This document shows positions 1 to 64,000 of a stretch of 64,000 nucleotides of DNA, piece after piece. The DNA is taken from positions 4,928,001-4,992,000 of the forward strand of contig OZ241362.1 of assembly GCA_965200315.1 (NCBI GenBank), given 5' to 3'. The translations under genes were made by a program, and so were the position numbers. The stretch comes from Candidatus Latescibacterota bacterium. Its GTDB lineage: Bacteria > Latescibacterota > UBA2968 > UBA8231. Each line of letters opens with the position of its first letter. Position 1 is the first letter of the stretch. The notes beneath the pieces were generated by a model. That model made no database searches. It had not been told where the DNA came from and saw only the letters and a list, made by a program, of their open reading frames with translations.

Positions 1-2
1 AG

Positions 3-200
3 CCGCTGCCAGAGAAGCTGTTCGATCTGCCGATGATTGAGGATTTCGCCGCCGCCGCGGAGCGCGGTGAAAAACCGGTCTGTGACGCGGAGAGCGGATA
101 CTGGGTGCAGGCGGTTGCCGACGCCGCCCGCGCCTCATCGCGTTCCGGTGCCGCTGTCGCTGTCGAACCGCTAACCGCCGTCGGTCAAGGTCGGGAATAA
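3..200 (+). CDS. 3' end of a gene entering the window, probably a Gfo/Idh/MocA oxidoreductase C-terminus
   Basis: Open frame from 3 to TAA at 198-200 reads PLPEKLFDLPMIEDFAAAAERGEKPVCDAESGYWVQAVADAARASSRSGAAV, resembling the C-terminal helices of GFO/IDH/MocA proteins. Confidence 0.55.
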   Translation, partial: PLPEKLFDLPMIEDFAAAAERGEKPVCDAESGYWVQAVADAARASSRSGAAVAVEPLTAVGQGRE

Positions 201-204
201 GGCG

Positions 205-1293
205 CTATTGTTGGTGCTCAGCGATGGCGCGGACTTCGGCGGACCAATCCCGCCAGATGTCGCCGTTGGTGTTGTCCACTACGAGTGGGTCGGGGAGGGA
301 TGCCGGCGTTTTGAGGAAACCGTAGATGGTTGCTTGGCGGATGACGTCGGTAGATAAATTCTGCCCGGCCATGTGCAAAATTTTGGTGTGCCACAAGACC
401 ACTGTGCCAGCGGGTCCGTGGCAATCGAAAGGCTCGGTATCACCCTTGATGCGTTGGATGACGGGGTCGTTGTAGCCGCCGGCTTTGCGTTTTGCCAAGT
501 GTTTGTCCGTGTGCTTTTCACCGGCGAGGAAGGCCTCCCACTGCTCGCGCCAGATCCGGCTGTGGCTGCCCGGCCACACGGTGAAGCCCCCGGAGTTGGG
601 CGGCAGGTCGTCGATGTAAGCCGACATTTGCAGTCGCCAGCGGCCGTAGCAGGCACCGTCGGAGTGGGCACTGCGATATTCCGGCCCGGGAGACGGGCTG
701 TTGGGCAGGGTGCAATACAAGCCGCGCGTCCCTTGGCCGTTGAGCCACACCGGCCCGGTTTTGGGCAGGCGCAGTGCTTCCTCGGTGGTGAAGGACCCTT
801 TCTCTGGCCATCTCTCGATCTCTTTGCCCAAATGGGTGGCTAGCCCTCCCATCGCGTCGTCGCACAGGAAGCACGGCCCCGTCGTGATGCCCGCGTCATC
901 CTCGCCAGCGGGCCACACCACCGTACCCTCACCAAGCAATTGCTCGGCGACTTGCCACAAGGCCCGGGGGGCCAAGTCGAGCATGAACTGTTCAGCGCCG
1001 TTGCGGACGTAGAAGCGGTGGCCGCTGCCGGCGAAATAGGGATCGCCGCCGATTGCGGGCCGCTGCGCGTTGAGCGCGGCGCTTTCTTCCTCGGTGAGCG
1101 GCCCCCAAGTGGCGGGGTCGTCTCGCTTCAGGCGAGGCAGATGGGTGGCAATCGCGGCCCACATGGCGTCTCTGGCCTGGCGGCAGAGTGCGGGGTCGAG
1201 CACGGCGGGGAGCACGAGGAATCCGTCGCGCTTGAACTGGGCTATCTGGCTCGCTGTCAGGAGCGGGATGGGGGTGGTTGGTGTTGGTTGCAT
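205..1293 (-). CDS. Phytanoyl-CoA dioxygenase (PhyH) family Fe(II)/2OG oxygenase
   Basis: N-terminal LTASQIAQFKRDGFLVL, HSD motif, GGFTVWPGSH, distal HTKILH; start moved to ATG 1293. Confidence 0.85.
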   Translation of the reverse strand: MQPTPTTPIPLLTASQIAQFKRDGFLVLPAVLDPALCRQARDAMWAAIATHLPRLKRDDPATWGPLTEEESAALNAQRPAIGGDPYFAGSGHRFYVRNGAEQFMLDLAPRALWQVAEQLLGEGTVVWPAGEDDAGITTGPCFLCDDAMGGLATHLGKEIERWPEKGSFTTEEALRLPKTGPVWLNGQGTRGLYCTLPNSPSPGPEYRSAHSDGACYGRWRLQMSAYIDDLPPNSGGFTVWPGSHSRIWREQWEAFLAGEKHTDKHLAKRKAGGYNDPVIQRIKGDTEPFDCHGPAGTVVLWHTKILHMAGQNLSTDVIRQATIYGFLKTPASLPDPLVVDNTNGDIWRDWSAEVRAIAEHQQ

Positions 1294-1410
1294 TGTTCTG
1301 ACCGTCGGTTGGGGTGAGGTGTAGGCGTTACAAAGGGCCTTTTGGGGTTTGGTCGAGCGGCGTCTATAGTTGATGGTGAGGCGGCGCACACGTCCAACCC
1401 TACCATTGGA

Positions 1411-2030
1411 TCACGGAGTCTGCACCTGAGCAAATCTGGTTCGGACATACTCTTTAGCATCATCGGGTGATAGCTTCACGGTTCTCGGACCGCTGCGCAC
1501 AAAGAAGTCGCCTTCCGCTGCCGTCTCGACTCCCTTCCAAGTGAGGAAGACAGGTTCTGGGCTCCGCTGGCAGCTCACCACGCAGACACTCTTGCCATCG
1601 ACGATTTGTATCTTGGGGTCGATGCACGTCCCGGCGCGGTTGCCAAGTCCGCTGCGCACGGCCTGCGCGAGATGGAGCATGAATTTGTCATCGTTGTCGA
1701 GCCGATCGCGTTCGATACCAACGACGGTACCGTTGTCAGCCACGCCGAGCAGAAGATCCCCGCCCTCCGTGTTCAAGAACGCCGCGATGGTCTTGAGCGA
1801 AGCATGAGTGATGCGCCTACCGTCCTTGCGGTCCTCCTTGAGGTTCCAGCGTAGCGTTGACTTGAACTCTAGGGTTTTCGACTCGCCTTGTTTGATGAGT
1901 TCCTCGGCGTTGCGTTGGCTGCGGAGATATTGGTCAAAGAGGAGGTTCTTGAATTCCGCTCCGAAGGCGCGATCGTCGGTGATGCGCTTGTACAGATCAA
2001 AGTTGGAATCGACGATCTCTTGGATCACTC
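1411..2030 (-). pseudogene. 3' remnant of a gene ending in a Schlafen/AlbA_2 domain, probably a type I restriction R subunit fusion
   Basis: ESKTLEFKSTLRW...LKTIAAFLNTEGGDLLLGVADNG is AlbA_2; upstream IQEIVDSNFDLYKRITDDRAFG resembles HsdR C-termini; no own start, joined to the Fic remnant. Confidence 0.65.
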
Positions 2031-2622
2031 CGATTCCAGCCGGTCGAGGGCGCGCCGAGCCGTGGTATAGGCGACTGCTAGCCTTGGCGCAATTTCGCGT
2101 GCGGTCCAAAAGGGGTTTTCGACAAAAAGCTCCAATACCTTCTCCGATTGCCCCGACTGCATCCCGGCGAGTTGCGCCGACCCATGCTGAAACAATTCGT
2201 CGATGCGTTGGCTGCGGCCAATAGCGTCCTCGGCCTGGAGTGCCACCCCACGCAGGAAGTATGTCAGCCACTCCTCCGAACTCTAACGCGACGACGTAGT
2301 TGGAGACCTCGCGCAAATCAGCGGAGCTTTGCTCGACCTTGGCCCCGGCCTGTGCGGCAAGCAGTTCGCCTAGGGTTGTCTGTGTGCCTTCAATGCGGCT
2401 GGAGAGCACGGCTTCCCAGCGCAGGAATAGCCTGATGAAAAGGTGCGGATTTGGCAGCCGCCGACCTTCGCCCGCGAGCCGGCCTATTGCTTGGTCGGCG
2501 CGGGAGAGCGCGGCGATTAGGGCTTCGTCCCAAGCAATTGGTGGCGGTAGGGGTGCCGGGACGTAGGCTCGATGGCCGCTCGGACATTGGGGTCGGCGTG
2601 TCCCATTAATGCTAGGAGGCAC
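2025..2622 (-). pseudogene. Fic-family protein with internal deletion and frameshift
   Basis: Fic N-terminus (YVPAPLPP, EAVLSSRIEGTQTTL, EVSNYVVALE) joined near 2276 out of frame to EEWLTYFLRGV and a C-terminal HTH; catalytic HPFxDGNGR absent. Confidence 0.8.
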
Positions 2623-2630
2623 AATGTTCC

Positions 2631-2703
2631 CTTATTTTCGGGTATGAAAATAAGAATGGCTCTTATTATCGTTGATGCTGTAATACGATAATAAGAGCCA
2701 TTC
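2631..2703. promoter_or_regulatory. Paired inverted repeats upstream of the Fic gene (putative operator)
   Basis: cttattttc-N6-gaaaataag (2631-2654) and perfect 19-bp IR gaatggctcttattatcgt-N12-acgataataagagccattc (2654-2703). Confidence 0.6.
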
Positions 2704-2749
2704 GACTATGAAATCGCAAGCACTCACGTCCGCTCTCGGTTATCAGCGC

Positions 2750-3763
2750 TCAAACGCCACCAGCGTCGGTAAGCAGATCGACGACCGCCGAGAGCCGATC
2801 CCGGTCTTTGACCTTGGAGCGCAACGCAGTCGCCAGCGGCGTTGCGCCCTTGTCGTCCTTGGCGTTTACCGCGGCCCCGCGGTTGAGCAGCAAGGCGACG
2901 ATTGGCCCGAACCCTGCTTTGGCGGCGCAGTGCAAGGCCGTCTGGCCCTTGTGGTTTTTGACGTTGACGTCGGCCCCGGCGTCGAGCAGGTCGCGCACGC
3001 GCTGGACATTGCCGCCGCGGTCGCCGCGCGACTGGAAGACAAGAGGCGGCCAGCCGCCCTCGGCGTGGTCCACATCCACGGCGACGCCGCGAGCGGTCAA
3101 CAACTCGATGATCTCGGCATTGACGATGCCGGCACGAGGGGCCTCGGCGTGGGTCGGATCGGCCCCGGCGTCGAGCAGGGCCTTGAGGATGTCGGCGCGA
3201 TCGCGCCACACGGCAAAGCGAATCAGTGCGCCACTGTACGGCCGCGGATCAGCACCCCGCGCCAACAGCAGCGCGACGATGGCGAGGTGCCCGGCGCTGA
3301 CTGCGTAGTGCAAGGCCGTCATGCGCTGGCTGGAATCGTGCTGGGCTTTCTCGGCTGTTGCCAGCTCTGGTTCGCGGTCGAGGTAACAGGCGACGGCGTC
3401 GCTTTCGCCGAGAAAGGCAGCGGTGTAAATATCAGTCGCGGCACCGCGGGTTAGCAGCCGGTCGGCGACCGCGTGGTGCCGCTTGTAACGGGCGGCGCAG
3501 TAGGGGGAGATTTCGACCAGCAGCGGCGTGAAGTGACAGCCGCAGGCGTGGATGTCAGCGCCGCGATCGAGCAGGTAATCGACCATGGCGAGCCGTCCCC
3601 GGTAGGCCGCTTCCCACAACATGGTGCGGCCGTGCGAACCGACGCGGCCAATCCACGCTGGTTGCTGCGCCAATACCGCTTGGACCGTTTGCAGGTCGCC
3701 GCGCCCGGCCGCCGCGACCGCGACCTTGAGGAAATCACTAATTTTTCCCGGCAGCATCGACAT
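2750..3763 (-). CDS. Ankyrin-repeat protein
   Basis: Several ankyrin motifs: GRTMLWEAAYRG, TALHYAVSAGH, GQTALHCAAKAG, GATPLATA. Confidence 0.9.
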   Translation of the reverse strand: MSMLPGKISDFLKVAVAAAGRGDLQTVQAVLAQQPAWIGRVGSHGRTMLWEAAYRGRLAMVDYLLDRGADIHACGCHFTPLLVEISPYCAARYKRHHAVADRLLTRGAATDIYTAAFLGESDAVACYLDREPELATAEKAQHDSSQRMTALHYAVSAGHLAIVALLLARGADPRPYSGALIRFAVWRDRADILKALLDAGADPTHAEAPRAGIVNAEIIELLTARGVAVDVDHAEGGWPPLVFQSRGDRGGNVQRVRDLLDAGADVNVKNHKGQTALHCAAKAGFGPIVALLLNRGAAVNAKDDKGATPLATALRSKVKDRDRLSAVVDLLTDAGGV

Positions 3764-3775
3764 CGTCGCCTGACC

Positions 3776-5146
3776 TTATGGGCTATAGTAGTTCCAAGTC
3801 ATCTTGCTGCGGCGGTAGTGGCCTTGCGACCACAGGCGCGGACGATCTGCACTTAGATTCTCGGCCTCGTTGAAGTAGATGCGGAGTTGGTTGCCGTGCA
3901 AGACGATCAGCTCTTCGCGCCAATCTCCGGCCACATCGGCGACATAGAGCCGGTCGGCTTTTTCCGCGAAGCGGTGAAGAAACCGTCCATCAAGCGGATC
4001 GAAGATGCCAATATCGCCGGCGGTATGGCGCTCTTTGGCTGCGGCAAGCTGTTTGCGCTCGCCCGTCCAATCGATCTTGTGGATGACCTCAACGCCTCTT
4101 GCGGTCCAGCCTTCGGGTGCTACATCGTCCATTTGGTACTCCGCGATTTGCTCGCCTTGTGAGTCAAAAATGAAAGGTTGCTGGTGCTCGTTATAGCGGC
4201 TCCGACACCATATCTCCAGGCCCGGCCGCTCGAGATCGAACTCGCCGACCGCCGCATTCTGGGGTTCTTGATGGCGAAAGTGCGTTGCCCAGAAGAGTTG
4301 TTCGTGGTTGTAGAGGAAAACGCGATTGCCGCCCCCTTCCTCCAAGGCGACGATTTCCAAGCCCGGTACATTGGGTAACACTTCGTAGATGAAGATCGAG
4401 TCGATGTGCCCGCGCAGGGGAATTTGCAGTAGAATGTCGCCACCGGCAGAGACGACCGTAGCACCGATTACCTCGTCTTGCCCATCTCCATTCAGATCGG
4501 CCAGCCGCGCGCCGTTGTGGGCGCAGGAGACGAAATCATCGCGTTCCCACAGAGGGACAAAATGGCCGCGCCGGAGGTCGTCTAGCGCGTAAGCTGCTAG
4601 AAAGCGACCTATGCGGTAGGCTTCGTCATGGGTGGCTTGGAGGAGTAGATCGCGATCGCCCGCGCCGCGGAAATTGGCGACGACCAAATGCTCCCAGCGT
4701 TGGACGCCTTGGGGGATGGGCGGCTTGACGGTCCACTGCCCGCGCCCTGTGGTGCCATCGACTACGTGGAGGGTGCCATCGCGAGTAAGGAACAGCACTT
4801 CGGTTTGTTTATCGCCGTCAATGTCTGCGGCCTGAACACCTGGACCGTGATGGCCGGGTAGGCCGACGCGCTCTGAGGAGCCGCCTACACAGAGGTCGGT
4901 TTCGAGGACCCAGAGCTTGCGGCCATCGTGGGCATGAGCCGTGATATAATTGGGAACGGTGACCAAGTAATCCATGCGCCCATCCCCATTCAGATCGGCG
5001 ACAATGAGGCCGCCGGCCGAATCCGTAGGGCCGGGGATGTCTAAGTGGATGACGAATGGGTTTACGGGGTATGCAGGCCACGGCGACCGGATGTTCCCGG
5101 TGGTGGAACAACTGGCTAGGATTAACAGCGGCAGGAGGAGTTGCAA
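3776..5146 (-). CDS. Lipoprotein with FG-GAP/VCBS-like repeats (beta-propeller, rhamnogalacturonan lyase YesW-like fold)
   Basis: Lipobox LASC; repeats ADLNGDG, ADIDGD, ADLNGDGQDE, ADVAGDWREE. Confidence 0.7.
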   Translation of the reverse strand: MQLLLPLLILASCSTTGNIRSPWPAYPVNPFVIHLDIPGPTDSAGGLIVADLNGDGRMDYLVTVPNYITAHAHDGRKLWVLETDLCVGGSSERVGLPGHHGPGVQAADIDGDKQTEVLFLTRDGTLHVVDGTTGRGQWTVKPPIPQGVQRWEHLVVANFRGAGDRDLLLQATHDEAYRIGRFLAAYALDDLRRGHFVPLWERDDFVSCAHNGARLADLNGDGQDEVIGATVVSAGGDILLQIPLRGHIDSIFIYEVLPNVPGLEIVALEEGGGNRVFLYNHEQLFWATHFRHQEPQNAAVGEFDLERPGLEIWCRSRYNEHQQPFIFDSQGEQIAEYQMDDVAPEGWTARGVEVIHKIDWTGERKQLAAAKERHTAGDIGIFDPLDGRFLHRFAEKADRLYVADVAGDWREELIVLHGNQLRIYFNEAENLSADRPRLWSQGHYRRSKMTWNYYSP

Positions 5147-5149
5147 TGC

Positions 5150-6082
5150 TTAGACCCCGTTTGAGCGGGCGCAGGCCACGGCGACAATGGCAGCGGGTGC
5201 GCGCCAAAACGCAGACCAACTCTCGCCCCTATCCTCGCTGCGATAGAGCTGATCCTCGACAGCAGCCCAAGCAACTCCCGCCGAGTCAAAGGCGAGTTGG
5301 AAGGTGTCGATGTTGCCCCTGACTTCGGGGAAGCCAGCGAGTGCCCGGGCCCAAGTGCGGCCAGCGTCGTGCGAAAAGTAGAGCTTGCCTTGCACATCGC
5401 CGCCATGACCGGGCCCTTTGCTGACGCTGGCCAACAGGCAGTCGGGATCGTGCGGGTGGACGGCCACGGCGCGGCCATAGCGGTTTGCCAATCCCTCCGG
5501 CCGATGCTCCCAAGAGAGGCCGTAGTCGTCGCTGACAAAGACCGCGTCCGCGGTGTTGGCGTACAAGCGTCCTGCGCGGCTAGGGGCGGTGGCCACCTGA
5601 TGCACATCGGCGTGCAAGCTCGGTGTCACCGGCTCCCAGGTAGCGCCGCGGTCGGGCGAGCGCATGATGCTGCCGACGTGGATATCGGCAAAAACCCAGT
5701 CGCCACTGCATGCCACGCTGCGCACGGCTGGCGGACCACCCCAAGGCGTGTACCAGCTCTGGCGGCATTCCAGCGCGTCAAAGGATTCTAGCCGGTGCGC
5801 TGGCTCGTGGCCGTTGAGACAATACACGTGGGGCGGCTCAGTGCCCAGCAGCACTTGCAGCGGCTCTTCGGACAGCAGGGCGATGCACTCGACTAAGTCG
5901 CCGATGCTGGTGGCCTGCGGTTGGGCTTGACCATGGGTTAAAACGACTACTTGGCCGTCGGCCAGACCAACGGCGGAACAACGGACGCCCTCGTCTAGGC
6001 AGCGAATGCCGTCCGTGGCCAAGCGCTGCGTGGGCGTGCCATTCTCTACAGTGAAGACCTGATTGCTGGTGGCTATGAGCAT
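5150..6082 (-). CDS. BNR/Asp-box repeat beta-propeller protein
   Basis: Asp boxes SPDRGATW, SDDYGLSW, SHDAGRTW, SEDRGESW; AGGAG RBS before ATG 6082. Confidence 0.8.
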   Translation of the reverse strand: MLIATSNQVFTVENGTPTQRLATDGIRCLDEGVRCSAVGLADGQVVVLTHGQAQPQATSIGDLVECIALLSEEPLQVLLGTEPPHVYCLNGHEPAHRLESFDALECRQSWYTPWGGPPAVRSVACSGDWVFADIHVGSIMRSPDRGATWEPVTPSLHADVHQVATAPSRAGRLYANTADAVFVSDDYGLSWEHRPEGLANRYGRAVAVHPHDPDCLLASVSKGPGHGGDVQGKLYFSHDAGRTWARALAGFPEVRGNIDTFQLAFDSAGVAWAAVEDQLYRSEDRGESWSAFWRAPAAIVAVACARSNGV

Positions 6083-6106
6083 GGTAGTTCTCCTGACGTT
6101 GGTCTT

Positions 6107-6166
6107 ACAAAAGCCAAACCCGCCGACGCATGGCATAGAGCGCATGGTGCCGGCGGGTTTTGTGGC
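6107..6166 (-). terminator. GC-rich hairpin followed by a U-rich tract (putative intrinsic terminator/attenuator)
   Basis: aaacccgccg (6116-6125) pairs with cggcgggttt (6151-6160); on the minus strand it is followed by tttggctttt. Confidence 0.5.
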
Positions 6167-6279
6167 AGCCTGTTAAGCCGTATGAAAGCGATAGCTGCTA
6201 ACCCTGTCAAGGCCGCATCGTGCATTTCTCGACGACTTGGGCCTTGCACAAATGCAGGCCGATAATTTGACGCACCGTT

Positions 6280-7569
6280 TCAGTGCTTGAAGTCGTATTC
6301 CATCAGCTCGGCAGTGCCCTGCCATACGATACCATTGTGTCCCAGCCGACGTGCTTCGGCGACGATGCGGTCGATTGCCTCTGGTGGCCAACCCTCTCCG
6401 TGGATAATCGGATAGGAAGGCATGTCCGCCGGCAGGTACAGTTTGGCCTTCACCAGATCCCGCAAAACCAAATTGGCCGTGGGAATCCGATAGGCCAGCG
6501 TCGCCGGTTCGTCAGCACCGTATGCGGCTATGGTCTCTGGCAACCCCATGCCGTCGTACCCCGTAAAGCGATAGACAAGCTGTAGCGCATCCTCTTCCTG
6601 CAGGTTGGGAATTTCTTCCTGTAGAAAGCGGGCCCACTCGATGAACGTGTTGCAGACAAAGGCGGAAATGTGGGACACTAGCGGGCTAGCAAAATCGGCC
6701 ATCTCACCCCAGCGCCGATAATCGTGGCCCGCCATCAGGGCCATGGAGGCCGGGTAGGTGTCGGTGCCAAAAGACTTGTTAGGGGCCGCCGCGTGTACCG
6801 CTGCCCGAAAACGCGCCAGATTGCGCACGATCAGGTCGCAGCGGAAGCGGACCCAGTCGAGTACCCCCGACCGCAGACCGAGCGCGTGGACCACATCGAA
6901 GAAACCAATCCCGAGACGGACTACCTCGCCGAGGCGAGCACCGTCGAGCTGGCGCAGGCCCTCCCGGGCATGCTGCAAGTCCTCGACCATCGCTTCCATG
7001 TCGTAACCCAGCTCTTGGGCGGCGGCGGTGCAAGAAGAGCAGGTGCAGCCAAAAAGCCCCAGGGGAAAACTGCCCATCGGATAGCGGAAGTGGGTGATGT
7101 CGAGCGCGTCGAGATCGTACTGAGTCGCCCAATACACGCACACGGCCTCGATCCAGTCTTGCACATCCTGCCGCGATGGACAGAACATGAGACGGCGGAT
7201 CGTCCAAGCTCCTCCGTACGTCCACACGTTCAGTCCGGCCTCCTTGAGCTGTCCCACAGCCTTTCTGAATGTTTTGTCGTCGCCTTGGGCCGCAACGCCG
7301 GGACCGCACAGGGCTTGGGCCTGCTGGTATTCCCGCGGGTCTATGGGCCGACCATCGAAATGCCGTATAACGAGCTGGCCCAGTTCCGCTTCTGTCGGCG
7401 TGCGACCTCCATAGGGACTGAGGGCGAGCACCTCTTCCGATAGCTGGCCCGTAAAGGAGAGAACCACTGTATTCAGGCCGATCTCATCGCGCAGTCGCTC
7501 GACATAATCGGGGTATTTGAGGACCTCATTCGTGGTCAGATAAATTCCCGTGAGCCAAGTATTGGTCAT
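6280..7569 (-). CDS. Conserved hypothetical protein, possible TIM-barrel glycoside-hydrolase-like fold with a Cys cluster
   Basis: Long ORF with AAGGA RBS; MFCPS, GCTCSSC motifs as in GHL10/GH42-like barrels. Confidence 0.55.
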   Translation of the reverse strand: MTNTWLTGIYLTTNEVLKYPDYVERLRDEIGLNTVVLSFTGQLSEEVLALSPYGGRTPTEAELGQLVIRHFDGRPIDPREYQQAQALCGPGVAAQGDDKTFRKAVGQLKEAGLNVWTYGGAWTIRRLMFCPSRQDVQDWIEAVCVYWATQYDLDALDITHFRYPMGSFPLGLFGCTCSSCTAAAQELGYDMEAMVEDLQHAREGLRQLDGARLGEVVRLGIGFFDVVHALGLRSGVLDWVRFRCDLIVRNLARFRAAVHAAAPNKSFGTDTYPASMALMAGHDYRRWGEMADFASPLVSHISAFVCNTFIEWARFLQEEIPNLQEEDALQLVYRFTGYDGMGLPETIAAYGADEPATLAYRIPTANLVLRDLVKAKLYLPADMPSYPIIHGEGWPPEAIDRIVAEARRLGHNGIVWQGTAELMEYDFKH

Positions 7570-7798
7570 TTGTTTCCTTTCTCTGGGGAGTCGTAGCGAA
7601 TCCACATCCGTCGTTGAACTCGAAATAATTGATTTTTATAGCTGACTATATATGCGGTTACAGAAAACAGCACAAGGGAGATATTCGACGGCCTGCGCTA
7701 GATCGCGTCCCGCCAGCATTTTGACGCTGATACAAGGCTTGGTATCTTCCTTGCCAAACTACGCCTTTTCCCAATCATCCCCTAACCGGAGCCTCGCC

Positions 7799-9163
7799 AT
7801 GACCGCGCCCATTGCCTTGGGAGCCCGCCGCGAATTATTCGTCGATCACTTCCTCGTTGAACATCTCGATGGGGCCGCTCTACACCTGCATCCGCCCATC
7901 CGCCGCGAAGTGGTCTATCAAGTCTCTCAGCCTTGGGACAACGCCTGCACGGGCTGCTACAATCTCATTCAGGACGGGGGCCGCGTCCTCCTATACTATC
8001 GGGGCTTCTATCCGATTGGCGCGGACTATGCCGACGGCGCCGCCAGCCAGACCACCAATTTGGCCGTCAGCACCGACGGCCTCCACTTCGAGCAGCCCGA
8101 ACTAGGCTTGGTCGAATTCAACGGCACGCGCAAAAACAACGTCCTCATCCAAGGCCACGAAAGCCACAATTTCTGCGTTTTTCTCGACGCCAACCCGGCG
8201 GCCGATCCGGCGCAGCGCTTCAAAGCCGTGGGCGGCACGGGCCAGTCCAACTTGCACGGTTTTGCCTCGCCCGACGGCCTCCACTGGACTCCGGTCAAAG
8301 AAGGCCCCTTGGACGTCACCGGTGCTTTTGACTCGCTCAACGTCGCCCTGTGGGACGCCCACATTGAGCGCTATCGGCTCTTTAGCCGCTACTTCGACAC
8401 CACCGGCGCTCGGGTGCGGGCCATTCAAAGCTGCACTTCTGAAGACTTCATCCACTGGACGCGGCCGCAACCCCACCAGTACGCCGCCAACGTGCCGCTG
8501 GAACACTTCTATACTAATGCGACCACGCCTTGTCCTAATGCCGAGCACATTCTGCTGTCGTTTCCCATGCGCTTTTTGCCCGAGCGCCAGCTCGACATCG
8601 CGGCGATGGATTACCCTGGGTCGGGCCTGTCCGACGCGGTGTTTATGAGTAGCCGCGACGGCGTCCACTGGGACCGCCCCTTCATGGAAGCCTGGGTGCG
8701 CCCCGGCACGGATCGGCGCAACTGGTCCCACCGCAGTTGTACGCCCGCCCCCGGCTTGGTGCAAACAGCCCCCGACGAATGGTCCATGTACATCTCGGAA
8801 AACTACGGCTGGTCAACTAACCGCCTGCGCCGCTTGGTCGTGAGGCCGCACGGTTTTGCCTCGGTGCGGGCCGGGTATAGAGGAGGTGAATTGCTCACCC
8901 GTCCCTTGCTGTTGGAAGGGGCCGCCTTGCGCCTCAACTACGCGACCTCGGCGGCGGGGTCGTTGCGGGTGGAACTCCAAGACGAGTCGGGCCAGCCCCT
9001 GCCTCGGTATGCCTTGGAGGAAATGGACCCGATCTACGGAGACCAACTCGACTCGCCGGTAGCTTGGAAAACAGGCGGCGACTTGTCCGCTCTCAAGGGC
9101 CGTCCAGTGCGCTTGCGGGTGGTGTTACAGGACGCTGATTTGTTTGCCGTGCGGGCCGCGTGA
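7799..9163 (+). CDS. Five-bladed beta-propeller glycosidase-like protein (GH32/43/130-like clan)
   Basis: RRELFVD N-terminus; repeated S.DGLHF/W, SEDFIHW, SRDGVHW; C-terminal LRLNYATSAAGSLRVE module. Confidence 0.65.
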   Translation: MTAPIALGARRELFVDHFLVEHLDGAALHLHPPIRREVVYQVSQPWDNACTGCYNLIQDGGRVLLYYRGFYPIGADYADGAASQTTNLAVSTDGLHFEQPELGLVEFNGTRKNNVLIQGHESHNFCVFLDANPAADPAQRFKAVGGTGQSNLHGFASPDGLHWTPVKEGPLDVTGAFDSLNVALWDAHIERYRLFSRYFDTTGARVRAIQSCTSEDFIHWTRPQPHQYAANVPLEHFYTNATTPCPNAEHILLSFPMRFLPERQLDIAAMDYPGSGLSDAVFMSSRDGVHWDRPFMEAWVRPGTDRRNWSHRSCTPAPGLVQTAPDEWSMYISENYGWSTNRLRRLVVRPHGFASVRAGYRGGELLTRPLLLEGAALRLNYATSAAGSLRVELQDESGQPLPRYALEEMDPIYGDQLDSPVAWKTGGDLSALKGRPVRLRVVLQDADLFAVRAA

Positions 9164-9414
9164 ACGCTACGAATTATTACCTCTCAGCCTTGCGTCGTTG
9201 ATAGAACCTTTTCCACTTTCTTCGATGTTGACGGATTTTTTTAACCAAACGTCAAACATCACGACGGCCGTTCCACCCTCATTATGAATCACGTCTGCTA
9301 CCTGCCAGCGCTTGGTATTGGAATTTAGGATCCGATCCGTTGCTTTTTGCACCTCGTCGACGTTGCACGGCCGCGTCCAGCGATAGACCCAAGTGCTTGG
9401 AAAATACCTTGATC

Positions 9415-9597
9415 ATCTAACCATCCGGCCTTTTTTGCAATGGAGTGGGTGATACCCGGCGACAGCGTGTTGTATCTTGGCAAGGTGATGCTGCCCTTGA
9501 TGAGAGGATGTCGGTAAATGTCATGCCTGCCCCCGTGGCGTGCCATATCCAACCTTCTCTTTCTACTTTCTTTTAATCAGGTTGTCCTAGTTTTCAT
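9415..9597 (-). pseudogene. hicA: HicA-family toxin pseudogene
   Basis: Frameshifted pieces MKTR..NLIK..EREGW, then ARHGGRHDIYRHP..GSITLPR..LSPGITHSIAKKAGW, in an AT-richer patch. Confidence 0.7.
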
Positions 9598-9709
9598 ATT
9601 TGCGGCCCGATATATGCACTTTCTCGGTTAAGCATGATTCGCTCATAGGCATCTAGGTTGTAGATTGTAGATTATTGCCGCATGCTACCATCCATCAGGA
9701 GAACGTCTT

Positions 9710-9969
9710 ATGCAACTAACCCCCGAACAGGTCGCCCAATTCGCAGAAGACGGCTATCTGCTGCTGCGCGGCGCGTTGACCGACGCCGACATCAGGCGAC
9801 CGGGACGCCGACCGGCCGCCCCTTTCATCCCGACTTCGTGGCGCGCAGCCGCGCCAACCCCGCGTCCGAGCGGAGGGATTACGACGAATGGTGTCGGCGG
9901 TGGGTAGAGTCGCTAGCGGCCGTGCAAGGGCAGGGGATTAAGGCGCATCGGTGGGCGGTCGTCGAGTAG
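9710..9969 (+). pseudogene. PhyH-family remnant with a large internal deletion
   Basis: AGGAG RBS and MQLTPEQVAQFAEDGYLLLRGAL N-terminus joined out of frame to C-terminal QATGTPTGRPFHPDFVARS; ends parallel those of 35909-36823. Confidence 0.75.
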
Positions 9970-10546
9970 CGACGATGCGGCGGAAGGTGAGGTTGAGGCG
10001 CAGGGCGCAGGGCCGTCGGGTCTTGGGGACTTGGTGCTGCCAGTGGGCTTGGGTTGGGCCGCGCATGATGAGCAGCGCACCGTGCCCGAGGGGTATTTCG
10101 ACCGGGGGGTGGTCGCGGCGTTTGTGCCGCAGGAGGAAGCGCCGGGTCTCGCCCAAGCTCAGCGAGGCGATCGTCGGGTTGGCTCCCAACTCGGGCTCGT
10201 CGTCGCTGTGCCAGCCCATGCTGTCGCGACCATCGCGGTACTGATTGAGCAAGACGCTGTTGAAGGGACAGTCGGCGGCGGCTTCGAGCCGCGTCTTGAG
10301 GTCTAGCAGCGGCGCGGTCCACGGGCGCGGCTCTAGCGTTAGTCCCGAATAGGCGTAGTGGGCCTCCGTGGCCCCGTGCCACGCCGAAAGCCGCGGCGCG
10401 GGATGCTGGCGGCCAAAGACGACGACGTGGTGTTGTTGCCACTCAATGTCGTCCAACAGTTGCCGCATGAATTGGTCGGCCTCGGCCGGGGCCAAGAAGT
10501 CGGGGGCGTAGCGGAGGTCGCTGTCTGGGAGGGGAATGGGCCTCAT
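9938..10546 (-). CDS. AlkB-family 2OG-Fe(II) dioxygenase (ALKBH2/3-like DNA repair)
   Basis: FNSVLLNQYRDGRDSMGWHSDDEPELG, IASLSLG, WQHQVPK, RLNLTFR. Confidence 0.9.
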   Translation of the reverse strand: MRPIPLPDSDLRYAPDFLAPAEADQFMRQLLDDIEWQQHHVVVFGRQHPAPRLSAWHGATEAHYAYSGLTLEPRPWTAPLLDLKTRLEAAADCPFNSVLLNQYRDGRDSMGWHSDDEPELGANPTIASLSLGETRRFLLRHKRRDHPPVEIPLGHGALLIMRGPTQAHWQHQVPKTRRPCALRLNLTFRRIVATRRPPTDAP

Positions 10547-11442
10547 TCCACTGAGAAGCCGAGGCCGTCTAGTGCTTGGCACAGCGCGGCGCGGCCCGCC
10601 TCGTCGAACGGGACGCGGGGCGGGCGAGCAGGGCCTACGGGTAGTCCGCGCATGGTCAACATCTCTTTGACGGCCGCTAGCAGGTCAAAGTGGAATAAGG
10701 TGGAGATGACCTCGTTGGCCCGCGCTTGCAGGGCCATGGCTGGCTGGATGTCGCTGGCTTCAAAGTGTTGCCGCATTTCCACGAACAGTTTGGGCATGAT
10801 GTTGTAGGTCGAGCCAATGGCCGCGTCGCTGCCGGCGACCATACCGCCGAGGCAGATTTCGTCCGGGCCGGAGATGAGGTTAAGGTGGTCGCCGCCTAGC
10901 TGCACGAGGCGCTGGAAGAAGTAGAAATTGCTGTCAGTGAACTTGAGGCCGCTAAAGTTGGGCACGGCTTGCATGGCTTCGAGGAACTGTTCGGTCGTAA
11001 CGTCTTTGTCGGCCGTGTGGGCGAGCCAATACACGTAGAAAGGCCGGTCGGTGGCCGCGCCAATGGCGGCGTAGTGAGCGACGGCCGCTTGGAGGTCGTT
11101 GGGCTGGTCTATCGGTGCGACCGAAGCCACGGCGTCGGCACCGGCGTCTGCCGCATGCTGGGCCAATTCGACCGCATTGGCCGTGCTCGTCGCGCCGACT
11201 TGGAAGATCAGCGGCACGGCACCGGCGACCGCGGCGATGGTCGCCTCGGCCATGGCCTTGCGTTCAGACACGCTCATGGCGTTCCCCTCGCCCGTGCCGC
11301 CGCAGACGAAGAAGCCATTCGAGCCCGCGTCGATCAGGTGCTTGACGAGCGGCTCGACGCGGGCGGGAGCCAAGGCGCTGCCGTCGTCAGTGAACGGAGT
11401 GACGAGCGCGGGCCAGATCCCGCGCGCCAGTTTGTCGGTCAT
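10543..11442 (-). CDS. DHDPS/N-acetylneuraminate lyase family aldolase
   Basis: PALVTPF, GGTGEG, Schiff-base GLKFTD, AIGSTYN; real start MTDKLARG at 11442. Confidence 0.85.
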   Translation of the reverse strand: MTDKLARGIWPALVTPFTDDGSALAPARVEPLVKHLIDAGSNGFFVCGGTGEGNAMSVSERKAMAEATIAAVAGAVPLIFQVGATSTANAVELAQHAADAGADAVASVAPIDQPNDLQAAVAHYAAIGAATDRPFYVYWLAHTADKDVTTEQFLEAMQAVPNFSGLKFTDSNFYFFQRLVQLGGDHLNLISGPDEICLGGMVAGSDAAIGSTYNIMPKLFVEMRQHFEASDIQPAMALQARANEVISTLFHFDLLAAVKEMLTMRGLPVGPARPPRVPFDEAGRAALCQALDGLGFSVE

Positions 11443-11477
11443 GGTGTGTTGATCCTCTACTATTGAAATGGACGGCC

Positions 11478-12608
11478 CTAAACCACTTGGCCGCCGCGGA
11501 TGGTAGCGACCGGCTCCCAACAGCCACCGGGCCGCTCCTCGCCGTTGACATCGCACAGAGGCAAGGCCGCCTCGTTCCAGTGCAGCACCGCCAAGTCGGC
11601 GCAGGCACCCGGGGCCAAGGTGCCGACTTCGCCCTTTAGGCCCAGCACCTCGGCGGGGCGGGCCGTGGCGCGAGCGAATACCTCGGCTTCGGCCATGCCC
11701 GCAGCAATGAGCTTGGACATGGTGCGGGGCAGGTCGTGTTGGGGGCGGCTGTTGACGTGGCGGTGGTACTAGTCGGTTGAAACCGTGTCGACGAGAAACC
11801 CCTCGGCAATGGTGGCCTCGGCAATGGGAAAGCTGAAGGAGTTCATGCCGTGGCCCAAGTCGAAGAGGACGCCGCGCTGGCGGGCTTGCCATACGTCGTC
11901 GGCAATGCAGTCGCCGTCCATCAGGTTTTCGGGGAGGGCGTTGAGGGAGTAAGTCACTACGTCGCCGGGGCGCAACAGGGCGAGTTGTTCGCGGCGAGAC
12001 CAGTCGGGTTTGAGACGGGTGCCTACCAGCAGCGGTTTGCCGCTCAATTCCGCGGCCTCCAGCCCGGCGGCCATAATGGGGCGCGGGTCCAGGCCGTCGG
12101 CGCAGGCACCGCCAGTGACGGTGACGGCAATGCCCCATATACTCAGGTCGTCTGCGGCGGCTATGGAGTCGGCGCAGGCTTGGGCATCGGCGTCGGCCAA
12201 GTCGTTGAAGCAGCGCACGGGGTGGGTTTCGCCGTGTTTGCACAGGTTGATGGCCAGCAGGACCCGCGTCCGCGAGGCTTCGATCACGGTGCGGCGGTAG
12301 TCGTCTATGTTCACAGCACCGGCATCGCCTTGGGACAGGACGGTGGTGACGCCGCGCGGCAAAAAGTGGATGTCCGGGTCGATGCCAAAGCGCGATTGAC
12401 CGCGCGCTGGGTGGGCGTGCAGATCGACTAGGCCGGGCAGGAGAAGGGCGTCTGGGAAGTCGAGCACGGTGTGGGCTGATCCTTCGATGTCGGGGCCGGC
12501 GGCGACAATGCGGTCGCCGCGGATGGCCACTGCGCCGGGGCCGTCTAGGCCGCTATCCGCGCAGAAGAGCCGCGGGGCACGCACTAATAGGTCGTAGGGT
12601 TCGGTCAT
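11478..12608 (-). pseudogene. Metal-dependent amidohydrolase (dihydroorotase-like/deacetylase) interrupted by an in-frame TAG
   Basis: PGLVDLHAH, DLGHGMNSFSF, DTVSTD-TAG(11769-11771)-YHRH; the same frame continues through TMSKLI...GTLAPGACADLAV. Confidence 0.8.
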
Positions 12609-12612
12609 AGTG

Positions 12613-14964
12613 TTAGTAGGCCACGGCGATGGTGCGGAGCGCGGTGTCGTTGCCGGCATCGGCACCTAGATTGACGCGCAGGACGTACAGGCCGGGGGTG
12701 GCACTCGCTCCGTCGGCGTCGCGGCCATCCCAGGTGAAGAGGCGTTGCGAGCCTTCTGTGCTTGGGGTGAGAGCCGCTACTTGGCGTCCGGCTAGGTCAA
12801 AAATTTCCACCTGTGGCTCGCTACCCTCGACTTTGAAGGCGACGAATCGCACCTCTAGCTGGTCGTTGATGCCGTCGCCGTTGGGGGTTACGGTTGCCGA
12901 GGCCAGTTGCAGGTTGCTGATGAGCTGGCCGCTGCTGGTCAGTTCGGGCAGCATGACGATGTTGGAGCGGCGCTCGGCCGCCTCGACCGACTGCCACAGG
13001 CCCGGTACTTCGCTCGACCCTAGGTCGAGGGCAAAGACGGTGGCGTTTTGCAGCAGGCGAGTAGTGAAGCTCACTTGCAGCGAATCGCCGGAAACCATCT
13101 GCGGCAACGCGATGAGCAGCGAGTCGGCCTGCACGTCCAAGGTGGCCGGAACGACCGGTTCTGAGCCGACCAGTACCGACACGCTCTGGAGGTCAACCGG
13201 CTCGGGGACAGTGAAGCGCATTAGGTCGAAGCCGCTGTCGAGTTCGTCGGTCTCGGGCCAGAGGGTGTAGGTGAAGTGCGTGTCTTGGTTGGGGCTGGCT
13301 TCGCGGGGAGCGACGCTGCCGCGCGCGCCTTGGACTAAGGCGTTTTCGTATTCGACCGAGACCGAATTGACGGTTGGGGCGACAGCGGGGTCGTCGGTGG
13401 AGAGGATCATCTCCAACAGCATGAAGCGGCGCGGGCTATCCGACTTGAAAGACTCACCGGAAAACTGGTACACATTGCTCCAGGCGTCCCAGTCCTCGCC
13501 GACAACGAGGGTGGTGTCGATAGGGCCGCGCAGCACTTTGGGCGAACTAGTCCATTTTTCTTCGGTGATTTCTTCGCCGAGCTTATTGCGGAACGTAAAG
13601 ACCGGGGCTAGCGCGTTGCCCGAACGCGAGCGCAATTGCATTCGGGTGCCCGGAGGCAACTCGGCGTCCCAGTGCAGGGCCTTGATGACTTTGGGCCGTC
13701 CATCGCCGGCTTCCTCGCCGAGGTTGATAAAGGCCGACTGCAACTCGACTTGGGCTGGATAACCCGGAGAGAACAGTTGGATTTCACCCCATTTGGTGAT
13801 GCCCCATCCCCTACAGGTAACGCCGTGCCAGAACAGGTAGCGAGCCTTGCGCGGTGCGAATAGGTAGCGCATGTAAAGCAGGTTGTCGGCGTTGGGGGCC
13901 AGATGGGTGAAGACCTGTTCGTAATCGACGTTTTCGGGCACTTCGACGAGGGGGGCAGTGCCCGTGGCTGGGGTGCCATCGGAAAAGAGGAGGGTATGCC
14001 CCGGCCCGGTGCCAGAGATGGTAAAACCCAAGGTCCCTTCATCCGGCTGCATGGAGTAGATGAACATCTCGTCGATAAAGAACGTCGCGCCCAGGTCTGC
14101 GCGGAACCAAGTGCCGCCTTCGGCCCATTCCGACAGCGCGCCGCGACAGTCGGTGACGGTGTTGTTGGTGTTGAGGTTGGCGTCAAAGAGGTTGAAGGTA
14201 GAGCCGGTGCCATCGCCTTCGGCGAAATTGCCGCGCTGGCTGGTGCCGATGGCAATGTTGTCCCCAATGCCGATGACCTCAATCTCGGCGATGGCAGCGT
14301 CGGCGTTTTGCTCTTCGGAAATGATTTGGATGTACTGGATCAATCGGTAGTGGTTGCGTTCTGCGGGTGTTAAGTCCAAATCGGGGTCCAACACTAGCGC
14401 ACTGTCGCGGCCAGCATAGTGCAGCGGGATGAAGATTTCGGAGTCCGTGTTGGGCCGCGTGGTGCGGAAGGCTTGGCGGTAAAGAAAAAGGTCGTCCGTA
14501 GCCGCGATGCGCACGCCAGAGGTGATGAAGACTCGGAATTGGCGGAATGGACGTGCGCCCTCTTGGTCGGGGAATTTCAGGCGAATCTCGCGGGCCAGAG
14601 CCGCGCGACCTAGGTCGATGGTGATAAACCAATCCTCGCGGGCGTCGTCCGGGCGGGGTTGCCAATAGGTCGTTGGGTCGCCGTCGATGGCCCGCGGAGC
14701 ATCGGCCTCGTTGGAACCGGCTTGCCAGAGGCCGCCGGCGACGGCATCGCCCCGTTTGCGGGTCTCATGCGTGAAAAGGTGGGCATCCTCGACGAGGTTG
14801 ATATCCTTGCGAAATTTGACGACCGAGAGCTGGCCCTGCTCGCCGACTTGGACCAAGCCGAAGGGCTGTTGCCATTGGGCCCATTTCTCGGCGGTGTCAA
14901 AGGAGAGCATGTCAGCCGCAAGTGGGGTGGCTAGTGCGAGGCAGGCGATAATTGCGCGTCGCAT
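12613..14964 (-). CDS. Secreted type-A array protein: two discoidin-like domains and FlgD-Ig/T9SS-B-like C-terminal domain
   Basis: Signal peptide; AIDGDPTTYW and IDLG motifs; TPNGDGINDQL...WDGRD...PGLY...IAVAY; paralog of 17089-19422 and 21525-23870. Confidence 0.8.
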   Translation of the reverse strand: MRRAIIACLALATPLAADMLSFDTAEKWAQWQQPFGLVQVGEQGQLSVVKFRKDINLVEDAHLFTHETRKRGDAVAGGLWQAGSNEADAPRAIDGDPTTYWQPRPDDAREDWFITIDLGRAALAREIRLKFPDQEGARPFRQFRVFITSGVRIAATDDLFLYRQAFRTTRPNTDSEIFIPLHYAGRDSALVLDPDLDLTPAERNHYRLIQYIQIISEEQNADAAIAEIEVIGIGDNIAIGTSQRGNFAEGDGTGSTFNLFDANLNTNNTVTDCRGALSEWAEGGTWFRADLGATFFIDEMFIYSMQPDEGTLGFTISGTGPGHTLLFSDGTPATGTAPLVEVPENVDYEQVFTHLAPNADNLLYMRYLFAPRKARYLFWHGVTCRGWGITKWGEIQLFSPGYPAQVELQSAFINLGEEAGDGRPKVIKALHWDAELPPGTRMQLRSRSGNALAPVFTFRNKLGEEITEEKWTSSPKVLRGPIDTTLVVGEDWDAWSNVYQFSGESFKSDSPRRFMLLEMILSTDDPAVAPTVNSVSVEYENALVQGARGSVAPREASPNQDTHFTYTLWPETDELDSGFDLMRFTVPEPVDLQSVSVLVGSEPVVPATLDVQADSLLIALPQMVSGDSLQVSFTTRLLQNATVFALDLGSSEVPGLWQSVEAAERRSNIVMLPELTSSGQLISNLQLASATVTPNGDGINDQLEVRFVAFKVEGSEPQVEIFDLAGRQVAALTPSTEGSQRLFTWDGRDADGASATPGLYVLRVNLGADAGNDTALRTIAVAY

Positions 14965-14976
14965 CACAATCTCCTC

Positions 14977-17019
14977 TTAGTAGGCAATGCCCAAAGGGCG
15001 GAGTTGGGGGGCGGCGGCAAATTCCGAGCGCAGGTTTAAGGCCGTCAGGTAGAGGCCGGGCGGCAGCCACTGGCCCGTTTCGTCGCGGCCATCCCAGCGC
15101 AAACTCTGCGGACCCGCGTTCTGCAAGCCAGCCTCGACGAAGGCCACGCGCCGCCCGTCGAGGCTATAGACCTCGAGGACGACAGGCACGGGTTCGGGCA
15201 GGCGGAACAGCGAGTAGGCCACTCGCAACTCGTCGTTGATGCCGTCGCCGTTGGGCGTGAAGACCGCGGAGGACAAAGTCAGGTTCTGAATGAAGGCGGT
15301 TGTTTGCTCGGTAGCGCCGAGTACGCGCAGGCTGTTGGTCGAGAGGGCCTCGCCGACATCGGCACCGATTACAGGTTGCGGCAGGATGTCGCGTTCGCTG
15401 TCTAGTACTTCGCTTTGGAATGTGGTAGCGAATTCAAAGATCTCCGTGCCAAAGACAATGCGGATCGGTGGATTGTTGGTGCGGGTGATGCGCTCGGGTA
15501 GGCGGATGAGTAGGCCCTCGGGCTCTTGGACGACCTCGGCGGGCGCAGTTTCCGTGCGGTTCGCGCCTAGTTGCAGGCTTTTGAGTTCGGTGTGGTGCCC
15601 GGTGCGAATGCGCAGCAGGTCGAAGCCGGGGGCATTTACGGCCTCAAAATCGGCTTGGAGATCATAGACGAATTCTATGGATTCGCCGAGGGGGACTTGG
15701 GTGATCCCGCCGACAGGTTGTGGGTCGTCTAGGAGAGCGACTTCGCCGCGCACATTGGCGGCCAACAGCGGGGCGGTTTCGAGCCACAGCGAGTCGAGGC
15801 GCACGAAATCGTCGAAGGAATCGCTTTCCATGATGACGCGGAACTGCAAATAGGTGCCGTTGCGCAGGCTGATCGGTTGACCCGATTCGACGAAGGGTGC
15901 AGACCAGAAGGTCCAGTTGTCTGAATCGTAGCCGATGGACGCGCGGACGCCGGGTTTGGGCTGGCGTTCGCTCAGGTCGGATGTGGCGGTGATGCGCACG
16001 AAGCGGGTGCGCAGGGCGTTTTCGTAGTGGTCGCGCGAGACCACGCGCTCTAGCCCGGTGTCCATGTACTCGTGATAGACGGCCGGGTCGTCGTCTAGTC
16101 CGGTGCGGATTTCGATCTTGATCTGGGCCGCTGCATCGGGGGTTTCCACCGGGGTCCCATTGACCATGCGGAATTTTGTCGCCTGCCAGAACAGCCGTCC
16201 GAAATTCACCGGTTCGCCGAGGTCGGTTATCTTGGTCTTGTAGATGGTCCGTTGCGGTACCCCTTGGGCAAACAGTTGGAACTCGCTGATCGAGCCGATG
16301 AGGGCAAAGGCGACCAAGTTGTTGGCCGCGGTCAGGGTTACGCGGTCTTCGTCGAGGAGCGAAAGTCGCCGTTGGTAGCGGAAAAAGCGCAGATACTGGC
16401 GGTTGAAGTCAATGCGGACCTGCGGGACAAAATTGTTGTCAACATCGGCGATGACAGTGGAGAGCGGGTTGACATTGCCTTCGAGTACTGGGACTTCGGG
16501 CGCGACTGAGGCGGTTACCTGAAAAGCGGGAATGAAGTCCGTTTCCAGTGGGGTGCCGTCGGAGCGGAAACCCTCGCTGGGCGGGATAAAGCCGAAGGCA
16601 ACCGCCGGCACCGACACGGCCAAATCCATGGTGAAGGTTTCTTTTTGGATGAGGTCGGCTTTGGGGGGGTTATAGGTGAGAGGGTCGCCGTCGATGAGCC
16701 AAGAGCCGTTTTCCGAAGGGTCGGGCACGCCGTGGTTCCACTTCCACATCCGCGGCGTTTCGCCATCGAGGTAGTCGAAGACGCGGTCGCTGGGGTCGCG
16801 CCAGAAGGCCCAATTGTCGATGTGAGAAAAAACCGTTTCATCCAGCGTGAAGTACGTGGGCTGGATGGCACCGGGGGTGGTTGCGAAATCGACGAAGAGG
16901 CGGGTGGTGTCGTTCTCACTCCAGGATAGGCCGCTGCCGCCTAGCTGCCAGTGGGAAATCTGGGCGGTGGTGTTTTGCGCTAAAATTAGGGTGAGCAGGA
17001 CGATTGTGGCACGGCGCAT
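14977..17019 (-). CDS. Secreted type-B array protein with FlgD-Ig/T9SS-B-like C-terminal domain
   Basis: Signal peptide, WQLGGSG start, LIDGDPLTY, VNFGRLFW, TPNGDGINDEL...LGIAY; GGAGAG RBS before ATG 17019. Confidence 0.8.
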   Translation of the reverse strand: MRRATIVLLTLILAQNTTAQISHWQLGGSGLSWSENDTTRLFVDFATTPGAIQPTYFTLDETVFSHIDNWAFWRDPSDRVFDYLDGETPRMWKWNHGVPDPSENGSWLIDGDPLTYNPPKADLIQKETFTMDLAVSVPAVAFGFIPPSEGFRSDGTPLETDFIPAFQVTASVAPEVPVLEGNVNPLSTVIADVDNNFVPQVRIDFNRQYLRFFRYQRRLSLLDEDRVTLTAANNLVAFALIGSISEFQLFAQGVPQRTIYKTKITDLGEPVNFGRLFWQATKFRMVNGTPVETPDAAAQIKIEIRTGLDDDPAVYHEYMDTGLERVVSRDHYENALRTRFVRITATSDLSERQPKPGVRASIGYDSDNWTFWSAPFVESGQPISLRNGTYLQFRVIMESDSFDDFVRLDSLWLETAPLLAANVRGEVALLDDPQPVGGITQVPLGESIEFVYDLQADFEAVNAPGFDLLRIRTGHHTELKSLQLGANRTETAPAEVVQEPEGLLIRLPERITRTNNPPIRIVFGTEIFEFATTFQSEVLDSERDILPQPVIGADVGEALSTNSLRVLGATEQTTAFIQNLTLSSAVFTPNGDGINDELRVAYSLFRLPEPVPVVLEVYSLDGRRVAFVEAGLQNAGPQSLRWDGRDETGQWLPPGLYLTALNLRSEFAAAPQLRPLGIAY

Positions 17020-17088
17020 GATGGCTCTCCTTCCCGAGGGAGGCATGTAATATAATGAGCGGCAAGCAATTGTCCTATTTGCGGCAGA

Positions 17089-19422
17089 TTAGTACGCCAC
17101 GGCGATGGTGCGCAGCGCCGTATCGTCGCCAGCGTCAGCGCCTAAGTTGATGTGGCAGAGGTAGGTGCCGGGCGGCACGAGGTCGTCTTGAGTGGTGAGT
17201 CCGTTCCAAGTAAAGACGTGAGCCACGCCGTCGATGGTGGGAGGAGCTAGCTGGGCGATGGGCCGTCCGGCGAGGTCGAAAATGCGCACTCGGGGTGTGC
17301 GTTGCCTGACCTTGAAGGCGACGAAGCGGATAACCACTGAGTCGTTGATGCCGTCGCCGTTGGGGGAGAGCACTGGCGGGGAAATCGAGAGGTCGTCGAT
17401 GAGTTGGGTCGTGCCGGTCAGGTCGGGCAGCATGACGATATTGGCGCGGCGCGTGATGGGTTCGACCGATTGCCACAAGTCTGGATGGCTGCTCGAACCT
17501 AGGTCGAGACTGAAGAGCGTGGCGTTGTGTAACACGCGGGTGGTGAAGCTGACTTGGACGGAGTCGGCGCTGATTGCGCGGGGCAGGCCGATTTGTAGGG
17601 TATCGGCGCTGATGTCGATGGAAGATGGCTCGACCTGAGTGCTGCCCACGCGGACTTCGACCGCGGAGGCCTCCGAGGGTAGGTCAAAGCGCAGCAGGTC
17701 GAAACCCGCGTCCGCGGCATCGGCGGCGGAGACTAGGGTGTACGTGAAGCGGGTGTCCTCGTTGGGCTGGGCGACTTTTGGGGTGATCAGGCCGCGTGCG
17801 CCCTGCAACAGCGCGTCCTCGTACTCAAGCGATAGTGCGTCAATCGCCGGGGCCACCTGTGGATCGTCGGTTGAGAGGATCAATTCCAACTGCGCGAAGC
17901 GGCGCGGACTTTGCGACTTAAATGCCTCGCCGGAAAAGGTGTACGCCTCGCTCCATCCATCCCAGTCTTCGCTGACCACGACGGTGGTGTCGATTTTTCC
18001 CCGCAGCACTTTGGGCAGGCTGATCCATTGCTCCTCGGTAATCGGCTCGCCGATCTTGTCGTGAAAGGCATAGACTTCGCCTTGGGTATTGCCCGAGCGC
18101 GAGCGCACTTGCAGGTGCGAACCGGGCGGGATGTCGGCGTCCCAAGAGAGACGGCTGATGACTTTGGGCCGCCCGTCGCCAGCGGCCGCGCCGAGATCGA
18201 TAAAGTCCGAGCGCATGATCACTTCGGCGGGATGGCCCGGCGAAAACAGCATCAGTTCGGTCCAGCGCGAGCCCCAGCCTTGGGGGGTGTGGGCGTGCCA
18301 AAACATGTAGCGGACTCTGCGCGGTTGGAACAAATAGCGCAGATAACGCATGGGGTTGAGGTCGGGTTGGTTGATGAGGGCGGCGAAGTCGAAGGATTCG
18401 GGGATGGGGAGTTGAGAGCTGATGACGCGGGTGCCGTCTGAGTGGAGAAAGGTAAAGCCGCGCGGAGGGCTGGCCACGGAACCGACCGTGCCTTCGCGCG
18501 GCCGGAGCGCGTACAGGAAAAGCTCGTCGATCCAGAATACGGCTCCTAGGTCGATGAAAAACCAAGTGCCCTGATCCTCCCAAGTGCGGACGCGGCCCTC
18601 AAAGCCCACGGGCAAAATGGAACTGGCAGTGTTCATGTCGCCGTCGAGGATGTTTTCGGTGGAGCGGGCGGTGAGTCCGTCGATGATGCTGCCGCGGCGG
18701 TCGTTGCCCAAGCTGACGTTGTCGCCGACAGCCATGACTTCGATCTCGGCTAGCGCGCCTTCAGGATCAAAGTCTTCAACGGTGAAATTGATGTACTGGA
18801 TGAGGCGGTACTGGTTGAATTTTTCTAGATCGACGGCGCGGCCGGAGTCGAGGACTTGGGCGCTGTCTTGGAGGTCAAAGGCGAGGGGGAACGAGAGCGT
18901 GGTGTCCCGGTTGGGTCGGGTCGTGAGATAGACCGGGCGAAAGATAAAGAGGTCGTCGAGGGCGTCGGAAGTGATGCCGGTGGCGGTGAAGACTGTGAAC
19001 TGGCGGAAGGGACGAGCGCCTTCTTGGTCGGGAAAGTGCAGGCGGATCTCTTTGGCCAGCACGGCGCGACCGAGGTCAATCTGCACGAACCAGTCGCCGA
19101 GCGCGTCGTCGGGAGAGGCCTGCCAGAAGGTCTCGCGGTCGCCGTCGATGATTCGCCTAGCCGCGGTCGGGTTGCTGCCGGCTTCCCAGATTCCGCCGCG
19201 CACGTTGGCACCGCGCGAGCGGGTGCGGTGGGTAAAGTGGGGCGCGTCGGCTACGGCGTTGATGTCCTTGCGGAATTTGACTAGTCGCAACCGACCGCCA
19301 TCGTCGAACTCGATCAGGCCGTAGGGCCGCTTCCAAGTGGACCAGCTAGCGGCGCTGTCGAAGCGGAATTCCGCGGCCGCGAGAGCCGTTGCCGAACAAA
19401 GGACTGAAAGCAGCAGGCGCAT
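17089..19422 (-). CDS. Secreted type-A array protein
   Basis: Same architecture: IIDGDRETFW, FPDQEGARPFRQF, SPNGDGINDS...IAVAY. Confidence 0.8.
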   Translation of the reverse strand: MRLLLSVLCSATALAAAEFRFDSAASWSTWKRPYGLIEFDDGGRLRLVKFRKDINAVADAPHFTHRTRSRGANVRGGIWEAGSNPTAARRIIDGDRETFWQASPDDALGDWFVQIDLGRAVLAKEIRLHFPDQEGARPFRQFTVFTATGITSDALDDLFIFRPVYLTTRPNRDTTLSFPLAFDLQDSAQVLDSGRAVDLEKFNQYRLIQYINFTVEDFDPEGALAEIEVMAVGDNVSLGNDRRGSIIDGLTARSTENILDGDMNTASSILPVGFEGRVRTWEDQGTWFFIDLGAVFWIDELFLYALRPREGTVGSVASPPRGFTFLHSDGTRVISSQLPIPESFDFAALINQPDLNPMRYLRYLFQPRRVRYMFWHAHTPQGWGSRWTELMLFSPGHPAEVIMRSDFIDLGAAAGDGRPKVISRLSWDADIPPGSHLQVRSRSGNTQGEVYAFHDKIGEPITEEQWISLPKVLRGKIDTTVVVSEDWDGWSEAYTFSGEAFKSQSPRRFAQLELILSTDDPQVAPAIDALSLEYEDALLQGARGLITPKVAQPNEDTRFTYTLVSAADAADAGFDLLRFDLPSEASAVEVRVGSTQVEPSSIDISADTLQIGLPRAISADSVQVSFTTRVLHNATLFSLDLGSSSHPDLWQSVEPITRRANIVMLPDLTGTTQLIDDLSISPPVLSPNGDGINDSVVIRFVAFKVRQRTPRVRIFDLAGRPIAQLAPPTIDGVAHVFTWNGLTTQDDLVPPGTYLCHINLGADAGDDTALRTIAVAY

Positions 19423-19428
19423 CAGACG

Positions 19429-21438
19429 TTAGTACGCAACGCTGAGGGCCAATAGTTGCTTGGCTTGGACGGATTGGGTGTGCAGCGCGAGGGAGAGCAG
19501 GTAGAGGCCCGGTGGAAGAAGCTGGCCGGTCTCGTCGCGGCCATCCCAAGTGATCACTTGAGGGCCGGAGTCTTGCAGGCCCTTGTCGAGGCGGGCGATG
19601 CGGCGGCCATCCAAGGCGTACACTTCGAGTGCTAAGGGCACCGCGCCGGGAAGGCGAAAGAGCGAATAACGCATCTGGAGTTGGTCGTGGACGCCGTCGC
19701 GATTGGGGGTCAGCACCGGGGTAGACAAAGCGAGCGATTGGATAAAGCCGGGCGTTGCGTCGTCTGCACCCAACACCCGCAGGCTGTTGGTGGAAACTGC
19801 CGCGCCGGCGTCGCCGGCCAAAATCGGCTGGGGGAGCGATTGGCTGTCAGCGGCAAAAATTTCGCCGGTGAAGGTGGAGGCGAATTCAAAAACGGCAGTG
19901 GCGAAGGTCACGCGGATCGGCGCGTTGTTGGTGCTGGTGACGCGCTGGGGCAATTGGATCGTCAGCCCGTCGTCTTCGGTTATTGCGACGGGGTTGACGG
20001 GAGCGAGCGGAGTGCCCATTTCGAGGCTGCCGAAGGCCGTGCGGCTGCCGGTGTGAATCCTGAGCGCGTCGAAGCCGGGCGCGCTGGCGTCGTCGAATGC
20101 GGCCCGCACCTGATAGACAAATTCGGTCTCTTGGCCCAAGGCCACTTCGGTAAAGCCGCGCTTGGGTTGCGGGTCGTCGCGCCGCGCCACTTCGGCCAAG
20201 ACCTCGGCGGCCAAGAGCGGCGCGGTCTCAAGCCACAGCGAATCAATCCGCATCCAAGCGTCGAAGTCGCGGCTTTCTAAGGAGAGGTCCACCTGTAAAT
20301 GCGAGCCGCTTCTGAGCCGGACGGTTCGACCCGACTCGGTAAAAGGCTCCGACCAGAAGGACCAGTTGGCTGAATCGTAGCCAATAGAGGCGCGAATGCC
20401 GGGTCGTGGGTCGCGGTTGAGCTGGGCGGTGAGCGCCTCGTAGTGCTCGCGTGCGACCTCCTTTTCGCGGCCGATGTTGGTGTATTCGTGGTACGTCGCC
20501 GGGCTGTCGTCGCGGCCGACGCGGACCCTCGCCTTGAGCCAGACGGGGGCGTCGGGATCTGCGACGACTGCGCCATCGACCAAGCGCAGCGGCGTACCTG
20601 CCCAGTGCAGGCGACCAAAATTTACGACTTGGCCGAGACCGACGACTTGGCTGAGGTACACGACGCGCTGGGGTATGCCTTGGCCGAAAATTTCGAATCC
20701 CCCGATTGAGCCTTTGAGCGCGATGGCTTGGTTGCCTTGGCCGCCGCAGTCGCGGCAGATGTTGAGGGCTTCCTCGTCGGCCAGCGACGTCTGCCGGCGC
20801 CAGCGAAAGAAGCGCACGTATTGGCGCGGGAAGTCGATGCGGACGACGGGGTCGAAGTTGGTCCCCACGTTGGCGATGACTTGCGTGAACAGCTCTCTAC
20901 CGCCCGAGTTGACCGCGGGTTCTGAGTCCGAACCGACGGAGACGTCGAAGGCCGGCGTGGTGTCGAACGGCAGCGGCGTACCATCGGAGCGAAAACCCTG
21001 CGAGGGCGTGAAAAAGCCGAAGCCCACACCGGGGATCGGCACGGCCGTGTCAAGCGAAAAGAAGGTGCTGGCTATCGATTGGCTCCTAGGAGCGTTGTAG
21101 GTGGTGGAATCGCGATCGACTAAGAAGACGCCGCTCTGGGTAGGATCGCCGCCGACGCCGTTCCAGCGGTTCCAAAAGCGCGGCTTTTGGCCATCGACGT
21201 AGCCGAGGTTGTGCAGGGAGGGCTCGCGCCAGAATTGCCAGTTGTCGAGTAGGTGAATGACGTTTTGCTGCGGCTGCAAGTAGCGCGGCTGGATCGCACC
21301 GTCGGCAAAATCGACGAGGACGTGGAGGGAGTCGCGCTGGTCCCACGCCGCCCCACTGCCGCCGAGTTGCCACTTTTCTACTTGCGCGTAGCTAGGGGAG
21401 ATCGCGAGGCCTAGAATCAAAGGCCAAGCTCTGCACAT
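19429..21438 (-). CDS. Secreted type-B array protein
   Basis: WQLGGSG, GFRSDGTPL, VNFGRLHW, TPNRDGVHD...LSVAY; CxxC in a variable loop. Confidence 0.8.
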   Translation of the reverse strand: MCRAWPLILGLAISPSYAQVEKWQLGGSGAAWDQRDSLHVLVDFADGAIQPRYLQPQQNVIHLLDNWQFWREPSLHNLGYVDGQKPRFWNRWNGVGGDPTQSGVFLVDRDSTTYNAPRSQSIASTFFSLDTAVPIPGVGFGFFTPSQGFRSDGTPLPFDTTPAFDVSVGSDSEPAVNSGGRELFTQVIANVGTNFDPVVRIDFPRQYVRFFRWRRQTSLADEEALNICRDCGGQGNQAIALKGSIGGFEIFGQGIPQRVVYLSQVVGLGQVVNFGRLHWAGTPLRLVDGAVVADPDAPVWLKARVRVGRDDSPATYHEYTNIGREKEVAREHYEALTAQLNRDPRPGIRASIGYDSANWSFWSEPFTESGRTVRLRSGSHLQVDLSLESRDFDAWMRIDSLWLETAPLLAAEVLAEVARRDDPQPKRGFTEVALGQETEFVYQVRAAFDDASAPGFDALRIHTGSRTAFGSLEMGTPLAPVNPVAITEDDGLTIQLPQRVTSTNNAPIRVTFATAVFEFASTFTGEIFAADSQSLPQPILAGDAGAAVSTNSLRVLGADDATPGFIQSLALSTPVLTPNRDGVHDQLQMRYSLFRLPGAVPLALEVYALDGRRIARLDKGLQDSGPQVITWDGRDETGQLLPPGLYLLSLALHTQSVQAKQLLALSVAY

Positions 21439-21524
21439 CGAGCACCGTACCTCCGCTGAGGTGAATAATATGTGGGAAGATAAGGCAAAAAGAGCTATGC
21501 GCCGAATTAATGGGATAGGACTTC

Positions 21525-23870
21525 CTAATAGGCGACGGAGATCGTGCGTAGGGCCGTATCGTCACCGGCGTCGGCACCCAGATTGACGCGCAGGACGTAG
21601 ATGCCAGGCTCTACGACTGCGCCACTGGCTTGGGTGCCGTCCCAAGCGAAGAGGTGGTGCAAGCCCTCGGCGACTGGCGTGAGAACCGCTACTTTGCGCC
21701 CGGCGAGGTTGAATACTTCCACTCGGGGCTCGCGGCCTTCGACTTTAAGGACGATGAACCGCACCTCTAGCTGATCGTTGATGCCGTCGCCGTTGGGCGT
21801 GAGTGTCGGCGAGGAAATGAAGAAGTCGTCGATAAGCTGGCTGCTACGGGTCAGTTCGGGCAGCATGACGATATTGGCCCGGCGTGTTGCCGGTTCGACC
21901 GACTGCCAGAGGCCCGGATGCGCGCTGGAGCCTAAGTCCAACGCAAAGAGCGTGGCATTGCGCACTAAGCGGGTGGTAAAGTGGACGCGGACCGAATCGT
22001 CTCTGACTGGTTCGGGTAAAGCGATGAGCAGGGAGTCGCCGCGCCGGGAAGCTGCTGCCGAGACGGTTTCTACGCCCTTTTCCACGCTCACGCTAGGCAG
22101 GTTAATCGGCCCCGGTAGGTCGAAGCGCATGAGGTCGAAGCCGACGTCATCGGGGCCGGCGCTGGGCAGCAGAGTATAGGTGAAGGCCGTCTCCTCATTG
22201 GGAGGAGCACTGCGCGGCTCGACGCGCCCGTGGGCACTCAGGAGTAGCGCCGCGTCGAATTCGATCGACAGGGTGTTGACTGTGGGCGCGACCTCGGGGT
22301 CGTCGGTGGCGAGAATCAACTCCAGTTGTACAAAGCGCCGCGGACTTTGCGATTTAAAGGTTTCACCGGAAAATTGGTACACATTGCTCCACGCATCCCA
22401 GTCCTCGCCGACCACTAGCGTGGAGTCAACCGGGCCGCGCAGCACTTTGGGCGAGCTATTCCATTTTTCTTCGGTGATTTCCTCGCCGATTTTGTTGTGG
22501 AAGGTATAGATCGGTGCCAGCGCGTTGCCCGAACGCGAGCGCAGTTGCATTCTGGCTGCTGGAGGCAGGTCGGCGTCCCAGTGCAGGGCCTTGATGACTT
22601 TGGGCCGCTCGTCGCCGGCTTCGGCACCGAGGTCGATGAAGCCCGAAGTAAGCACAACTTGGGCGGGATGACCTAACGAGAACAGCATAAATTCGGCCCA
22701 TTTGGATTCGAGCCAGCCTTGGTCGGACAGGCCGTGCCAGAACAGATAACGCATCTGGCGCGGGCGGAATTTGTAGCGGATGCGGTAGAGGTCTGCGGCT
22801 GCGGGATTGTCGTGGGTGAGCAGTTCGCTGTAGTCGAGTGGCGCGGGTACGGGCAGAGAAGTGCCCACGCTGCGGCTGCCGTCGGAGAACAGGATGCGGT
22901 GCCCTGAGCCAGCACTGCCGCGATGACTGCCGGTGGTGCCCTCAAAGCGGCGCAAGACGTAGATAAACAGCTCATCGACGAAGAACACGGCCCCCATATC
23001 GACGTAAAACCAAGTGCCGGCCCCCTCCCACCCTTGGTCGCCGCGGCCCGAGGTGATGAGGTTGTTGGTGTTGATATCGGCGTCGAAGAGATTGGCGGGT
23101 GCGGCGGCGACCGTGCCGTTGAGGAAGCTGCCGCGCTCGGCGGCGCCGATGCTGATGTTGTCGCCCACAGTGAGTATTTCGACTTCGGCGAGCGCGGCAG
23201 CTAGGCTCTGGTCTTCGACGACGATACTGATGTACTGAATTACTTGATAGCGGTTTTCAAAGGTTCGATCAATGGCCATATCTGGATCAACCGTCAGGAC
23301 GGTATCGGTGGCCGGATACTCGAGGGGAATGGTCAGGGAAGTGGCGCGGTTGGGCTGGGTGGTGCGATAGACTGGCTCGTATTTGAAAACGTCGGCCGTA
23401 GCTTGGATGCGCGCCCCGGTGGTGCCATAAACGGTGAACTGCCGCAGCGGGTGCGCACCTTGTTGGTCGGGGAAGGTCAGGCGAATGTGGCGGGCGAGTA
23501 CAGCGCGTCCCAAGTCTATATCGAGGAACCAATTTTTGAGCTCGTCGTTCGGGTCGGGTTGCCAGAAGGTCGCGGGATCGCCATCGATGGCGTTTGCGGC
23601 TGTCGTGCGCCCGCTGCCGGCCTGCCAAATTCCGCCTGCCACTTCGCCGCGTTCTTGGGTGGAATGGGTGAAGAGATGGGCGTCGCGGATGGCATCCACT
23701 TCCTTGCGGTATTTGGTCAGGCGCAGCACACCTTCTGCATCCACCTGGACCAGCCCGGCAGGCATGGTCCAGCTTTGCCATTTTTCTGCGCTGTCGAAAC
23801 TCAGCATTTCGGCCCAGCCGGCAACAGCCGGCACAGCGAGCCAAGCTATAAGGGCAACGAGAAAGCGCAT
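21525..23870 (-). CDS. Secreted type-A array protein
   Basis: Start MRFLVALIAW at 23870, 1 nt after the upstream stop; AIDGDPATFW; TPNGDGINDQL...ISVAY. Confidence 0.8.
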   Translation of the reverse strand: MRFLVALIAWLAVPAVAGWAEMLSFDSAEKWQSWTMPAGLVQVDAEGVLRLTKYRKEVDAIRDAHLFTHSTQERGEVAGGIWQAGSGRTTAANAIDGDPATFWQPDPNDELKNWFLDIDLGRAVLARHIRLTFPDQQGAHPLRQFTVYGTTGARIQATADVFKYEPVYRTTQPNRATSLTIPLEYPATDTVLTVDPDMAIDRTFENRYQVIQYISIVVEDQSLAAALAEVEILTVGDNISIGAAERGSFLNGTVAAAPANLFDADINTNNLITSGRGDQGWEGAGTWFYVDMGAVFFVDELFIYVLRRFEGTTGSHRGSAGSGHRILFSDGSRSVGTSLPVPAPLDYSELLTHDNPAAADLYRIRYKFRPRQMRYLFWHGLSDQGWLESKWAEFMLFSLGHPAQVVLTSGFIDLGAEAGDERPKVIKALHWDADLPPAARMQLRSRSGNALAPIYTFHNKIGEEITEEKWNSSPKVLRGPVDSTLVVGEDWDAWSNVYQFSGETFKSQSPRRFVQLELILATDDPEVAPTVNTLSIEFDAALLLSAHGRVEPRSAPPNEETAFTYTLLPSAGPDDVGFDLMRFDLPGPINLPSVSVEKGVETVSAAASRRGDSLLIALPEPVRDDSVRVHFTTRLVRNATLFALDLGSSAHPGLWQSVEPATRRANIVMLPELTRSSQLIDDFFISSPTLTPNGDGINDQLEVRFIVLKVEGREPRVEVFNLAGRKVAVLTPVAEGLHHLFAWDGTQASGAVVEPGIYVLRVNLGADAGDDTALRTISVAY

Positions 23871-23871
23871 T

Positions 23872-25884
23872 TTAGTAGGCGATGCCCAGCGGATGCAGCA
23901 GGCGTTCACTGATGCCTTCGGATTGCAGCGCTACTTCGAGCAGGTAGAGGCCGGGCTGTAGGAGTTGCCCCTGCGCGTCGCGTCCATCCCAGCGAAGGTG
24001 CTGCGGTCCAGCAGCCTGCGGCGCAAACGACAGGCGTGCGACTTGCCGGCCATCGAGAGAATAGGCCCGCAGTTCGACGGGTACGCTAGCAGGCAGGCGG
24101 AAGAGGGAATAAGATACCTGCACTAGGTCGTTTACCCGGTCGCCGTTGGGAGTCAAAACTGGCGTTGAAAAGCGCAGGTTCTGGATGGCGTTGACAGGAC
24201 CGCCTTTTGCACTCAGAACGCGCAGGCTGTTGGTCGATACGGCGGGTGTGGCATCGCCGCCGCGGATGGGTTGGGGTAGGCTTTGGGTTGCGGTGTCGAT
24301 GGCCTCGCCTTCAAAGGTCGTGGCGAAGACGAAGACATCGGCCATGAACTCGATGCGGATGGGCGCGTTGTTGGCGGCGTGGACCCGCTCGGGCAGTTCG
24401 ATGAAGAACTCGTCGTCGTTGATCTCGACCCGGCGGGGCTCGACGGACACCAATGGATCGCCCATTGCCAACGTTGGAAGGTGGACTCGGCTGCCGGTGC
24501 GGATGCGCAGCGCGTCGAAGCCTAGCTCTGAGGCGGCGAAGTCGGCGCGAATATCGTAGCTGAAGCCAGTCGCCTGCCCTAGGGCCACTTCGGTGAAACC
24601 GCTCGGTTGCGGGTCGTCGAGGCGGGCGACTTCGCCAATGATCTGACTGGCGAGAAGCGGTGCTTGCTCGATCCACAGCGAATCTAGGCGCGTAAAGGCG
24701 TCGAAATCCGCGCTGTCGAGGGTAATTTTGACTTGGATATGGGAGCCGCTGTGGAGGTTGAATGGCTGGCCAGACGCGGTGAAGGCGGGCGACCAGAAGG
24801 TCCAGTGGTCCTCGTCATAGGCTATTGACGCGCGGACTCCAGGCCGCTCGCCGGCGACGTAGCCGTAGCCCTGCGACTCCTTGAGTTCAAACTCGTACCG
24901 CTGGCGCGAGACTTCAACCTCGCGGCCCTTGTCGTCAAATTCGCGGTACACGTTGGGGTCTTGGTCTCTACCGGTGCGCACCTCGACGCGCAACCCGACA
25001 GCCGCGGCCGGATCCGGGACCAAGGTGCTGTCCACCATTCGCATGGAGGTCGCCGACCAGAACAGCCGGCCAAAGTTCACTTCCGAGCCCAGATCGATGA
25101 TTTTGGATAGATATAGTACGCGTTGCGGGATTCCGCGGGCGTAGAGTTCAAAGTCGCCGATGGTGCCTGGCCGCGCTTGACCCGACAGCGAATTCTTTTG
25201 GATGACCAAGGTCGGATCGAGTACCGACTCGTTGCGACGCCAGCGGATGAAGCGGACATATTGGCGCGGCATGTCGATTTGCACGGTGGGGGACAGATTT
25301 TCGGCGACATTGGCGATAAGCGGGCCAATGGGCGCGTAGGCGTTGTGCCCATGCCATTCGGGATCGGCTTCGGTGGCAACGCTCACTTCAAAGGCGGGCA
25401 CCGCATCTTCGGCCAGTGGAGTACCATCCGAGCGGAACCCACGCGGTGGCGTGAAAAAGCCGAAGCGGGTGGCCGGGACGGGCACCGCCACGTCAAAAGT
25501 AAACCAGTCGAAGTTCCGCAGGTCCGAGGACGGGGGGTTGTAGGTGGTGCTGTCGCCGTCAACTAGATACGTGGCATTGTGTACGGGTCGCGAGTCGCCC
25601 AAGCCCAGCTTCCAAGCGCGGGGCCGCTGGCCATCGACATAGCCGAGTTCGCGGGGGAATTTCCACGGAGACCAGTTGTCGAGGTGCGAAAAAACGGTTT
25701 GGGCCGAGGTCAGGTAGATGGGCTGGATGGCCCCGGGGACGGAATCGAAGTCGATGAAGATGCGTACCGAATCGCTCGCCGACCATGCAAGGCCACCGCT
25801 GCCGCCGAGCTGCCAAGTGCTTATTTGCGCCGACAGAACACTGGGCAGGAGAAGCGGAAAGAGGGTGGCAAAGATGCGGTGCAT
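23872..25884 (-). CDS. Secreted type-B array protein
   Basis: WQLGGSG, LVDGDSTTY, VNFGRLFW, TPNGDRVND...LGIAY. Confidence 0.8.
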   Translation of the reverse strand: MHRIFATLFPLLLPSVLSAQISTWQLGGSGGLAWSASDSVRIFIDFDSVPGAIQPIYLTSAQTVFSHLDNWSPWKFPRELGYVDGQRPRAWKLGLGDSRPVHNATYLVDGDSTTYNPPSSDLRNFDWFTFDVAVPVPATRFGFFTPPRGFRSDGTPLAEDAVPAFEVSVATEADPEWHGHNAYAPIGPLIANVAENLSPTVQIDMPRQYVRFIRWRRNESVLDPTLVIQKNSLSGQARPGTIGDFELYARGIPQRVLYLSKIIDLGSEVNFGRLFWSATSMRMVDSTLVPDPAAAVGLRVEVRTGRDQDPNVYREFDDKGREVEVSRQRYEFELKESQGYGYVAGERPGVRASIAYDEDHWTFWSPAFTASGQPFNLHSGSHIQVKITLDSADFDAFTRLDSLWIEQAPLLASQIIGEVARLDDPQPSGFTEVALGQATGFSYDIRADFAASELGFDALRIRTGSRVHLPTLAMGDPLVSVEPRRVEINDDEFFIELPERVHAANNAPIRIEFMADVFVFATTFEGEAIDTATQSLPQPIRGGDATPAVSTNSLRVLSAKGGPVNAIQNLRFSTPVLTPNGDRVNDLVQVSYSLFRLPASVPVELRAYSLDGRQVARLSFAPQAAGPQHLRWDGRDAQGQLLQPGLYLLEVALQSEGISERLLHPLGIAY

Positions 25885-25955
25885 GGGCAGGACTCGCGGG
25901 AGACAGGCGGCCTATAAAAGTTAAATACGCAAAATCGGTCGCTTGGACAAGTGGC

Positions 25956-27176
25956 CTAGGCCCTGAATGGCACCAGCCAATCCTCCTCAATCCCCAAGTC
26001 AAAGCCCGGTCCGCACGGCGCAAATTCCAAGTAGCTTTCTTTAGGCACCAGTGCCCCGGACTCGGCTACTTCCTCCAGCGGAATCCCCGGGGCCGAGCCA
26101 ATGTAGTACTCGCCCCAAGGCGTGTTGGGCATGGCCCAAGTCAAGTGCTGGCCGTAAGGATCGCGCCCGCCGCCGTGGAGGCAGACTTCGAGGCCGGCGG
26201 CCTCGGCCATGTGGCAGATTTTGATACAGGCGGTCAGCCCGCCGACCCAGTGGATATCGGGTTGCAGCACATCGAGGGCGCGGTGCTCGATCATTTGTTG
26301 ATAGGGGTAGTGCGTGTAGAAGTGCTCGCCGCTGGCCAGCGTTTGCCAAGGCAGGCATTCTTTGAGTTTGATGTGGCTTTTGACGTCTTCGGGGATCAGG
26401 CACTCCTCCAGCCAGCGCAACTTGTAGGGTCTGAGGCGCTCGGCTAGGCGGACGCTGTATTCGACGTCAAAGGCCATGTAGCAGTCGAGCATGAGTTCGC
26501 AGTCATCGCCGATTAATGCGCGGACTTCGGCAATCCGCCGCTCGTTTTGGTCTAGGCCCCACAGGCCGTCGACCGGGCCGTATTGGCAGGGGAGTTTGAA
26601 GGCTCTGAAGCCCAGCTCGCGGTACCAATCGACGTCGTCGCCGGTGGCGTAGGTGAAGATGCGCTCGCGGGCCGGGCCGCCGATGAGCTGGTACACGGGC
26701 TTTTGTTGCAGCTTGCCGGCCAAGTCCCACAGCGCGAGGTCCACGGCGCTGATGGCGACGGTGGCGATGCCGACCGTGCCGAAAGGTTTGGAGACGCGGA
26801 ACATCATATCCCACAACTTGTCGATGGCCAAGCAGTCTTCGCCTATGAGGATATGGGCGAAAGCGTCTTCGACGACCGCAGCGGCGGGCCGACCAGCCGC
26901 CGTGCCCAGCCCCCAAGTGCCGTCTTCGGCTGTGACTTTGACCGCGAAGCCGGGCCATTGCCGGGCACCGTAGAGTTGACGCCGGGGCTTGAAACGCGGA
27001 AAGCGCGACATTGGGTTGGCCACTTCGATTTCGGTGGGCCAAGCCTTGCGGTGGGGTTGGCTCTGCTGAGCCGGGGCCGTCGAGGCGGAGAGCGTCGAGC
27101 CGGCTTGGGAACGGGCGCGGAGCGAAGGCCCGTCGGGGCGTTCGACGCGGACTAGGTCGATGGATTTGATTTTCAT
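25956..27176 (-). CDS. Mandelate racemase/enolase-superfamily acid-sugar dehydratase (L-rhamnonate dehydratase-like)
   Basis: AISAVDLALWDL, FKLP, LMLDCYM, WLEE, SGEH, QPDIHWVGG; start MKIKSI at 27176. Confidence 0.8.
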   Translation of the reverse strand: MKIKSIDLVRVERPDGPSLRARSQAGSTLSASTAPAQQSQPHRKAWPTEIEVANPMSRFPRFKPRRQLYGARQWPGFAVKVTAEDGTWGLGTAAGRPAAAVVEDAFAHILIGEDCLAIDKLWDMMFRVSKPFGTVGIATVAISAVDLALWDLAGKLQQKPVYQLIGGPARERIFTYATGDDVDWYRELGFRAFKLPCQYGPVDGLWGLDQNERRIAEVRALIGDDCELMLDCYMAFDVEYSVRLAERLRPYKLRWLEECLIPEDVKSHIKLKECLPWQTLASGEHFYTHYPYQQMIEHRALDVLQPDIHWVGGLTACIKICHMAEAAGLEVCLHGGGRDPYGQHLTWAMPNTPWGEYYIGSAPGIPLEEVAESGALVPKESYLEFAPCGPGFDLGIEEDWLVPFRA

Positions 27177-27425
27177 TGCTTTAGACGCCTTAGAGTTAAA
27201 TTTCCGTGAATGTATCTTATATCTAATGAATCCATAAAAACCAGCGGTGCTATTCGCTGGAGGCAATCAGCCACAGTCAATCTCGATCAGCAAGCGGCAA
27301 TGGTCGCTTGATCCCTCGTTGCATAAATTCCTTTGTCGAAATGACTTGGAATGCTGAATATACGAACGAATTTGGCGAATGGTGGGATGGATTTTCAGAG
27401 AGCGGACAGGACGACATTACCGCCT

Positions 27426-27641
27426 CTAGTTCTTGTCTTGCTTTTTCGCTTCCCTAATCATTGACCGCAAGAATTTTTCGACATTCTCGGTCTGTTCAAA
27501 TTGCTCAATAGGAACAGAAAGAGTTTTTCCATCCACTTGAACGCTGATGTCGCTATACGTCATCCTAAACTCTCTCGTACCTGCTCGAAACTGCCAATTT
27601 CCAAGCTCCTCACTGAATACTTCATCAATAGTAAGAGCTAT
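27426..27641 (-). pseudogene. Small 71-aa hypothetical ORF with ATA in place of a start codon, in an AT-rich insert
   Basis: GAGGAG RBS 6 nt before ATA; open frame ALTIDEVFSEELGNWQFRAG...REAKKQDKN-TAG. Confidence 0.45.
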
Positions 27642-27658
27642 ACTGTGCTCCTCTTTTC

Positions 27659-28696
27659 TTATCCGTTACCGCCCCACGCGAGGGCCTCGGCTTCGGCTGC
27701 CGACAGGGTGAGATTGGCTTCTTCGGCGGCTGGTTCTTTCCACTCAGCTAACAGATCGGCCAACTCGGCGAGAGAAGCGGTTGTCAGTAGGCGGCGGCGC
27801 AGTTCGGAGGCGCGGGGCAGGCTTTTGAAGTAGAGGGCGAGGTGCTTGCGCGTCTCGCGGACGCCGGTGCGCTCGCCTTTGTACGCGGCCATCAGGCGCA
27901 GTTGCTCCAGTGCTAAGTCGATGCGCTCGGCAAGGGTCGCGCCGCTGCGGCCGGAAAAAAGCCAGGGATTCGCCAGCGCTGCCCGCCCGACCATGACTGC
28001 GGCGCAGCCTGTTTCCCGCTGCATGAGACGGGCGTCGTCGAGGGTGAGTACGTCGCCGTTGCCGATGATGGGCAGCGAAGACGCTTCGACGGCGCGGCCG
28101 ATCCAGTGCCAGTTGGCGCGGCCCTTGTACTTTTGCACGACGGTGCGGGCGTGGATGGCCACGGCTTGGGCACCGGCGTCCTCGCAGCGGCTCACTACTT
28201 CGAGGATATTGATCTCCTCTTCGTCCCAGCCGAGGCGCGTCTTGACAATGACCGGAACCGAGACGGCCTTGACCGTGCGCTCGACGGCTTGATAGAGCCG
28301 ATCGAGATCGCGCAAATAGGCCGCGCCGCAGCCTTTGGCGACGATCTTGGGTACGGAACAGCCGAAGTTGATGTCCACCACCTGCGCGCCGCGCCGCTCG
28401 AATTCTCGCGCTCCATTGGCTATCAAGTCGATGTCGTTGCCGTAGATTTGCGCGGCCAGCAGCGAGATGCCGGTGTCGGCGTAGATTTGCGCGTCGGAAA
28501 AATCGAGCATCTGCAAGCTCTTGCGCGAGCGGATGCCGATGGCGCGGCAGTTGATAAATTCGACCCCGACCAGCCGCGCCCCGAGGCGTGCGCAGATAAG
28601 GCGAAAGACCCAGTTGCTCACCCCGGCCATCGGCGCTAGGGTGAGGATGGGCATGTTTTCCCGGAGGGGGTTGAGCTGGTGAGGCCCGAGTTGCAC
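27659..28696 (-). CDS. dusB: tRNA-dihydrouridine synthase (DusB-like)
   Basis: LAPMAGV, DINFGC, KTRLGW, IHART, IGNGDV, VMVGRAALANPW. Confidence 0.85.
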   Translation of the reverse strand: MQLGPHQLNPLRENMPILTLAPMAGVSNWVFRLICARLGARLVGVEFINCRAIGIRSRKSLQMLDFSDAQIYADTGISLLAAQIYGNDIDLIANGAREFERRGAQVVDINFGCSVPKIVAKGCGAAYLRDLDRLYQAVERTVKAVSVPVIVKTRLGWDEEEINILEVVSRCEDAGAQAVAIHARTVVQKYKGRANWHWIGRAVEASSLPIIGNGDVLTLDDARLMQRETGCAAVMVGRAALANPWLFSGRSGATLAERIDLALEQLRLMAAYKGERTGVRETRKHLALYFKSLPRASELRRRLLTTASLAELADLLAEWKEPAAEEANLTLSAAEAEALAWGGNG

Positions 28697-28700
28697 GCGC

Positions 28701-29024
28701 TTACAGAGGGTTTTCCATTTGCAGCCGGGCGGCGATGGCCTTTTCCCGTTCGGCCTCGGCGATCATGCCTTTGCGCTGGTAGAACATGGACAGGCTGGTG
28801 TGGACGAGGAAGTCGTCGGGGTCGTGCTCGGCGGCCTTCTGCGCCGCGCTAAGGGCTTGGTCGAGGTCGCCCAACTTCTCGTGGCAATGCGCCATAGCTT
28901 GGTAGGCATCGGCAAATTGCGGGTCGAGGGCGATGGCTTGGGCTAGGTCGTCCAAAGCACCGGCAAAGTCTTGTTGGACGAATTTGTTCATGCCACTCTT
29001 GTAGAGGGCCATTTTGTCGGTCAT
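28701..29024 (-). CDS. Tetratricopeptide repeat protein
   Basis: TPR pattern AIALDPQFADAY...LGD..A...P. Confidence 0.8.
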   Translation of the reverse strand: MTDKMALYKSGMNKFVQQDFAGALDDLAQAIALDPQFADAYQAMAHCHEKLGDLDQALSAAQKAAEHDPDDFLVHTSLSMFYQRKGMIAEAEREKAIAARLQMENPL

Positions 29025-29084
29025 GGTATGGGTCCGCTTGGGGTGAATTGTTGATATAGCAATTCTACATCACTTACAAGATGA

Positions 29085-29113
29085 GCCACAGATGGACGCA
29101 GATAGACGCAGAA
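29085..29113 (+). repeat. Short 10-mer tandem repeat (ccacagatg-gacgcagata-gacgcaga)
   Basis: Directly visible in the intergenic region between divergent genes. Confidence 0.5.
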
Positions 29114-29252
29114 TAGGATGCACCAGACGATCCACCGCTCGAATCGTTCAAATCATGCCGAATGGCTATATTGCACATTCAAAAAGTAGCGCAAAGTGAT
29201 ATATTGATGCAATGGCGTCAGACTTGGGAGATGAGCGAACAAAGGAGGAGCC

Positions 29253-30347
29253 ATGTTACACCGGGCTATGTTCGGCGCGGCCTTGCTGGCTTCTGTCGCC
29301 GAGGGACAACCGCGCTTCGACATCGACTACGTAGAGAGCATCGAGCCGCGAAGTTATGTGGCGTATCGCACGGCTGGGGCTATCGACATTGACGGCAATC
29401 TCGACGAGCCGTCTTGGCAACGGGCGGATTGGACCGAGCCTTTTGTAGATATCGAGGGCGAGCGCAAACCCGTGCCGCGCCTGCAGACGCGGGCCAAGAT
29501 GCTGTGGGACGACGAGTATCTATACATCGCCGCTGATTTGGAGGAGCCGCACGTTTGGGCCACCATTGACCTGCGCGACGCGACGATCTACCAAGAAAAC
29601 GATTTTGAAGTTTTTATCGACCCGGACGGCGATACTCATCAGTACTACGAGTTTGAGATCAATGCCCTCGGCACGGAGTGGGATTTGTTGATGATCAAGC
29701 CCTACCGCGACGGCGGCCCCTACATCAGTGCTTGGGACATCGCCGACCTGCAAACGGCTGTGCGGGTGTGGGGTAGCATTAATGACCCCACTGACGAGGA
29801 CCAGGGCTGGTCGGTGGAGATGGCCTTCCCGTGGGCCGTACTGGCCGAAGCTACATCCCAGAAGGTGCCGCCTCTAGATGGCGATCAATGGCGGATCAAT
29901 TTTTCGCGCGTGCAATGGGCCTTGGCCACCGACGTGGGCAAGTACGTCAAAGTAGCGGACCATAGCCCAGACAACTGGGTTTGGTCGCCGCAAGGGTTGG
30001 TTAATATGCACTACCCGGAAAAGTGGGGGTTCGTGCAGTTTGCCACCGAGGTAGTAGGGCGGCAAGAGGTGTCCTTTCGTCCGGCCGCCGCCGAGGAGGC
30101 CAAGCGCGTTTTGCGCGGAATCTACTATCGCCAACAGAGGTTTCGCCGCGAGCGCAGCTACTATGCGCCTAGCTTGGACTCGCTCGGCATGGAAGCGCGG
30201 GTTTTGCAGTACTTCCGCTGGCCGCCGGTCATCCAAGTGACGGACCACCAGTTTGAGGCGCAGCTAGAGGAAGCGGTTGATTTGGACGAGGATGGCCAGA
30301 TCAACCGCTGGTTCATCCGCGCGGACTCGCGCACTTGGCGCGATTAG
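29253..30347 (+). CDS. Secreted carbohydrate-binding family 9-like (DOMON-like) protein
   Basis: AGGAGG RBS; IDGNLDEPSW, AKMLWDDEYLY, DFEVFIDPDGD, YYEFEINA, WRINFSR, NWVWSPQG. Confidence 0.8.
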   Translation: MLHRAMFGAALLASVAEGQPRFDIDYVESIEPRSYVAYRTAGAIDIDGNLDEPSWQRADWTEPFVDIEGERKPVPRLQTRAKMLWDDEYLYIAADLEEPHVWATIDLRDATIYQENDFEVFIDPDGDTHQYYEFEINALGTEWDLLMIKPYRDGGPYISAWDIADLQTAVRVWGSINDPTDEDQGWSVEMAFPWAVLAEATSQKVPPLDGDQWRINFSRVQWALATDVGKYVKVADHSPDNWVWSPQGLVNMHYPEKWGFVQFATEVVGRQEVSFRPAAAEEAKRVLRGIYYRQQRFRRERSYYAPSLDSLGMEARVLQYFRWPPVIQVTDHQFEAQLEEAVDLDEDGQINRWFIRADSRTWRD

Positions 30348-30423
30348 GGCCGTTGCCCCGCCCGCGAAATCGCCCTATAATGCCTTGCCCATATCCAAGA
30401 ACCATTTTGTCAAGGAGGCCCTT

Positions 30424-30882
30424 GTGAAGAACGGAAAATTAACGCTCTTGATCGCCTGTTGTCTTTTGGCCCCAGCCGCGCCGCTGTGGGCGCACTGCGA
30501 GATTCCCTGCGGCATTTATGGGGACGAGGTGCGTTTTGCCGCGATTGCGGAAGACCTGACGACCATTGAGAAGGCCATGAAGCAGATCGCGGCGCTGGCC
30601 GGCCAAAGCGATGCCCAAAGCGCGAATCAGCTAGCGCGATGGGTGGCGAACAAGGAAGAACACGCCAACAGAATCCAGCACGTCGTCACTCAGTATTTTA
30701 TGACGCAGCGGCTCAAGGCGGTGGAAGAAGGAGACGAGGGAAGGGCCGCATATACCGAGAAGCTGGTGCTTTTGCACAAGATGCTGCGGGGGGCCATGAA
30801 GTGCAAGCAGACGGTGGATGTGGAGGAGGTGGAGAAGATGCGAACCTTGTTACACGAGTTTAAGCACGCCTACCAAAACTGA
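30424..30882 (+). CDS. sodN: Nickel superoxide dismutase with signal peptide
   Basis: AAGGAGG RBS and GTG; leader ending in LWA followed by nickel hook HCEIPCGIY. Confidence 0.9.
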   Translation: MKNGKLTLLIACCLLAPAAPLWAHCEIPCGIYGDEVRFAAIAEDLTTIEKAMKQIAALAGQSDAQSANQLARWVANKEEHANRIQHVVTQYFMTQRLKAVEEGDEGRAAYTEKLVLLHKMLRGAMKCKQTVDVEEVEKMRTLLHEFKHAYQN

Positions 30883-30907
30883 CGGCCTGCGCAAGCCTCA
30901 TTGGTAG

Positions 30908-30944
30908 AAGCCCCGTCTCCCTTTGTGGAGATGGGGCTTTTTTT
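30908..30944 (+). terminator. Rho-independent terminator between convergent genes
   Basis: aagccccgtctcc-ctttgt-ggagatggggctt followed by a T run. Confidence 0.8.
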
Positions 30945-33900
30945 AGCGGAGGAGGATGAGCTTGGCGTATCGCAGGGAGCTATGTTCGATGCGGAAACGG
31001 GCGAAGTACAGACCAGTCGCCGCCCCATGACCGCGTTCGTCGCGGCCATCCCATTGCATCTGATGTATGCCAGCGTGGAGCGGCGCGTTCACCAGCGTGC
31101 GCACAAGCTGGCCTTGGACGTTGTAGATAGCTACGTGAACGGAGGCGGCCTGCTGGAGGTGGAAGCCGAGATGGGCGGTGGTGTTGAAGGGATTGGGCCA
31201 CACTTGAAGCGAGGGGGGCGAGATTTTAGCCGCTGATGCAAAGGGCGCGTCTGGGGCGCGTCCGGGTGAGAAGGCGGCTTGGGTCGGCGAGGCGGTTTGG
31301 TGTGGGACCAAGGCTCCATCGTCTGGTGGCGTACGGACGAGGGATTGGTCGTCGGGCCACGTGGAGTGAGAAAGGAATGCGACCTCATCGCCGCGCTCGC
31401 TGATCAGGTGGATAGACTCGCCGCTGTCGGTCAATCCATCGCCGATAGTTCCGTCGTCCGTATAGACGGGGACGGAAAAATCGGACGGATTGCCACCGCC
31501 GAAGAGGACGACATACGAGCGCGGCTTAATGACGGCCCCGGGCGGGAAGTGGAAGTAATTACTTAGGGAGCTTGCGTCGCCCAACCGCCAGCCAGCTAGA
31601 GAAACGGGCACGGGACCGTCGTTGTACAGTTCGATAAACTCGTCTTCATGCGGATCGCGCCGGCCGTCTCGATTGGCATCGCCAACTCGTCTCTCCGGCG
31701 GATCGGCGAGCACTTCGCTGATGGACAGAGGATAGATTAAAATGGGCCGCGTTTCTGGAGCATGTCCGGCTGAGAAGGGTGCCTCGATTGGCGAGGCGAT
31801 TTTGTGCGGGACCAACGCGCCGCTGTCGGGTGGGGTGCGGACGAGGGACTGGGCGTTGGGCCACGTGGAGTGGAAAAGAGACGCGGCCTCATGGCCATGA
31901 TCGTTGATCAGGTGGATGGCCTCGCCGCTGTCGGCTAGGCCATCGCCGATGGTTCCGTCGTCGGTATAGACGGGGATGGTAAACCCTAAAGGCTTGCCGC
32001 CGCCGAAGAGGACGACATACGAGCGAGGGGCGATGACGGCCTTGGTTGGGAAGCGGAAGTAGTTATTTAGGGAGCCTGCGTCGCCCAACCGCCAACCGGC
32101 TAGGGAAATGGGAACAGAACCGGCGTTGTATAGTTCGATAAATTCGTCTGCATGCGGGTCGTACCGACCGTCGCGGTTCGCGTCGCCGGCCGGTCCCTCG
32201 GGCGGGTCGGCGAGTACTTCGCTGATGACGAGAGGATAGGTCAAAATGGGCCGCGTGGTTGAGGCGTGGCCGGGTGAAAAGGGTGCCTCAATTGGCGAGG
32301 CGGTCTTGTGTGGAACCAAGGGGCCGCTGTCGGGTGGGGTGCGGACGAGGGACTGTTTGGTCGGCCACTCGTCGTGCGAGACGACAGCGATTTCGTGGCC
32401 ATTGTCGTCGGTCAGGCGAATGTCCTCGCCCTTGCTGGTTAGTCCATTGCCGATTTTTCCGTCGTCGGTATAAACGGGGATGGTGAACCCCGATGGAGTG
32501 CCGCCGCCGAAGAGGACGACATAGGAGCGAGGGGCGATGACCGCGTCGGGAGGGAACTGAAAGTGGTTCTTGGGTGCCGTGCTATCGCCCAGTCGCCAAC
32601 CAGCTAGAGAAATAGTGTCCTCCCCAGCGTTGTACAGTTCGACGAATTCGTCTTCATAGGTGTCGCGCCGACCGTCTCGGTTGGCGTCGCCAGCCAGCCT
32701 TGAAGGCGGGTCGGCGAGCACTTCGCTGATGAAGAGGGGATAGTCCGGTTTGGGGATGATATGCGTGTGTCCGGGTGAAAAGGGAGCCTTGATCGTCGAG
32801 ACGGTTTTGTGCGGTACAAGTGCGCCGCTGTCGGAGGGATGGCGGACGAGGGACTGTTTGGTTGGCCACTCGTCGTGCGAGATGACCGCGACTTCCGTGC
32901 CCATGTCGTCGATCAGGCGAATGGCTTCGCCCTTGCCGGTCAGTCCATTGCCGATGCGTCCGTCGTCGGTATAGACGGGGACGGTGAAGCCGGTCGGAGT
33001 GCCGCCGCCGAAGAGGACGACGTAGGAATCAGGCGCGATGACGGCGTCGGCTGGGAACTGAAAGTGAGTATCTGGCGAGGAACTGTCGCCCAACCGCCAG
33101 CCAGCTAAGGCAAGGGTATCTTCGCCGGCGTTGTACAGTTCGATGAATTCGTCTTGGTATCCGTCGCGTTGGCCGTCTTGGTTGGCGTCGCCGACCGCTC
33201 CCGTAGGCGGGTCGGCGAGCACTTCGCTGATGCCGACCGAGTAAGTGGGTGGGGGATCGGGGTTTGGGTCGGGATCAGGGTCCGGATCGGGATCGGGTTC
33301 GGGTTCGGGGTCAGGATCAGGGTCAGGATCGGGCACTTGCGGGTCGGCATCGGTAGCACTTCCGGGTGAAAAGGGTGCTTGTGTCGACGAGACGGTTTTG
33401 TGCGGTACAAGTGCGCCGCTGTCGGGTGGATGGCGGACGAGGGACTGGTCGTTGGGCCACTCGTCGTGCGAGATGACCGCGACCATATCGCCGCTGTCGT
33501 TGGTCAGTTGAACATCCTCGCCTTTGTTAGTCAGTCCGTTGCCGATGCGTCCGTCGTCGATATAGACGGGGACGGTGAAGCCGGTTGGGTTGCCGCCGCC
33601 GAAGAGGACGACATACGAGCCGGGGGCGATGACGGCGTCGGCTGGGAATTGAAAGTGAGTATCTGGCGAGGAACTGTCGCCCAACCGCCAGCCAGCTAAG
33701 GCAAGGGTGTCTTCGCCGGCGTTGTACAGTTCGATGAATTCGTCTTGGTATCCGTCGCGTTGGCCGTCTTGGTTGGCGTCGCCGGCAGCTCCCGTAGGCG
33801 GGTCGGCGAGCACTTCGCTGATGCCGACCGAGTAAGTGGGTTCGGGATCGGGTTCGGGATCGGGTTCGGGATCGGGTTCGGGGTCAGGTTCGGGTTCGGG

Positions 33901-35655
33901 GTCAGGTTCCGGCTCCGAACCGGCATCTATGGGGCTTCCGGGTGAAAAGGGAGCTTGCGTCGGCGAGACGGTCTTGTGCGGTACAAGCGTGCCGCTGTCG
34001 GGTGGATGGCGGACGAGGGACTGGTCGTTGGGCCACTCGTCGTGCGATACGACCGCGACCATATCGCCGCTGTCGTTGGTCAGTTGAACATCCTCGCCTT
34101 TGTTAGTCAGTCCGTTGCCGATGCGTCCGTCGTCGATATAGACGGGGACGGTGAATCCGGTTGGGTTGCCGCCGCCGAAGAGGACGACATACGAGCCGGG
34201 GGCAATGACGGCGTCGGCTGGGAATTGAAAGTGGGTGCCCGGTGCGGTGCTGTCGCCCAACCGCCAGCCAGCTAAGGCAAGGGTGTCTTCGCCGGCGTTG
34301 TACAGTTCGATGAATTCGTCTTGGTATCCGTCGCGTTGGCCGTCTTGGTTGGCGTCGCCGGCAGCTCCCGTAGGCGGGTCGGCGAGCACTTCGCTGATGC
34401 CGACCGAGTAAGTGGATGGGGATTCGGGGTTTGGTTCGGGTTCGGGATCAGGTTCCGGCTCCGGTTCAGGTTCGGGTTCGGGATCAGGTTCCGGCTCCGG
34501 TTCAGGTTCGGGTTCGGGGTCAGGTTCCGGCTCCGAACCGGCATCTATGGGGCTTCCGGGTGAAAAGGGTGCTTGTGTCAGCGAGACGTTTTTGTGCGGT
34601 ACAAGTGCGCCGCTGTTGGGTGGATGGCGGACGAGGGACTGGTCGTTGGGCCACTCGTCGTGCGATACGACCGCGACCATATCGCCGCTGTCGTCGGTTA
34701 GGCGGATGGCCTCGCCGCTGTTGGTCAGTCCGTTGCCGATGCGTCCGTCGTCGATATAGACGGGGACGGTGAAGCCGGTCGGAGTGCCGCCGCCGAAGAG
34801 GACGACGTAGGAATCAGGCGCGATGACGGCGTCGGCTGGGAACTGGAAATGGGTGTCCGGTGCGGTGCTGTCGCCCAACCGCCAGCCAGCTAAGGCAAGA
34901 GTGTCTTCGCCGGCGTTGTACAGTTCGATGAACTCGTCTTGGTATCCGTCGCGTTGGCCGTCTTGGTTGGCGTCGCCGGCAGCTCCCGTAGGCGGATCGG
35001 CCAGCACTTCGCTGATGACGACCGAGTAAGTGGGTGGGGGTTCGGGGTTTGGGTCGGGATCAGGTTCCGGTTCGGGTTCGGGGTCAGGGTCGGGATCGGG
35101 CACTTGCGGGCCGGCATCGGTAGCACTTCCGGGTGAAAAGGGTGCTTGCGTCGGCGAGACGGTTTTGTGCGGGACCAACTCGTCGCCATCGGGTGGATGG
35201 CGGACGAGGGACTGGTCGTTGGGCCACTCGTCGTGCGAGATGACCGCGACCGTATCGCCGCTGTCGTCGGTCAGTTGAACATCCTCGCCTTTGTTAGTCA
35301 GTCCGTTGCCGATGCGTCCGTCGTCGGTATAGACGGGGACGGTGAATCCGGTTGGGTTGCCGCCGCCGAAGAGGACGACGTAGGAATCAGGCGCGATGAC
35401 GGCGTCGGCTGGGAATTGAAAGTGGGTGTCCGGTGCGGTGCTGTCGCCCAACCGCCAGCCAGCTAAGGCAAGAGTGTCTTCGCCGGCGTTGTACAGTTCG
35501 ATGAACTCGTCTTGGTATCCGTCGCGCTGGCCGTCTTGGTTGGCGTCGCCGGCAGCTCCCGTAGGCGGATCGGCCAGCACTTCGCTGATGACGACCGAGG
35601 CTTCAGCAAAGGATGCACATCCAAGCGCGATAATGAGGGACAGGAGACGGGCCAT
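30943..35655 (-). CDS. Secreted protein with 8 lamin-tail (LTD) domains, Pro-Glu/Pro-Asp linkers and T9SS type-A/FlgD C-terminal domain
   Basis: Signal peptide; 8x ISEVLADPP...DEF(I/V)ELYN; C-terminal VWPNPFN...IYNVQGQLVRTL...WDGRD...GLYF..KLILLR. Confidence 0.88.
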   Translation of the reverse strand: MARLLSLIIALGCASFAEASVVISEVLADPPTGAAGDANQDGQRDGYQDEFIELYNAGEDTLALAGWRLGDSTAPDTHFQFPADAVIAPDSYVVLFGGGNPTGFTVPVYTDDGRIGNGLTNKGEDVQLTDDSGDTVAVISHDEWPNDQSLVRHPPDGDELVPHKTVSPTQAPFSPGSATDAGPQVPDPDPDPEPEPEPDPDPNPEPPPTYSVVISEVLADPPTGAAGDANQDGQRDGYQDEFIELYNAGEDTLALAGWRLGDSTAPDTHFQFPADAVIAPDSYVVLFGGGTPTGFTVPVYIDDGRIGNGLTNSGEAIRLTDDSGDMVAVVSHDEWPNDQSLVRHPPNSGALVPHKNVSLTQAPFSPGSPIDAGSEPEPDPEPEPEPEPEPDPEPEPEPEPEPDPEPEPNPESPSTYSVGISEVLADPPTGAAGDANQDGQRDGYQDEFIELYNAGEDTLALAGWRLGDSTAPGTHFQFPADAVIAPGSYVVLFGGGNPTGFTVPVYIDDGRIGNGLTNKGEDVQLTNDSGDMVAVVSHDEWPNDQSLVRHPPDSGTLVPHKTVSPTQAPFSPGSPIDAGSEPEPDPEPEPDPEPDPEPDPEPDPEPTYSVGISEVLADPPTGAAGDANQDGQRDGYQDEFIELYNAGEDTLALAGWRLGDSSSPDTHFQFPADAVIAPGSYVVLFGGGNPTGFTVPVYIDDGRIGNGLTNKGEDVQLTNDSGDMVAVISHDEWPNDQSLVRHPPDSGALVPHKTVSSTQAPFSPGSATDADPQVPDPDPDPDPEPEPDPDPDPDPDPNPDPPPTYSVGISEVLADPPTGAVGDANQDGQRDGYQDEFIELYNAGEDTLALAGWRLGDSSSPDTHFQFPADAVIAPDSYVVLFGGGTPTGFTVPVYTDDGRIGNGLTGKGEAIRLIDDMGTEVAVISHDEWPTKQSLVRHPSDSGALVPHKTVSTIKAPFSPGHTHIIPKPDYPLFISEVLADPPSRLAGDANRDGRRDTYEDEFVELYNAGEDTISLAGWRLGDSTAPKNHFQFPPDAVIAPRSYVVLFGGGTPSGFTIPVYTDDGKIGNGLTSKGEDIRLTDDNGHEIAVVSHDEWPTKQSLVRTPPDSGPLVPHKTASPIEAPFSPGHASTTRPILTYPLVISEVLADPPEGPAGDANRDGRYDPHADEFIELYNAGSVPISLAGWRLGDAGSLNNYFRFPTKAVIAPRSYVVLFGGGKPLGFTIPVYTDDGTIGDGLADSGEAIHLINDHGHEAASLFHSTWPNAQSLVRTPPDSGALVPHKIASPIEAPFSAGHAPETRPILIYPLSISEVLADPPERRVGDANRDGRRDPHEDEFIELYNDGPVPVSLAGWRLGDASSLSNYFHFPPGAVIKPRSYVVLFGGGNPSDFSVPVYTDDGTIGDGLTDSGESIHLISERGDEVAFLSHSTWPDDQSLVRTPPDDGALVPHQTASPTQAAFSPGRAPDAPFASAAKISPPSLQVWPNPFNTTAHLGFHLQQAASVHVAIYNVQGQLVRTLVNAPLHAGIHQMQWDGRDERGHGAATGLYFARFRIEHSSLRYAKLILLR
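31270..35590 (-). repeat. Eight intragenic tandem repeats with periods of 501-618 bp; the first five nearly identical
   Basis: The repeat anchor (c/t)acttcgctgatg recurs at 35578, 35005, 34387, 33811, 33220, 32719, 32215 and 31711. Confidence 0.9.
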
Positions 35656-35908
35656 GATCCTGCTTATGCAAAAAGCAGGCCAAACCGTTGACAAAACTGT
35701 TATTCCATTAGGAACAGGTAGTTACGTGAAGGCCGTTGAGCTTTGAGCCCGACGATAGTGGCCCATTTAGGACACAGTGGAGCAGACTACGGGTAACGCT
35801 TCTCACATCACGCCGCGGGGACTCCAGCGGTGGCACAACAAGGCGTGGATGGGACGGGCGGTCTGGGCGACTTTGTTCATTGGAATTTTTTGAATAAGTG
35901 GATGTTTC

Positions 35909-36823
35909 TCAATCCCAGCGATAGGTGCGAGCGCCGCGACTGGAGACGCGGGCGAACTTCCAAGCCGTCAGCCACTCTTGGCGATCGCGGACGACCAGTT
36001 CAGGATGCTCTTGGCTGCGGACGAGAAGGCCGGGTAGGTGGGGCCGGCCATTGGGCTTGCGGGCGTCGTTCCAGCGCAGGTCCATGCTCCAGCGAATCGC
36101 GTCTGAGCAGTTGGGTTGGCTGCCGTGCGGGGTGCGGCAGTGGATGGCGATTAGGCCACCGCGTTGGACGGGGATGGTGACCGGAGCCCAAGGCGGCAAT
36201 TCTTCGGGTGCGACGGTGAAGCTGCCGCCTTGATCGGCGGGCGGGCGGATGTGCCGGCGCAGCGGCTCCTTGTGACAGCGGGGATAAATCATCAGAGTGC
36301 CGTTTTCTTCGTCGGCATCGACGAGGGGAATCCAGGTAGTGACGACGAGCGTGTCGTCGGCTTCGGGTAACAACACGCCGAGGTCTTGGTGCCAAGCGGT
36401 GGAGCGCGCCCATTCGTTTTGCGAGAAGTTGCCGGCGTACTCGTCGCTGGCCGGGACTTTGGCGCGGATGTGCTGGCAGGGGTTGGCGTAGATTTCCGGG
36501 CCGATCAGGGACTCGATCAGGTCGAGCAGCCGTGGATTGTGCAAAAAGGCGAAGATGTTGGGCCCTAGATTGGCGGGGAAGTTGATGCCGGCTGTGGCAT
36601 TGGCGTCGGCTTTGGCGAGGAAAATCAGGCGTTGGGCAAAAGGCAGCTCTGCATAGTCGCGGTCTATTTTGCCGGCGGCTAGCAGGCGTTGGGCTGCTTG
36701 ATCGATGATTTCTTCCAGTTCCGCTTGGATTGGATCTAGGTCTTCGGGAGCCAAGGCGTCGGGCACATGGACGTAGCCCTCGGCGTGGAAGAATGCGAGC
36801 TGCTCCGAGCTGAGGCCGGACAT
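35909..36823 (-). CDS. PhyH-family dioxygenase
   Basis: LSSEQLAFFHAEGY, WHQD, WIPLVDADEENG, TPHGS. Confidence 0.88.
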   Translation of the reverse strand: MSGLSSEQLAFFHAEGYVHVPDALAPEDLDPIQAELEEIIDQAAQRLLAAGKIDRDYAELPFAQRLIFLAKADANATAGINFPANLGPNIFAFLHNPRLLDLIESLIGPEIYANPCQHIRAKVPASDEYAGNFSQNEWARSTAWHQDLGVLLPEADDTLVVTTWIPLVDADEENGTLMIYPRCHKEPLRRHIRPPADQGGSFTVAPEELPPWAPVTIPVQRGGLIAIHCRTPHGSQPNCSDAIRWSMDLRWNDARKPNGRPHLPGLLVRSQEHPELVVRDRQEWLTAWKFARVSSRGARTYRWD

Positions 36824-36831
36824 GGCGCGTT

Positions 36832-37758
36832 TTAGAAGGTGCCGATGATCGAGACCCGATGGATTTGGCCTAAGTCGGGAGAGGACGAGTAGGCGTAATC
36901 GATTGCGTAACGGTCCATGATTAGGCCGGCCCCGGCGCTCAGGCCCAGCGGCTCCTCGTCTTGGGTGCCGGTCTGTTGGGTAGTGTAACCGGGCCGGATG
37001 TAGAGACCACCAGCGAGTTCGACCTCAAGGCCGAAGGATAGGTAAGAGTCGTTGTCGTTGGGCAGGTTGAAATCGGCCACCAAGAGCACGGGCACCAGCA
37101 GGTGCGCGAGGTGATGGGCCATGCCCAAGCGAATGTGTACCGGTAGCGAGTCCTTGAATCCCTCGGTATAACCCGAGCGCACAAAACCAAGGTTGGAGAT
37201 TGTCGCGCCGAGAGTCGTGCCCTTGACCGGGGCGCGGACTAGGATGCCTAGATCGGCGAGATAAGCGTCTGAAGAAAACTCGGCGATGTTTGAATAGACG
37301 GCTTTTAGATTGGCACCCACGGCCAGCCAGTCTGGCCCAAGCTGTTGGGCAATGGACAGATAAGCGGCGAGATCGGTTGCCGAGAAAGTCCCCAAATCGC
37401 GCCCTTCCACATCCGTGTGTTGCAAGTCGCCGTAGGATACGTAGTGGACGCTCAGGGCGTGTACGCGCGACCCGTTGGGGGCGGCGATGGAGGCGAAGCC
37501 GGCTTGGGAATCGACGAAATAGCTGTTGTAGGCGAGCGCGGCCGTGCGCTCACTTAAACCGAAAAGTCCAGCGGGATTCCACGCCGAGGCCTCGATGTTG
37601 CCAGACACCGCCGCATAGGCCCCGCCGAGTGCAGCAGCGCGGGTGCCGACGCCGATCTTGAGAAAGTTGAAACCCGTAGTACCGGCGTTGGGGTTGATCG
37701 CCGCCGCAGGCGTCAAGGTCGAAAGTAGGATGCAGGCCGCGAGGGTGTAGTATCTCAT
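36832..37758 (-). CDS. PorV/PorQ-family outer-membrane beta-barrel protein
   Basis: Signal peptide; FLKIGVGTRAAALGGAYAA...WNPAGL; alternating beta-strands; C-terminal Phe. Confidence 0.75.
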   Translation of the reverse strand: MRYYTLAACILLSTLTPAAAINPNAGTTGFNFLKIGVGTRAAALGGAYAAVSGNIEASAWNPAGLFGLSERTAALAYNSYFVDSQAGFASIAAPNGSRVHALSVHYVSYGDLQHTDVEGRDLGTFSATDLAAYLSIAQQLGPDWLAVGANLKAVYSNIAEFSSDAYLADLGILVRAPVKGTTLGATISNLGFVRSGYTEGFKDSLPVHIRLGMAHHLAHLLVPVLLVADFNLPNDNDSYLSFGLEVELAGGLYIRPGYTTQQTGTQDEEPLGLSAGAGLIMDRYAIDYAYSSSPDLGQIHRVSIIGTF

Positions 37759-37774
37759 GGTTGGTCTCCAGATT

Positions 37775-39220
37775 TCAGGCGGCTGCCCGTTCGAGGGCAT
37801 GGGCTGAGCGCAGCAGGCGAGCCTCTTCAAGGGGCGGGGCCAATAGTTGTACACCGATGGGCAAGTCGCCGTGGCTTTGGGCAAAGGGCACGGATATGGC
37901 AGGAATTCCGGCGAGGTTGACCGAGGCCGTGTAGATGTCGTTGAGGTACATCTGCAAGGGATCGTCGAGTTGTTCGCCGAGGCGGAAGGCGACGGTCGGG
38001 GCCACGGGCGAGATCAGCACGTCGCAGGCGGCAAAAGCGCGGGCAAAGTCTTGGCGGATCAGGGTGCGCACCTGCTGGGCCTTGCGGTAGTAAGCGTCGT
38101 AATAGCCGGCGCTCAGGGCATAGGCCCCAAGCATGATGCGGCGCTTTACCTCGGTACCGAAGCCCTCGCTCCGCGTTTGCAAATACATCTCTTGCAGGTC
38201 GGTGCTGCCTTCGGCGCGATAGCCGTATTTGACGCCGTCGTAGCGCGCGAGATTGGCCGATGCCTCGGCCATGGCGATGATGTAATAGGTACTGATGCAG
38301 TATTCGGGGTGGCCGGCCACGGGTAACTCGACATCCACGAGCTCGGCTCCTGCATCCGCAAGGGCGTTGGCAGCATCTTGGGCCGCAGCGGCTACTTCCG
38401 AGTCGAGGGCAGCGGGAAAATGCTCGTGCGCCAAGCCCACTTTTAGGCCGCGGACATCCCGGTTGAGCGCGGCCCGATAGTCGGGCACGAGGGCGGAGCT
38501 GGAAGTCGAGTCGCGGGGGTCGTGCCCAGCGATGGCTTGGAGCAGGAGGGCAGCGTCTTCGACGTCTTTGGTCACCGGGCCGATTTGGTCGAGCGAGGAA
38601 GCGTAGGCTATAAGCCCATAGCGCGAAACGCGGCCGTAGGTGGGCTTGAGGCCCACGACTCCGCAGTAGCTGGCCGGTTGGCGCACCGAGCCGCCAGTGT
38701 CTGAGCCGAGGGCGAGGATGGTCTCGTCGGCGGCTACGGCCGCGGCCGATCCACCGCTGGAGCCGCCCGGCACTCGCTCGGGGTCGCGGGGGTTTAAGGT
38801 GGGGCCAAAATAGGAGTTTTCGCAGGACGAGCCCATGGCGAACTCGTCCATGTTGGTCTTGCCGATGAAGACGGCGTCGGCGTCGCGCAGCCGCTCGACG
38901 GCCGTGGCGTCGTAGGGGGCGATGAAGTGTTCGAGGATTTTCGAGCCACAGGTGGTGCGCCCGCCGCGCACGCAGAGGACGTCCTTGAGGGCCAAGGGAA
39001 TGCCGGCCAAAGGCCCCAAAGCCGCGCCCGCTGTGCGCCGCTGGTCAATGTCGTCGGCGTGGGCTAGGGCACTCTCTGGCTCTACGCTGATGAAGGCGTT
39101 GATCTGGCCATCGATTGCGCCGATGCGGTCAAGCGCGGCCTCAACGAGCTGACGGGCAGTGATTTCCCCTTGTTGCAGGCGAGTACTGAGTTCGTGGGCA
39201 GTGGCTTGGTTGAGCGCCAT
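37775..39220 (-). CDS. gatA: Asp/Glu-tRNA amidotransferase subunit A
   Basis: [51 protein letters not shown]. Confidence 0.95.
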
Positions 39221-39223
39221 GAG

Positions 39224-39496
39224 TTAGGAGGTAGCTTGGTCCTTGTCCTTGGACTGGGGATCAAGCTGGGCTTGGTCCTTGTCTTTGGACTGAGGCTCGG
39301 TCGCGGCCGGAGGGGCCGTCGGCTGAGCAGGTTGCTTGGGGGCCTCGATTTCGTCCTGCACGTCGCGCATGGCGGTGCGGAACTCGCGGATGCCCTTGCC
39401 CAAGCCCTGAGCCATCTCGGGGATGCGCTTGGCACCGAAGATGAGCAGAATGACGACGAAGATGATGAGTATTTCCCAGTGGCCCATACCGAACAT
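39224..39496 (-). CDS. tatA: Twin-arginine translocase TatA/TatE
   Basis: ILLIFGAKRIPEMAQGLGKGIREF; duplicated PQSKDKDQA in the tail. Confidence 0.92.
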   Translation of the reverse strand: MFGMGHWEILIIFVVILLIFGAKRIPEMAQGLGKGIREFRTAMRDVQDEIEAPKQPAQPTAPPAATEPQSKDKDQAQLDPQSKDKDQATS

Positions 39497-39520
39497 GGCT
39501 CTAGCTCCCAAAAGATGTTT

Positions 39521-39802
39521 TTAATAGCTGTGGCGGAAGTAGTACCAGCCGACGAAGAGTCCCAACATAGTGATTAAGTTGAACTTTAGCGACAGCTCAA
39601 ACGAAAAGGACAGGATGATGAGGTTGAACATGTGCGGCCCGATGGAATACTCCACGTAGCGCAACAGAGCGAGTTCGACGATGGTGTCGGGGCCGACCAC
39701 GGCCACGAGGATAAACCTCAGTATTTCACCGAGGATATTGGCACCAATCATCGTAGTGAAGAGGATGAGGATAAGGTGGCTGAGAGGCTTGTCGCGCAGC
39801 AT
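39521..39802 (-). CDS. Small membrane protein (DUF4321-like)
   Basis: 93 aa with two hydrophobic segments, immediately upstream of tatA. Confidence 0.65.
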   Translation of the reverse strand: MLRDKPLSHLILILFTTMIGANILGEILRFILVAVVGPDTIVELALLRYVEYSIGPHMFNLIILSFSFELSLKFNLITMLGLFVGWYYFRHSY

Positions 39803-39808
39803 GATAAC

Positions 39809-40504
39809 TCAGGCGTGTTGCGTGACGTCGCCATGCAAAAGCCGGAAGATCCAGCGAATGGGCCCGGAGAAGACGTACACGAGAATCATGGGAAAGAAAA
39901 AGATGCCGTCGTAAATGGTCAGCCCAATCGTGATGATGAAGTAAAGCTGTTTGAAGCGGTCGCTGAAGGAGGTGCCGCGAAAATTGGGAACACTGTCGTA
40001 ATCGAGCCGACTGACCATCAGGAAGGACAGCAATAAAATCAGGAGTACGGCCAGCGGCGTGGCGTGGGGGATGGGCCACGCTTTGACAAGGACCACGTAT
40101 TGGGTGAGGCAGACCGCAGCCGTGGGAATGGCCAACCCCATATAAAATTCGCCGCGCTCACCCGCGAGGCTCAGCGCATTGAAGCGGGCGAGGCGCATGG
40201 CTCCACACAGCAGGAACGCGAAGGCCAGCGCCAGCCCCCAGCCGGTTGGCAAGTGGGCCTGATAAATGATGACCGCGGGCACGATGCCAAAGGTGCAGGC
40301 ATCGACAATGGAGTCGAAGTGGAGCCCAAATTGGGAATCGCGCCCCATGACCCGGGCGAGTTGGCCGTCCATTTTGTCGAATACCGCGCCCAAGAAGATG
40401 AGCCAAGCGGCGGGCACGTAGTTGCCGTTGAAGGCATAGTGCAGGGCGAGGAATCCGCAAAACAGGTTGCTGATGGTGAACGCGGTGGGTATGAACTGCC
40501 TCAT
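39809..40504 (-). CDS. pssA: CDP-diacylglycerol--serine O-phosphatidyltransferase
   Basis: IPTAFTISNLFCG, DKMDGQLAR..S.FG..FDSIVD, RLARFN; start may lie further upstream. Confidence 0.88.
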   Translation of the reverse strand: MRQFIPTAFTISNLFCGFLALHYAFNGNYVPAAWLIFLGAVFDKMDGQLARVMGRDSQFGLHFDSIVDACTFGIVPAVIIYQAHLPTGWGLALAFAFLLCGAMRLARFNALSLAGERGEFYMGLAIPTAAVCLTQYVVLVKAWPIPHATPLAVLLILLLSFLMVSRLDYDSVPNFRGTSFSDRFKQLYFIITIGLTIYDGIFFFPMILVYVFSGPIRWIFRLLHGDVTQHA

Positions 40505-40523
40505 TTTCGCATCCTTCTTGCCG

Positions 40524-41630
40524 CTAGCGCCGCGTCCGGTAGGGACGCTCTTCAAGGGTCAGGTCTAGGTTGTATTGCTCGTTGTGTCGCACCACGCCGA
40601 GTGCGGCTACTTCGCCGACTCGCAAGACGCGCAGCACGTCAATGGCCTCGTCGGCACTGCGGATCTTTTCGTCGTTGACCGCGATGATCACGTCGCCGCT
40701 TTCGAGGCCCGCTAACTCGGCCGGACTGTCGTGTGCCACCCTGACGACTAGGGCCCCATCGGCGGAATCGAGCTTTAGGTACTCGGCTAGATTCGGGGTG
40801 ATGTCTTGGATGGCCAAGATGCCGGTCCAAGCGCGCCGCGCGTGGCCGTGCTGGCGAATTTCCGCCAAAAAGCTCGCGGCCGTGTCAATGGGAATGGCGA
40901 AGCCAATGCCAATAGAGCCACTGTCGTATTCGCTGCCGGTGTAGATAAAGCTGTTAATGCCGATGACTTCGGCATCGGCATTGACGAGGGGACCGCCGCT
41001 ATTGCCTCTATTGATGGCCGCATCGGTCTGAATCATGTCTCGGTAGTAGTAATCGCCTTGGGGTTCGGAAAAGTCGCGATCTAGGGCACTGACGACGCCG
41101 ATACTGACGGTAGGCCCCAAATCGAAAGGGTTGCCAATGGCAATAGCCCATTCGCCGACCAAAATATCGCCCGAAGTCCCCAAGGGCGCAACCGGCAGAT
41201 CGCCTCCATCTACCTTGAGAACAGCGAGGTCGAAGTTGAAATCAGAGGCCACGTAGCGAGCCTCAAAAGTGCGGCCGTCGGGCGCGGGCAACGAGGCCGT
41301 GATCTTCTCTAGCTGACGCGGATCGCCGATGACGTGGCTATTGGTGAGAATGTAACCCTCTCCATCGACGACAAATCCCGAACCGGTGGACATGCGGTGT
41401 TGGTCTTGGGGCACATAGTAGAACGGCGAGAAAAAATTCCAAAAAGGATCGCCGCGCTGCCGGTGGTGTAGATTATAGACGCGCTGTCGGTAGCGCACAT
41501 GGAGACTGACGACCGAGGGCTGGACCCGCTCTACGGCCTGCACGATGGCTGTGCGGCGCGATTCCCCAATGGACGCGCTGGCGTGGTTTAGAGCTAATAC
41601 CAGCAGAGCAAATGAGCAGAGAAAGTGCAA
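40524..41630 (-). CDS. HtrA/DegP-like serine protease with one PDZ domain
   Basis: GSGF, TNSHV, DLAVLK, IQTDAAINRGNSGGPL, PDZ SPAELAGLESGDVI. Confidence 0.92.
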   Translation of the reverse strand: MHFLCSFALLVLALNHASASIGESRRTAIVQAVERVQPSVVSLHVRYRQRVYNLHHRQRGDPFWNFFSPFYYVPQDQHRMSTGSGFVVDGEGYILTNSHVIGDPRQLEKITASLPAPDGRTFEARYVASDFNFDLAVLKVDGGDLPVAPLGTSGDILVGEWAIAIGNPFDLGPTVSIGVVSALDRDFSEPQGDYYYRDMIQTDAAINRGNSGGPLVNADAEVIGINSFIYTGSEYDSGSIGIGFAIPIDTAASFLAEIRQHGHARRAWTGILAIQDITPNLAEYLKLDSADGALVVRVAHDSPAELAGLESGDVIIAVNDEKIRSADEAIDVLRVLRVGEVAALGVVRHNEQYNLDLTLEERPYRTRR

Positions 41631-41724
41631 GGTTGGACCTCGGGAATGGACTTCGCTAATGATGAGTAATTATATAATAATCATACACATAGTCGCAACT
41701 ATTCACGGCTCTTCTGCAGTGCCG

Positions 41725-42007
41725 CTAGTCCGGCAATTGGCCGCCTAGACGCAGGACCACATCAAAGCGGTCGTTTTTGGCGGCCTTATTCCTTTTGACA
41801 ATGCCGCATTTGGCACACCAGTGGACGAGGATGTAATCGCCGCGTTTGATGGTAAATCCCACCGGCTCCATCCAGCCGCGACTTTACATCGACGTGTCGG
41901 CTCCAAAGGCATTCCGGGCCGTGGTTGGCGCAGCCATTGCCCGGCGCGTGAAAGCCACAATTTCCGCAGGTAAAATTTTTAATGTATCGCTGGAATTTTT
42001 TGCCCAT
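41725..42007 (-). pseudogene. RNHCP-domain protein pseudogene
   Basis: FTCGNCG..NHGPECLWSRHVDV, then a frame switch near 41880 to MEPVG...YILVHWCAKCG..KRNKAA; the PGDR segment is missing. Confidence 0.7.
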
Positions 42008-42745
42008 TTAGCTATCAGGGTACGCCACCCACAGCAGACAGAGGCCACGCGCAGGGGCCGTGGCACCGGCCGCAGTGCGGTCGCCGCTGGCGAGTAATTC
42101 AGCGATGGCTGTCGGCGGCTTTGTGCCGCGGCCGATTTCGACCATCGTGCCGACGATAATCCGCACCATGTGGCGGAGGAAGCGATTGGCCTCGATTTCA
42201 AAGACTAGCTCGGGGCCGCGTTGGGACCAAGCCGCGTCAAAGACGTGGCAGGTCAGGTGCTCGGGGATGGGATCTTGTTTGCAAAAGGCACCAAAAGCGC
42301 GTTCGCCGCAGAGTGTGCGAGCGGCCGCGGCCATGCGATCCAAGGATAGTGCTGAATAGTAGGTCCACACCTGAGTGCGGTTGACGGCGGCCTTGCCTTG
42401 GTAAATGCGGTAGCGATAGCGCTTGCGGGTTGCGCTGTAGCGGGCGTGAAAGTCGGCAGCGACCTCGTCGGCGGCGCACACGGCAATGTCTGGGGGCAAG
42501 AGGCCGTTGAGGCTGCGAAGCAGCCGGTCCGGGGGTAGTGCGCCCTCGGTCTGGAAATGAGCTACCTGCCCGAGGGCGTGGGTGCCGGCGTCTGTGCGGC
42601 CTGCGCCGCTGAGGCGGACCGGCTCTTTGAGCAGGATGTGCAAGGCTCGTTCGAGCGCGTCTTGCACGGTGCGGCCGCTCTTTTGGCTCTGCCAGCCGAC
42701 AAAGTGGGTGCCGTCGTATTCGAGTACCAAGCGCAGCGTCCGCAT
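42008..42745 (-). CDS. truA: tRNA pseudouridine(38-40) synthase
   Basis: YDGTHFVGWQ, AGRTDAGTHA, FHARYSA, FLRHMVR. Confidence 0.95.
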   Translation of the reverse strand: MRTLRLVLEYDGTHFVGWQSQKSGRTVQDALERALHILLKEPVRLSGAGRTDAGTHALGQVAHFQTEGALPPDRLLRSLNGLLPPDIAVCAADEVAADFHARYSATRKRYRYRIYQGKAAVNRTQVWTYYSALSLDRMAAAARTLCGERAFGAFCKQDPIPEHLTCHVFDAAWSQRGPELVFEIEANRFLRHMVRIIVGTMVEIGRGTKPPTAIAELLASGDRTAAGATAPARGLCLLWVAYPDS

Positions 42746-42749
42746 CGCC

Positions 42750-43549
42750 TTAACGCATATAGTACACGAGCGCGACCAAGCCTAGAGCGGCCAAGGCGGA
42801 TAGACCGTCAGCGCGGCCAAAGCGCAGCGGGCGATAGTGCGTGCGCACGGCTCCGCTGGCGTAGCAGCGGCTCTCCATGGCCAAGGCGAGGCGGTCGGCG
42901 CGGCCGCAAGCCGCGACGAGGAGGGGCACGAGGAGGGGCACGAGATTTTTGATGCGGCGCAGAAAAGGGCCACTAAAGTCGGCCCCACGCGCTAGTTGGG
43001 CCTTGCGCAGGCGCTCGGCTTCGTCGAGGAGTACGGGGATAAACCGCAGGGCAATGGAGATCATCAGCGCCATATCGCCGGCCGGAAAACCGAAGCGGCG
43101 CAAGGGGCTGAAGAAGCGCTCCAAGCCGCTGGTTATCTCCATCGGCGCGGTCGTCAGCGTCAAGAGCGTGGCGGCGACGATGGCTGCGGCCAACCGCGCA
43201 GTGAAGAAGGCCCCCAAGCGCAAGCCCTCGGCGGTCAGGACGTGATCGGAAAAGGGCAACGGCAAGACGGCGCGGCCGGGCGTGAGCAGCGCGTGGAGGC
43301 CAAAGGTGAACAGGAAGAGCCAAACAAAGGTTTGAACTGACGCAGGATGAGCTGCCAAGGCACCCGCGCCAAGGCAATGGCTACAAGCAGGAAAGCCCCA
43401 AGCAGCAGCAGGGCGAGTGCGTTGGGCGCGGCAAAAGCCGCCAGCGTCAGCGCGAAAACGGCCCCCAACTTGGTGCGCGGATCGAGGCGGTGAATCAGCG
43501 AGTCGAGCGCGATGTAGCGGCCGAGCGCGATGTCCTGCAAAAGGGCCAA
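42750..43549 (-). pseudogene. ecfT: ECF transporter T component with a single-base frameshift
   Basis: SLIHRLDPRTKL N-terminus; frame switch at aaacctttgtttgg near 43325-43335; then ALRFIP, AQLARG, LALAMESRCY. Confidence 0.85.
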
Positions 43550-43552
43550 GGG

Positions 43553-44518
43553 CTAGGGCAAGAAGCGGTTGGTGAAGGCCGCGGTGGCGTCCACCACACC
43601 GTCTTTGATCAGGCCAACGGTCACCATTTGTTCCAATAGCTCCTGCCAGCGCTGCAAGGTCATGCTGCCGAGGCCGTTTTGTTGGGCTATTGGGTCGAGA
43701 ATCGTGGCACTGGATTCGGCGGCCCCATAGGCGAGAATATCCATACCCATCTCGGGGTTGAGGCTGTTGATATGGCGGTTGGTCTCCTCGGGCTCGGTGA
43801 GGTATTGCTCCCAGCCTTTGACGCTGGAGCGGACTACGGCACCGACGAGCTCGGGCTCGGCGGCTATGCGCTCTTCAGTGGTGATGAGTACGCTGGCATA
43901 GGGGTTGAAGCCGGTGTCGGCTACGAGCAGGGCCTTGGGATCGCCGCCTTTGGTCTTGGCGACGAAAGGCTCGCTGAAAATGTAGCCCTGCTGGGCGAAA
44001 TTCTCGTCTGCGAGGAATTGGGTCACATTGCCGGGGTAGGGGACGATGGTGACGCCTTCAAATGGGTATTTCCAGCGCAGATAGTGAGAAAAGGCCGGGC
44101 GTTGCGATAGGGCCAAGGTCATGTTTTTGATTTGCGAAATGGAGTCGATGCCCGCGCTCGCGTGGACCATGATGCAGCGCGGGCTAATCTGGTAGGACGC
44201 CATGAGCGCGACCACCGGGATATGTTGGGCGCGGGCGTAGAGGATGTCGTCGGCATTGACTATGCCAAAGGCCACCGCGCCGGTGGCCACGCGCTGAACG
44301 ACCGGCGCGTCCGGGCCGCCGCCGAGGACTTCGACCTCAACGCCGTGTTCCTCGTAGTAGCCGTGGACAGCGGCCGCGTACAAGCCGCCGTGTTCGGCTT
44401 CCGGGAACCAGTTGAGCGCGAGTTGGACCTTGGGCCGGGCGTCGGCGGTGGGTGCTTCTTTTTCGGCGGCGCAGGCGATTAGGAAGAGGCTAGCTAAAAG
44501 CGCGTACATTCGCAGCAT
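43553..44518 (-). CDS. ABC substrate-binding lipoprotein, NMT1/THI5 family
   Basis: Lipobox LIAC; LNWFPEAEHGGLYAA. Confidence 0.85.
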   Translation of the reverse strand: MLRMYALLASLFLIACAAEKEAPTADARPKVQLALNWFPEAEHGGLYAAAVHGYYEEHGVEVEVLGGGPDAPVVQRVATGAVAFGIVNADDILYARAQHIPVVALMASYQISPRCIMVHASAGIDSISQIKNMTLALSQRPAFSHYLRWKYPFEGVTIVPYPGNVTQFLADENFAQQGYIFSEPFVAKTKGGDPKALLVADTGFNPYASVLITTEERIAAEPELVGAVVRSSVKGWEQYLTEPEETNRHINSLNPEMGMDILAYGAAESSATILDPIAQQNGLGSMTLQRWQELLEQMVTVGLIKDGVVDATAAFTNRFLP

Positions 44519-44689
44519 GATAAGGTGCCTTTACTTGAGAAAAGGACGTCCAGCCCTCGCTGAGCAGACTGCTGGTGGTTGGCAAGGTCTCAGCCAAGAT
44601 GGACGGGATGCGGACAATAGGCAACACACTCTAAGTATTTTCACGGGGAGGCCCCAACAAAACTGGATGTCACGCCTGAAGGCGCGGTG

Positions 44690-44712
44690 AAGCCTGCTTG
44701 CGCAGGAATGAC
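44690..44712 (-). repeat. Fragment of a REP/RPE-like palindromic element
   Basis: Minus strand gtcattcctgcgcaagcaggc (VIPAQAG-coding), hairpin cctgc-N4-gcagg. Confidence 0.45.
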
Positions 44713-44833
44713 ATGAGCGGGTGCTTCGAGGATCGCCCAGCAGGTTTTGTTAGAGCCGCCCACCATGGTCGATATGAGCACGTCCGTAGCCATTACGCTT
44801 GCTCTCGATACCCATGACTGGCGCGCCGTCATT

Positions 44834-45604
44834 TCACTCGGGCGCACCCATCCAGCGTCTGAGCAAAAAGGTACTCAAGCTGCCCACGGTGGTAAATAGC
44901 CCCAAGCCGAGCAACGTGCAAAACAGAATGCAGGCGAAGAGGTAGTCGGTTTTGGCTTGGCCGTTGGTGAGGATGATCAAGTAGCCGAGGCCAAAGTCTT
45001 GGGTGCCGTAGCCGGCGAAGAATTCGCCGACAATCGCGCCGATGACCGACAGGCCGCTGGAGATGCGGGCACCGACGAGCATCTGCGGTACGGCACCGGG
45101 GACGCGGAGCTTGAACAGTACCTGCCAGCGGCTGGCCTTGTTGAGGGCAAAGAAATCGAGGAGGTGGGGATCGACGCGAGTCAGGCCATCGGTAGTGTTG
45201 GCGATGATCGGGAACAGGGCGATGATGAAGGAAACGGCCACCACGCCTTGGAGACCGTAGCCGATCCACAGGATGATCAGGGGCGCGATGGCCACGATGG
45301 GCATGGTCTGTAGGAAGATCGCATAGGGGTAGAGGCTGCGCTCGATGAGGCGCGACTGGGAAAACAGCAGGGCGACCAAGAAGCCAAAGGCAAAGCTGAG
45401 GACAAAGCCCAAGAGGGCCCCCAAGGCCGTCAGCAGGGTCGCCGATAGCAGGCGCGGCAAGTTGTCGGCGATGGCTTGGGCCACGAGCAAAGGGCCGGGC
45501 AGCAGGAAAGGCTCAATCGCCAAGAGCGAGACCGCCCCTTGCCAAGCGCATAGGACTAAGGAGAAGAACAGCAGCGGGGGCAGGGTGTTGCGTAGTCGTC
45601 TCAT
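44834..45604 (-). CDS. ABC transporter permease (SsuC/TauC type)
   Basis: QTMPIVAIAPL, GAIVGEF, GLGYLI. Confidence 0.9.
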   Translation of the reverse strand: MRRLRNTLPPLLFFSLVLCAWQGAVSLLAIEPFLLPGPLLVAQAIADNLPRLLSATLLTALGALLGFVLSFAFGFLVALLFSQSRLIERSLYPYAIFLQTMPIVAIAPLIILWIGYGLQGVVAVSFIIALFPIIANTTDGLTRVDPHLLDFFALNKASRWQVLFKLRVPGAVPQMLVGARISSGLSVIGAIVGEFFAGYGTQDFGLGYLIILTNGQAKTDYLFACILFCTLLGLGLFTTVGSLSTFLLRRWMGAPE

Positions 45605-46341
45605 GGGGCGTCGGCGCGGGCGAGTTGGCGCGAAATCCCGCTGGCTAGGCGGATGAATTCCGGGGTACTACGCAGGCACGCTGAGCGCGGATAGGGAAAC
45701 GGGATGGAGATGTCGGCGAGGATGCGGCCGGGACGAGTGCTCATCACGAGGACCCGCTGACTGAGAAAGACGGCTTCGGAGACGTTGTGAGTGACGAACA
45801 GGCCGGTCCAGCGGTCTTCCTGCCACAGGCTCAATAGCTCCTCGTTGAGCCGCTGGCGGGTGATTTCGTCGAGCGCGCCAAACGGCTCGTCGAGGAGCAG
45901 GATTTGGGGGCGGGTCACCAGCGCACGGGCAATGGACACCCGCATGCGCATGCCGCCGGAGAGCTGGGCCGGATACGCATCGGCAAAGTCGGTTAGGCCG
46001 ACCAGTTCAAGCGTCTGGGCGACGCGCTCGGCAGCGGCTTCGCGCCGCAGCTCTAAGGGGAGGGTGATGTTGTGCGCGACCGATCGCCAAGGCAGCAGCG
46101 TGGCGTCTTGGAAGACAAAGGCGAGGCCGAGCGGGTCGTGGCCCTCCACGCGGAGTTCGCCGCTCGTGGGCGCGTCGAGGCCGGCCACGAGGCGGAGGAA
46201 GGTGGATTTGCCGCAGCCGGAGGGGCCGATGATGGAGACGAATTGACTGCGGCTGATTTGCAGCTCGAAGCCGCGCAGGGCTTCAATCCCGGAGGGGAAG
46301 TGCTTGTTGAGCCCTGCGGCGACGACTAGCTGCGGCTCCAT
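45601..46341 (-). CDS. ABC transporter ATP-binding protein (TauB/SsuB type)
   Basis: GPSGCGKST, LSGGMRMR, LLLDEPFGALD, VTH. Confidence 0.93.
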   Translation of the reverse strand: MEPQLVVAAGLNKHFPSGIEALRGFELQISRSQFVSIIGPSGCGKSTFLRLVAGLDAPTSGELRVEGHDPLGLAFVFQDATLLPWRSVAHNITLPLELRREAAAERVAQTLELVGLTDFADAYPAQLSGGMRMRVSIARALVTRPQILLLDEPFGALDEITRQRLNEELLSLWQEDRWTGLFVTHNVSEAVFLSQRVLVMSTRPGRILADISIPFPYPRSACLRSTPEFIRLASGISRQLARADAP

Positions 46342-47268
46342 TTACCCTCGGGGATGATAGGTCTTGTGAACCTCTTTGAGGTAGCTGAGGTCGAGGTGCG
46401 TGTAGATCTGGGTGGTGGAGATGTCGGCGTGGCCCAACAGTTCCTGCACGGCGCGGAGGTTGGCGCCGCCTTCTAACAGATGCGTGGCAAAGGAGTGGCG
46501 CAGGGTGTGGGGGCTGATCTCCTTGTCGATGTGGGCCTTGTCGCCGGCGGTTTTGATGATCTTCCACACGCTCATCCGCGAGAGCGAGCCGCCTTGGGAG
46601 TTGAGAAAGACGTGATCGCTTGAGTTGGGCTGGGCGAGGTGGGGGCGGCCTTGGCGCAGGTAGCGTCTGAGCGTACGTGCGTCTTTGGCTGCTATGGGGA
46701 CGATGCGCTCGCGCCGGCCGCGGATGCGGACGAGGCCCCGCGCCAGCAGCAGCGCGGTCTGTTGCAGCGCGGTCAGCTCGGAGACGCGGATGCCGGTGGC
46801 GTAGAGCACGGCGAGGATAGCCCGGTCGCGCTGGCCCAGCGGCTCGTCGGGGTCGGGCGCGGTGAGCAGGGCGGCGATTTCCTCGACCGACAGCACATCG
46901 GGCAGGCGGCGCTCCAGTTTGGGCGGGTCGAGGAGTTCGGCTGGGTTGTGCGACATTTCGCCCTTGAGCAGTAGGTACTGGTGGAAGCGCTTTATGGAGG
47001 TGAGGTTGCGGGCCATGGTGGAAGGGGTGAGGCCGGCGTCGCGCAGCGAGTGGAGCAATTGGGCGATGTGCTGGTGTTGGACAGCCTCCAAGCACTCAAC
47101 GCCTTGGGCCGACAGGTGATGCAAATAGCGGCTGAGGTCGCGGCGATAGGCGTCGAGGGTATTGGCCGCCAGCCCATTGTCGCGCTCCATGGCCTTGAGG
47201 AAGTGCTCGCAGGGGATGGACAGGGCCGCTGGCAGCGGGCGTTTAGGAGTGGATTTTGGGCGGGCCAT
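46342..47268 (-). CDS. xerD: Tyrosine recombinase XerD
   Basis: NTLDAYRRDL, LYATGIRVSEL, HTLRHSFATHLL, LLGHADISTTQIYTH, YHPR; start ATG 47268. Confidence 0.9.
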   Translation of the reverse strand: MARPKSTPKRPLPAALSIPCEHFLKAMERDNGLAANTLDAYRRDLSRYLHHLSAQGVECLEAVQHQHIAQLLHSLRDAGLTPSTMARNLTSIKRFHQYLLLKGEMSHNPAELLDPPKLERRLPDVLSVEEIAALLTAPDPDEPLGQRDRAILAVLYATGIRVSELTALQQTALLLARGLVRIRGRRERIVPIAAKDARTLRRYLRQGRPHLAQPNSSDHVFLNSQGGSLSRMSVWKIIKTAGDKAHIDKEISPHTLRHSFATHLLEGGANLRAVQELLGHADISTTQIYTHLDLSYLKEVHKTYHPRG

Positions 47269-49093
47269 GATCCGGGCTGTTGAGATGGGCGAGCAAGGCG
47301 TCGGCTTGTTTGCGGCTAAAGCCGGGGAGCGCGGCGATTTGCTCGGCTGGCGTGGCGGCGATGCGCTTGACCGAGCCAAAGGCGACCAGCAGGGCCTTGC
47401 GCTTTTGCGGGCCAATGCCGGGGACGTGGTCCAAAGTAGAGCTGAGTGCGCTCTTGGCGCGGTGCTGGCGGTGGTTTTTGAGCGCGAAGCGGTGGGCTTC
47501 GTCGCGCAGCATCTGCAACAGGCGCAGGCTGGCCGAGGTCTTGGGCAGCAGCAGGGGCGTGCGCTGGTCTGGCAGGAAGACTTCCTCAAAGCGCTTGGCG
47601 AGGCCGACGACGGGTTGGTCTGCGATGTCTAGCTCGCGCAGGGCGGCGACCGCGCTGGCGAGTTGGCCCGGCCCGCCGTCGATGAGCAGCAAGTCGGGCC
47701 GCGGCTCGTTGCGCTCGGCCAGGCCGCGGAAGCGGCGATAGACCACTTGGTGGATGGCGGCGTAGTCGTCGGGCTGCGCGAGGTCGCGGATTTTGAAGTA
47801 GCGATACTGGCTGCGCTTGGCCCGGCCGTCGATAAAGCAGACCACCGAGCCGACCGGGTGTGCGCCTTGGAAGGTGGAGATGTCGATGCCTTCGATGCGG
47901 CGGGGCGGAGCCGCCAGTTGCAAGTCGCGCTGGATGGCATAGACCGATTGGGGGATGCGGTCGCGCTTCAACTCGCGCTTGAGCTGGCGTTCGGCGAGCA
48001 TCTGGGTGGCGTTTTTGGTGGCCATGTCGAGCATCTGCGCCTTGGCGCCGCGCTGGGGCATGGCTAACTCGACCTTACCGTCGGCCTTTTGCGACAGCCA
48101 AGCAGCCATCGCGTCGGCGTCTGCGGGCTGGGCTGGCAGGTGGATCTCGGGCGGGACAAAGTCGTTTTGCAGATAGAATTGCCGCGCAAAAGCCGAGAGG
48201 ATTTCCCCGTCTGAAGACTCCATGACCCCGCCGAGGAAGTGGTGCTTTTTGCCGAGCAAGCGGCCCTCGCGGATTTCGAGGACGCTGCAACAGGCTTCGT
48301 CGTCGCTGCGGGCCATGCCGAGGACGTCGCGGTCTATCTGATCGTCGAGGACGACCTTTTGGCGTGCGCGCATGGACTCTAGCGCTTGGATCTGGTCGCG
48401 GAAGCGGGCGGCTTTCTCGTAGCGCATGTCTTCGGCGGCTTCGGTCATGCGCTTTTGCAGTTCGCGGATTACTTCGGCGTTCTGGCCGCGCAAAAAGCGC
48501 ACGGCCCGCTCGACGGTTTTGCGGTAGTCGTCGGCCGAGACGAGGCTCTCGCAGGGGCCTTCGCAGCGCTTGATGTGGTATTCGAGGCACAGCGGCACTT
48601 TGTCTGAGGGCAACTCGGCGTTGCAGGTGCGGATGGGGAAGACCTTGCGCATGGTGTCGATGGTGGTGTGCATGGCGCGGACATTGCTGTATGGGCCGAG
48701 GTAGCGCGAGCCGTCGCGGACTACGTCGCGGGTGGCGAAGATGCGGGGAAAAGGCTCGGCTGTGATGCGGATATAAGGGTATTTCTTGTCGTCTTTGAGC
48801 AGGATGTTGTAGCGCGGTTTGTGGGTGCGGATTTGGGTGGCTTCGAGGATGAGGGCTTCTTGCTCGCTGCTCGTTACGATGTAGTCGATATCGGCGATGT
48901 TGCGGACTAGGGCTTTGAACTGACGCCGGCCATCGCCGCCCGAGGTGCGAAAGTACGAGCGCACCCGGTCGCGCAGGCTTTTGGCCTTGCCGATGTAGAT
49001 GATCTGCCCGTCGCGCCTTTTCATTATATAAACGCCGGACTCGTTGGGCAGGGTGTCGAGTTTGAGGCGCAGATCTTCGGAGAGGTTGTTCAT
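47243..49093 (-). CDS. uvrC: Excinuclease ABC subunit C
   Basis: GVY..IYIGKAKSLR GIY-YIG, KPRYNILLKDDK, RIEGIDIS, LIDGG.GQL, RDEAHRFA, HhH. Confidence 0.96.
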   Translation of the reverse strand: MNNLSEDLRLKLDTLPNESGVYIMKRRDGQIIYIGKAKSLRDRVRSYFRTSGGDGRRQFKALVRNIADIDYIVTSSEQEALILEATQIRTHKPRYNILLKDDKKYPYIRITAEPFPRIFATRDVVRDGSRYLGPYSNVRAMHTTIDTMRKVFPIRTCNAELPSDKVPLCLEYHIKRCEGPCESLVSADDYRKTVERAVRFLRGQNAEVIRELQKRMTEAAEDMRYEKAARFRDQIQALESMRARQKVVLDDQIDRDVLGMARSDDEACCSVLEIREGRLLGKKHHFLGGVMESSDGEILSAFARQFYLQNDFVPPEIHLPAQPADADAMAAWLSQKADGKVELAMPQRGAKAQMLDMATKNATQMLAERQLKRELKRDRIPQSVYAIQRDLQLAAPPRRIEGIDISTFQGAHPVGSVVCFIDGRAKRSQYRYFKIRDLAQPDDYAAIHQVVYRRFRGLAERNEPRPDLLLIDGGPGQLASAVAALRELDIADQPVVGLAKRFEEVFLPDQRTPLLLPKTSASLRLLQMLRDEAHRFALKNHRQHRAKSALSSTLDHVPGIGPQKRKALLVAFGSVKRIAATPAEQIAALPGFSRKQADALLAHLNSPDHGPPKIHS

Positions 49094-49151
49094 TTAGAAA
49101 GGGATGCAGGTTGACATATTGCAACGAGGATAAGCGTTTTGCTGGGGGGCG

Positions 49152-50363
49152 TCAAGATGGGCGAGAAACGCGGGCGAAGATGCACTTGAGGTAGCGTCCG
49201 TCGGGGAAGGCTGGATCTATTGGATGGTCGGCTGGGTGCAGGTTGTAGGCGAGGATGCGGGTGCGGACTCGGGCGCCAGCGGCGGCGCGGCGGACGATTT
49301 GGAAGAAGTCCTCTGGGGAAATTCGCGCCGAGCACGAGGCGGTCACCAGCAGTCCGCCGTCGGCTATGAGGCGGAAGGCGTTGCGATTGAGTTTGGTATA
49401 GACGCCCATGGCTTGTTTGTGCTGGCTGCGTTTCCGCATCAGCGAAGGCGGGTCGCAGACGACGATATCGTAGCGGGGGCCTCGGTCGGCTAGTTCGTCC
49501 ACAAAGGGAAAGACATCGGCGATCAATAGGTCGGAATGGGTGCCTTGGGGGCGGTTGGCGGTGAGGGTGCGGCGGGCCGCGGGCACGACTTGGGGCGATA
49601 TATCGACATCGAGGGTGCAGGATGCACCGCCTTTGAGGGCGTGGGCGGAAAAGCCGCTCGAATAGGAAAAGAGGTTGAGTATGCGCTGGCCGCGGGCGAG
49701 TTGCTGGAGGTAGAAGCGGTTGGTGCGCTGGTCGAGAAAAAAGCCGGTCTTCTGGCCGCGATAGAGGTCGGCGTAGAGGCGCGTGCCGTGCTCTTCGATC
49801 TCGACAAATTCGGGCGGTGTTTCGCCGGCTAGTAGGCCGGTGGGCCGGTCGTTTAGTCCCTCGGCTCGGCGGGTGCCCACATCGCTGCGTTCGTACAGGC
49901 TGCGAGGGGCGCGCAGAGATTGGAGCGCGTCGAGGACGGCGGGGCGTTGCTTTTCCATGCCGGCGGTGTGGAATTGCACCACTAGGTAGCCGGCGTAGTC
50001 GTCGGCAATTAGGCCGGGCAGGCCGTCGCTTTCGCCGTGGACTAGGCGCATGGCGTTGGTGTGGGCGGACAGGCCGGCGCTGCGGCGGAGGGCGATGGCT
50101 TGGGCGATGCGCTCGGTGAAGAAGGCCGCGTCGATGGGCCGGCTGGGGGCTTGGGTGAGGCTGCGCACGCGGATCAGCGAGCGCCGATTGTAAAAGCCGC
50201 GACAGACGAAGCGCTCATCTGCGTCAAAGACATCGACGATGTCGCCGGTGTCGGCGTCATGGGGAGGCCGTTCGATTGCGCCGGAGAAGACCCAGGGGTG
50301 GCCGTTGCGCACGGTGCGCTCGCTGTTGGGGCGCAGGTAGAGGGGTGGATAGTGAGGGGGCAT
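49152..50363 (-). CDS. Class I SAM-dependent rRNA methyltransferase (RlmI-like)
   Basis: GHPWVFSG, HGESDGLPGL, GQKTGFFLDQR, LNLFSY, DPPS, YLK. Confidence 0.88.
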   Translation of the reverse strand: MPPHYPPLYLRPNSERTVRNGHPWVFSGAIERPPHDADTGDIVDVFDADERFVCRGFYNRRSLIRVRSLTQAPSRPIDAAFFTERIAQAIALRRSAGLSAHTNAMRLVHGESDGLPGLIADDYAGYLVVQFHTAGMEKQRPAVLDALQSLRAPRSLYERSDVGTRRAEGLNDRPTGLLAGETPPEFVEIEEHGTRLYADLYRGQKTGFFLDQRTNRFYLQQLARGQRILNLFSYSSGFSAHALKGGASCTLDVDISPQVVPAARRTLTANRPQGTHSDLLIADVFPFVDELADRGPRYDIVVCDPPSLMRKRSQHKQAMGVYTKLNRNAFRLIADGGLLVTASCSARISPEDFFQIVRRAAAGARVRTRILAYNLHPADHPIDPAFPDGRYLKCIFARVSRPS

Positions 50364-50496
50364 GTTCTTTTTCTACGGGTTGTGTCAATTTTCGTTTGAG
50401 ATAGGCAATCTTGGCAAGACTAATTTTGAGAGCCATTCTAATTTGCACAATGCCTTGACCGAGCATAGCAAAAAGATTCTTCAACTTAACCAAGAG

Positions 50497-51602
50497 AGTC
50501 TGTGGAAAAAGGACGGGGCCTACTACTCGCTTTCAGGGGGCACACTGCCTACTGGTCCGCGGGGCCTACAGCGCCGGGCGAATTTTCTCTTTCGCTCGGA
50601 GGATCTCGAAACTTGGGAATACCTGCACCCTTTTGTCGAAGACGATCTATTTAGCATCAACGGCGACGACGGGGCCTGTCCGTATTTTTGGCCCATAGGC
50701 GACAAATACATGCTGCTGTACTACAGCCATCGCAACGGTGGTCAGTACCTGATTGGCGATTACGATCAAGCGCGAGACAAATTGATCGCCCGCGATTACG
50801 GCCGTTTCAACTTTGGTGCCTCTTGGCCCGGAGGAATACACGCACCATCGGCCACCCCTGACGGCAAAGGGGGATTGATTGCAATCTTTAATGTCAATTG
50901 GGGGATGCCGAGCCCGGGTTGGAGCGAGGAGGAACGCCAAGTCCGCCACTTTGGCTGTTGGGAAGGACAGCAGCTTATGAGTCTGCCCCGGCGCCTGAGC
51001 TTGGGTGCTGGTGGCGATGTACAGATTGAACCGGCTGGGGATATCGAATCGCTGCGCGGCAGCCATACGCAGATCGCCGACTGCACCATCAAGGGCAATA
51101 GCGAAACCGTTTTCGACCAAGTCGCCGGCAATGCTATCGCGCTGAACCTCGAGGTCGAGACCAACGGTGCGCCCTTGATCGAGTTGGATGTTTTGCGCTC
51201 ACCGGATCAGCAGGAATATACCCGGATTGCCTTTTACCGGGACCGCGGCGTCAAGCCCCTTGCGCCCGGTATCGGGGCCGGTACGCCGCCCAATAGTGAG
51301 GGCACCTACAGCCTAGTCTCCCTTGATTCTTCCCATGCATCGCTACAGCCTCAGGCGCGATCGCGGCCGCCAGAGATTGCCCCGGTGTTCTTGGCACCGG
51401 AGGAGAATCTCAAGATGCGGGTATTCGTCGACAAAAGCATTGTCGAAGTCTTTGTCAACAACAGGCAATGCCTCGCTGTCCGGGTGTATCCTAGCCGCCA
51501 AGACAGCGTCGGCGTGGCACTGCGGGCGGTGGCCGGGATGTGCGCTTGGTCGTTTTGGATGCCGCGGAGATGAAGAGTATCTATAGCCCAACGGATCAAT
51601 GA
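50497..51602 (+). pseudogene. 5'-truncated GH32-family glycosidase with a C-terminal frameshift
   Basis: Begins at LWKKDG without the N-terminal propeller blades; ACPYFWPIG, MSLPRRL, RVFVDKSIVEVFVN; true tail DVRLVVLDAAEMKSIY lies in another frame. Confidence 0.7.
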
Positions 51603-51635
51603 CCTTGGGCGTTGGGCCTACCCCGAGTCCGCACC

Positions 51636-52361
51636 CTAATCCCAGCTCGGGATCGGGGTCTGCAGCGGATCGTCGATCCAGAGAAAGCGCCCGTTGACGT
51701 TGCTCTCGATGATGTCGAGCACGAGCCGGGCCGCTTTCTCCGGCGGATCCCCACCCGTTTGCTCCACCCACGCCACCCAGTCTTGGTAGCCGCTCTCGCT
51801 GACGGTGCCCATCTTGTCGCGGATATCGGCCCACATCGCGGTCTTGACGTCGCCGGGATGGATGACTTTCGCCGTGACGCCGGTCCCCTCCAACTCGGCG
51901 GCAAGATGGCGGGTGAACTGATTGAGCGCGACCTTCGCCGTGCCGTAGGCGCTGTTCAGCCGCCCGGGGGTGTGCAGCGACGCCGCAGACGAAAGGTTTA
52001 CGATCCGGCCCCAGCCTGCGTCCAGCATTCCGGCGAGGAAAGCGCGGGACACGAGATAGGGCCCCACCGCATCAATCATGAGCGTTTCGACCCATTCCTC
52101 GGGGTCGCTGTCCTGTACGAGGGCGATCGGGCCGAAGACCCCGGCGGCATTGATGAGAACGGTGGGCCGGCCGAGCTCGGCTTCAACCGCGGTTTTGAGG
52201 CGGTCAACAGCGGCCGGGTCCGAGACATCCGCTGTGAATTGCGCCGAGCGGCGTGCGACGGTTGCGACGGCAAGGCCGTGCGCCTTTAGCGCATTTGCGA
52301 TGGCCCGACCAACGCCGCGGCTGGCTCCGGTGACGACTGCGACGTGCCCTTCGAGGTTCAT
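51636..52361 (-). CDS. Short-chain dehydrogenase/reductase
   Basis: TGASRGVG, INAAG, S-YxxxK (YGTAK). Confidence 0.9.
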   Translation of the reverse strand: MNLEGHVAVVTGASRGVGRAIANALKAHGLAVATVARRSAQFTADVSDPAAVDRLKTAVEAELGRPTVLINAAGVFGPIALVQDSDPEEWVETLMIDAVGPYLVSRAFLAGMLDAGWGRIVNLSSAASLHTPGRLNSAYGTAKVALNQFTRHLAAELEGTGVTAKVIHPGDVKTAMWADIRDKMGTVSESGYQDWVAWVEQTGGDPPEKAARLVLDIIESNVNGRFLWIDDPLQTPIPSWD

Positions 52362-53161
52362 GGCCCGGCCTCGGCGGGCACCATGGGATTGTCCGAGTCA
52401 CTCAGGCGTTTCCGCTCGCTGCCCCAGTTGCCGGCGCTGCCGTTCCAGTAGCGGGTGTCGGTGGGGCTGTACGAGAAGAGGTAGGACCAGCGCGGCTTGT
52501 CGGTGGTGTTGGCCGGCCCCCCGTGGACGGTGTATCCGTGATGCACTGTGCAGTCGCCCGGCTGGTAGTGGAAGGGCGGCGAGAGCTCCAGCACGGAGGT
52601 CAGATTCGGGAACTGCTTGAGCAGGTCGCCTTGGTCGTCGTTGAACACCGAACCGAGCGGTCCTTCGCGATGGGAGCGGCTGACGAATCGCATGGCACCC
52701 ATCTCGGGTGGGACTTCCGCCAGTGCCAGCCAGAACTGGAGCTCGCCGACCCGGTCGGAGCCGTGCTCGGAAGAGTCTTGGTGATAGACGGCCCCGGCTG
52801 CTCCGGGGGGCTTGTTTTGGAGGATATCCACTCGGTAGCGGAGCGGAACGTCCTCGCCCTTGAACCGCTTCCTGTTCACGAGGCGCGTCGCGTTTTGTGC
52901 CATGCGCTCGCTGAACATGAATGAGCGAAACGGCTCGGCCTCTTGATGCCGAGATAGGCCGACGGCCGGCTTGCGAGGGCCAACCTCCTGACTGTTGCGA
53001 TCGACCCACTCCCGTCCGACGCGCAAAAGCTGTGCGGCAAACTCCGGCGCAACGAGCCGCGGCATCATAACCCAGCCGTATTCGTGGTAGAAGGCGATCT
53101 CCTCGTCTGTGACCTCTCGGACGACGGTCTCGATCTCGTGCTTTGTCAGTGCTTGTTCCAT
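52358..53161 (-). CDS. PhyH-family dioxygenase
   Basis: EEIAFYHEYGW, YHQD, WLALAEV..EMGAM, HHGYTVHG. Confidence 0.85.
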   Translation of the reverse strand: MEQALTKHEIETVVREVTDEEIAFYHEYGWVMMPRLVAPEFAAQLLRVGREWVDRNSQEVGPRKPAVGLSRHQEAEPFRSFMFSERMAQNATRLVNRKRFKGEDVPLRYRVDILQNKPPGAAGAVYHQDSSEHGSDRVGELQFWLALAEVPPEMGAMRFVSRSHREGPLGSVFNDDQGDLLKQFPNLTSVLELSPPFHYQPGDCTVHHGYTVHGGPANTTDKPRWSYLFSYSPTDTRYWNGSAGNWGSERKRLSDSDNPMVPAEAGP

Positions 53162-53187
53162 CACTCGGGCTCCCATTGTGCTACTGT

Positions 53188-53230
53188 GCGGATCGGAAGG
53201 ATAAGAAGTTTTTATGAACGCGTTGTCAAG
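53188..53230 (-). promoter_or_regulatory. Promoter-like motif TTGACA-N20-TATCCT
   Basis: One of three copies of TTGACAAC-N18-TATCSTTCC..ATCCGC. Confidence 0.55.
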
Positions 53231-53365
53231 GGGCCGCGCTCAGCGCGGAACAGTGTGTTCCCCTGCGCCGGCACAGGTGAAGTAGAGGCAGGACCGCTGC
53301 GAGAATCCCACGGCAATCAGGGCCTTGATGCCGTGGCCGCTCAAAGGAATCTACGCGGCCGCCGA

Positions 53366-54688
53366 TCATACTTGGTCGAGTGCGTCCTTGAGGCTTTGCT
53401 CGACGAGGTCGAAAAGCTCGTCAACTTGGGGCTTGTCGATGATGAGGGCGGGCACGACGGCGAACCAGCTCGGATCAACCCGCAGGATGACTCCGTTCTG
53501 CAGAGCCGTCTTCTTGAGCGCCCGGCCCAGCTCTGGGAACGGCTCGCGGCTCGACGTATCCTTCACCAGTTCAACCCCTCTCAGCAACCCCTTGCCCCGA
53601 ACCTCCCGCACGACGCCGAGCGATTTCAGGCCATCGAGCTTGGCGGCGAGGTAGTCGCCCATCTCGCGGGCATGGGCAGCGAGGCTGCGCTCCACGATCT
53701 CGTCAACCACGGCGATGCCGACCGCGCAGGCGAGTGGATGGCCTGCGTAGGTGTGCCCGTGGGCGAAGTTTTCGCCGGGTTCGTAGAAGTAATCCCCCAT
53801 CCCCTCGCGAGCCATTAGCGCTCCGAGGGGAATGGCGCCACTCGACAGCCCTTTGCTGCCGCAGATGATGTCGGGCGTCACCCCAAAGGTGTGGGCGGCA
53901 AACATCGCTCCCGTGCGCCCGAAGCCGGTGATGATCTCGTCGTAGATGAGCACGACGTCGTGGCGGTCGCAGATGTCGCGGATGATCTGGAAGTACTCGT
54001 CCGTGGGCGTGATGATACCCCCGGTGTTCGACACCGGTTCGAGGATGATGCCGGCCACCGTCGCCGGATCTTCACTGATGATGACATCCTCGAACTGCTG
54101 AGCCGCGAACCGGTTCGCCTCATCCCAGTCGCCGAAGCGATCTCGGTAGTGAGTTGGGGGGAATACTTTGAGGAAACCCGGCGGGGCCGGCTCGAATGGG
54201 GTTTTGCGCTCTCCCGTACCGCTGGCTGCCATGGCGCCCATGGTGGCGCCGTGGTAGGCTTGATAGCGGCTGATGAACTTGTACTTGTGGGGATGGCCCG
54301 ACTGCTTGAAATACTGGCGAGTGAACTTGATCGCCGCCTCCATAGACTCCGAGCCGCCGCTGAACGCTTTCACGTAGTTGAGGTCGCCGGGCGTGACGCT
54401 GCCGAGCTTCTCGACGAAATCGAGCGTCACGTCGGCCGTGCCGTGCATGGGCGGCGCAAAGGCGAGCTTGTCCCATTGGGCCCGCATGGCCTCTTCGATG
54501 CGCGGATGGCGGTGGCCGAGCAGGGTTGAGTAGATACCGCTGATGCCGTCGAAGTAGCGTTTCCCGTCCGCGTCCCAGTAGTAGAGCCCTTCCGCCCGCG
54601 ACACGATGAGCGGATTGTTCATGAACTCGGCCGTCGATTGGTAGTCGAGGAAGGTTCTTCTGAGCAGCTTCTCCTGTCGTGCGTCCAC
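53366..54688 (-). CDS. Class III PLP aminotransferase
   Basis: GSESMEAAIK, YHGAT, ILEPV, DEIITGFGRTG, SKGLSSG, HGHTY; GTG start with GGAG RBS. Confidence 0.92.
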   Translation of the reverse strand: MDARQEKLLRRTFLDYQSTAEFMNNPLIVSRAEGLYYWDADGKRYFDGISGIYSTLLGHRHPRIEEAMRAQWDKLAFAPPMHGTADVTLDFVEKLGSVTPGDLNYVKAFSGGSESMEAAIKFTRQYFKQSGHPHKYKFISRYQAYHGATMGAMAASGTGERKTPFEPAPPGFLKVFPPTHYRDRFGDWDEANRFAAQQFEDVIISEDPATVAGIILEPVSNTGGIITPTDEYFQIIRDICDRHDVVLIYDEIITGFGRTGAMFAAHTFGVTPDIICGSKGLSSGAIPLGALMAREGMGDYFYEPGENFAHGHTYAGHPLACAVGIAVVDEIVERSLAAHAREMGDYLAAKLDGLKSLGVVREVRGKGLLRGVELVKDTSSREPFPELGRALKKTALQNGVILRVDPSWFAVVPALIIDKPQVDELFDLVEQSLKDALDQV

Positions 54689-54721
54689 GTTTATTGCTCC
54701 CTCCCCGCCGCAACAGCGCAG

Positions 54722-54812
54722 GCGGATCGGAACGATAAGAAGCCTTTGCGGACGCGTTGTCAAGGCCGTATTGACAACATATCGGTAAGGGCGCTTTATC
54801 GTTCCTAATCCG
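54722..54812. promoter_or_regulatory. Back-to-back divergent copies of TTGACA-N20-TATCGT
   Basis: ggaacgataa..gttgtcaa-ggccgta-ttgacaac..ttatcgttcc, symmetric about 54767. Confidence 0.6.
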
Positions 54813-54858
54813 CACCATGTGGATGGAGGTGTGAGGTTGAGACACTGACGGAGGAACC

Positions 54859-55488
54859 ATGAACCAGAAGAGTAATCCAGAACCGACGGCAGAGGCCGTC
54901 CCGATCGAGGGTTTTGAGAAGGCCGTTACTGAGCTGGCCGCGCACGAGGGCTGGCGCACCGGGTGTCCCCCGCAGTGGTATCCCACGCACTCCAATGCCT
55001 ACTATGTGGGCGTCACCGGCGGGAGTTTCACCGCGGTCTCTTGCATGGGCATGCTCAGCAGCGTCGATCATCTGAAGGCTGAAAACAATCGATACGGCAA
55101 CCCGTTTGGCACCGAAATCGCGCTATTCCGCACCAGTGACGGCGGTATGGCCCGGATGGCGGTTAGCTGGGATACGCCGGGTGTCGGCGGGGAGACGGGC
55201 CGGATTCGCACGGAGAAAAGTACCTTCTACGGCACGTTCCAGAATGACGGGCCGGACCCTGTGCCGGCAACATTCAAGCGCCCGCCTCTTCCTCCGGGGG
55301 TGGAGGCCGGCGCGCACGGCGGCTCCCACGGCTACCTGATGTGCGAGTTCGTCGATGCGCTCCTGCTGGACCGCCCGCCTCTCATCGACGTGGCCCAAGC
55401 ACTTAACATGACGGTCAGCGGCATCGTCGCGCACGAGTCGGCGCTGAAGGACGGCGAACTGCTGAAGATTCCGCAGTACGCCCTGTAG
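54859..55488 (+). pseudogene. Gfo/Idh/MocA oxidoreductase lacking its NAD-binding domain (apparent in-frame deletion)
   Basis: Short N-terminus PIEGFEKA runs directly into C-terminal-half motifs GWR.G.PPQWYPTHS, HGGSHGYL..EFV, GIVAHESA; no GxGxxG. Confidence 0.6.
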
Positions 55489-55536
55489 GCTCCCATCGCG
55501 TTAGATCTGCTTCCGGCTGGCTACTTGAACCGATTT

Positions 55537-56880
55537 TCAACTGAGATACTGCTTGGCCTCTTTGCCCACTAGCTCGCGCAGATCGGGATCGTCAACGCAG
55601 AAGATGCGGAAAATTTTGGCTTGGTCTTCGAAGTTGTGCAGCAGCGAATCGCGCAGGCGGGAGACCTCTGGGTCGGCAAAGGTCCGGGGGTCGGTCTTGT
55701 CGGCGGGAAGTGTGCGGCCGTAGAAGACCCTCAGATCGACTTCCGGGGTCTTGTTGAAGCTGGGAATGTCGATGAGGATCTCGTGGCCTTGGAATGTGCG
55801 GCCGAGCCGCTGGCCGAAGACTTGGCACAGCTCGATTTCCTTGGCGCGGCGCTTGTAGGGATGGCGGAAGAGAAAGTCGAGGCGGTTCATCAGGGGCTGG
55901 GTGCGCTCGCTGGGGTGGATGACAGCAGCGACCTTGTAGAGGCGGCGGTGGATCGTGCCTTCGAGGAGCTGGGCGGAGGTTTCTAGCCCTAGGCGCTCCT
56001 GCTCGCGCTGGAGACGAGCGATTAGCCCACTCTCAGTGAGGCGGTGGAAGTCGGAGAGGTCGAGCTGGTTGTGCGGGCGGAGGAGGATTTCTTGCACTGC
56101 GCGCTTGAACATGGCCGATGCCGAGCGCACCCCGTGGTGCCAATACACGTTGCGGTACATTTGGTAATTGGTAAAGACGAGGGCTTCGACCGCGGAAACG
56201 CCCTTGCTGGTGATGGCCAGCCGCTGGCGCTCAGGATCGAACTTGATGGAGGCGATCAGGCGGTCGCGGTTGACGCTTTCGCCGAAGGGAACGCCGCAAA
56301 ACATGGAATCGCGCAGGAGGTAGTCGATTTTGTCGGGGTCGAGGGTGCTGCTGAGGATATTGGCCAAGAGCAGGTCCTCGGGAGGAATCGCGCGGCCGCT
56401 ATTTTCGTAGTCGATGACGTTGGCTACGCGCACTGGGTCAATCTGGAATTTATCGGCAATCGTCTGGTAGAGTTCGCCGTCTTGGTCTTCGATGATCTGC
56501 CGCGCGCCTTCTTCGTGCCGGACGAAAAAAGGCCTTAGTTCTTCGAGGGTATGCGAGAAGGGGTAGTGGCCGATGTCGTGGAGCAAGGTGGCGGCGATGA
56601 AGACGCGCACGTCCTCTGCGCTCAGCACGAGAGGCGGGGCCGAGTCGAGGAGGCGGGCCAAAAACTGCTTGGCCAAGTGATAGACGCCCAGCGAGTGCTC
56701 AAAGCGGGAGTGGCGCGCACCTGGATACACCAGATGCACGTAGCCGAGCTGGGAGATGTTGCGCAGGCGCTGGAAGGCCCGGGTATCGACGAGGGCGAGG
56801 ACGGGAGCGGGGAAGTGGATATAGCCCCAAACCGGGTCGCGGATGACCTTGCCTTCTTCGGCTAAAAGCGGATGATCCAT
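55537..56880 (-). CDS. HD-domain phosphohydrolase (SAMHD1/YdhJ-like putative dNTPase)
   Basis: IRDPVWG, FQRLR, HSRFEHSLG, LLHDIGHYPFSH, DPDKIDYLLRD, VYWHH. Confidence 0.88.
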   Translation of the reverse strand: MDHPLLAEEGKVIRDPVWGYIHFPAPVLALVDTRAFQRLRNISQLGYVHLVYPGARHSRFEHSLGVYHLAKQFLARLLDSAPPLVLSAEDVRVFIAATLLHDIGHYPFSHTLEELRPFFVRHEEGARQIIEDQDGELYQTIADKFQIDPVRVANVIDYENSGRAIPPEDLLLANILSSTLDPDKIDYLLRDSMFCGVPFGESVNRDRLIASIKFDPERQRLAITSKGVSAVEALVFTNYQMYRNVYWHHGVRSASAMFKRAVQEILLRPHNQLDLSDFHRLTESGLIARLQREQERLGLETSAQLLEGTIHRRLYKVAAVIHPSERTQPLMNRLDFLFRHPYKRRAKEIELCQVFGQRLGRTFQGHEILIDIPSFNKTPEVDLRVFYGRTLPADKTDPRTFADPEVSRLRDSLLHNFEDQAKIFRIFCVDDPDLRELVGKEAKQYLS

Positions 56881-57042
56881 AGCATTGGCCAATCTATGAG
56901 GGGCGTGTTACCCTGTCAAGAAATATGCGCCGAACTCGTTATGAAAGCGATACTTAGGGCATTTTGTTGCGCGGGCCGTCCATTGACACAAAATCGATTG
57001 GCTCCTATCTTAAAAAATTTTGTTTGACTAAGGGACACACGT

Positions 57043-57444
57043 ATGGAACGCACGTTGATGATTATCAAGCCCGATGCGGTCGCCAAAAACGCCATCGGCC
57101 AGATTATTGCCCGCGTCGAGAGAGCGGGGTTTGTGGTGCGCGCCTTGCGCATGGTCGAGCTGTCTGCCGAGCAGGCGCGGGCCTTCTACGCCGTGCATCG
57201 GGAGCGCCCCTTTTACGGCGAGTTGGTGGAATTTATGACCTCCGGGCCAGCGGTGCCGATGGTGCTAGCGCGCGCCGATGCCGTAGCGCATCTGCGCGAT
57301 TTCATTGGCCCGACCAACAGCACAGAGGCCCCGGCGGGCACGATTCGCGGCGACTTTGGCACGGACGTGCAGTGCAATGCCGTCCACGCCTCGGACTCAG
57401 CGGCCAACGCCAAGTCCGAGATCGCGTTTTTCTTTGCCGGCTGA
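57043..57444 (+). CDS. ndk: Nucleoside-diphosphate kinase
   Basis: ERTLMIIKPDAV, GTIRGDF, NAVHASDS. Confidence 0.96.
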   Translation: MERTLMIIKPDAVAKNAIGQIIARVERAGFVVRALRMVELSAEQARAFYAVHRERPFYGELVEFMTSGPAVPMVLARADAVAHLRDFIGPTNSTEAPAGTIRGDFGTDVQCNAVHASDSAANAKSEIAFFFAG

Positions 57445-57452
57445 GCAATCCC

Positions 57453-57992
57453 ATGAGCGCCTTGCTAGTACTCGACGACCTCACAGAGGGCCCCAATGCG
57501 CTCGCCTTTGAACTGAGTGCAGAGGAACTGGAGCTAAAAGACGAATTTTTCACTTTTCCCTCCAGTGTTGAAGCCCGCATTGAAGTGCGGCGTGCGCTCG
57601 ACAATTTCAAAATTGATGGGGTCGTTACCTGCTGCATTACCGGCGAGTGTTATCGCTGTCTAGAGGAAGTACAAGAAGAGATCACAGCGCGGTTTCGCTT
57701 GCTTTTGCAGCGCCGCCAAGCTACCCCCGAAGAGTTGGCGTCGGCAGAAAAAGACGGGTTTATCGAGATCGTCGATCCGGGGACGCGCGAGGTTGATCTG
57801 TGCGCGTGCATCCGCGAGGCCGTGATCTTGGACTTGCCGATGCGCATACCCACCCCAGACGCCGATGGGCGGTGCCCGCACTGCGGAGTAGAAGGGATCG
57901 CCGACCCCACCTCCGAGCAGAAGCGAGAAGTGGACCCGCGTTGGGCTGCACTCGCGCTGATCGAATTTTCCCAACCCAAAGAAGGTTCTTGA
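57453..57992 (+). CDS. DUF177/YceD family protein
   Basis: ECYRCLE, DLPM, CPHCG, DPRWAAL; directly upstream of rpmF. Confidence 0.85.
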   Translation: MSALLVLDDLTEGPNALAFELSAEELELKDEFFTFPSSVEARIEVRRALDNFKIDGVVTCCITGECYRCLEEVQEEITARFRLLLQRRQATPEELASAEKDGFIEIVDPGTREVDLCACIREAVILDLPMRIPTPDADGRCPHCGVEGIADPTSEQKREVDPRWAALALIEFSQPKEGS

Positions 57993-58004
57993 GAGGAGTT
58001 CCCC

Positions 58005-58187
58005 GTGGCTGCAGTACCTAAGAGGAGAATTTCACGCACCCGCCGCGACAAGCGGCGCACTCACTGGAAGATCAAGGCAGCGGCGAGGACTACTTGCTCC
58101 CACTGCGGACAGCCCGCCCTGCCCCACCGAGTCTGCCCGAGCTGCGGCTTCTATCGCGGCCGCGAATACGTCGAGCCTGAAGTATAA
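58005..58187 (+). CDS. rpmF: 50S ribosomal protein L32
   Basis: AVPKRRISRTRRDKRR, CSHCG, HRVCPSCGFY. Confidence 0.95.
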   Translation: MAAVPKRRISRTRRDKRRTHWKIKAAARTTCSHCGQPALPHRVCPSCGFYRGREYVEPEV

Positions 58188-58209
58188 GCTGCTCGGGGCG
58201 GATGCTTCC

Positions 58210-59214
58210 GTGGCTGAAGGGAAAAAAAAATTTCGCGCGGCCATTACGGCAACTGCGCATTTCCTGCCCGACAAGGTGGTCTCCAATGCCGATCTGGAGC
58301 GGCTGGTAGATACCTCGGACGAGTGGATTCGCACGCGCACCGGCATTGCCGAGCGGCGCTTCCTGCCGGCGGACGAGCCGACTTCCACTATGGCTATCGC
58401 CGTGGCCCAAGAGCTATTGGCGCGCCGTGGAATTGATGCCTCCGACATCGACCTAATCATCGTCGCGACCATTACGCCAGACATGATTTTCCCGGCGACG
58501 GCCTGCTTGGTGCAACACGCTATCGGTGCTAGTGGGGTCTGGGCTTACGACCTGTCGGCGGCTTGCTCTGGCTTTGTCTTCGCCGTGGCGACTGGTGCGC
58601 AATTTATCGAAAGCGGTGTGCACCACCGGGTAATGGTCATTGGTGCCGACAAGATGAGCACCATCCTCGACTTTGAGGATCGCACGACTTGCGTACTCTT
58701 TGGCGACGGAGCGGGTGGGGTGTTGTTGGAGCGCGGCGAGGATGGGGCCGGGCTGATCGACTTCGAGCTATACGCCGACGGTGCCGCGGTCGAATGCCTG
58801 CATATCAAAGGTGGCGGCAGCCTGCATCCCCCTTCGCACGAGACCGTAGATCTGCGCATGCACTACATCCGCCAAGAGGGGCGCACGGTGTTCCGGTTCG
58901 CCGTAGAAAAGATGGCCGAAGTGTCGGTCAGTCTTCTGGTGCGCAACGGCTTTACGGGCGAAGACCTCAAGCTCTTCGTACCTCATCAAGCCAATAAGCG
59001 CATTATCGACGCTGCGGCCCAGCGCATGGGTCTCCCCCCGGAAAAAGTAATGATGAATATCGACCGCTACGCCAACACCACGGCCGCGACGATTCCCATT
59101 GCCTTGGCAGAAGCTGCTGATCAAGGCCGATTGGAGCGCGGCGACTTGGTGCTAATGACCGGCGTCGGCGGTGGCCTCACGTGGGGCAGCACCTTGTTTC
59201 GCTGGGGGCAATAA
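58210..59214 (+). CDS. fabH: 3-oxoacyl-ACP synthase III
   Basis: DTSDEWIRTRTGI, AACSGF, LFGDGAG, PHQAN, YANT. Confidence 0.95.
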   Translation: MAEGKKKFRAAITATAHFLPDKVVSNADLERLVDTSDEWIRTRTGIAERRFLPADEPTSTMAIAVAQELLARRGIDASDIDLIIVATITPDMIFPATACLVQHAIGASGVWAYDLSAACSGFVFAVATGAQFIESGVHHRVMVIGADKMSTILDFEDRTTCVLFGDGAGGVLLERGEDGAGLIDFELYADGAAVECLHIKGGGSLHPPSHETVDLRMHYIRQEGRTVFRFAVEKMAEVSVSLLVRNGFTGEDLKLFVPHQANKRIIDAAAQRMGLPPEKVMMNIDRYANTTAATIPIALAEAADQGRLERGDLVLMTGVGGGLTWGSTLFRWGQ

Positions 59215-59215
59215 G

Positions 59216-60145
59216 GTGGGCGAGTACGCCTTTTTGTTTCCGGGGCAGGGTTCGCAGGCCGTGGGCATGGCCCGCGACCTCTACGAGCAGCACGAGTCGG
59301 TGCGGGCGCGCTTTGCCGAGGCCGACGAGGTGCTGGGCTTTCCGCTCAGTGCGCTTTGCTTTGAGGGGCCGGCCGAGCGACTGGCGCAAACCAACGGCAC
59401 GCAGCCGGCCATCTTCGTCCACAGCGTCGTTGCCAACGAGTTGCTCGCCGCGGCTGGACTACAGCCTGTGGCCGTAGCTGGACACAGCCTCGGGGAATAC
59501 TCGGCGCTGGTAGCGGCCGGCGTGCTCTCCTTTGCCGAGGCCCTGACGCTCGTGGGGACGCGCGGCCGGTTGATGCAGGAAGCTGGCAACGAGCGGCCGG
59601 GGACGATGGGGGCGGTGATCGGTTTGGACGACGACCACGTCGTAGCCTTGTGCCAACAGGTAGCGGATGTGGGGGTCTCAGTAGCCGCCAATTTTAACGC
59701 TCCGGGCCAAGTCGTGGTCTCGGGTGAGCGGGCCGCAGTGGCACGAGTGAGCGAATTGGCGGCTCAAGCCGGCGCTCGGCGCGTCGTCGAATTGGCCGTC
59801 AGTGGGGCTTTTCACTCGCCGCTTATGGCCTCGGCGGCTGTGGAGATGGAGTCGCTGTTACAAGCGGTACCCTTTGCGCGGCCGCGCGTGCCGGTGCTGA
59901 CCAATGTCTCGGCTGCGCCCGTGGAAGACCCAGAAAAACTGCGGCTGCACCTAATCGATCAGATCACGAGTCCGGTTCGTTGGAGCGCGACCGTGCAGCG
60001 GCTGGCAGCTATGGGCATCAACCGCGCTTTTGAAGTAGGGCCGGGGGCCGTGCTAAAGGGACTGATGCGCCGCACCGAGCTCAAGCTCGCGGTCGCATTG
60101 GCGGGTACTGTGGAAGAAATCGTCGCGGCAAAAGGAGCGGAATAA
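59216..60145 (+). CDS. fabD: Malonyl-CoA:ACP transacylase
   Basis: FPGQGSQ, GHSLGEY, VSGAFHS; GTG start at 59216. Confidence 0.95.
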   Translation: MGEYAFLFPGQGSQAVGMARDLYEQHESVRARFAEADEVLGFPLSALCFEGPAERLAQTNGTQPAIFVHSVVANELLAAAGLQPVAVAGHSLGEYSALVAAGVLSFAEALTLVGTRGRLMQEAGNERPGTMGAVIGLDDDHVVALCQQVADVGVSVAANFNAPGQVVVSGERAAVARVSELAAQAGARRVVELAVSGAFHSPLMASAAVEMESLLQAVPFARPRVPVLTNVSAAPVEDPEKLRLHLIDQITSPVRWSATVQRLAAMGINRAFEVGPGAVLKGLMRRTELKLAVALAGTVEEIVAAKGAE

Positions 60146-60892
60146 ATGGGATTCTTGGACGGAAAAGTCGCGCTGGTGACGGGTGGGTCGCGGGGTATTG
60201 GCCGGGCCATTGCTCTGCGCTTGGCGGAAGAGGGCGCGGATTTGGCAATCTGCGCCCGCAATGCGGCGGCGGCTGGCGAAGTGGCCGCCGCTATTGAGGC
60301 CCTAGGCCGCCGCTGCTTGGTGCGCCAGGCCGATGTCGCCGACGCCGAGCAGGCGGCCGAGCTGGTGGCAGCGACAATCGCGGAATTGGGTCGGCTGGAC
60401 GTGCTGGTCAACAACGCCGGCGTCACTCGCGACAATTTGCTGATGCGGATGAAGGAAGAGGATTGGGACGAGGTATTGGCGATCAACCTCAAGGGCGCCT
60501 TTAACTGCGTCCGAGCCGCAGTGCGCCCCATGCTTAAGGCTCGCGGTGGGCGGATCGTCAACATCACTTCGGTCGTGGGCTTGCTGGGCAATGCCGGCCA
60601 AGCCAACTACGCCGCGTCCAAGGCCGGGTTGATCGGCCTGACCAAGAGCTTGGCGCGGGAACTGGCCTCGCGCGCGATCACCGCCAACGCCGTGGCCCCG
60701 GGGTTGGTGCCGGAAACGGGCATGACGGACGGGTTGACGGAACGGCAGCAGGAGCAGATGATTGCCATGGTGCCGCTGGGGCGTGCCGGGGCGCCGGAAG
60801 ACGTGGCCCACGCCGTGGCGTTCCTAGCATCGGATCAAGCCGCCTATATCACCGGTCAGGTCTTGTCCGTAGATGGCGGCATGGCCATATAA
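60146..60892 (+). CDS. fabG: 3-oxoacyl-ACP reductase
   Basis: TGGSRGIG, NNAGVTRDNL, GNAGQANYAASK. Confidence 0.95.
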   Translation: MGFLDGKVALVTGGSRGIGRAIALRLAEEGADLAICARNAAAAGEVAAAIEALGRRCLVRQADVADAEQAAELVAATIAELGRLDVLVNNAGVTRDNLLMRMKEEDWDEVLAINLKGAFNCVRAAVRPMLKARGGRIVNITSVVGLLGNAGQANYAASKAGLIGLTKSLARELASRAITANAVAPGLVPETGMTDGLTERQQEQMIAMVPLGRAGAPEDVAHAVAFLASDQAAYITGQVLSVDGGMAI

Positions 60893-61005
60893 TTGGGTGT
60901 TAAAAGAATTTGCCCATCGCCTATATTTTAGACTCTAATTTTAAGACCGCAGGCTATTGGCCGCAGCGGTAAAACCGTTCACTCCTATCCCAAGAGGAAC
61001 ACACT

Positions 61006-61245
61006 ATGGCTTCTATTGAAGAGCGCGTGAGAGATTTGGTCGTCGAGCAACTCGGCGTGAGCCAAGATCAAGTAAATCCCCAAGCGTCTTTTATCGACGA
61101 CTTGGGTGCCGATTCGCTCGACACCGTCGAGTTGGTTATGGCCTTTGAGGAAGAATTCGGGATCGACATCCCGGACGAGGACGCCGAGAAGATTATGGTC
61201 GTATCCGACGCGATTAAATATCTAGAAGAAAACAGCAAGGCGTGA
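61006..61245 (+). CDS. acpP: Acyl carrier protein
   Basis: [14 protein letters not shown]. Confidence 0.97.
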
Positions 61246-62501
61246 GCGGTAGTCCAGTGCAGAGGCGTAGAGCGGTTGTCACGGGTTTGGGGGTCTTAGC
61301 GCCTAATGGCAACGACCTACCGACGTTCTGGGACGCGCTTCTCGCTGGTCGCTCCGGGGTCGGGCCGATCACTAGATTCGACACTTCCCAACACCGGACT
61401 ACGATCGCCGCCGAGGTCAAGGGTTTCGACCCGGAGGCGGTTATGGACCGCAAGGACGTGCGCCGCAACGACGCCTTTACGCACTACGCGATCTGCGTGG
61501 CGAGGGAGGCGGCTAGCCGTGCCCGGCTCGACATGGAAGCGGTGGACCCCGAGCGCGTGGGCGTCATCTGGGGCTCGGGCATCGGCGGAATCCAGACTCA
61601 CGAAGACCAGCACACTATCCTACTGGAGAAAGGCCCGAGGCGCATCAGCCCGTTCTACGTGCCCATGATGATTTCCGATATGGCCCCAGGCATGATCTCC
61701 ATGGACTTGGGAGCCAAAGGGCCTAACTACTGTACGGTGTCGGCTTGTTCGTCGGCGGCTCATGCTCTCGGCGAGTCGGTGCGCAAGATCCAGTACGGGG
61801 AAGCCGACGTGATGGTGACCGGCGGCTCAGAAGCGGCCGTCACCCCCATTTCCATGGCCGGCTTTTCTTCGGCGAGGGCCCTATCGCTACGCAACGACGA
61901 GCCCGAGCGGGCCAGCCGGCCCTTTGACGCCGAGCGCGATGGTTTCGTACTCGGCGAGGGGGCCGGAGCCGTCATCTTGGAGGAATTGGAGCACGCCCAA
62001 AGGCGCGGGGCCGAGATCTACGGCGAATTCCTCGGGCTGGGTTTTACTGCCGATGCCTATCATCAGACGGCGATGGCACCCGAGGCCGAGGGCGGGGCGC
62101 GAGCCATGCGCATCGCGCTGCAGGACGGCGGCTTGGACCCGAGTGACATCGGGTACATCAATGCCCACGGTACCTCGACGCCCATGGGCGACCAGCAGGA
62201 GACCGCGGCGATCAAGACGGTCTTCGCCGGCCACACCGACAGCTTGGTCGTAAGTTCGACCAAGTCGATGACCGGACATCTGTTGGGCGCAGCCGGAGCC
62301 ATCGAGAGCATCGCCTGCATCATGGCACTCAAAAGCAGGGTCCTGCCGCCGACGATCAACTACGAGAACCCCGACCCCGACTGCGACCTCGACTACGTGC
62401 CCAACCAAGCACGCCGCGTGCAGGTGAACTACGCCCTCAACAATTCCTTTGGCTTTGGTGGCCATAACGCGGCGCTGGTATTCGGTCGTTTCCCCGGCTG
62501 A
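61242..62501 (+). CDS. fabF: 3-oxoacyl-ACP synthase II
   Basis: [29 protein letters not shown]. Confidence 0.96.
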
Positions 62502-62567
62502 CGCACTTTCTCTGCACTCCCCTGCACTCCCCGTGCAAACGAGGTTTTCAATTCGGGCATTAGGCAG

Positions 62568-63326
62568 ATGAACTGGATTTCAACTCTTTGGAATCGCCTC
62601 AAGTCGGCGGGCGACCTAAAAGATGGTCCCACGAGTTCGGAGTACGCTCTCGAAAAGCTGTTGGGCTACCACTTCAAGGACAAGAATCTGTTGGTCAAAG
62701 CCCTCAAGCATCGATCGTATGTGTACTCGGAGGAGGGCAGCGACCGCATTGAGTCGAATGAGCGGCTCGAATTTCTCGGCGACGCCGTGTTGGAACTGTT
62801 GGTCACCGACTACCTCTTTCGCCGCTTTGAGGACAAAGGCGAGGGTGAATTGACCCAGATGAAGTCGCAGCTAGTCAGCCGCAAGGCACTGGCGCGCCAA
62901 GCGGACTGTCTTGGGTTGGGGGCGTTTGTGTTGCTGAGTGAGGACGAGCGCGAAGCCAACGGCGGACAGCGGCCGTCGATCCTCTGCGACACCTTGGAGT
63001 CGCTGATTGGGGCGATCTATCTCGACGGTGGCTTAGAGGCTGCCCGCTCCTGTGTTCGGCGTGCGGTGCTGGCGGATTTTCATCAAATAGTCCAACCGGA
63101 CGAGAACTTCAACTTCAAGAGCAGGTTGCTCGAATACTCGCAAAGCATGGGCAATGGCCACCCCCGTTACTTGGTGCATGCCGAGCATGGGCCAGACCAC
63201 GACAAGATCTTCAGCGTCGAAGTGTGTATCACTGGCCGGCGCATGGGTTGGGGCCAAGGGCGGAGCAAGAAGGAGGCGCAACAGATGGCGGCCAAGGACG
63301 CCCTTGATAGTTTGGAGGCGCTCTAA
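62568..63326 (+). CDS. rnc: Ribonuclease III
   Basis: NERLEFLGDAVL signature and dsRBD GRSKKEAQQ. Confidence 0.96.
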   Translation: MNWISTLWNRLKSAGDLKDGPTSSEYALEKLLGYHFKDKNLLVKALKHRSYVYSEEGSDRIESNERLEFLGDAVLELLVTDYLFRRFEDKGEGELTQMKSQLVSRKALARQADCLGLGAFVLLSEDEREANGGQRPSILCDTLESLIGAIYLDGGLEAARSCVRRAVLADFHQIVQPDENFNFKSRLLEYSQSMGNGHPRYLVHAEHGPDHDKIFSVEVCITGRRMGWGQGRSKKEAQQMAAKDALDSLEAL

Positions 63327-64000
63327 TGGGCCTTGCTTGGCGCGTCATCGATACGGGGGCGAACTGTGGCGCGTACAATATGGGAGTCGATCAAACTCTC
63401 GCCGCAGACGCAGCCCAAGGCCGAGTGCTGCGCTTCTATGGCTGGAATCCGCCAGCTATCTCCTGCGGCTGGAACCAGCAGCCCGAGCGCGAGGCCAATG
63501 TAGAAGCCTGCCGCGTGTTGGGTATTGACGTGGTGCGTCGGCCCACTGGTGGGCGGGCGGTGTTGCACTGGGAGGAATTGACCTACAGTGTCGCCTGCGT
63601 CCCAGAGGCACTGGTCGCGGGTGGCGGGATAGAGGCCACGCACCGCAAGATTGGCGCGTGTTTGGCCGAAGGGCTGCGGCTTTTCGGGGCCCCGGTCGAG
63701 TTGGAAAGGGCTGGCCGTTGCGTTGGCGGCTTGCGGTCGGGTCCTTGTTTTGGTAGCACGGCGCGCTGGGAGCTCAAGTGCCAGCACCGCAAGCTGGTCG
63801 GCAGCGCACAGCGGTGCTACGGACGCCGCTTGCTACAACACGGGTCAATTTTGCTTGGTCGGGCACACGAGCGCCTGCCGCAACTGCTGAGGATTGACGA
63901 GGACGTGCGGCAAAAATGGACTCGGCAGGTGCGAGCGCACAGTACGGATTTGCAGGCCTGTATGGGACGGCCCATTGACCGGGCCGCACTGGTTGATTGC
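63326..64000 (+). CDS. Lipoate-protein ligase A / octanoyltransferase (LipM-like), runs off the window
   Basis: Own translation from ATG 63326: NMGVD, LRFYGW, VRRPTGGRAVLH, KLVGSAQ, LQHGSI; open to the window end. Confidence 0.85.
   Translation, partial: MGLAWRVIDTGANCGAYNMGVDQTLAADAAQGRVLRFYGWNPPAISCGWNQQPEREANVEACRVLGIDVVRRPTGGRAVLHWEELTYSVACVPEALVAGGGIEATHRKIGACLAEGLRLFGAPVELERAGRCVGGLRSGPCFGSTARWELKCQHRKLVGSAQRCYGRRLLQHGSILLGRAHERLPQLLRIDEDVRQKWTRQVRAHSTDLQACMGRPIDRAALVDC

Follow-up and report, generated by a model that had tools for sequence, protein, structure and literature searches.

Organisation of the B-A array

The window, that is, the whole 64,000 nt stretch of DNA analysed from this Latescibacterota genome (labelled G000; other G numbers designate relatives), contains six genes on the minus strand that alternate strictly as three B→A pairs (Table 1). 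This arrangement, together with gaps of 1, 6 and 12 nt within the pairs and of 86 and 69 nt between them, confirmed what the initial annotation had reported. It had also described the between-pair gaps as AT-rich and as possibly bearing separate promoters; their GC content (Table 1) is to be set against that of 605 comparable gaps between genes of this genome (median 51%), and a σ70 scan yielded one site where 2.6 were expected by chance, so that neither proposal was supported. A GTG at position 14967 offers an alternative start for A3 that would add one residue.

Table 1. Genes and features of the array and its flanks, in window positions.
Feature	Position	Strand	Description
Upstream flank, conserved	25956..27266	-	Mandelate racemase/enolase-superfamily gene; context, outside the system
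B1	23872..25884	-	Class-II B subunit, 670 aa
A1	21525..23870	-	A subunit, 781 aa, two discoidin heads; begins 1 nt past the B1 stop
Gap between pairs 1 and 2	21439..21524	-	86 nt, 48% GC
B2	19429..21438	-	Class-II B subunit, 669 aa; modelled, mean pLDDT 87.7
B2 discoidin (CBM32-like) head	20683..21252	-	Residues 63-252
A2	17089..19422	-	A subunit, 777 aa; modelled, mean pLDDT 90.1
A2 second discoidin head	18244..18723	-	Residues 234-393
A2 C-terminal T9SS-like domain	17092..17418	-	Residues 669-777, ends in VAY; tail common to the other five genes
Gap between pairs 2 and 3	17020..17088	-	69 nt, 51% GC; site of the sole σ70-like match (within chance)
B3	14977..17019	-	Class-II B subunit, 680 aa; tandem duplicate in some relatives
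A3	12613..14964	-	A subunit, 783 aa
Downstream flank, conserved	10543..12665	-	Amidohydrolase-like gene, then DHDPS-family aldolase; context

The motifs WQLGGSG, GFRSDGTPL and VNFGRL.W were present in all three B proteins, and FPDQ.GA.P.RQF and RPKVI..L.WDA in all three A proteins; KFRKDIN, which had been assigned to type A as a whole, was exact in only two, A1 having KYRKEVD instead. All six proteins end in AY; the proposed C-terminal WDG motif reads WNG in A2. An N-terminal basic-hydrophobic-Ala pattern resembling a Sec signal peptide was recognised by eye in the six of them. The two types A and B are related: they share 23-28% identity across 318-529 aligned C-terminal residues and are distant paralogues within one family.

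Enolase-family genes were found near two of the seven clade loci of this genome (0.12 expected), a weak indication of a link to sugar-acid catabolism. Contigs of four metatranscriptomes from one study covered the array and its flanks equally, so DNA carry-over is possible.

Domain architecture and predicted export

In the A2 and B2 models, CBM32-like heads are inserted in a split β-sandwich, the base domain, after which come an Ig domain and then a T9SS-like tail. The domains of B1, assigned through its homology to the B2 model, are a putative signal peptide, the base domain in its two pieces, a single discoidin head, the Ig domain and a Tyr-ended C-terminal domain (CTD). Structure comparison of the models gave the heads the β-sandwich fold of the CBM32/discoidin module: the first head of A (A2 model) matched CBM32 4a42_B with Z 16.1 (rmsd 2.0, 125 aligned) and the head of B (B2 model) with Z 13.0 (rmsd 2.3, 123 aligned), and the two heads of A were arranged like neuropilin b1b2 (2qqi, Z 13.4, 267 aligned). 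Class-specific conserved arms occur on the base domain of both A and B.

A C-terminal Ig-like CTD, as expected of T9SS cargo, was indicated by the match of B2 residues 562-669 to the PorU CTD 6za2 (Z 11.6, rmsd 2.5, 99 aligned). FlgD_ig or CHU_C scored above the Pfam cut-off in five of the six proteins, A2 reaching 26.2 against 27. The type B CTD profile TIGR04131 gave 15-20 bits in the three A proteins (cut-off 35) and no match in the three B proteins. These fold and Pfam matches support the earlier description of secreted discoidin proteins with a T9SS-like tail, export itself being a prediction.

SprA (TIGR04189), PorV (PF19572) and a C25 PorU-like protein (PF01364) were all detected above cut-offs in G000. 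The GldM/GldN (TIGR03517, TIGR03523) and PorP/SprF (PF11751) profiles had no match in the genome, and the respective controls were likewise blank. No porP/sprF-like gene lies directly downstream of the array, where the next gene is amidohydrolase-like. Another 38 CTD-type matches have canonical tails, mostly with LLK/LLR-like endings, and the Tyr-ended tail differs from them, suggesting that it may be recognised by a dedicated receptor.

Family membership and the mother cassette

The family consists of 103 full-length genes amounting to 234,777 nt, or 4.4% of this genome, and a tree of the 103 sequences was built with FastTree. Most members reside in cassettes with two B classes, one A and a protein of ~900 aa, F1, a putative outer-membrane barrel. 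All 22 cassettes typed by hand had one A and two B genes, the latter belonging to different tree classes in 21 of them. Within 20 kb of an F1 gene we found 84 of the 103 members; for the window genes, the closest F1 gene is 93-100 kb away. Class-I B genes were always near F1 (21/21), and 9 of 36 class-II B and 10 of 39 A genes were far from it. In a sample of 61 genomes of the phylum, 31 had the F1 family. The barrel identity of F1 is putative and draws in part on an Atlas lead with a high score.

The subclades of the window genes include one F1 cassette, G000:C1:251858-271949, which also encodes TPR and FG-GAP/ASPIC proteins; in the tree the window genes nest in subclades of the B and A of this mother cassette. 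Among the matches listed for 14 relatives, which are close kin (80 loci, drawn from the best 150 of 254 A and the best 150 of 204 B matches), F1 was present at seven loci and the PPIase F4 at eight, all of them orthologues of the mother cassette. The window is a barrel-less satellite array derived from one mother cassette. The stand-alone two-gene system first envisaged was too narrow: besides the B-A pair, the full cassette includes another class of B and a putative barrel. Recent tandem triplication was ruled out, because in the trees each pair is nearer to dispersed pairs than to its neighbours.

The distance of at least 93 kb to any barrel gene, the duplication of B→A as a unit and the PorU-like sortase, which could anchor cargo, would suit a self-sufficient pair, in which A and B form a heterodimeric adhesin or a lattice unit that the T9SS exports and that needs no cassette barrel for anchoring. 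However, most of the family lies near F1, A is accompanied by two B genes in every typed cassette, the window genes fall in the subclades that contain the mother cassette's own B and A, and the Tyr-ended tail, unlike the 38 canonical ones, suggests a dedicated receptor; we regard this explanation as improbable, even though it fares best among the alternatives.

Co-diversification of A and B

B was directly upstream in 89 of the 92 best-scoring A matches, and the A and B trees were congruent (Mantel r 0.78 for 17 paralogue-group representatives, with 11 of 14 splits shared; r 0.92 across 88 A-B pairs), supporting the duplication of B→A as a unit. Because duplication copies adjacent genes jointly in any case, congruent trees by themselves do not prove a partnership. 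Likewise, the joint losses of A and B (G000 at 5166564, G005 and G007) resemble deletions across both genes and therefore do not constitute independent support.

A solo A (269601) and a solo B (2978925), 2.7 Mb apart, occupied corresponding clades (UFBoot 100 each) in which the remaining sequences come from adjacent pairs, and both orphan lineages were kept in the seven genomes with both loci in the data (G000, G001, G004, G005, G009, G010 and G016). Cognates were also intact despite insertions between them (G002, G007) or swapped order (G009). The mutual information of 100 paired A-B rows was uninformative, the effective sequences being 35 and the top inter-chain columns being hypervariable sites.

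An obligate 1:1 relationship, as originally inferred, did not hold: there are extra copies of B3 and of A, one solo B (4401071) and four solo A genes, which are distant from any barrel, belong to another subfamily and have no neighbouring B. Among the matches listed, 17 of 105 A and 16 of 104 B sequences were outside adjacent B→A pairs, and one satellite (820535) had the reversed order A→B. The extra copies, the solo B and the reversed satellite would be compatible with A and B being independent surface lectins that dock separately and are held together only by operon and ligand class, with linkage accounting for their co-duplication. Against this stand the matching trees of orphan A and orphan B and their retention in seven genomes, as well as the conserved arms of both classes; independent docking is slightly less credible still than the self-sufficient pair.

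Variable head loops and ligand

Segments that vary among paralogues and are fixed among orthologues were concentrated in the heads: five of six in B are in the B2 head, and all five in A are in the second head of A2. At paralogue-hypervariable columns the orthologue identity was 0.91 in the second head of A and 0.88 in the head of B, compared with 0.75-0.80 at columns of the same type in the Ig and CTD domains. This pattern fits the receptor repertoire that had been suggested, as the head loops differ among paralogues yet are constant among orthologues. Antigenic variation was rejected for the same constancy of the loops.

Galactose-binding CBM32s have a His after the DGD..T.W motif. In that column the first head of A had no His in 100 rows (Q 75, R 17, K 8), indicating that the ligand is not necessarily a sugar; the second head of A and the head of B are without the Trp of the motif.

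The platform fold

The base domain matched chain 9nwi_Y of the Pa223 tail (Z 12.2, rmsd 2.1, 122 aligned), residues 2..509 of which aligned to 19..408 of B (Z 12.2) and 15..537 of A (Z 12.1). Other phage tail-hub chains, 8jov_A (Z 11.2) and 7z47_G (Z 10.2), had the same split topology of N- and C-terminal pieces. Over the complete chains, Foldseek gave no match (best query TM-score 0.24 in the PDB and 0.19 in a viral library). Sequence searches of solved structures with A2, B2 and the B alignment retrieved only FlgD-type tails, the F1 alignment (11 sequences) had no match among them, and the six proteins had none in PHROG at E up to 1.

The Pa223 hub is a hexamer with an insertion domain formed by residues 2-46 plus 403-512 (10.1101/2025.06.11.659172). 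Together with the identical topology of the base domain and the TPR and FG-GAP/ASPIC proteins of the mother cassette, this could indicate ring or nozzle subunits above the barrel that belong to a secretion or delivery device, with heads for protein cargo or for receptors on a host instead of food. We consider that unlikely: the phage-hub channel is lined by a β-propeller whereas discoidins take its place here, the window has no recognisable genes for a tube, a needle or an effector, and fixed paralogue-specific head loops suit receptors better than scaffolds. Secreted enzymes with an unrecognised active site are highly improbable, for although CBM32 domains usually ride on hydrolases, according to the descriptions of the structure matches, and the flanks are catabolic genes, the models are almost entirely β-sandwich with every domain assignable to a binding or structural fold, and Pfam and NCBIfam gave the cores no enzyme family (nor had a catalytic motif been recognised earlier), the enzyme-named matches being all far under cut-off and chiefly to PorU at the tail.

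A proposed satellite of exchangeable modules

Gene family, classes, linkage, trees and predicted folds together make it somewhat probable that the locus supplies, as a satellite, three interchangeable B+A modules, each specific for a ligand, to a surface complex that takes its fixed parts from the mother cassette; the steps of the mechanism are our inference. Sec would take each protein to the periplasm, from where the Tyr-ended tail would direct it through SprA, the translocon of a T9SS. A class-II B may then assemble with its cognate A via the conserved base domains of both and join class-I B on F1, the mother cassette's outer-membrane protein. The binding site would consist of variable loops from the B head and from the second A head, each pair giving the common platform another fixed specificity; the captured ligand would most likely be a glycan or another polymer.

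A more detailed and more tentative proposal is a surface capture device of Latescibacterota with a phage-tail-hub-like platform, in which three T9SS-exported paralogous subunits use this fold to assemble on the ~900-aa barrel, class-II B and A form an exchangeable composite site of two chains, and the class-II B/A modules come from a genome-wide library of barrel-less satellite pairs. If this were true, one barrel could be re-tuned to many ligands, unlike SusCD or PorP/SprF.

This uncultured lineage devotes 4.4% of its genome to one protein family, and on the satellite reading the locus illustrates diversification with one fixed platform and many two-gene specificity modules in trans. The variable loops are candidates for ligand binding, and cognate and non-cognate pairs are available for interaction tests. 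The data also suggest that T9SS-type export extends beyond Bacteroidota and there includes a second class of tail, ending in Tyr, and they connect the platform fold known from phage tail hubs with a surface protein of bacteria.

Comparison with known systems

In the literature searched we found no published description of the family or of an arrangement of satellite pairs with a shared platform. T9SS type B cargo with PorP/SprF shuttles (SprB-SprF, Fjoh_1677 and PG1035-PorP; PMC12618676, PMC9143113) has, like the proteins here, a C-terminal Ig-like tail with TPNGDG.ND, and in both cases most cargo genes lie by the gene of a dedicated outer-membrane partner; such cargo also has a signal peptide, which the N-terminal pattern of the six proteins resembles. 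Orphan type B cargo of Flavobacterium share one distant shuttle barrel (PMC12618676), and we propose that unlinked cargo uses a partner encoded elsewhere in our case too. In contrast, PorP/SprF is replaced as linked partner by an unnamed protein of ~900 aa, the cargo of a cassette falls into three paralogous classes, and what occurs unlinked is a pair of genes that diversify together. The present system also differs in its phylum, Latescibacterota, and in its Tyr-ended tail.

The platform of podophage tail hubs, such as Pa223 gp59 (10.1101/2025.06.11.659172) and SU10 gp17 (PMC9509320), is likewise a β-sandwich of a short N-terminal and a C-terminal piece around a large insert. Structural alignments to it had Z 10-12 and rmsd 2.1-3.1 Å over ~120 residues with 11-14% identity; phage hubs share only 10-21% among themselves (10.1101/2025.06.11.659172). 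Here the insert consists of one or two discoidins and not of a β-propeller, Ig and CTD domains follow, and a ring would be hypothetical.

With CBM32 and F5/8 type C discoidins the heads share the fold (4a42, Z 13-16) and a DGD..T.W-like motif, and the two heads of A are placed like the tandem discoidins of neuropilin b1b2 (2qqi). They differ in being inserted inside another domain, with long paralogue-specific loops, and in having neither a catalytic partner nor the His of galactose binders.

SusC/SusD loci of Bacteroidota combine an outer-membrane protein with surface glycan-binding proteins of differing specificity in many paralogous loci. Pfam scans of the window ORFs examined revealed neither a TonB-dependent transporter nor SusD by the array. 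The system described here resembles those loci in the many paralogous loci that pair an outer-membrane protein with binding proteins, but its binders are CTD-tailed and not lipoproteins.

Organisation of the array and of the gene family

We found the six genes to be co-oriented and to alternate in the order B1-A1-B2-A2-B3-A3, as proposed in the initial annotation, and the short gaps that it described within pairs (1, 6 and 12 nt, against 86 and 69 nt between pairs) were confirmed by measurement. The between-pair gaps had also been described as AT-rich, but their GC content (48-51%) equals the median of 605 comparable gaps of the same genome. Pairwise identity was 53-60% among the A proteins (~780 aa) and 50-51% among the B proteins (~670 aa). 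A and B shared 23-28% identity across their C-terminal parts, indicating a single family with two branches. Pfam and NCBIfam matches were restricted to the tail (FlgD_ig, CHU_C and weak T9SS models) and to a marginal F5/8 domain in A. The named loci closest to B2 (88-91% identity) are labelled Ca. Latescibacterota, and further close homologues came from MAGs labelled Gemmatimonadetes or Latescibacterota.

Profile searches of the source genome (one contig of 5.36 Mb, 94.7% complete, 7.8% contaminated) detected 109 family ORFs; 103 were full-length with a tail, amounting to 4.4% of the genome (234,777 nt), and 101 of these ended in Tyr. The tail profile also matched 38 other proteins with mostly LLK/LLR-like C-termini, indicating two tail classes in this genome. 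In a tree built on the 460 C-terminal residues that A and B share, A separated from several B classes, and the window genes fell into two young subclades, one with 7 A genes and the other with 9 B genes. At E <= 1e-30 the B-type profile retrieved 748 cluster representatives, some via tail repeats alone.

Cassettes and satellites

F1, a family of putative outer-membrane barrels of ~900 aa, comprised 41 ORFs (37 of them 870-1049 aa) and was present in 31 of the 61 genomes sampled from the phylum; 84 of the 103 A/B family members had an F1 gene no more than 20 kb away. In each of the 22 hand-typed cassettes, with one copy chosen where there were extra ones, a single A gene was joined by two B genes. 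The B genes were By+Bz in 14 cassettes, Bn1+Bn2 in 7 and Bx+Bx in 1, and the tree distances of the cassette genes correlated (r 0.86-0.91). All 21 class-I B genes (By, Bn1) were near F1, and 9 of the 36 class-II B genes (Bz, Bn2) and 10 of the 39 A genes lay far from it, with five family members left unassigned. The window B genes belong to class II, and the nearest F1 gene is 93-100 kb from the array. In the window subclades a single cassette carries F1 along with a class-I B gene and a PPIase gene, and is here called the mother cassette; A/B genes far from any F1 gene are called satellites.

Features of the window and of the source genome (G000, contig C1)
Feature	Coordinates	Observation
Six-gene array	window 25884 -> 12613, minus	
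Fic_N + Schlafen AlbA_2 ORF	window 1411-2622	possible role in defence or regulation
503-aa ORF	window 7652-9163	lower-GC stretch; no match in Pfam scan
Amidohydrolase-like gene downstream of A3	window 11769-11771, minus	TAG at codon 299; orthologues ~373-416 aa; base 11771 differs in contigs of 3/4 RNA runs, hence strain allele or assembly error
1583-aa protein	window 30943-35694	eight lamin-tail domains, acidic repeat, canonical type A CTD; by sequence, normal T9SS cargo close to the array
350-aa protein	window 36832-37884	weak PorV/UPF0164 matches; possible further T9SS shuttle barrel
Mother cassette	G000:C1:251858-271949	
Family-like protein	G000:C1:3165357-3167384	non-Tyr C-terminus, no match to tail profile
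Fused gene	G000:C1:5166564-5169164	deletion fused B to C-terminal remnant of partner A; pair intact in several relatives
Satellites of a second cassette class	G000:C1:4703275 (related 502105, 1429723, 3120066, 5193050)	single A genes, so this class seems to vary A alone
F1 Asp/Asn-rich stretch	~498-600 of first aligned sequence	invariant (VDDNDDQD, D.ENNDFISDFNQN); looks like repeated calcium-binding loops

Conservation and pairing of A and B

Under strict thresholds, all 18 genomes of the genus carried window-type A and B, and none of 12 genomes from elsewhere in the class did. Loci of relatives were drawn from the matches listed (best 150 of 254 for A, best 150 of 204 for B), giving 80 loci from 14 relatives, with flanks of ~7 kb where a complete genome had a single pair, and shorter ones for arrays and draft genomes. 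Seven of these loci contained F1 and eight contained the PPIase, every one orthologous to the mother cassette. The three-pair array between an enolase-family gene and amidohydrolase-aldolase genes was kept in the relatives G001, G002, G010, G011, G012 and G013, with two B3 copies in G001, G010 and G012. The array lacked pair 1 in G007 and consisted of pair 3 only in G004; pair 2 was fragmented in G005, and pair 1 was divergent, with swapped gene order, in G009.

A followed B in most copies, a B gene being directly upstream of 89 of the best 92 A matches among those listed, but solo and extra copies exist. We found 88 adjacent B->A pairs among the sequences that reached 560 aa (105 A, 104 B). 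The A and B trees were congruent (patristic r 0.92 across all pairs and 0.78 across representatives of 17 paralogue groups, the latter sharing 11 of 14 splits), and much of this agreement is predicted by linkage alone. A stronger sign of partnership than the tree correlation was a separated pair. The unpaired sequences included 14 A and 8 B of the lineages of solo A 269601 and solo B 2978925 (genes named by position), which occupy matching clades (UFBoot 100 each) whose remaining members are B->A neighbours in G016 and G017; in the source genome both genes are intact, 2.7 Mb apart. Cognate A and B also survive where insertions have come between them, as in G002 and G007. Joint losses add little to the case for pairing, because they resemble deletions spanning both genes. 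An obligate A/B association, as initially proposed, has exceptions: additional copies of B3 and of A, the solo B 4401071 and, in another subfamily, four F1-distant solo A genes.

Predicted domains and variable loops

Confident AlphaFold2 models of A2 (pLDDT 90.1, pTM 0.79) and B2 (pLDDT 87.7, pTM 0.75), with secondary structure and fold matches, indicated a base β-sandwich assembled from two pieces, a short one at the N-terminus and another further along the chain. Between the two pieces the models place discoidin heads, two in A and one in B, and beyond the base an Ig-like domain followed by the tail. The predicted heads matched CBM32 4a42 (Z 16.1 and 13.0) and the predicted tail the PorU CTD (Z 11.6).

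Across 17 paralogue groups, conservation was highest in the base (0.64 in A, 0.56 in B) and lowest in A head 2 (0.45) and the B head (0.43). Over seven orthologue groups, A head 2 held 5 of 5 segments that varied among paralogues but were fixed in orthologues; in B, 5 of 6 were in the head and the sixth at the tip of a base arm. Segments varying among both lay in the signal peptide, Ig, linker and tail regions and in one A head 1 loop. This variation fits the receptor repertoire initially suggested, loops fixed within orthologues being typical of receptors that each keep a specificity of their own. We lean slightly towards a locus that gives the mother-cassette platform three swappable B+A specificity modules, which would be exported, assemble, dock on F1 and bind a ligand.

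Comparison with known systems

The modelled base resembled, with the same split, phage tail chains 9nwi_Y (Z 12.2, rmsd 2.1, 122 aligned), 8jov_A (Z 11.2) and 7z47_G (Z 10.2), which were assigned to Pa223 and SU10 proteins by length. The sources describe the Pa223 hub as a hexamer whose insertion domain comprises residues 2-46 and 403-512 (10.1101/2025.06.11.659172), and a SU10 platform β-sandwich docking on the adaptor ring (PMC9509320). The common fold does not establish common function. No description of the A/B family was listed in the literature searched, which covered few subscription journals, and that literature gave nothing on Latescibacter and T9SS together; the array adds the satellite logic, separated pair, loop pattern and hub-like base.

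Genes for SprA, a C25 PorU-like protein and PorV are present in the genome; searches of it for PorP/SprF, GldM and GldN were blank, as were the controls. Unlike type B T9SS cargo, the six array proteins fall below the TIGR04131 cut-off and have no porP/sprF-like gene directly downstream. Flavobacterium is reported to use cognate shuttle barrels for type B cargo, with one barrel common to three orphan cargo proteins (PMC12618676), and type B cargo are reported to remain attached to PorP-like barrels (PMC9143113). Type B cargo and their shuttle barrels are the closest working analogy to the presumed export of A and B.
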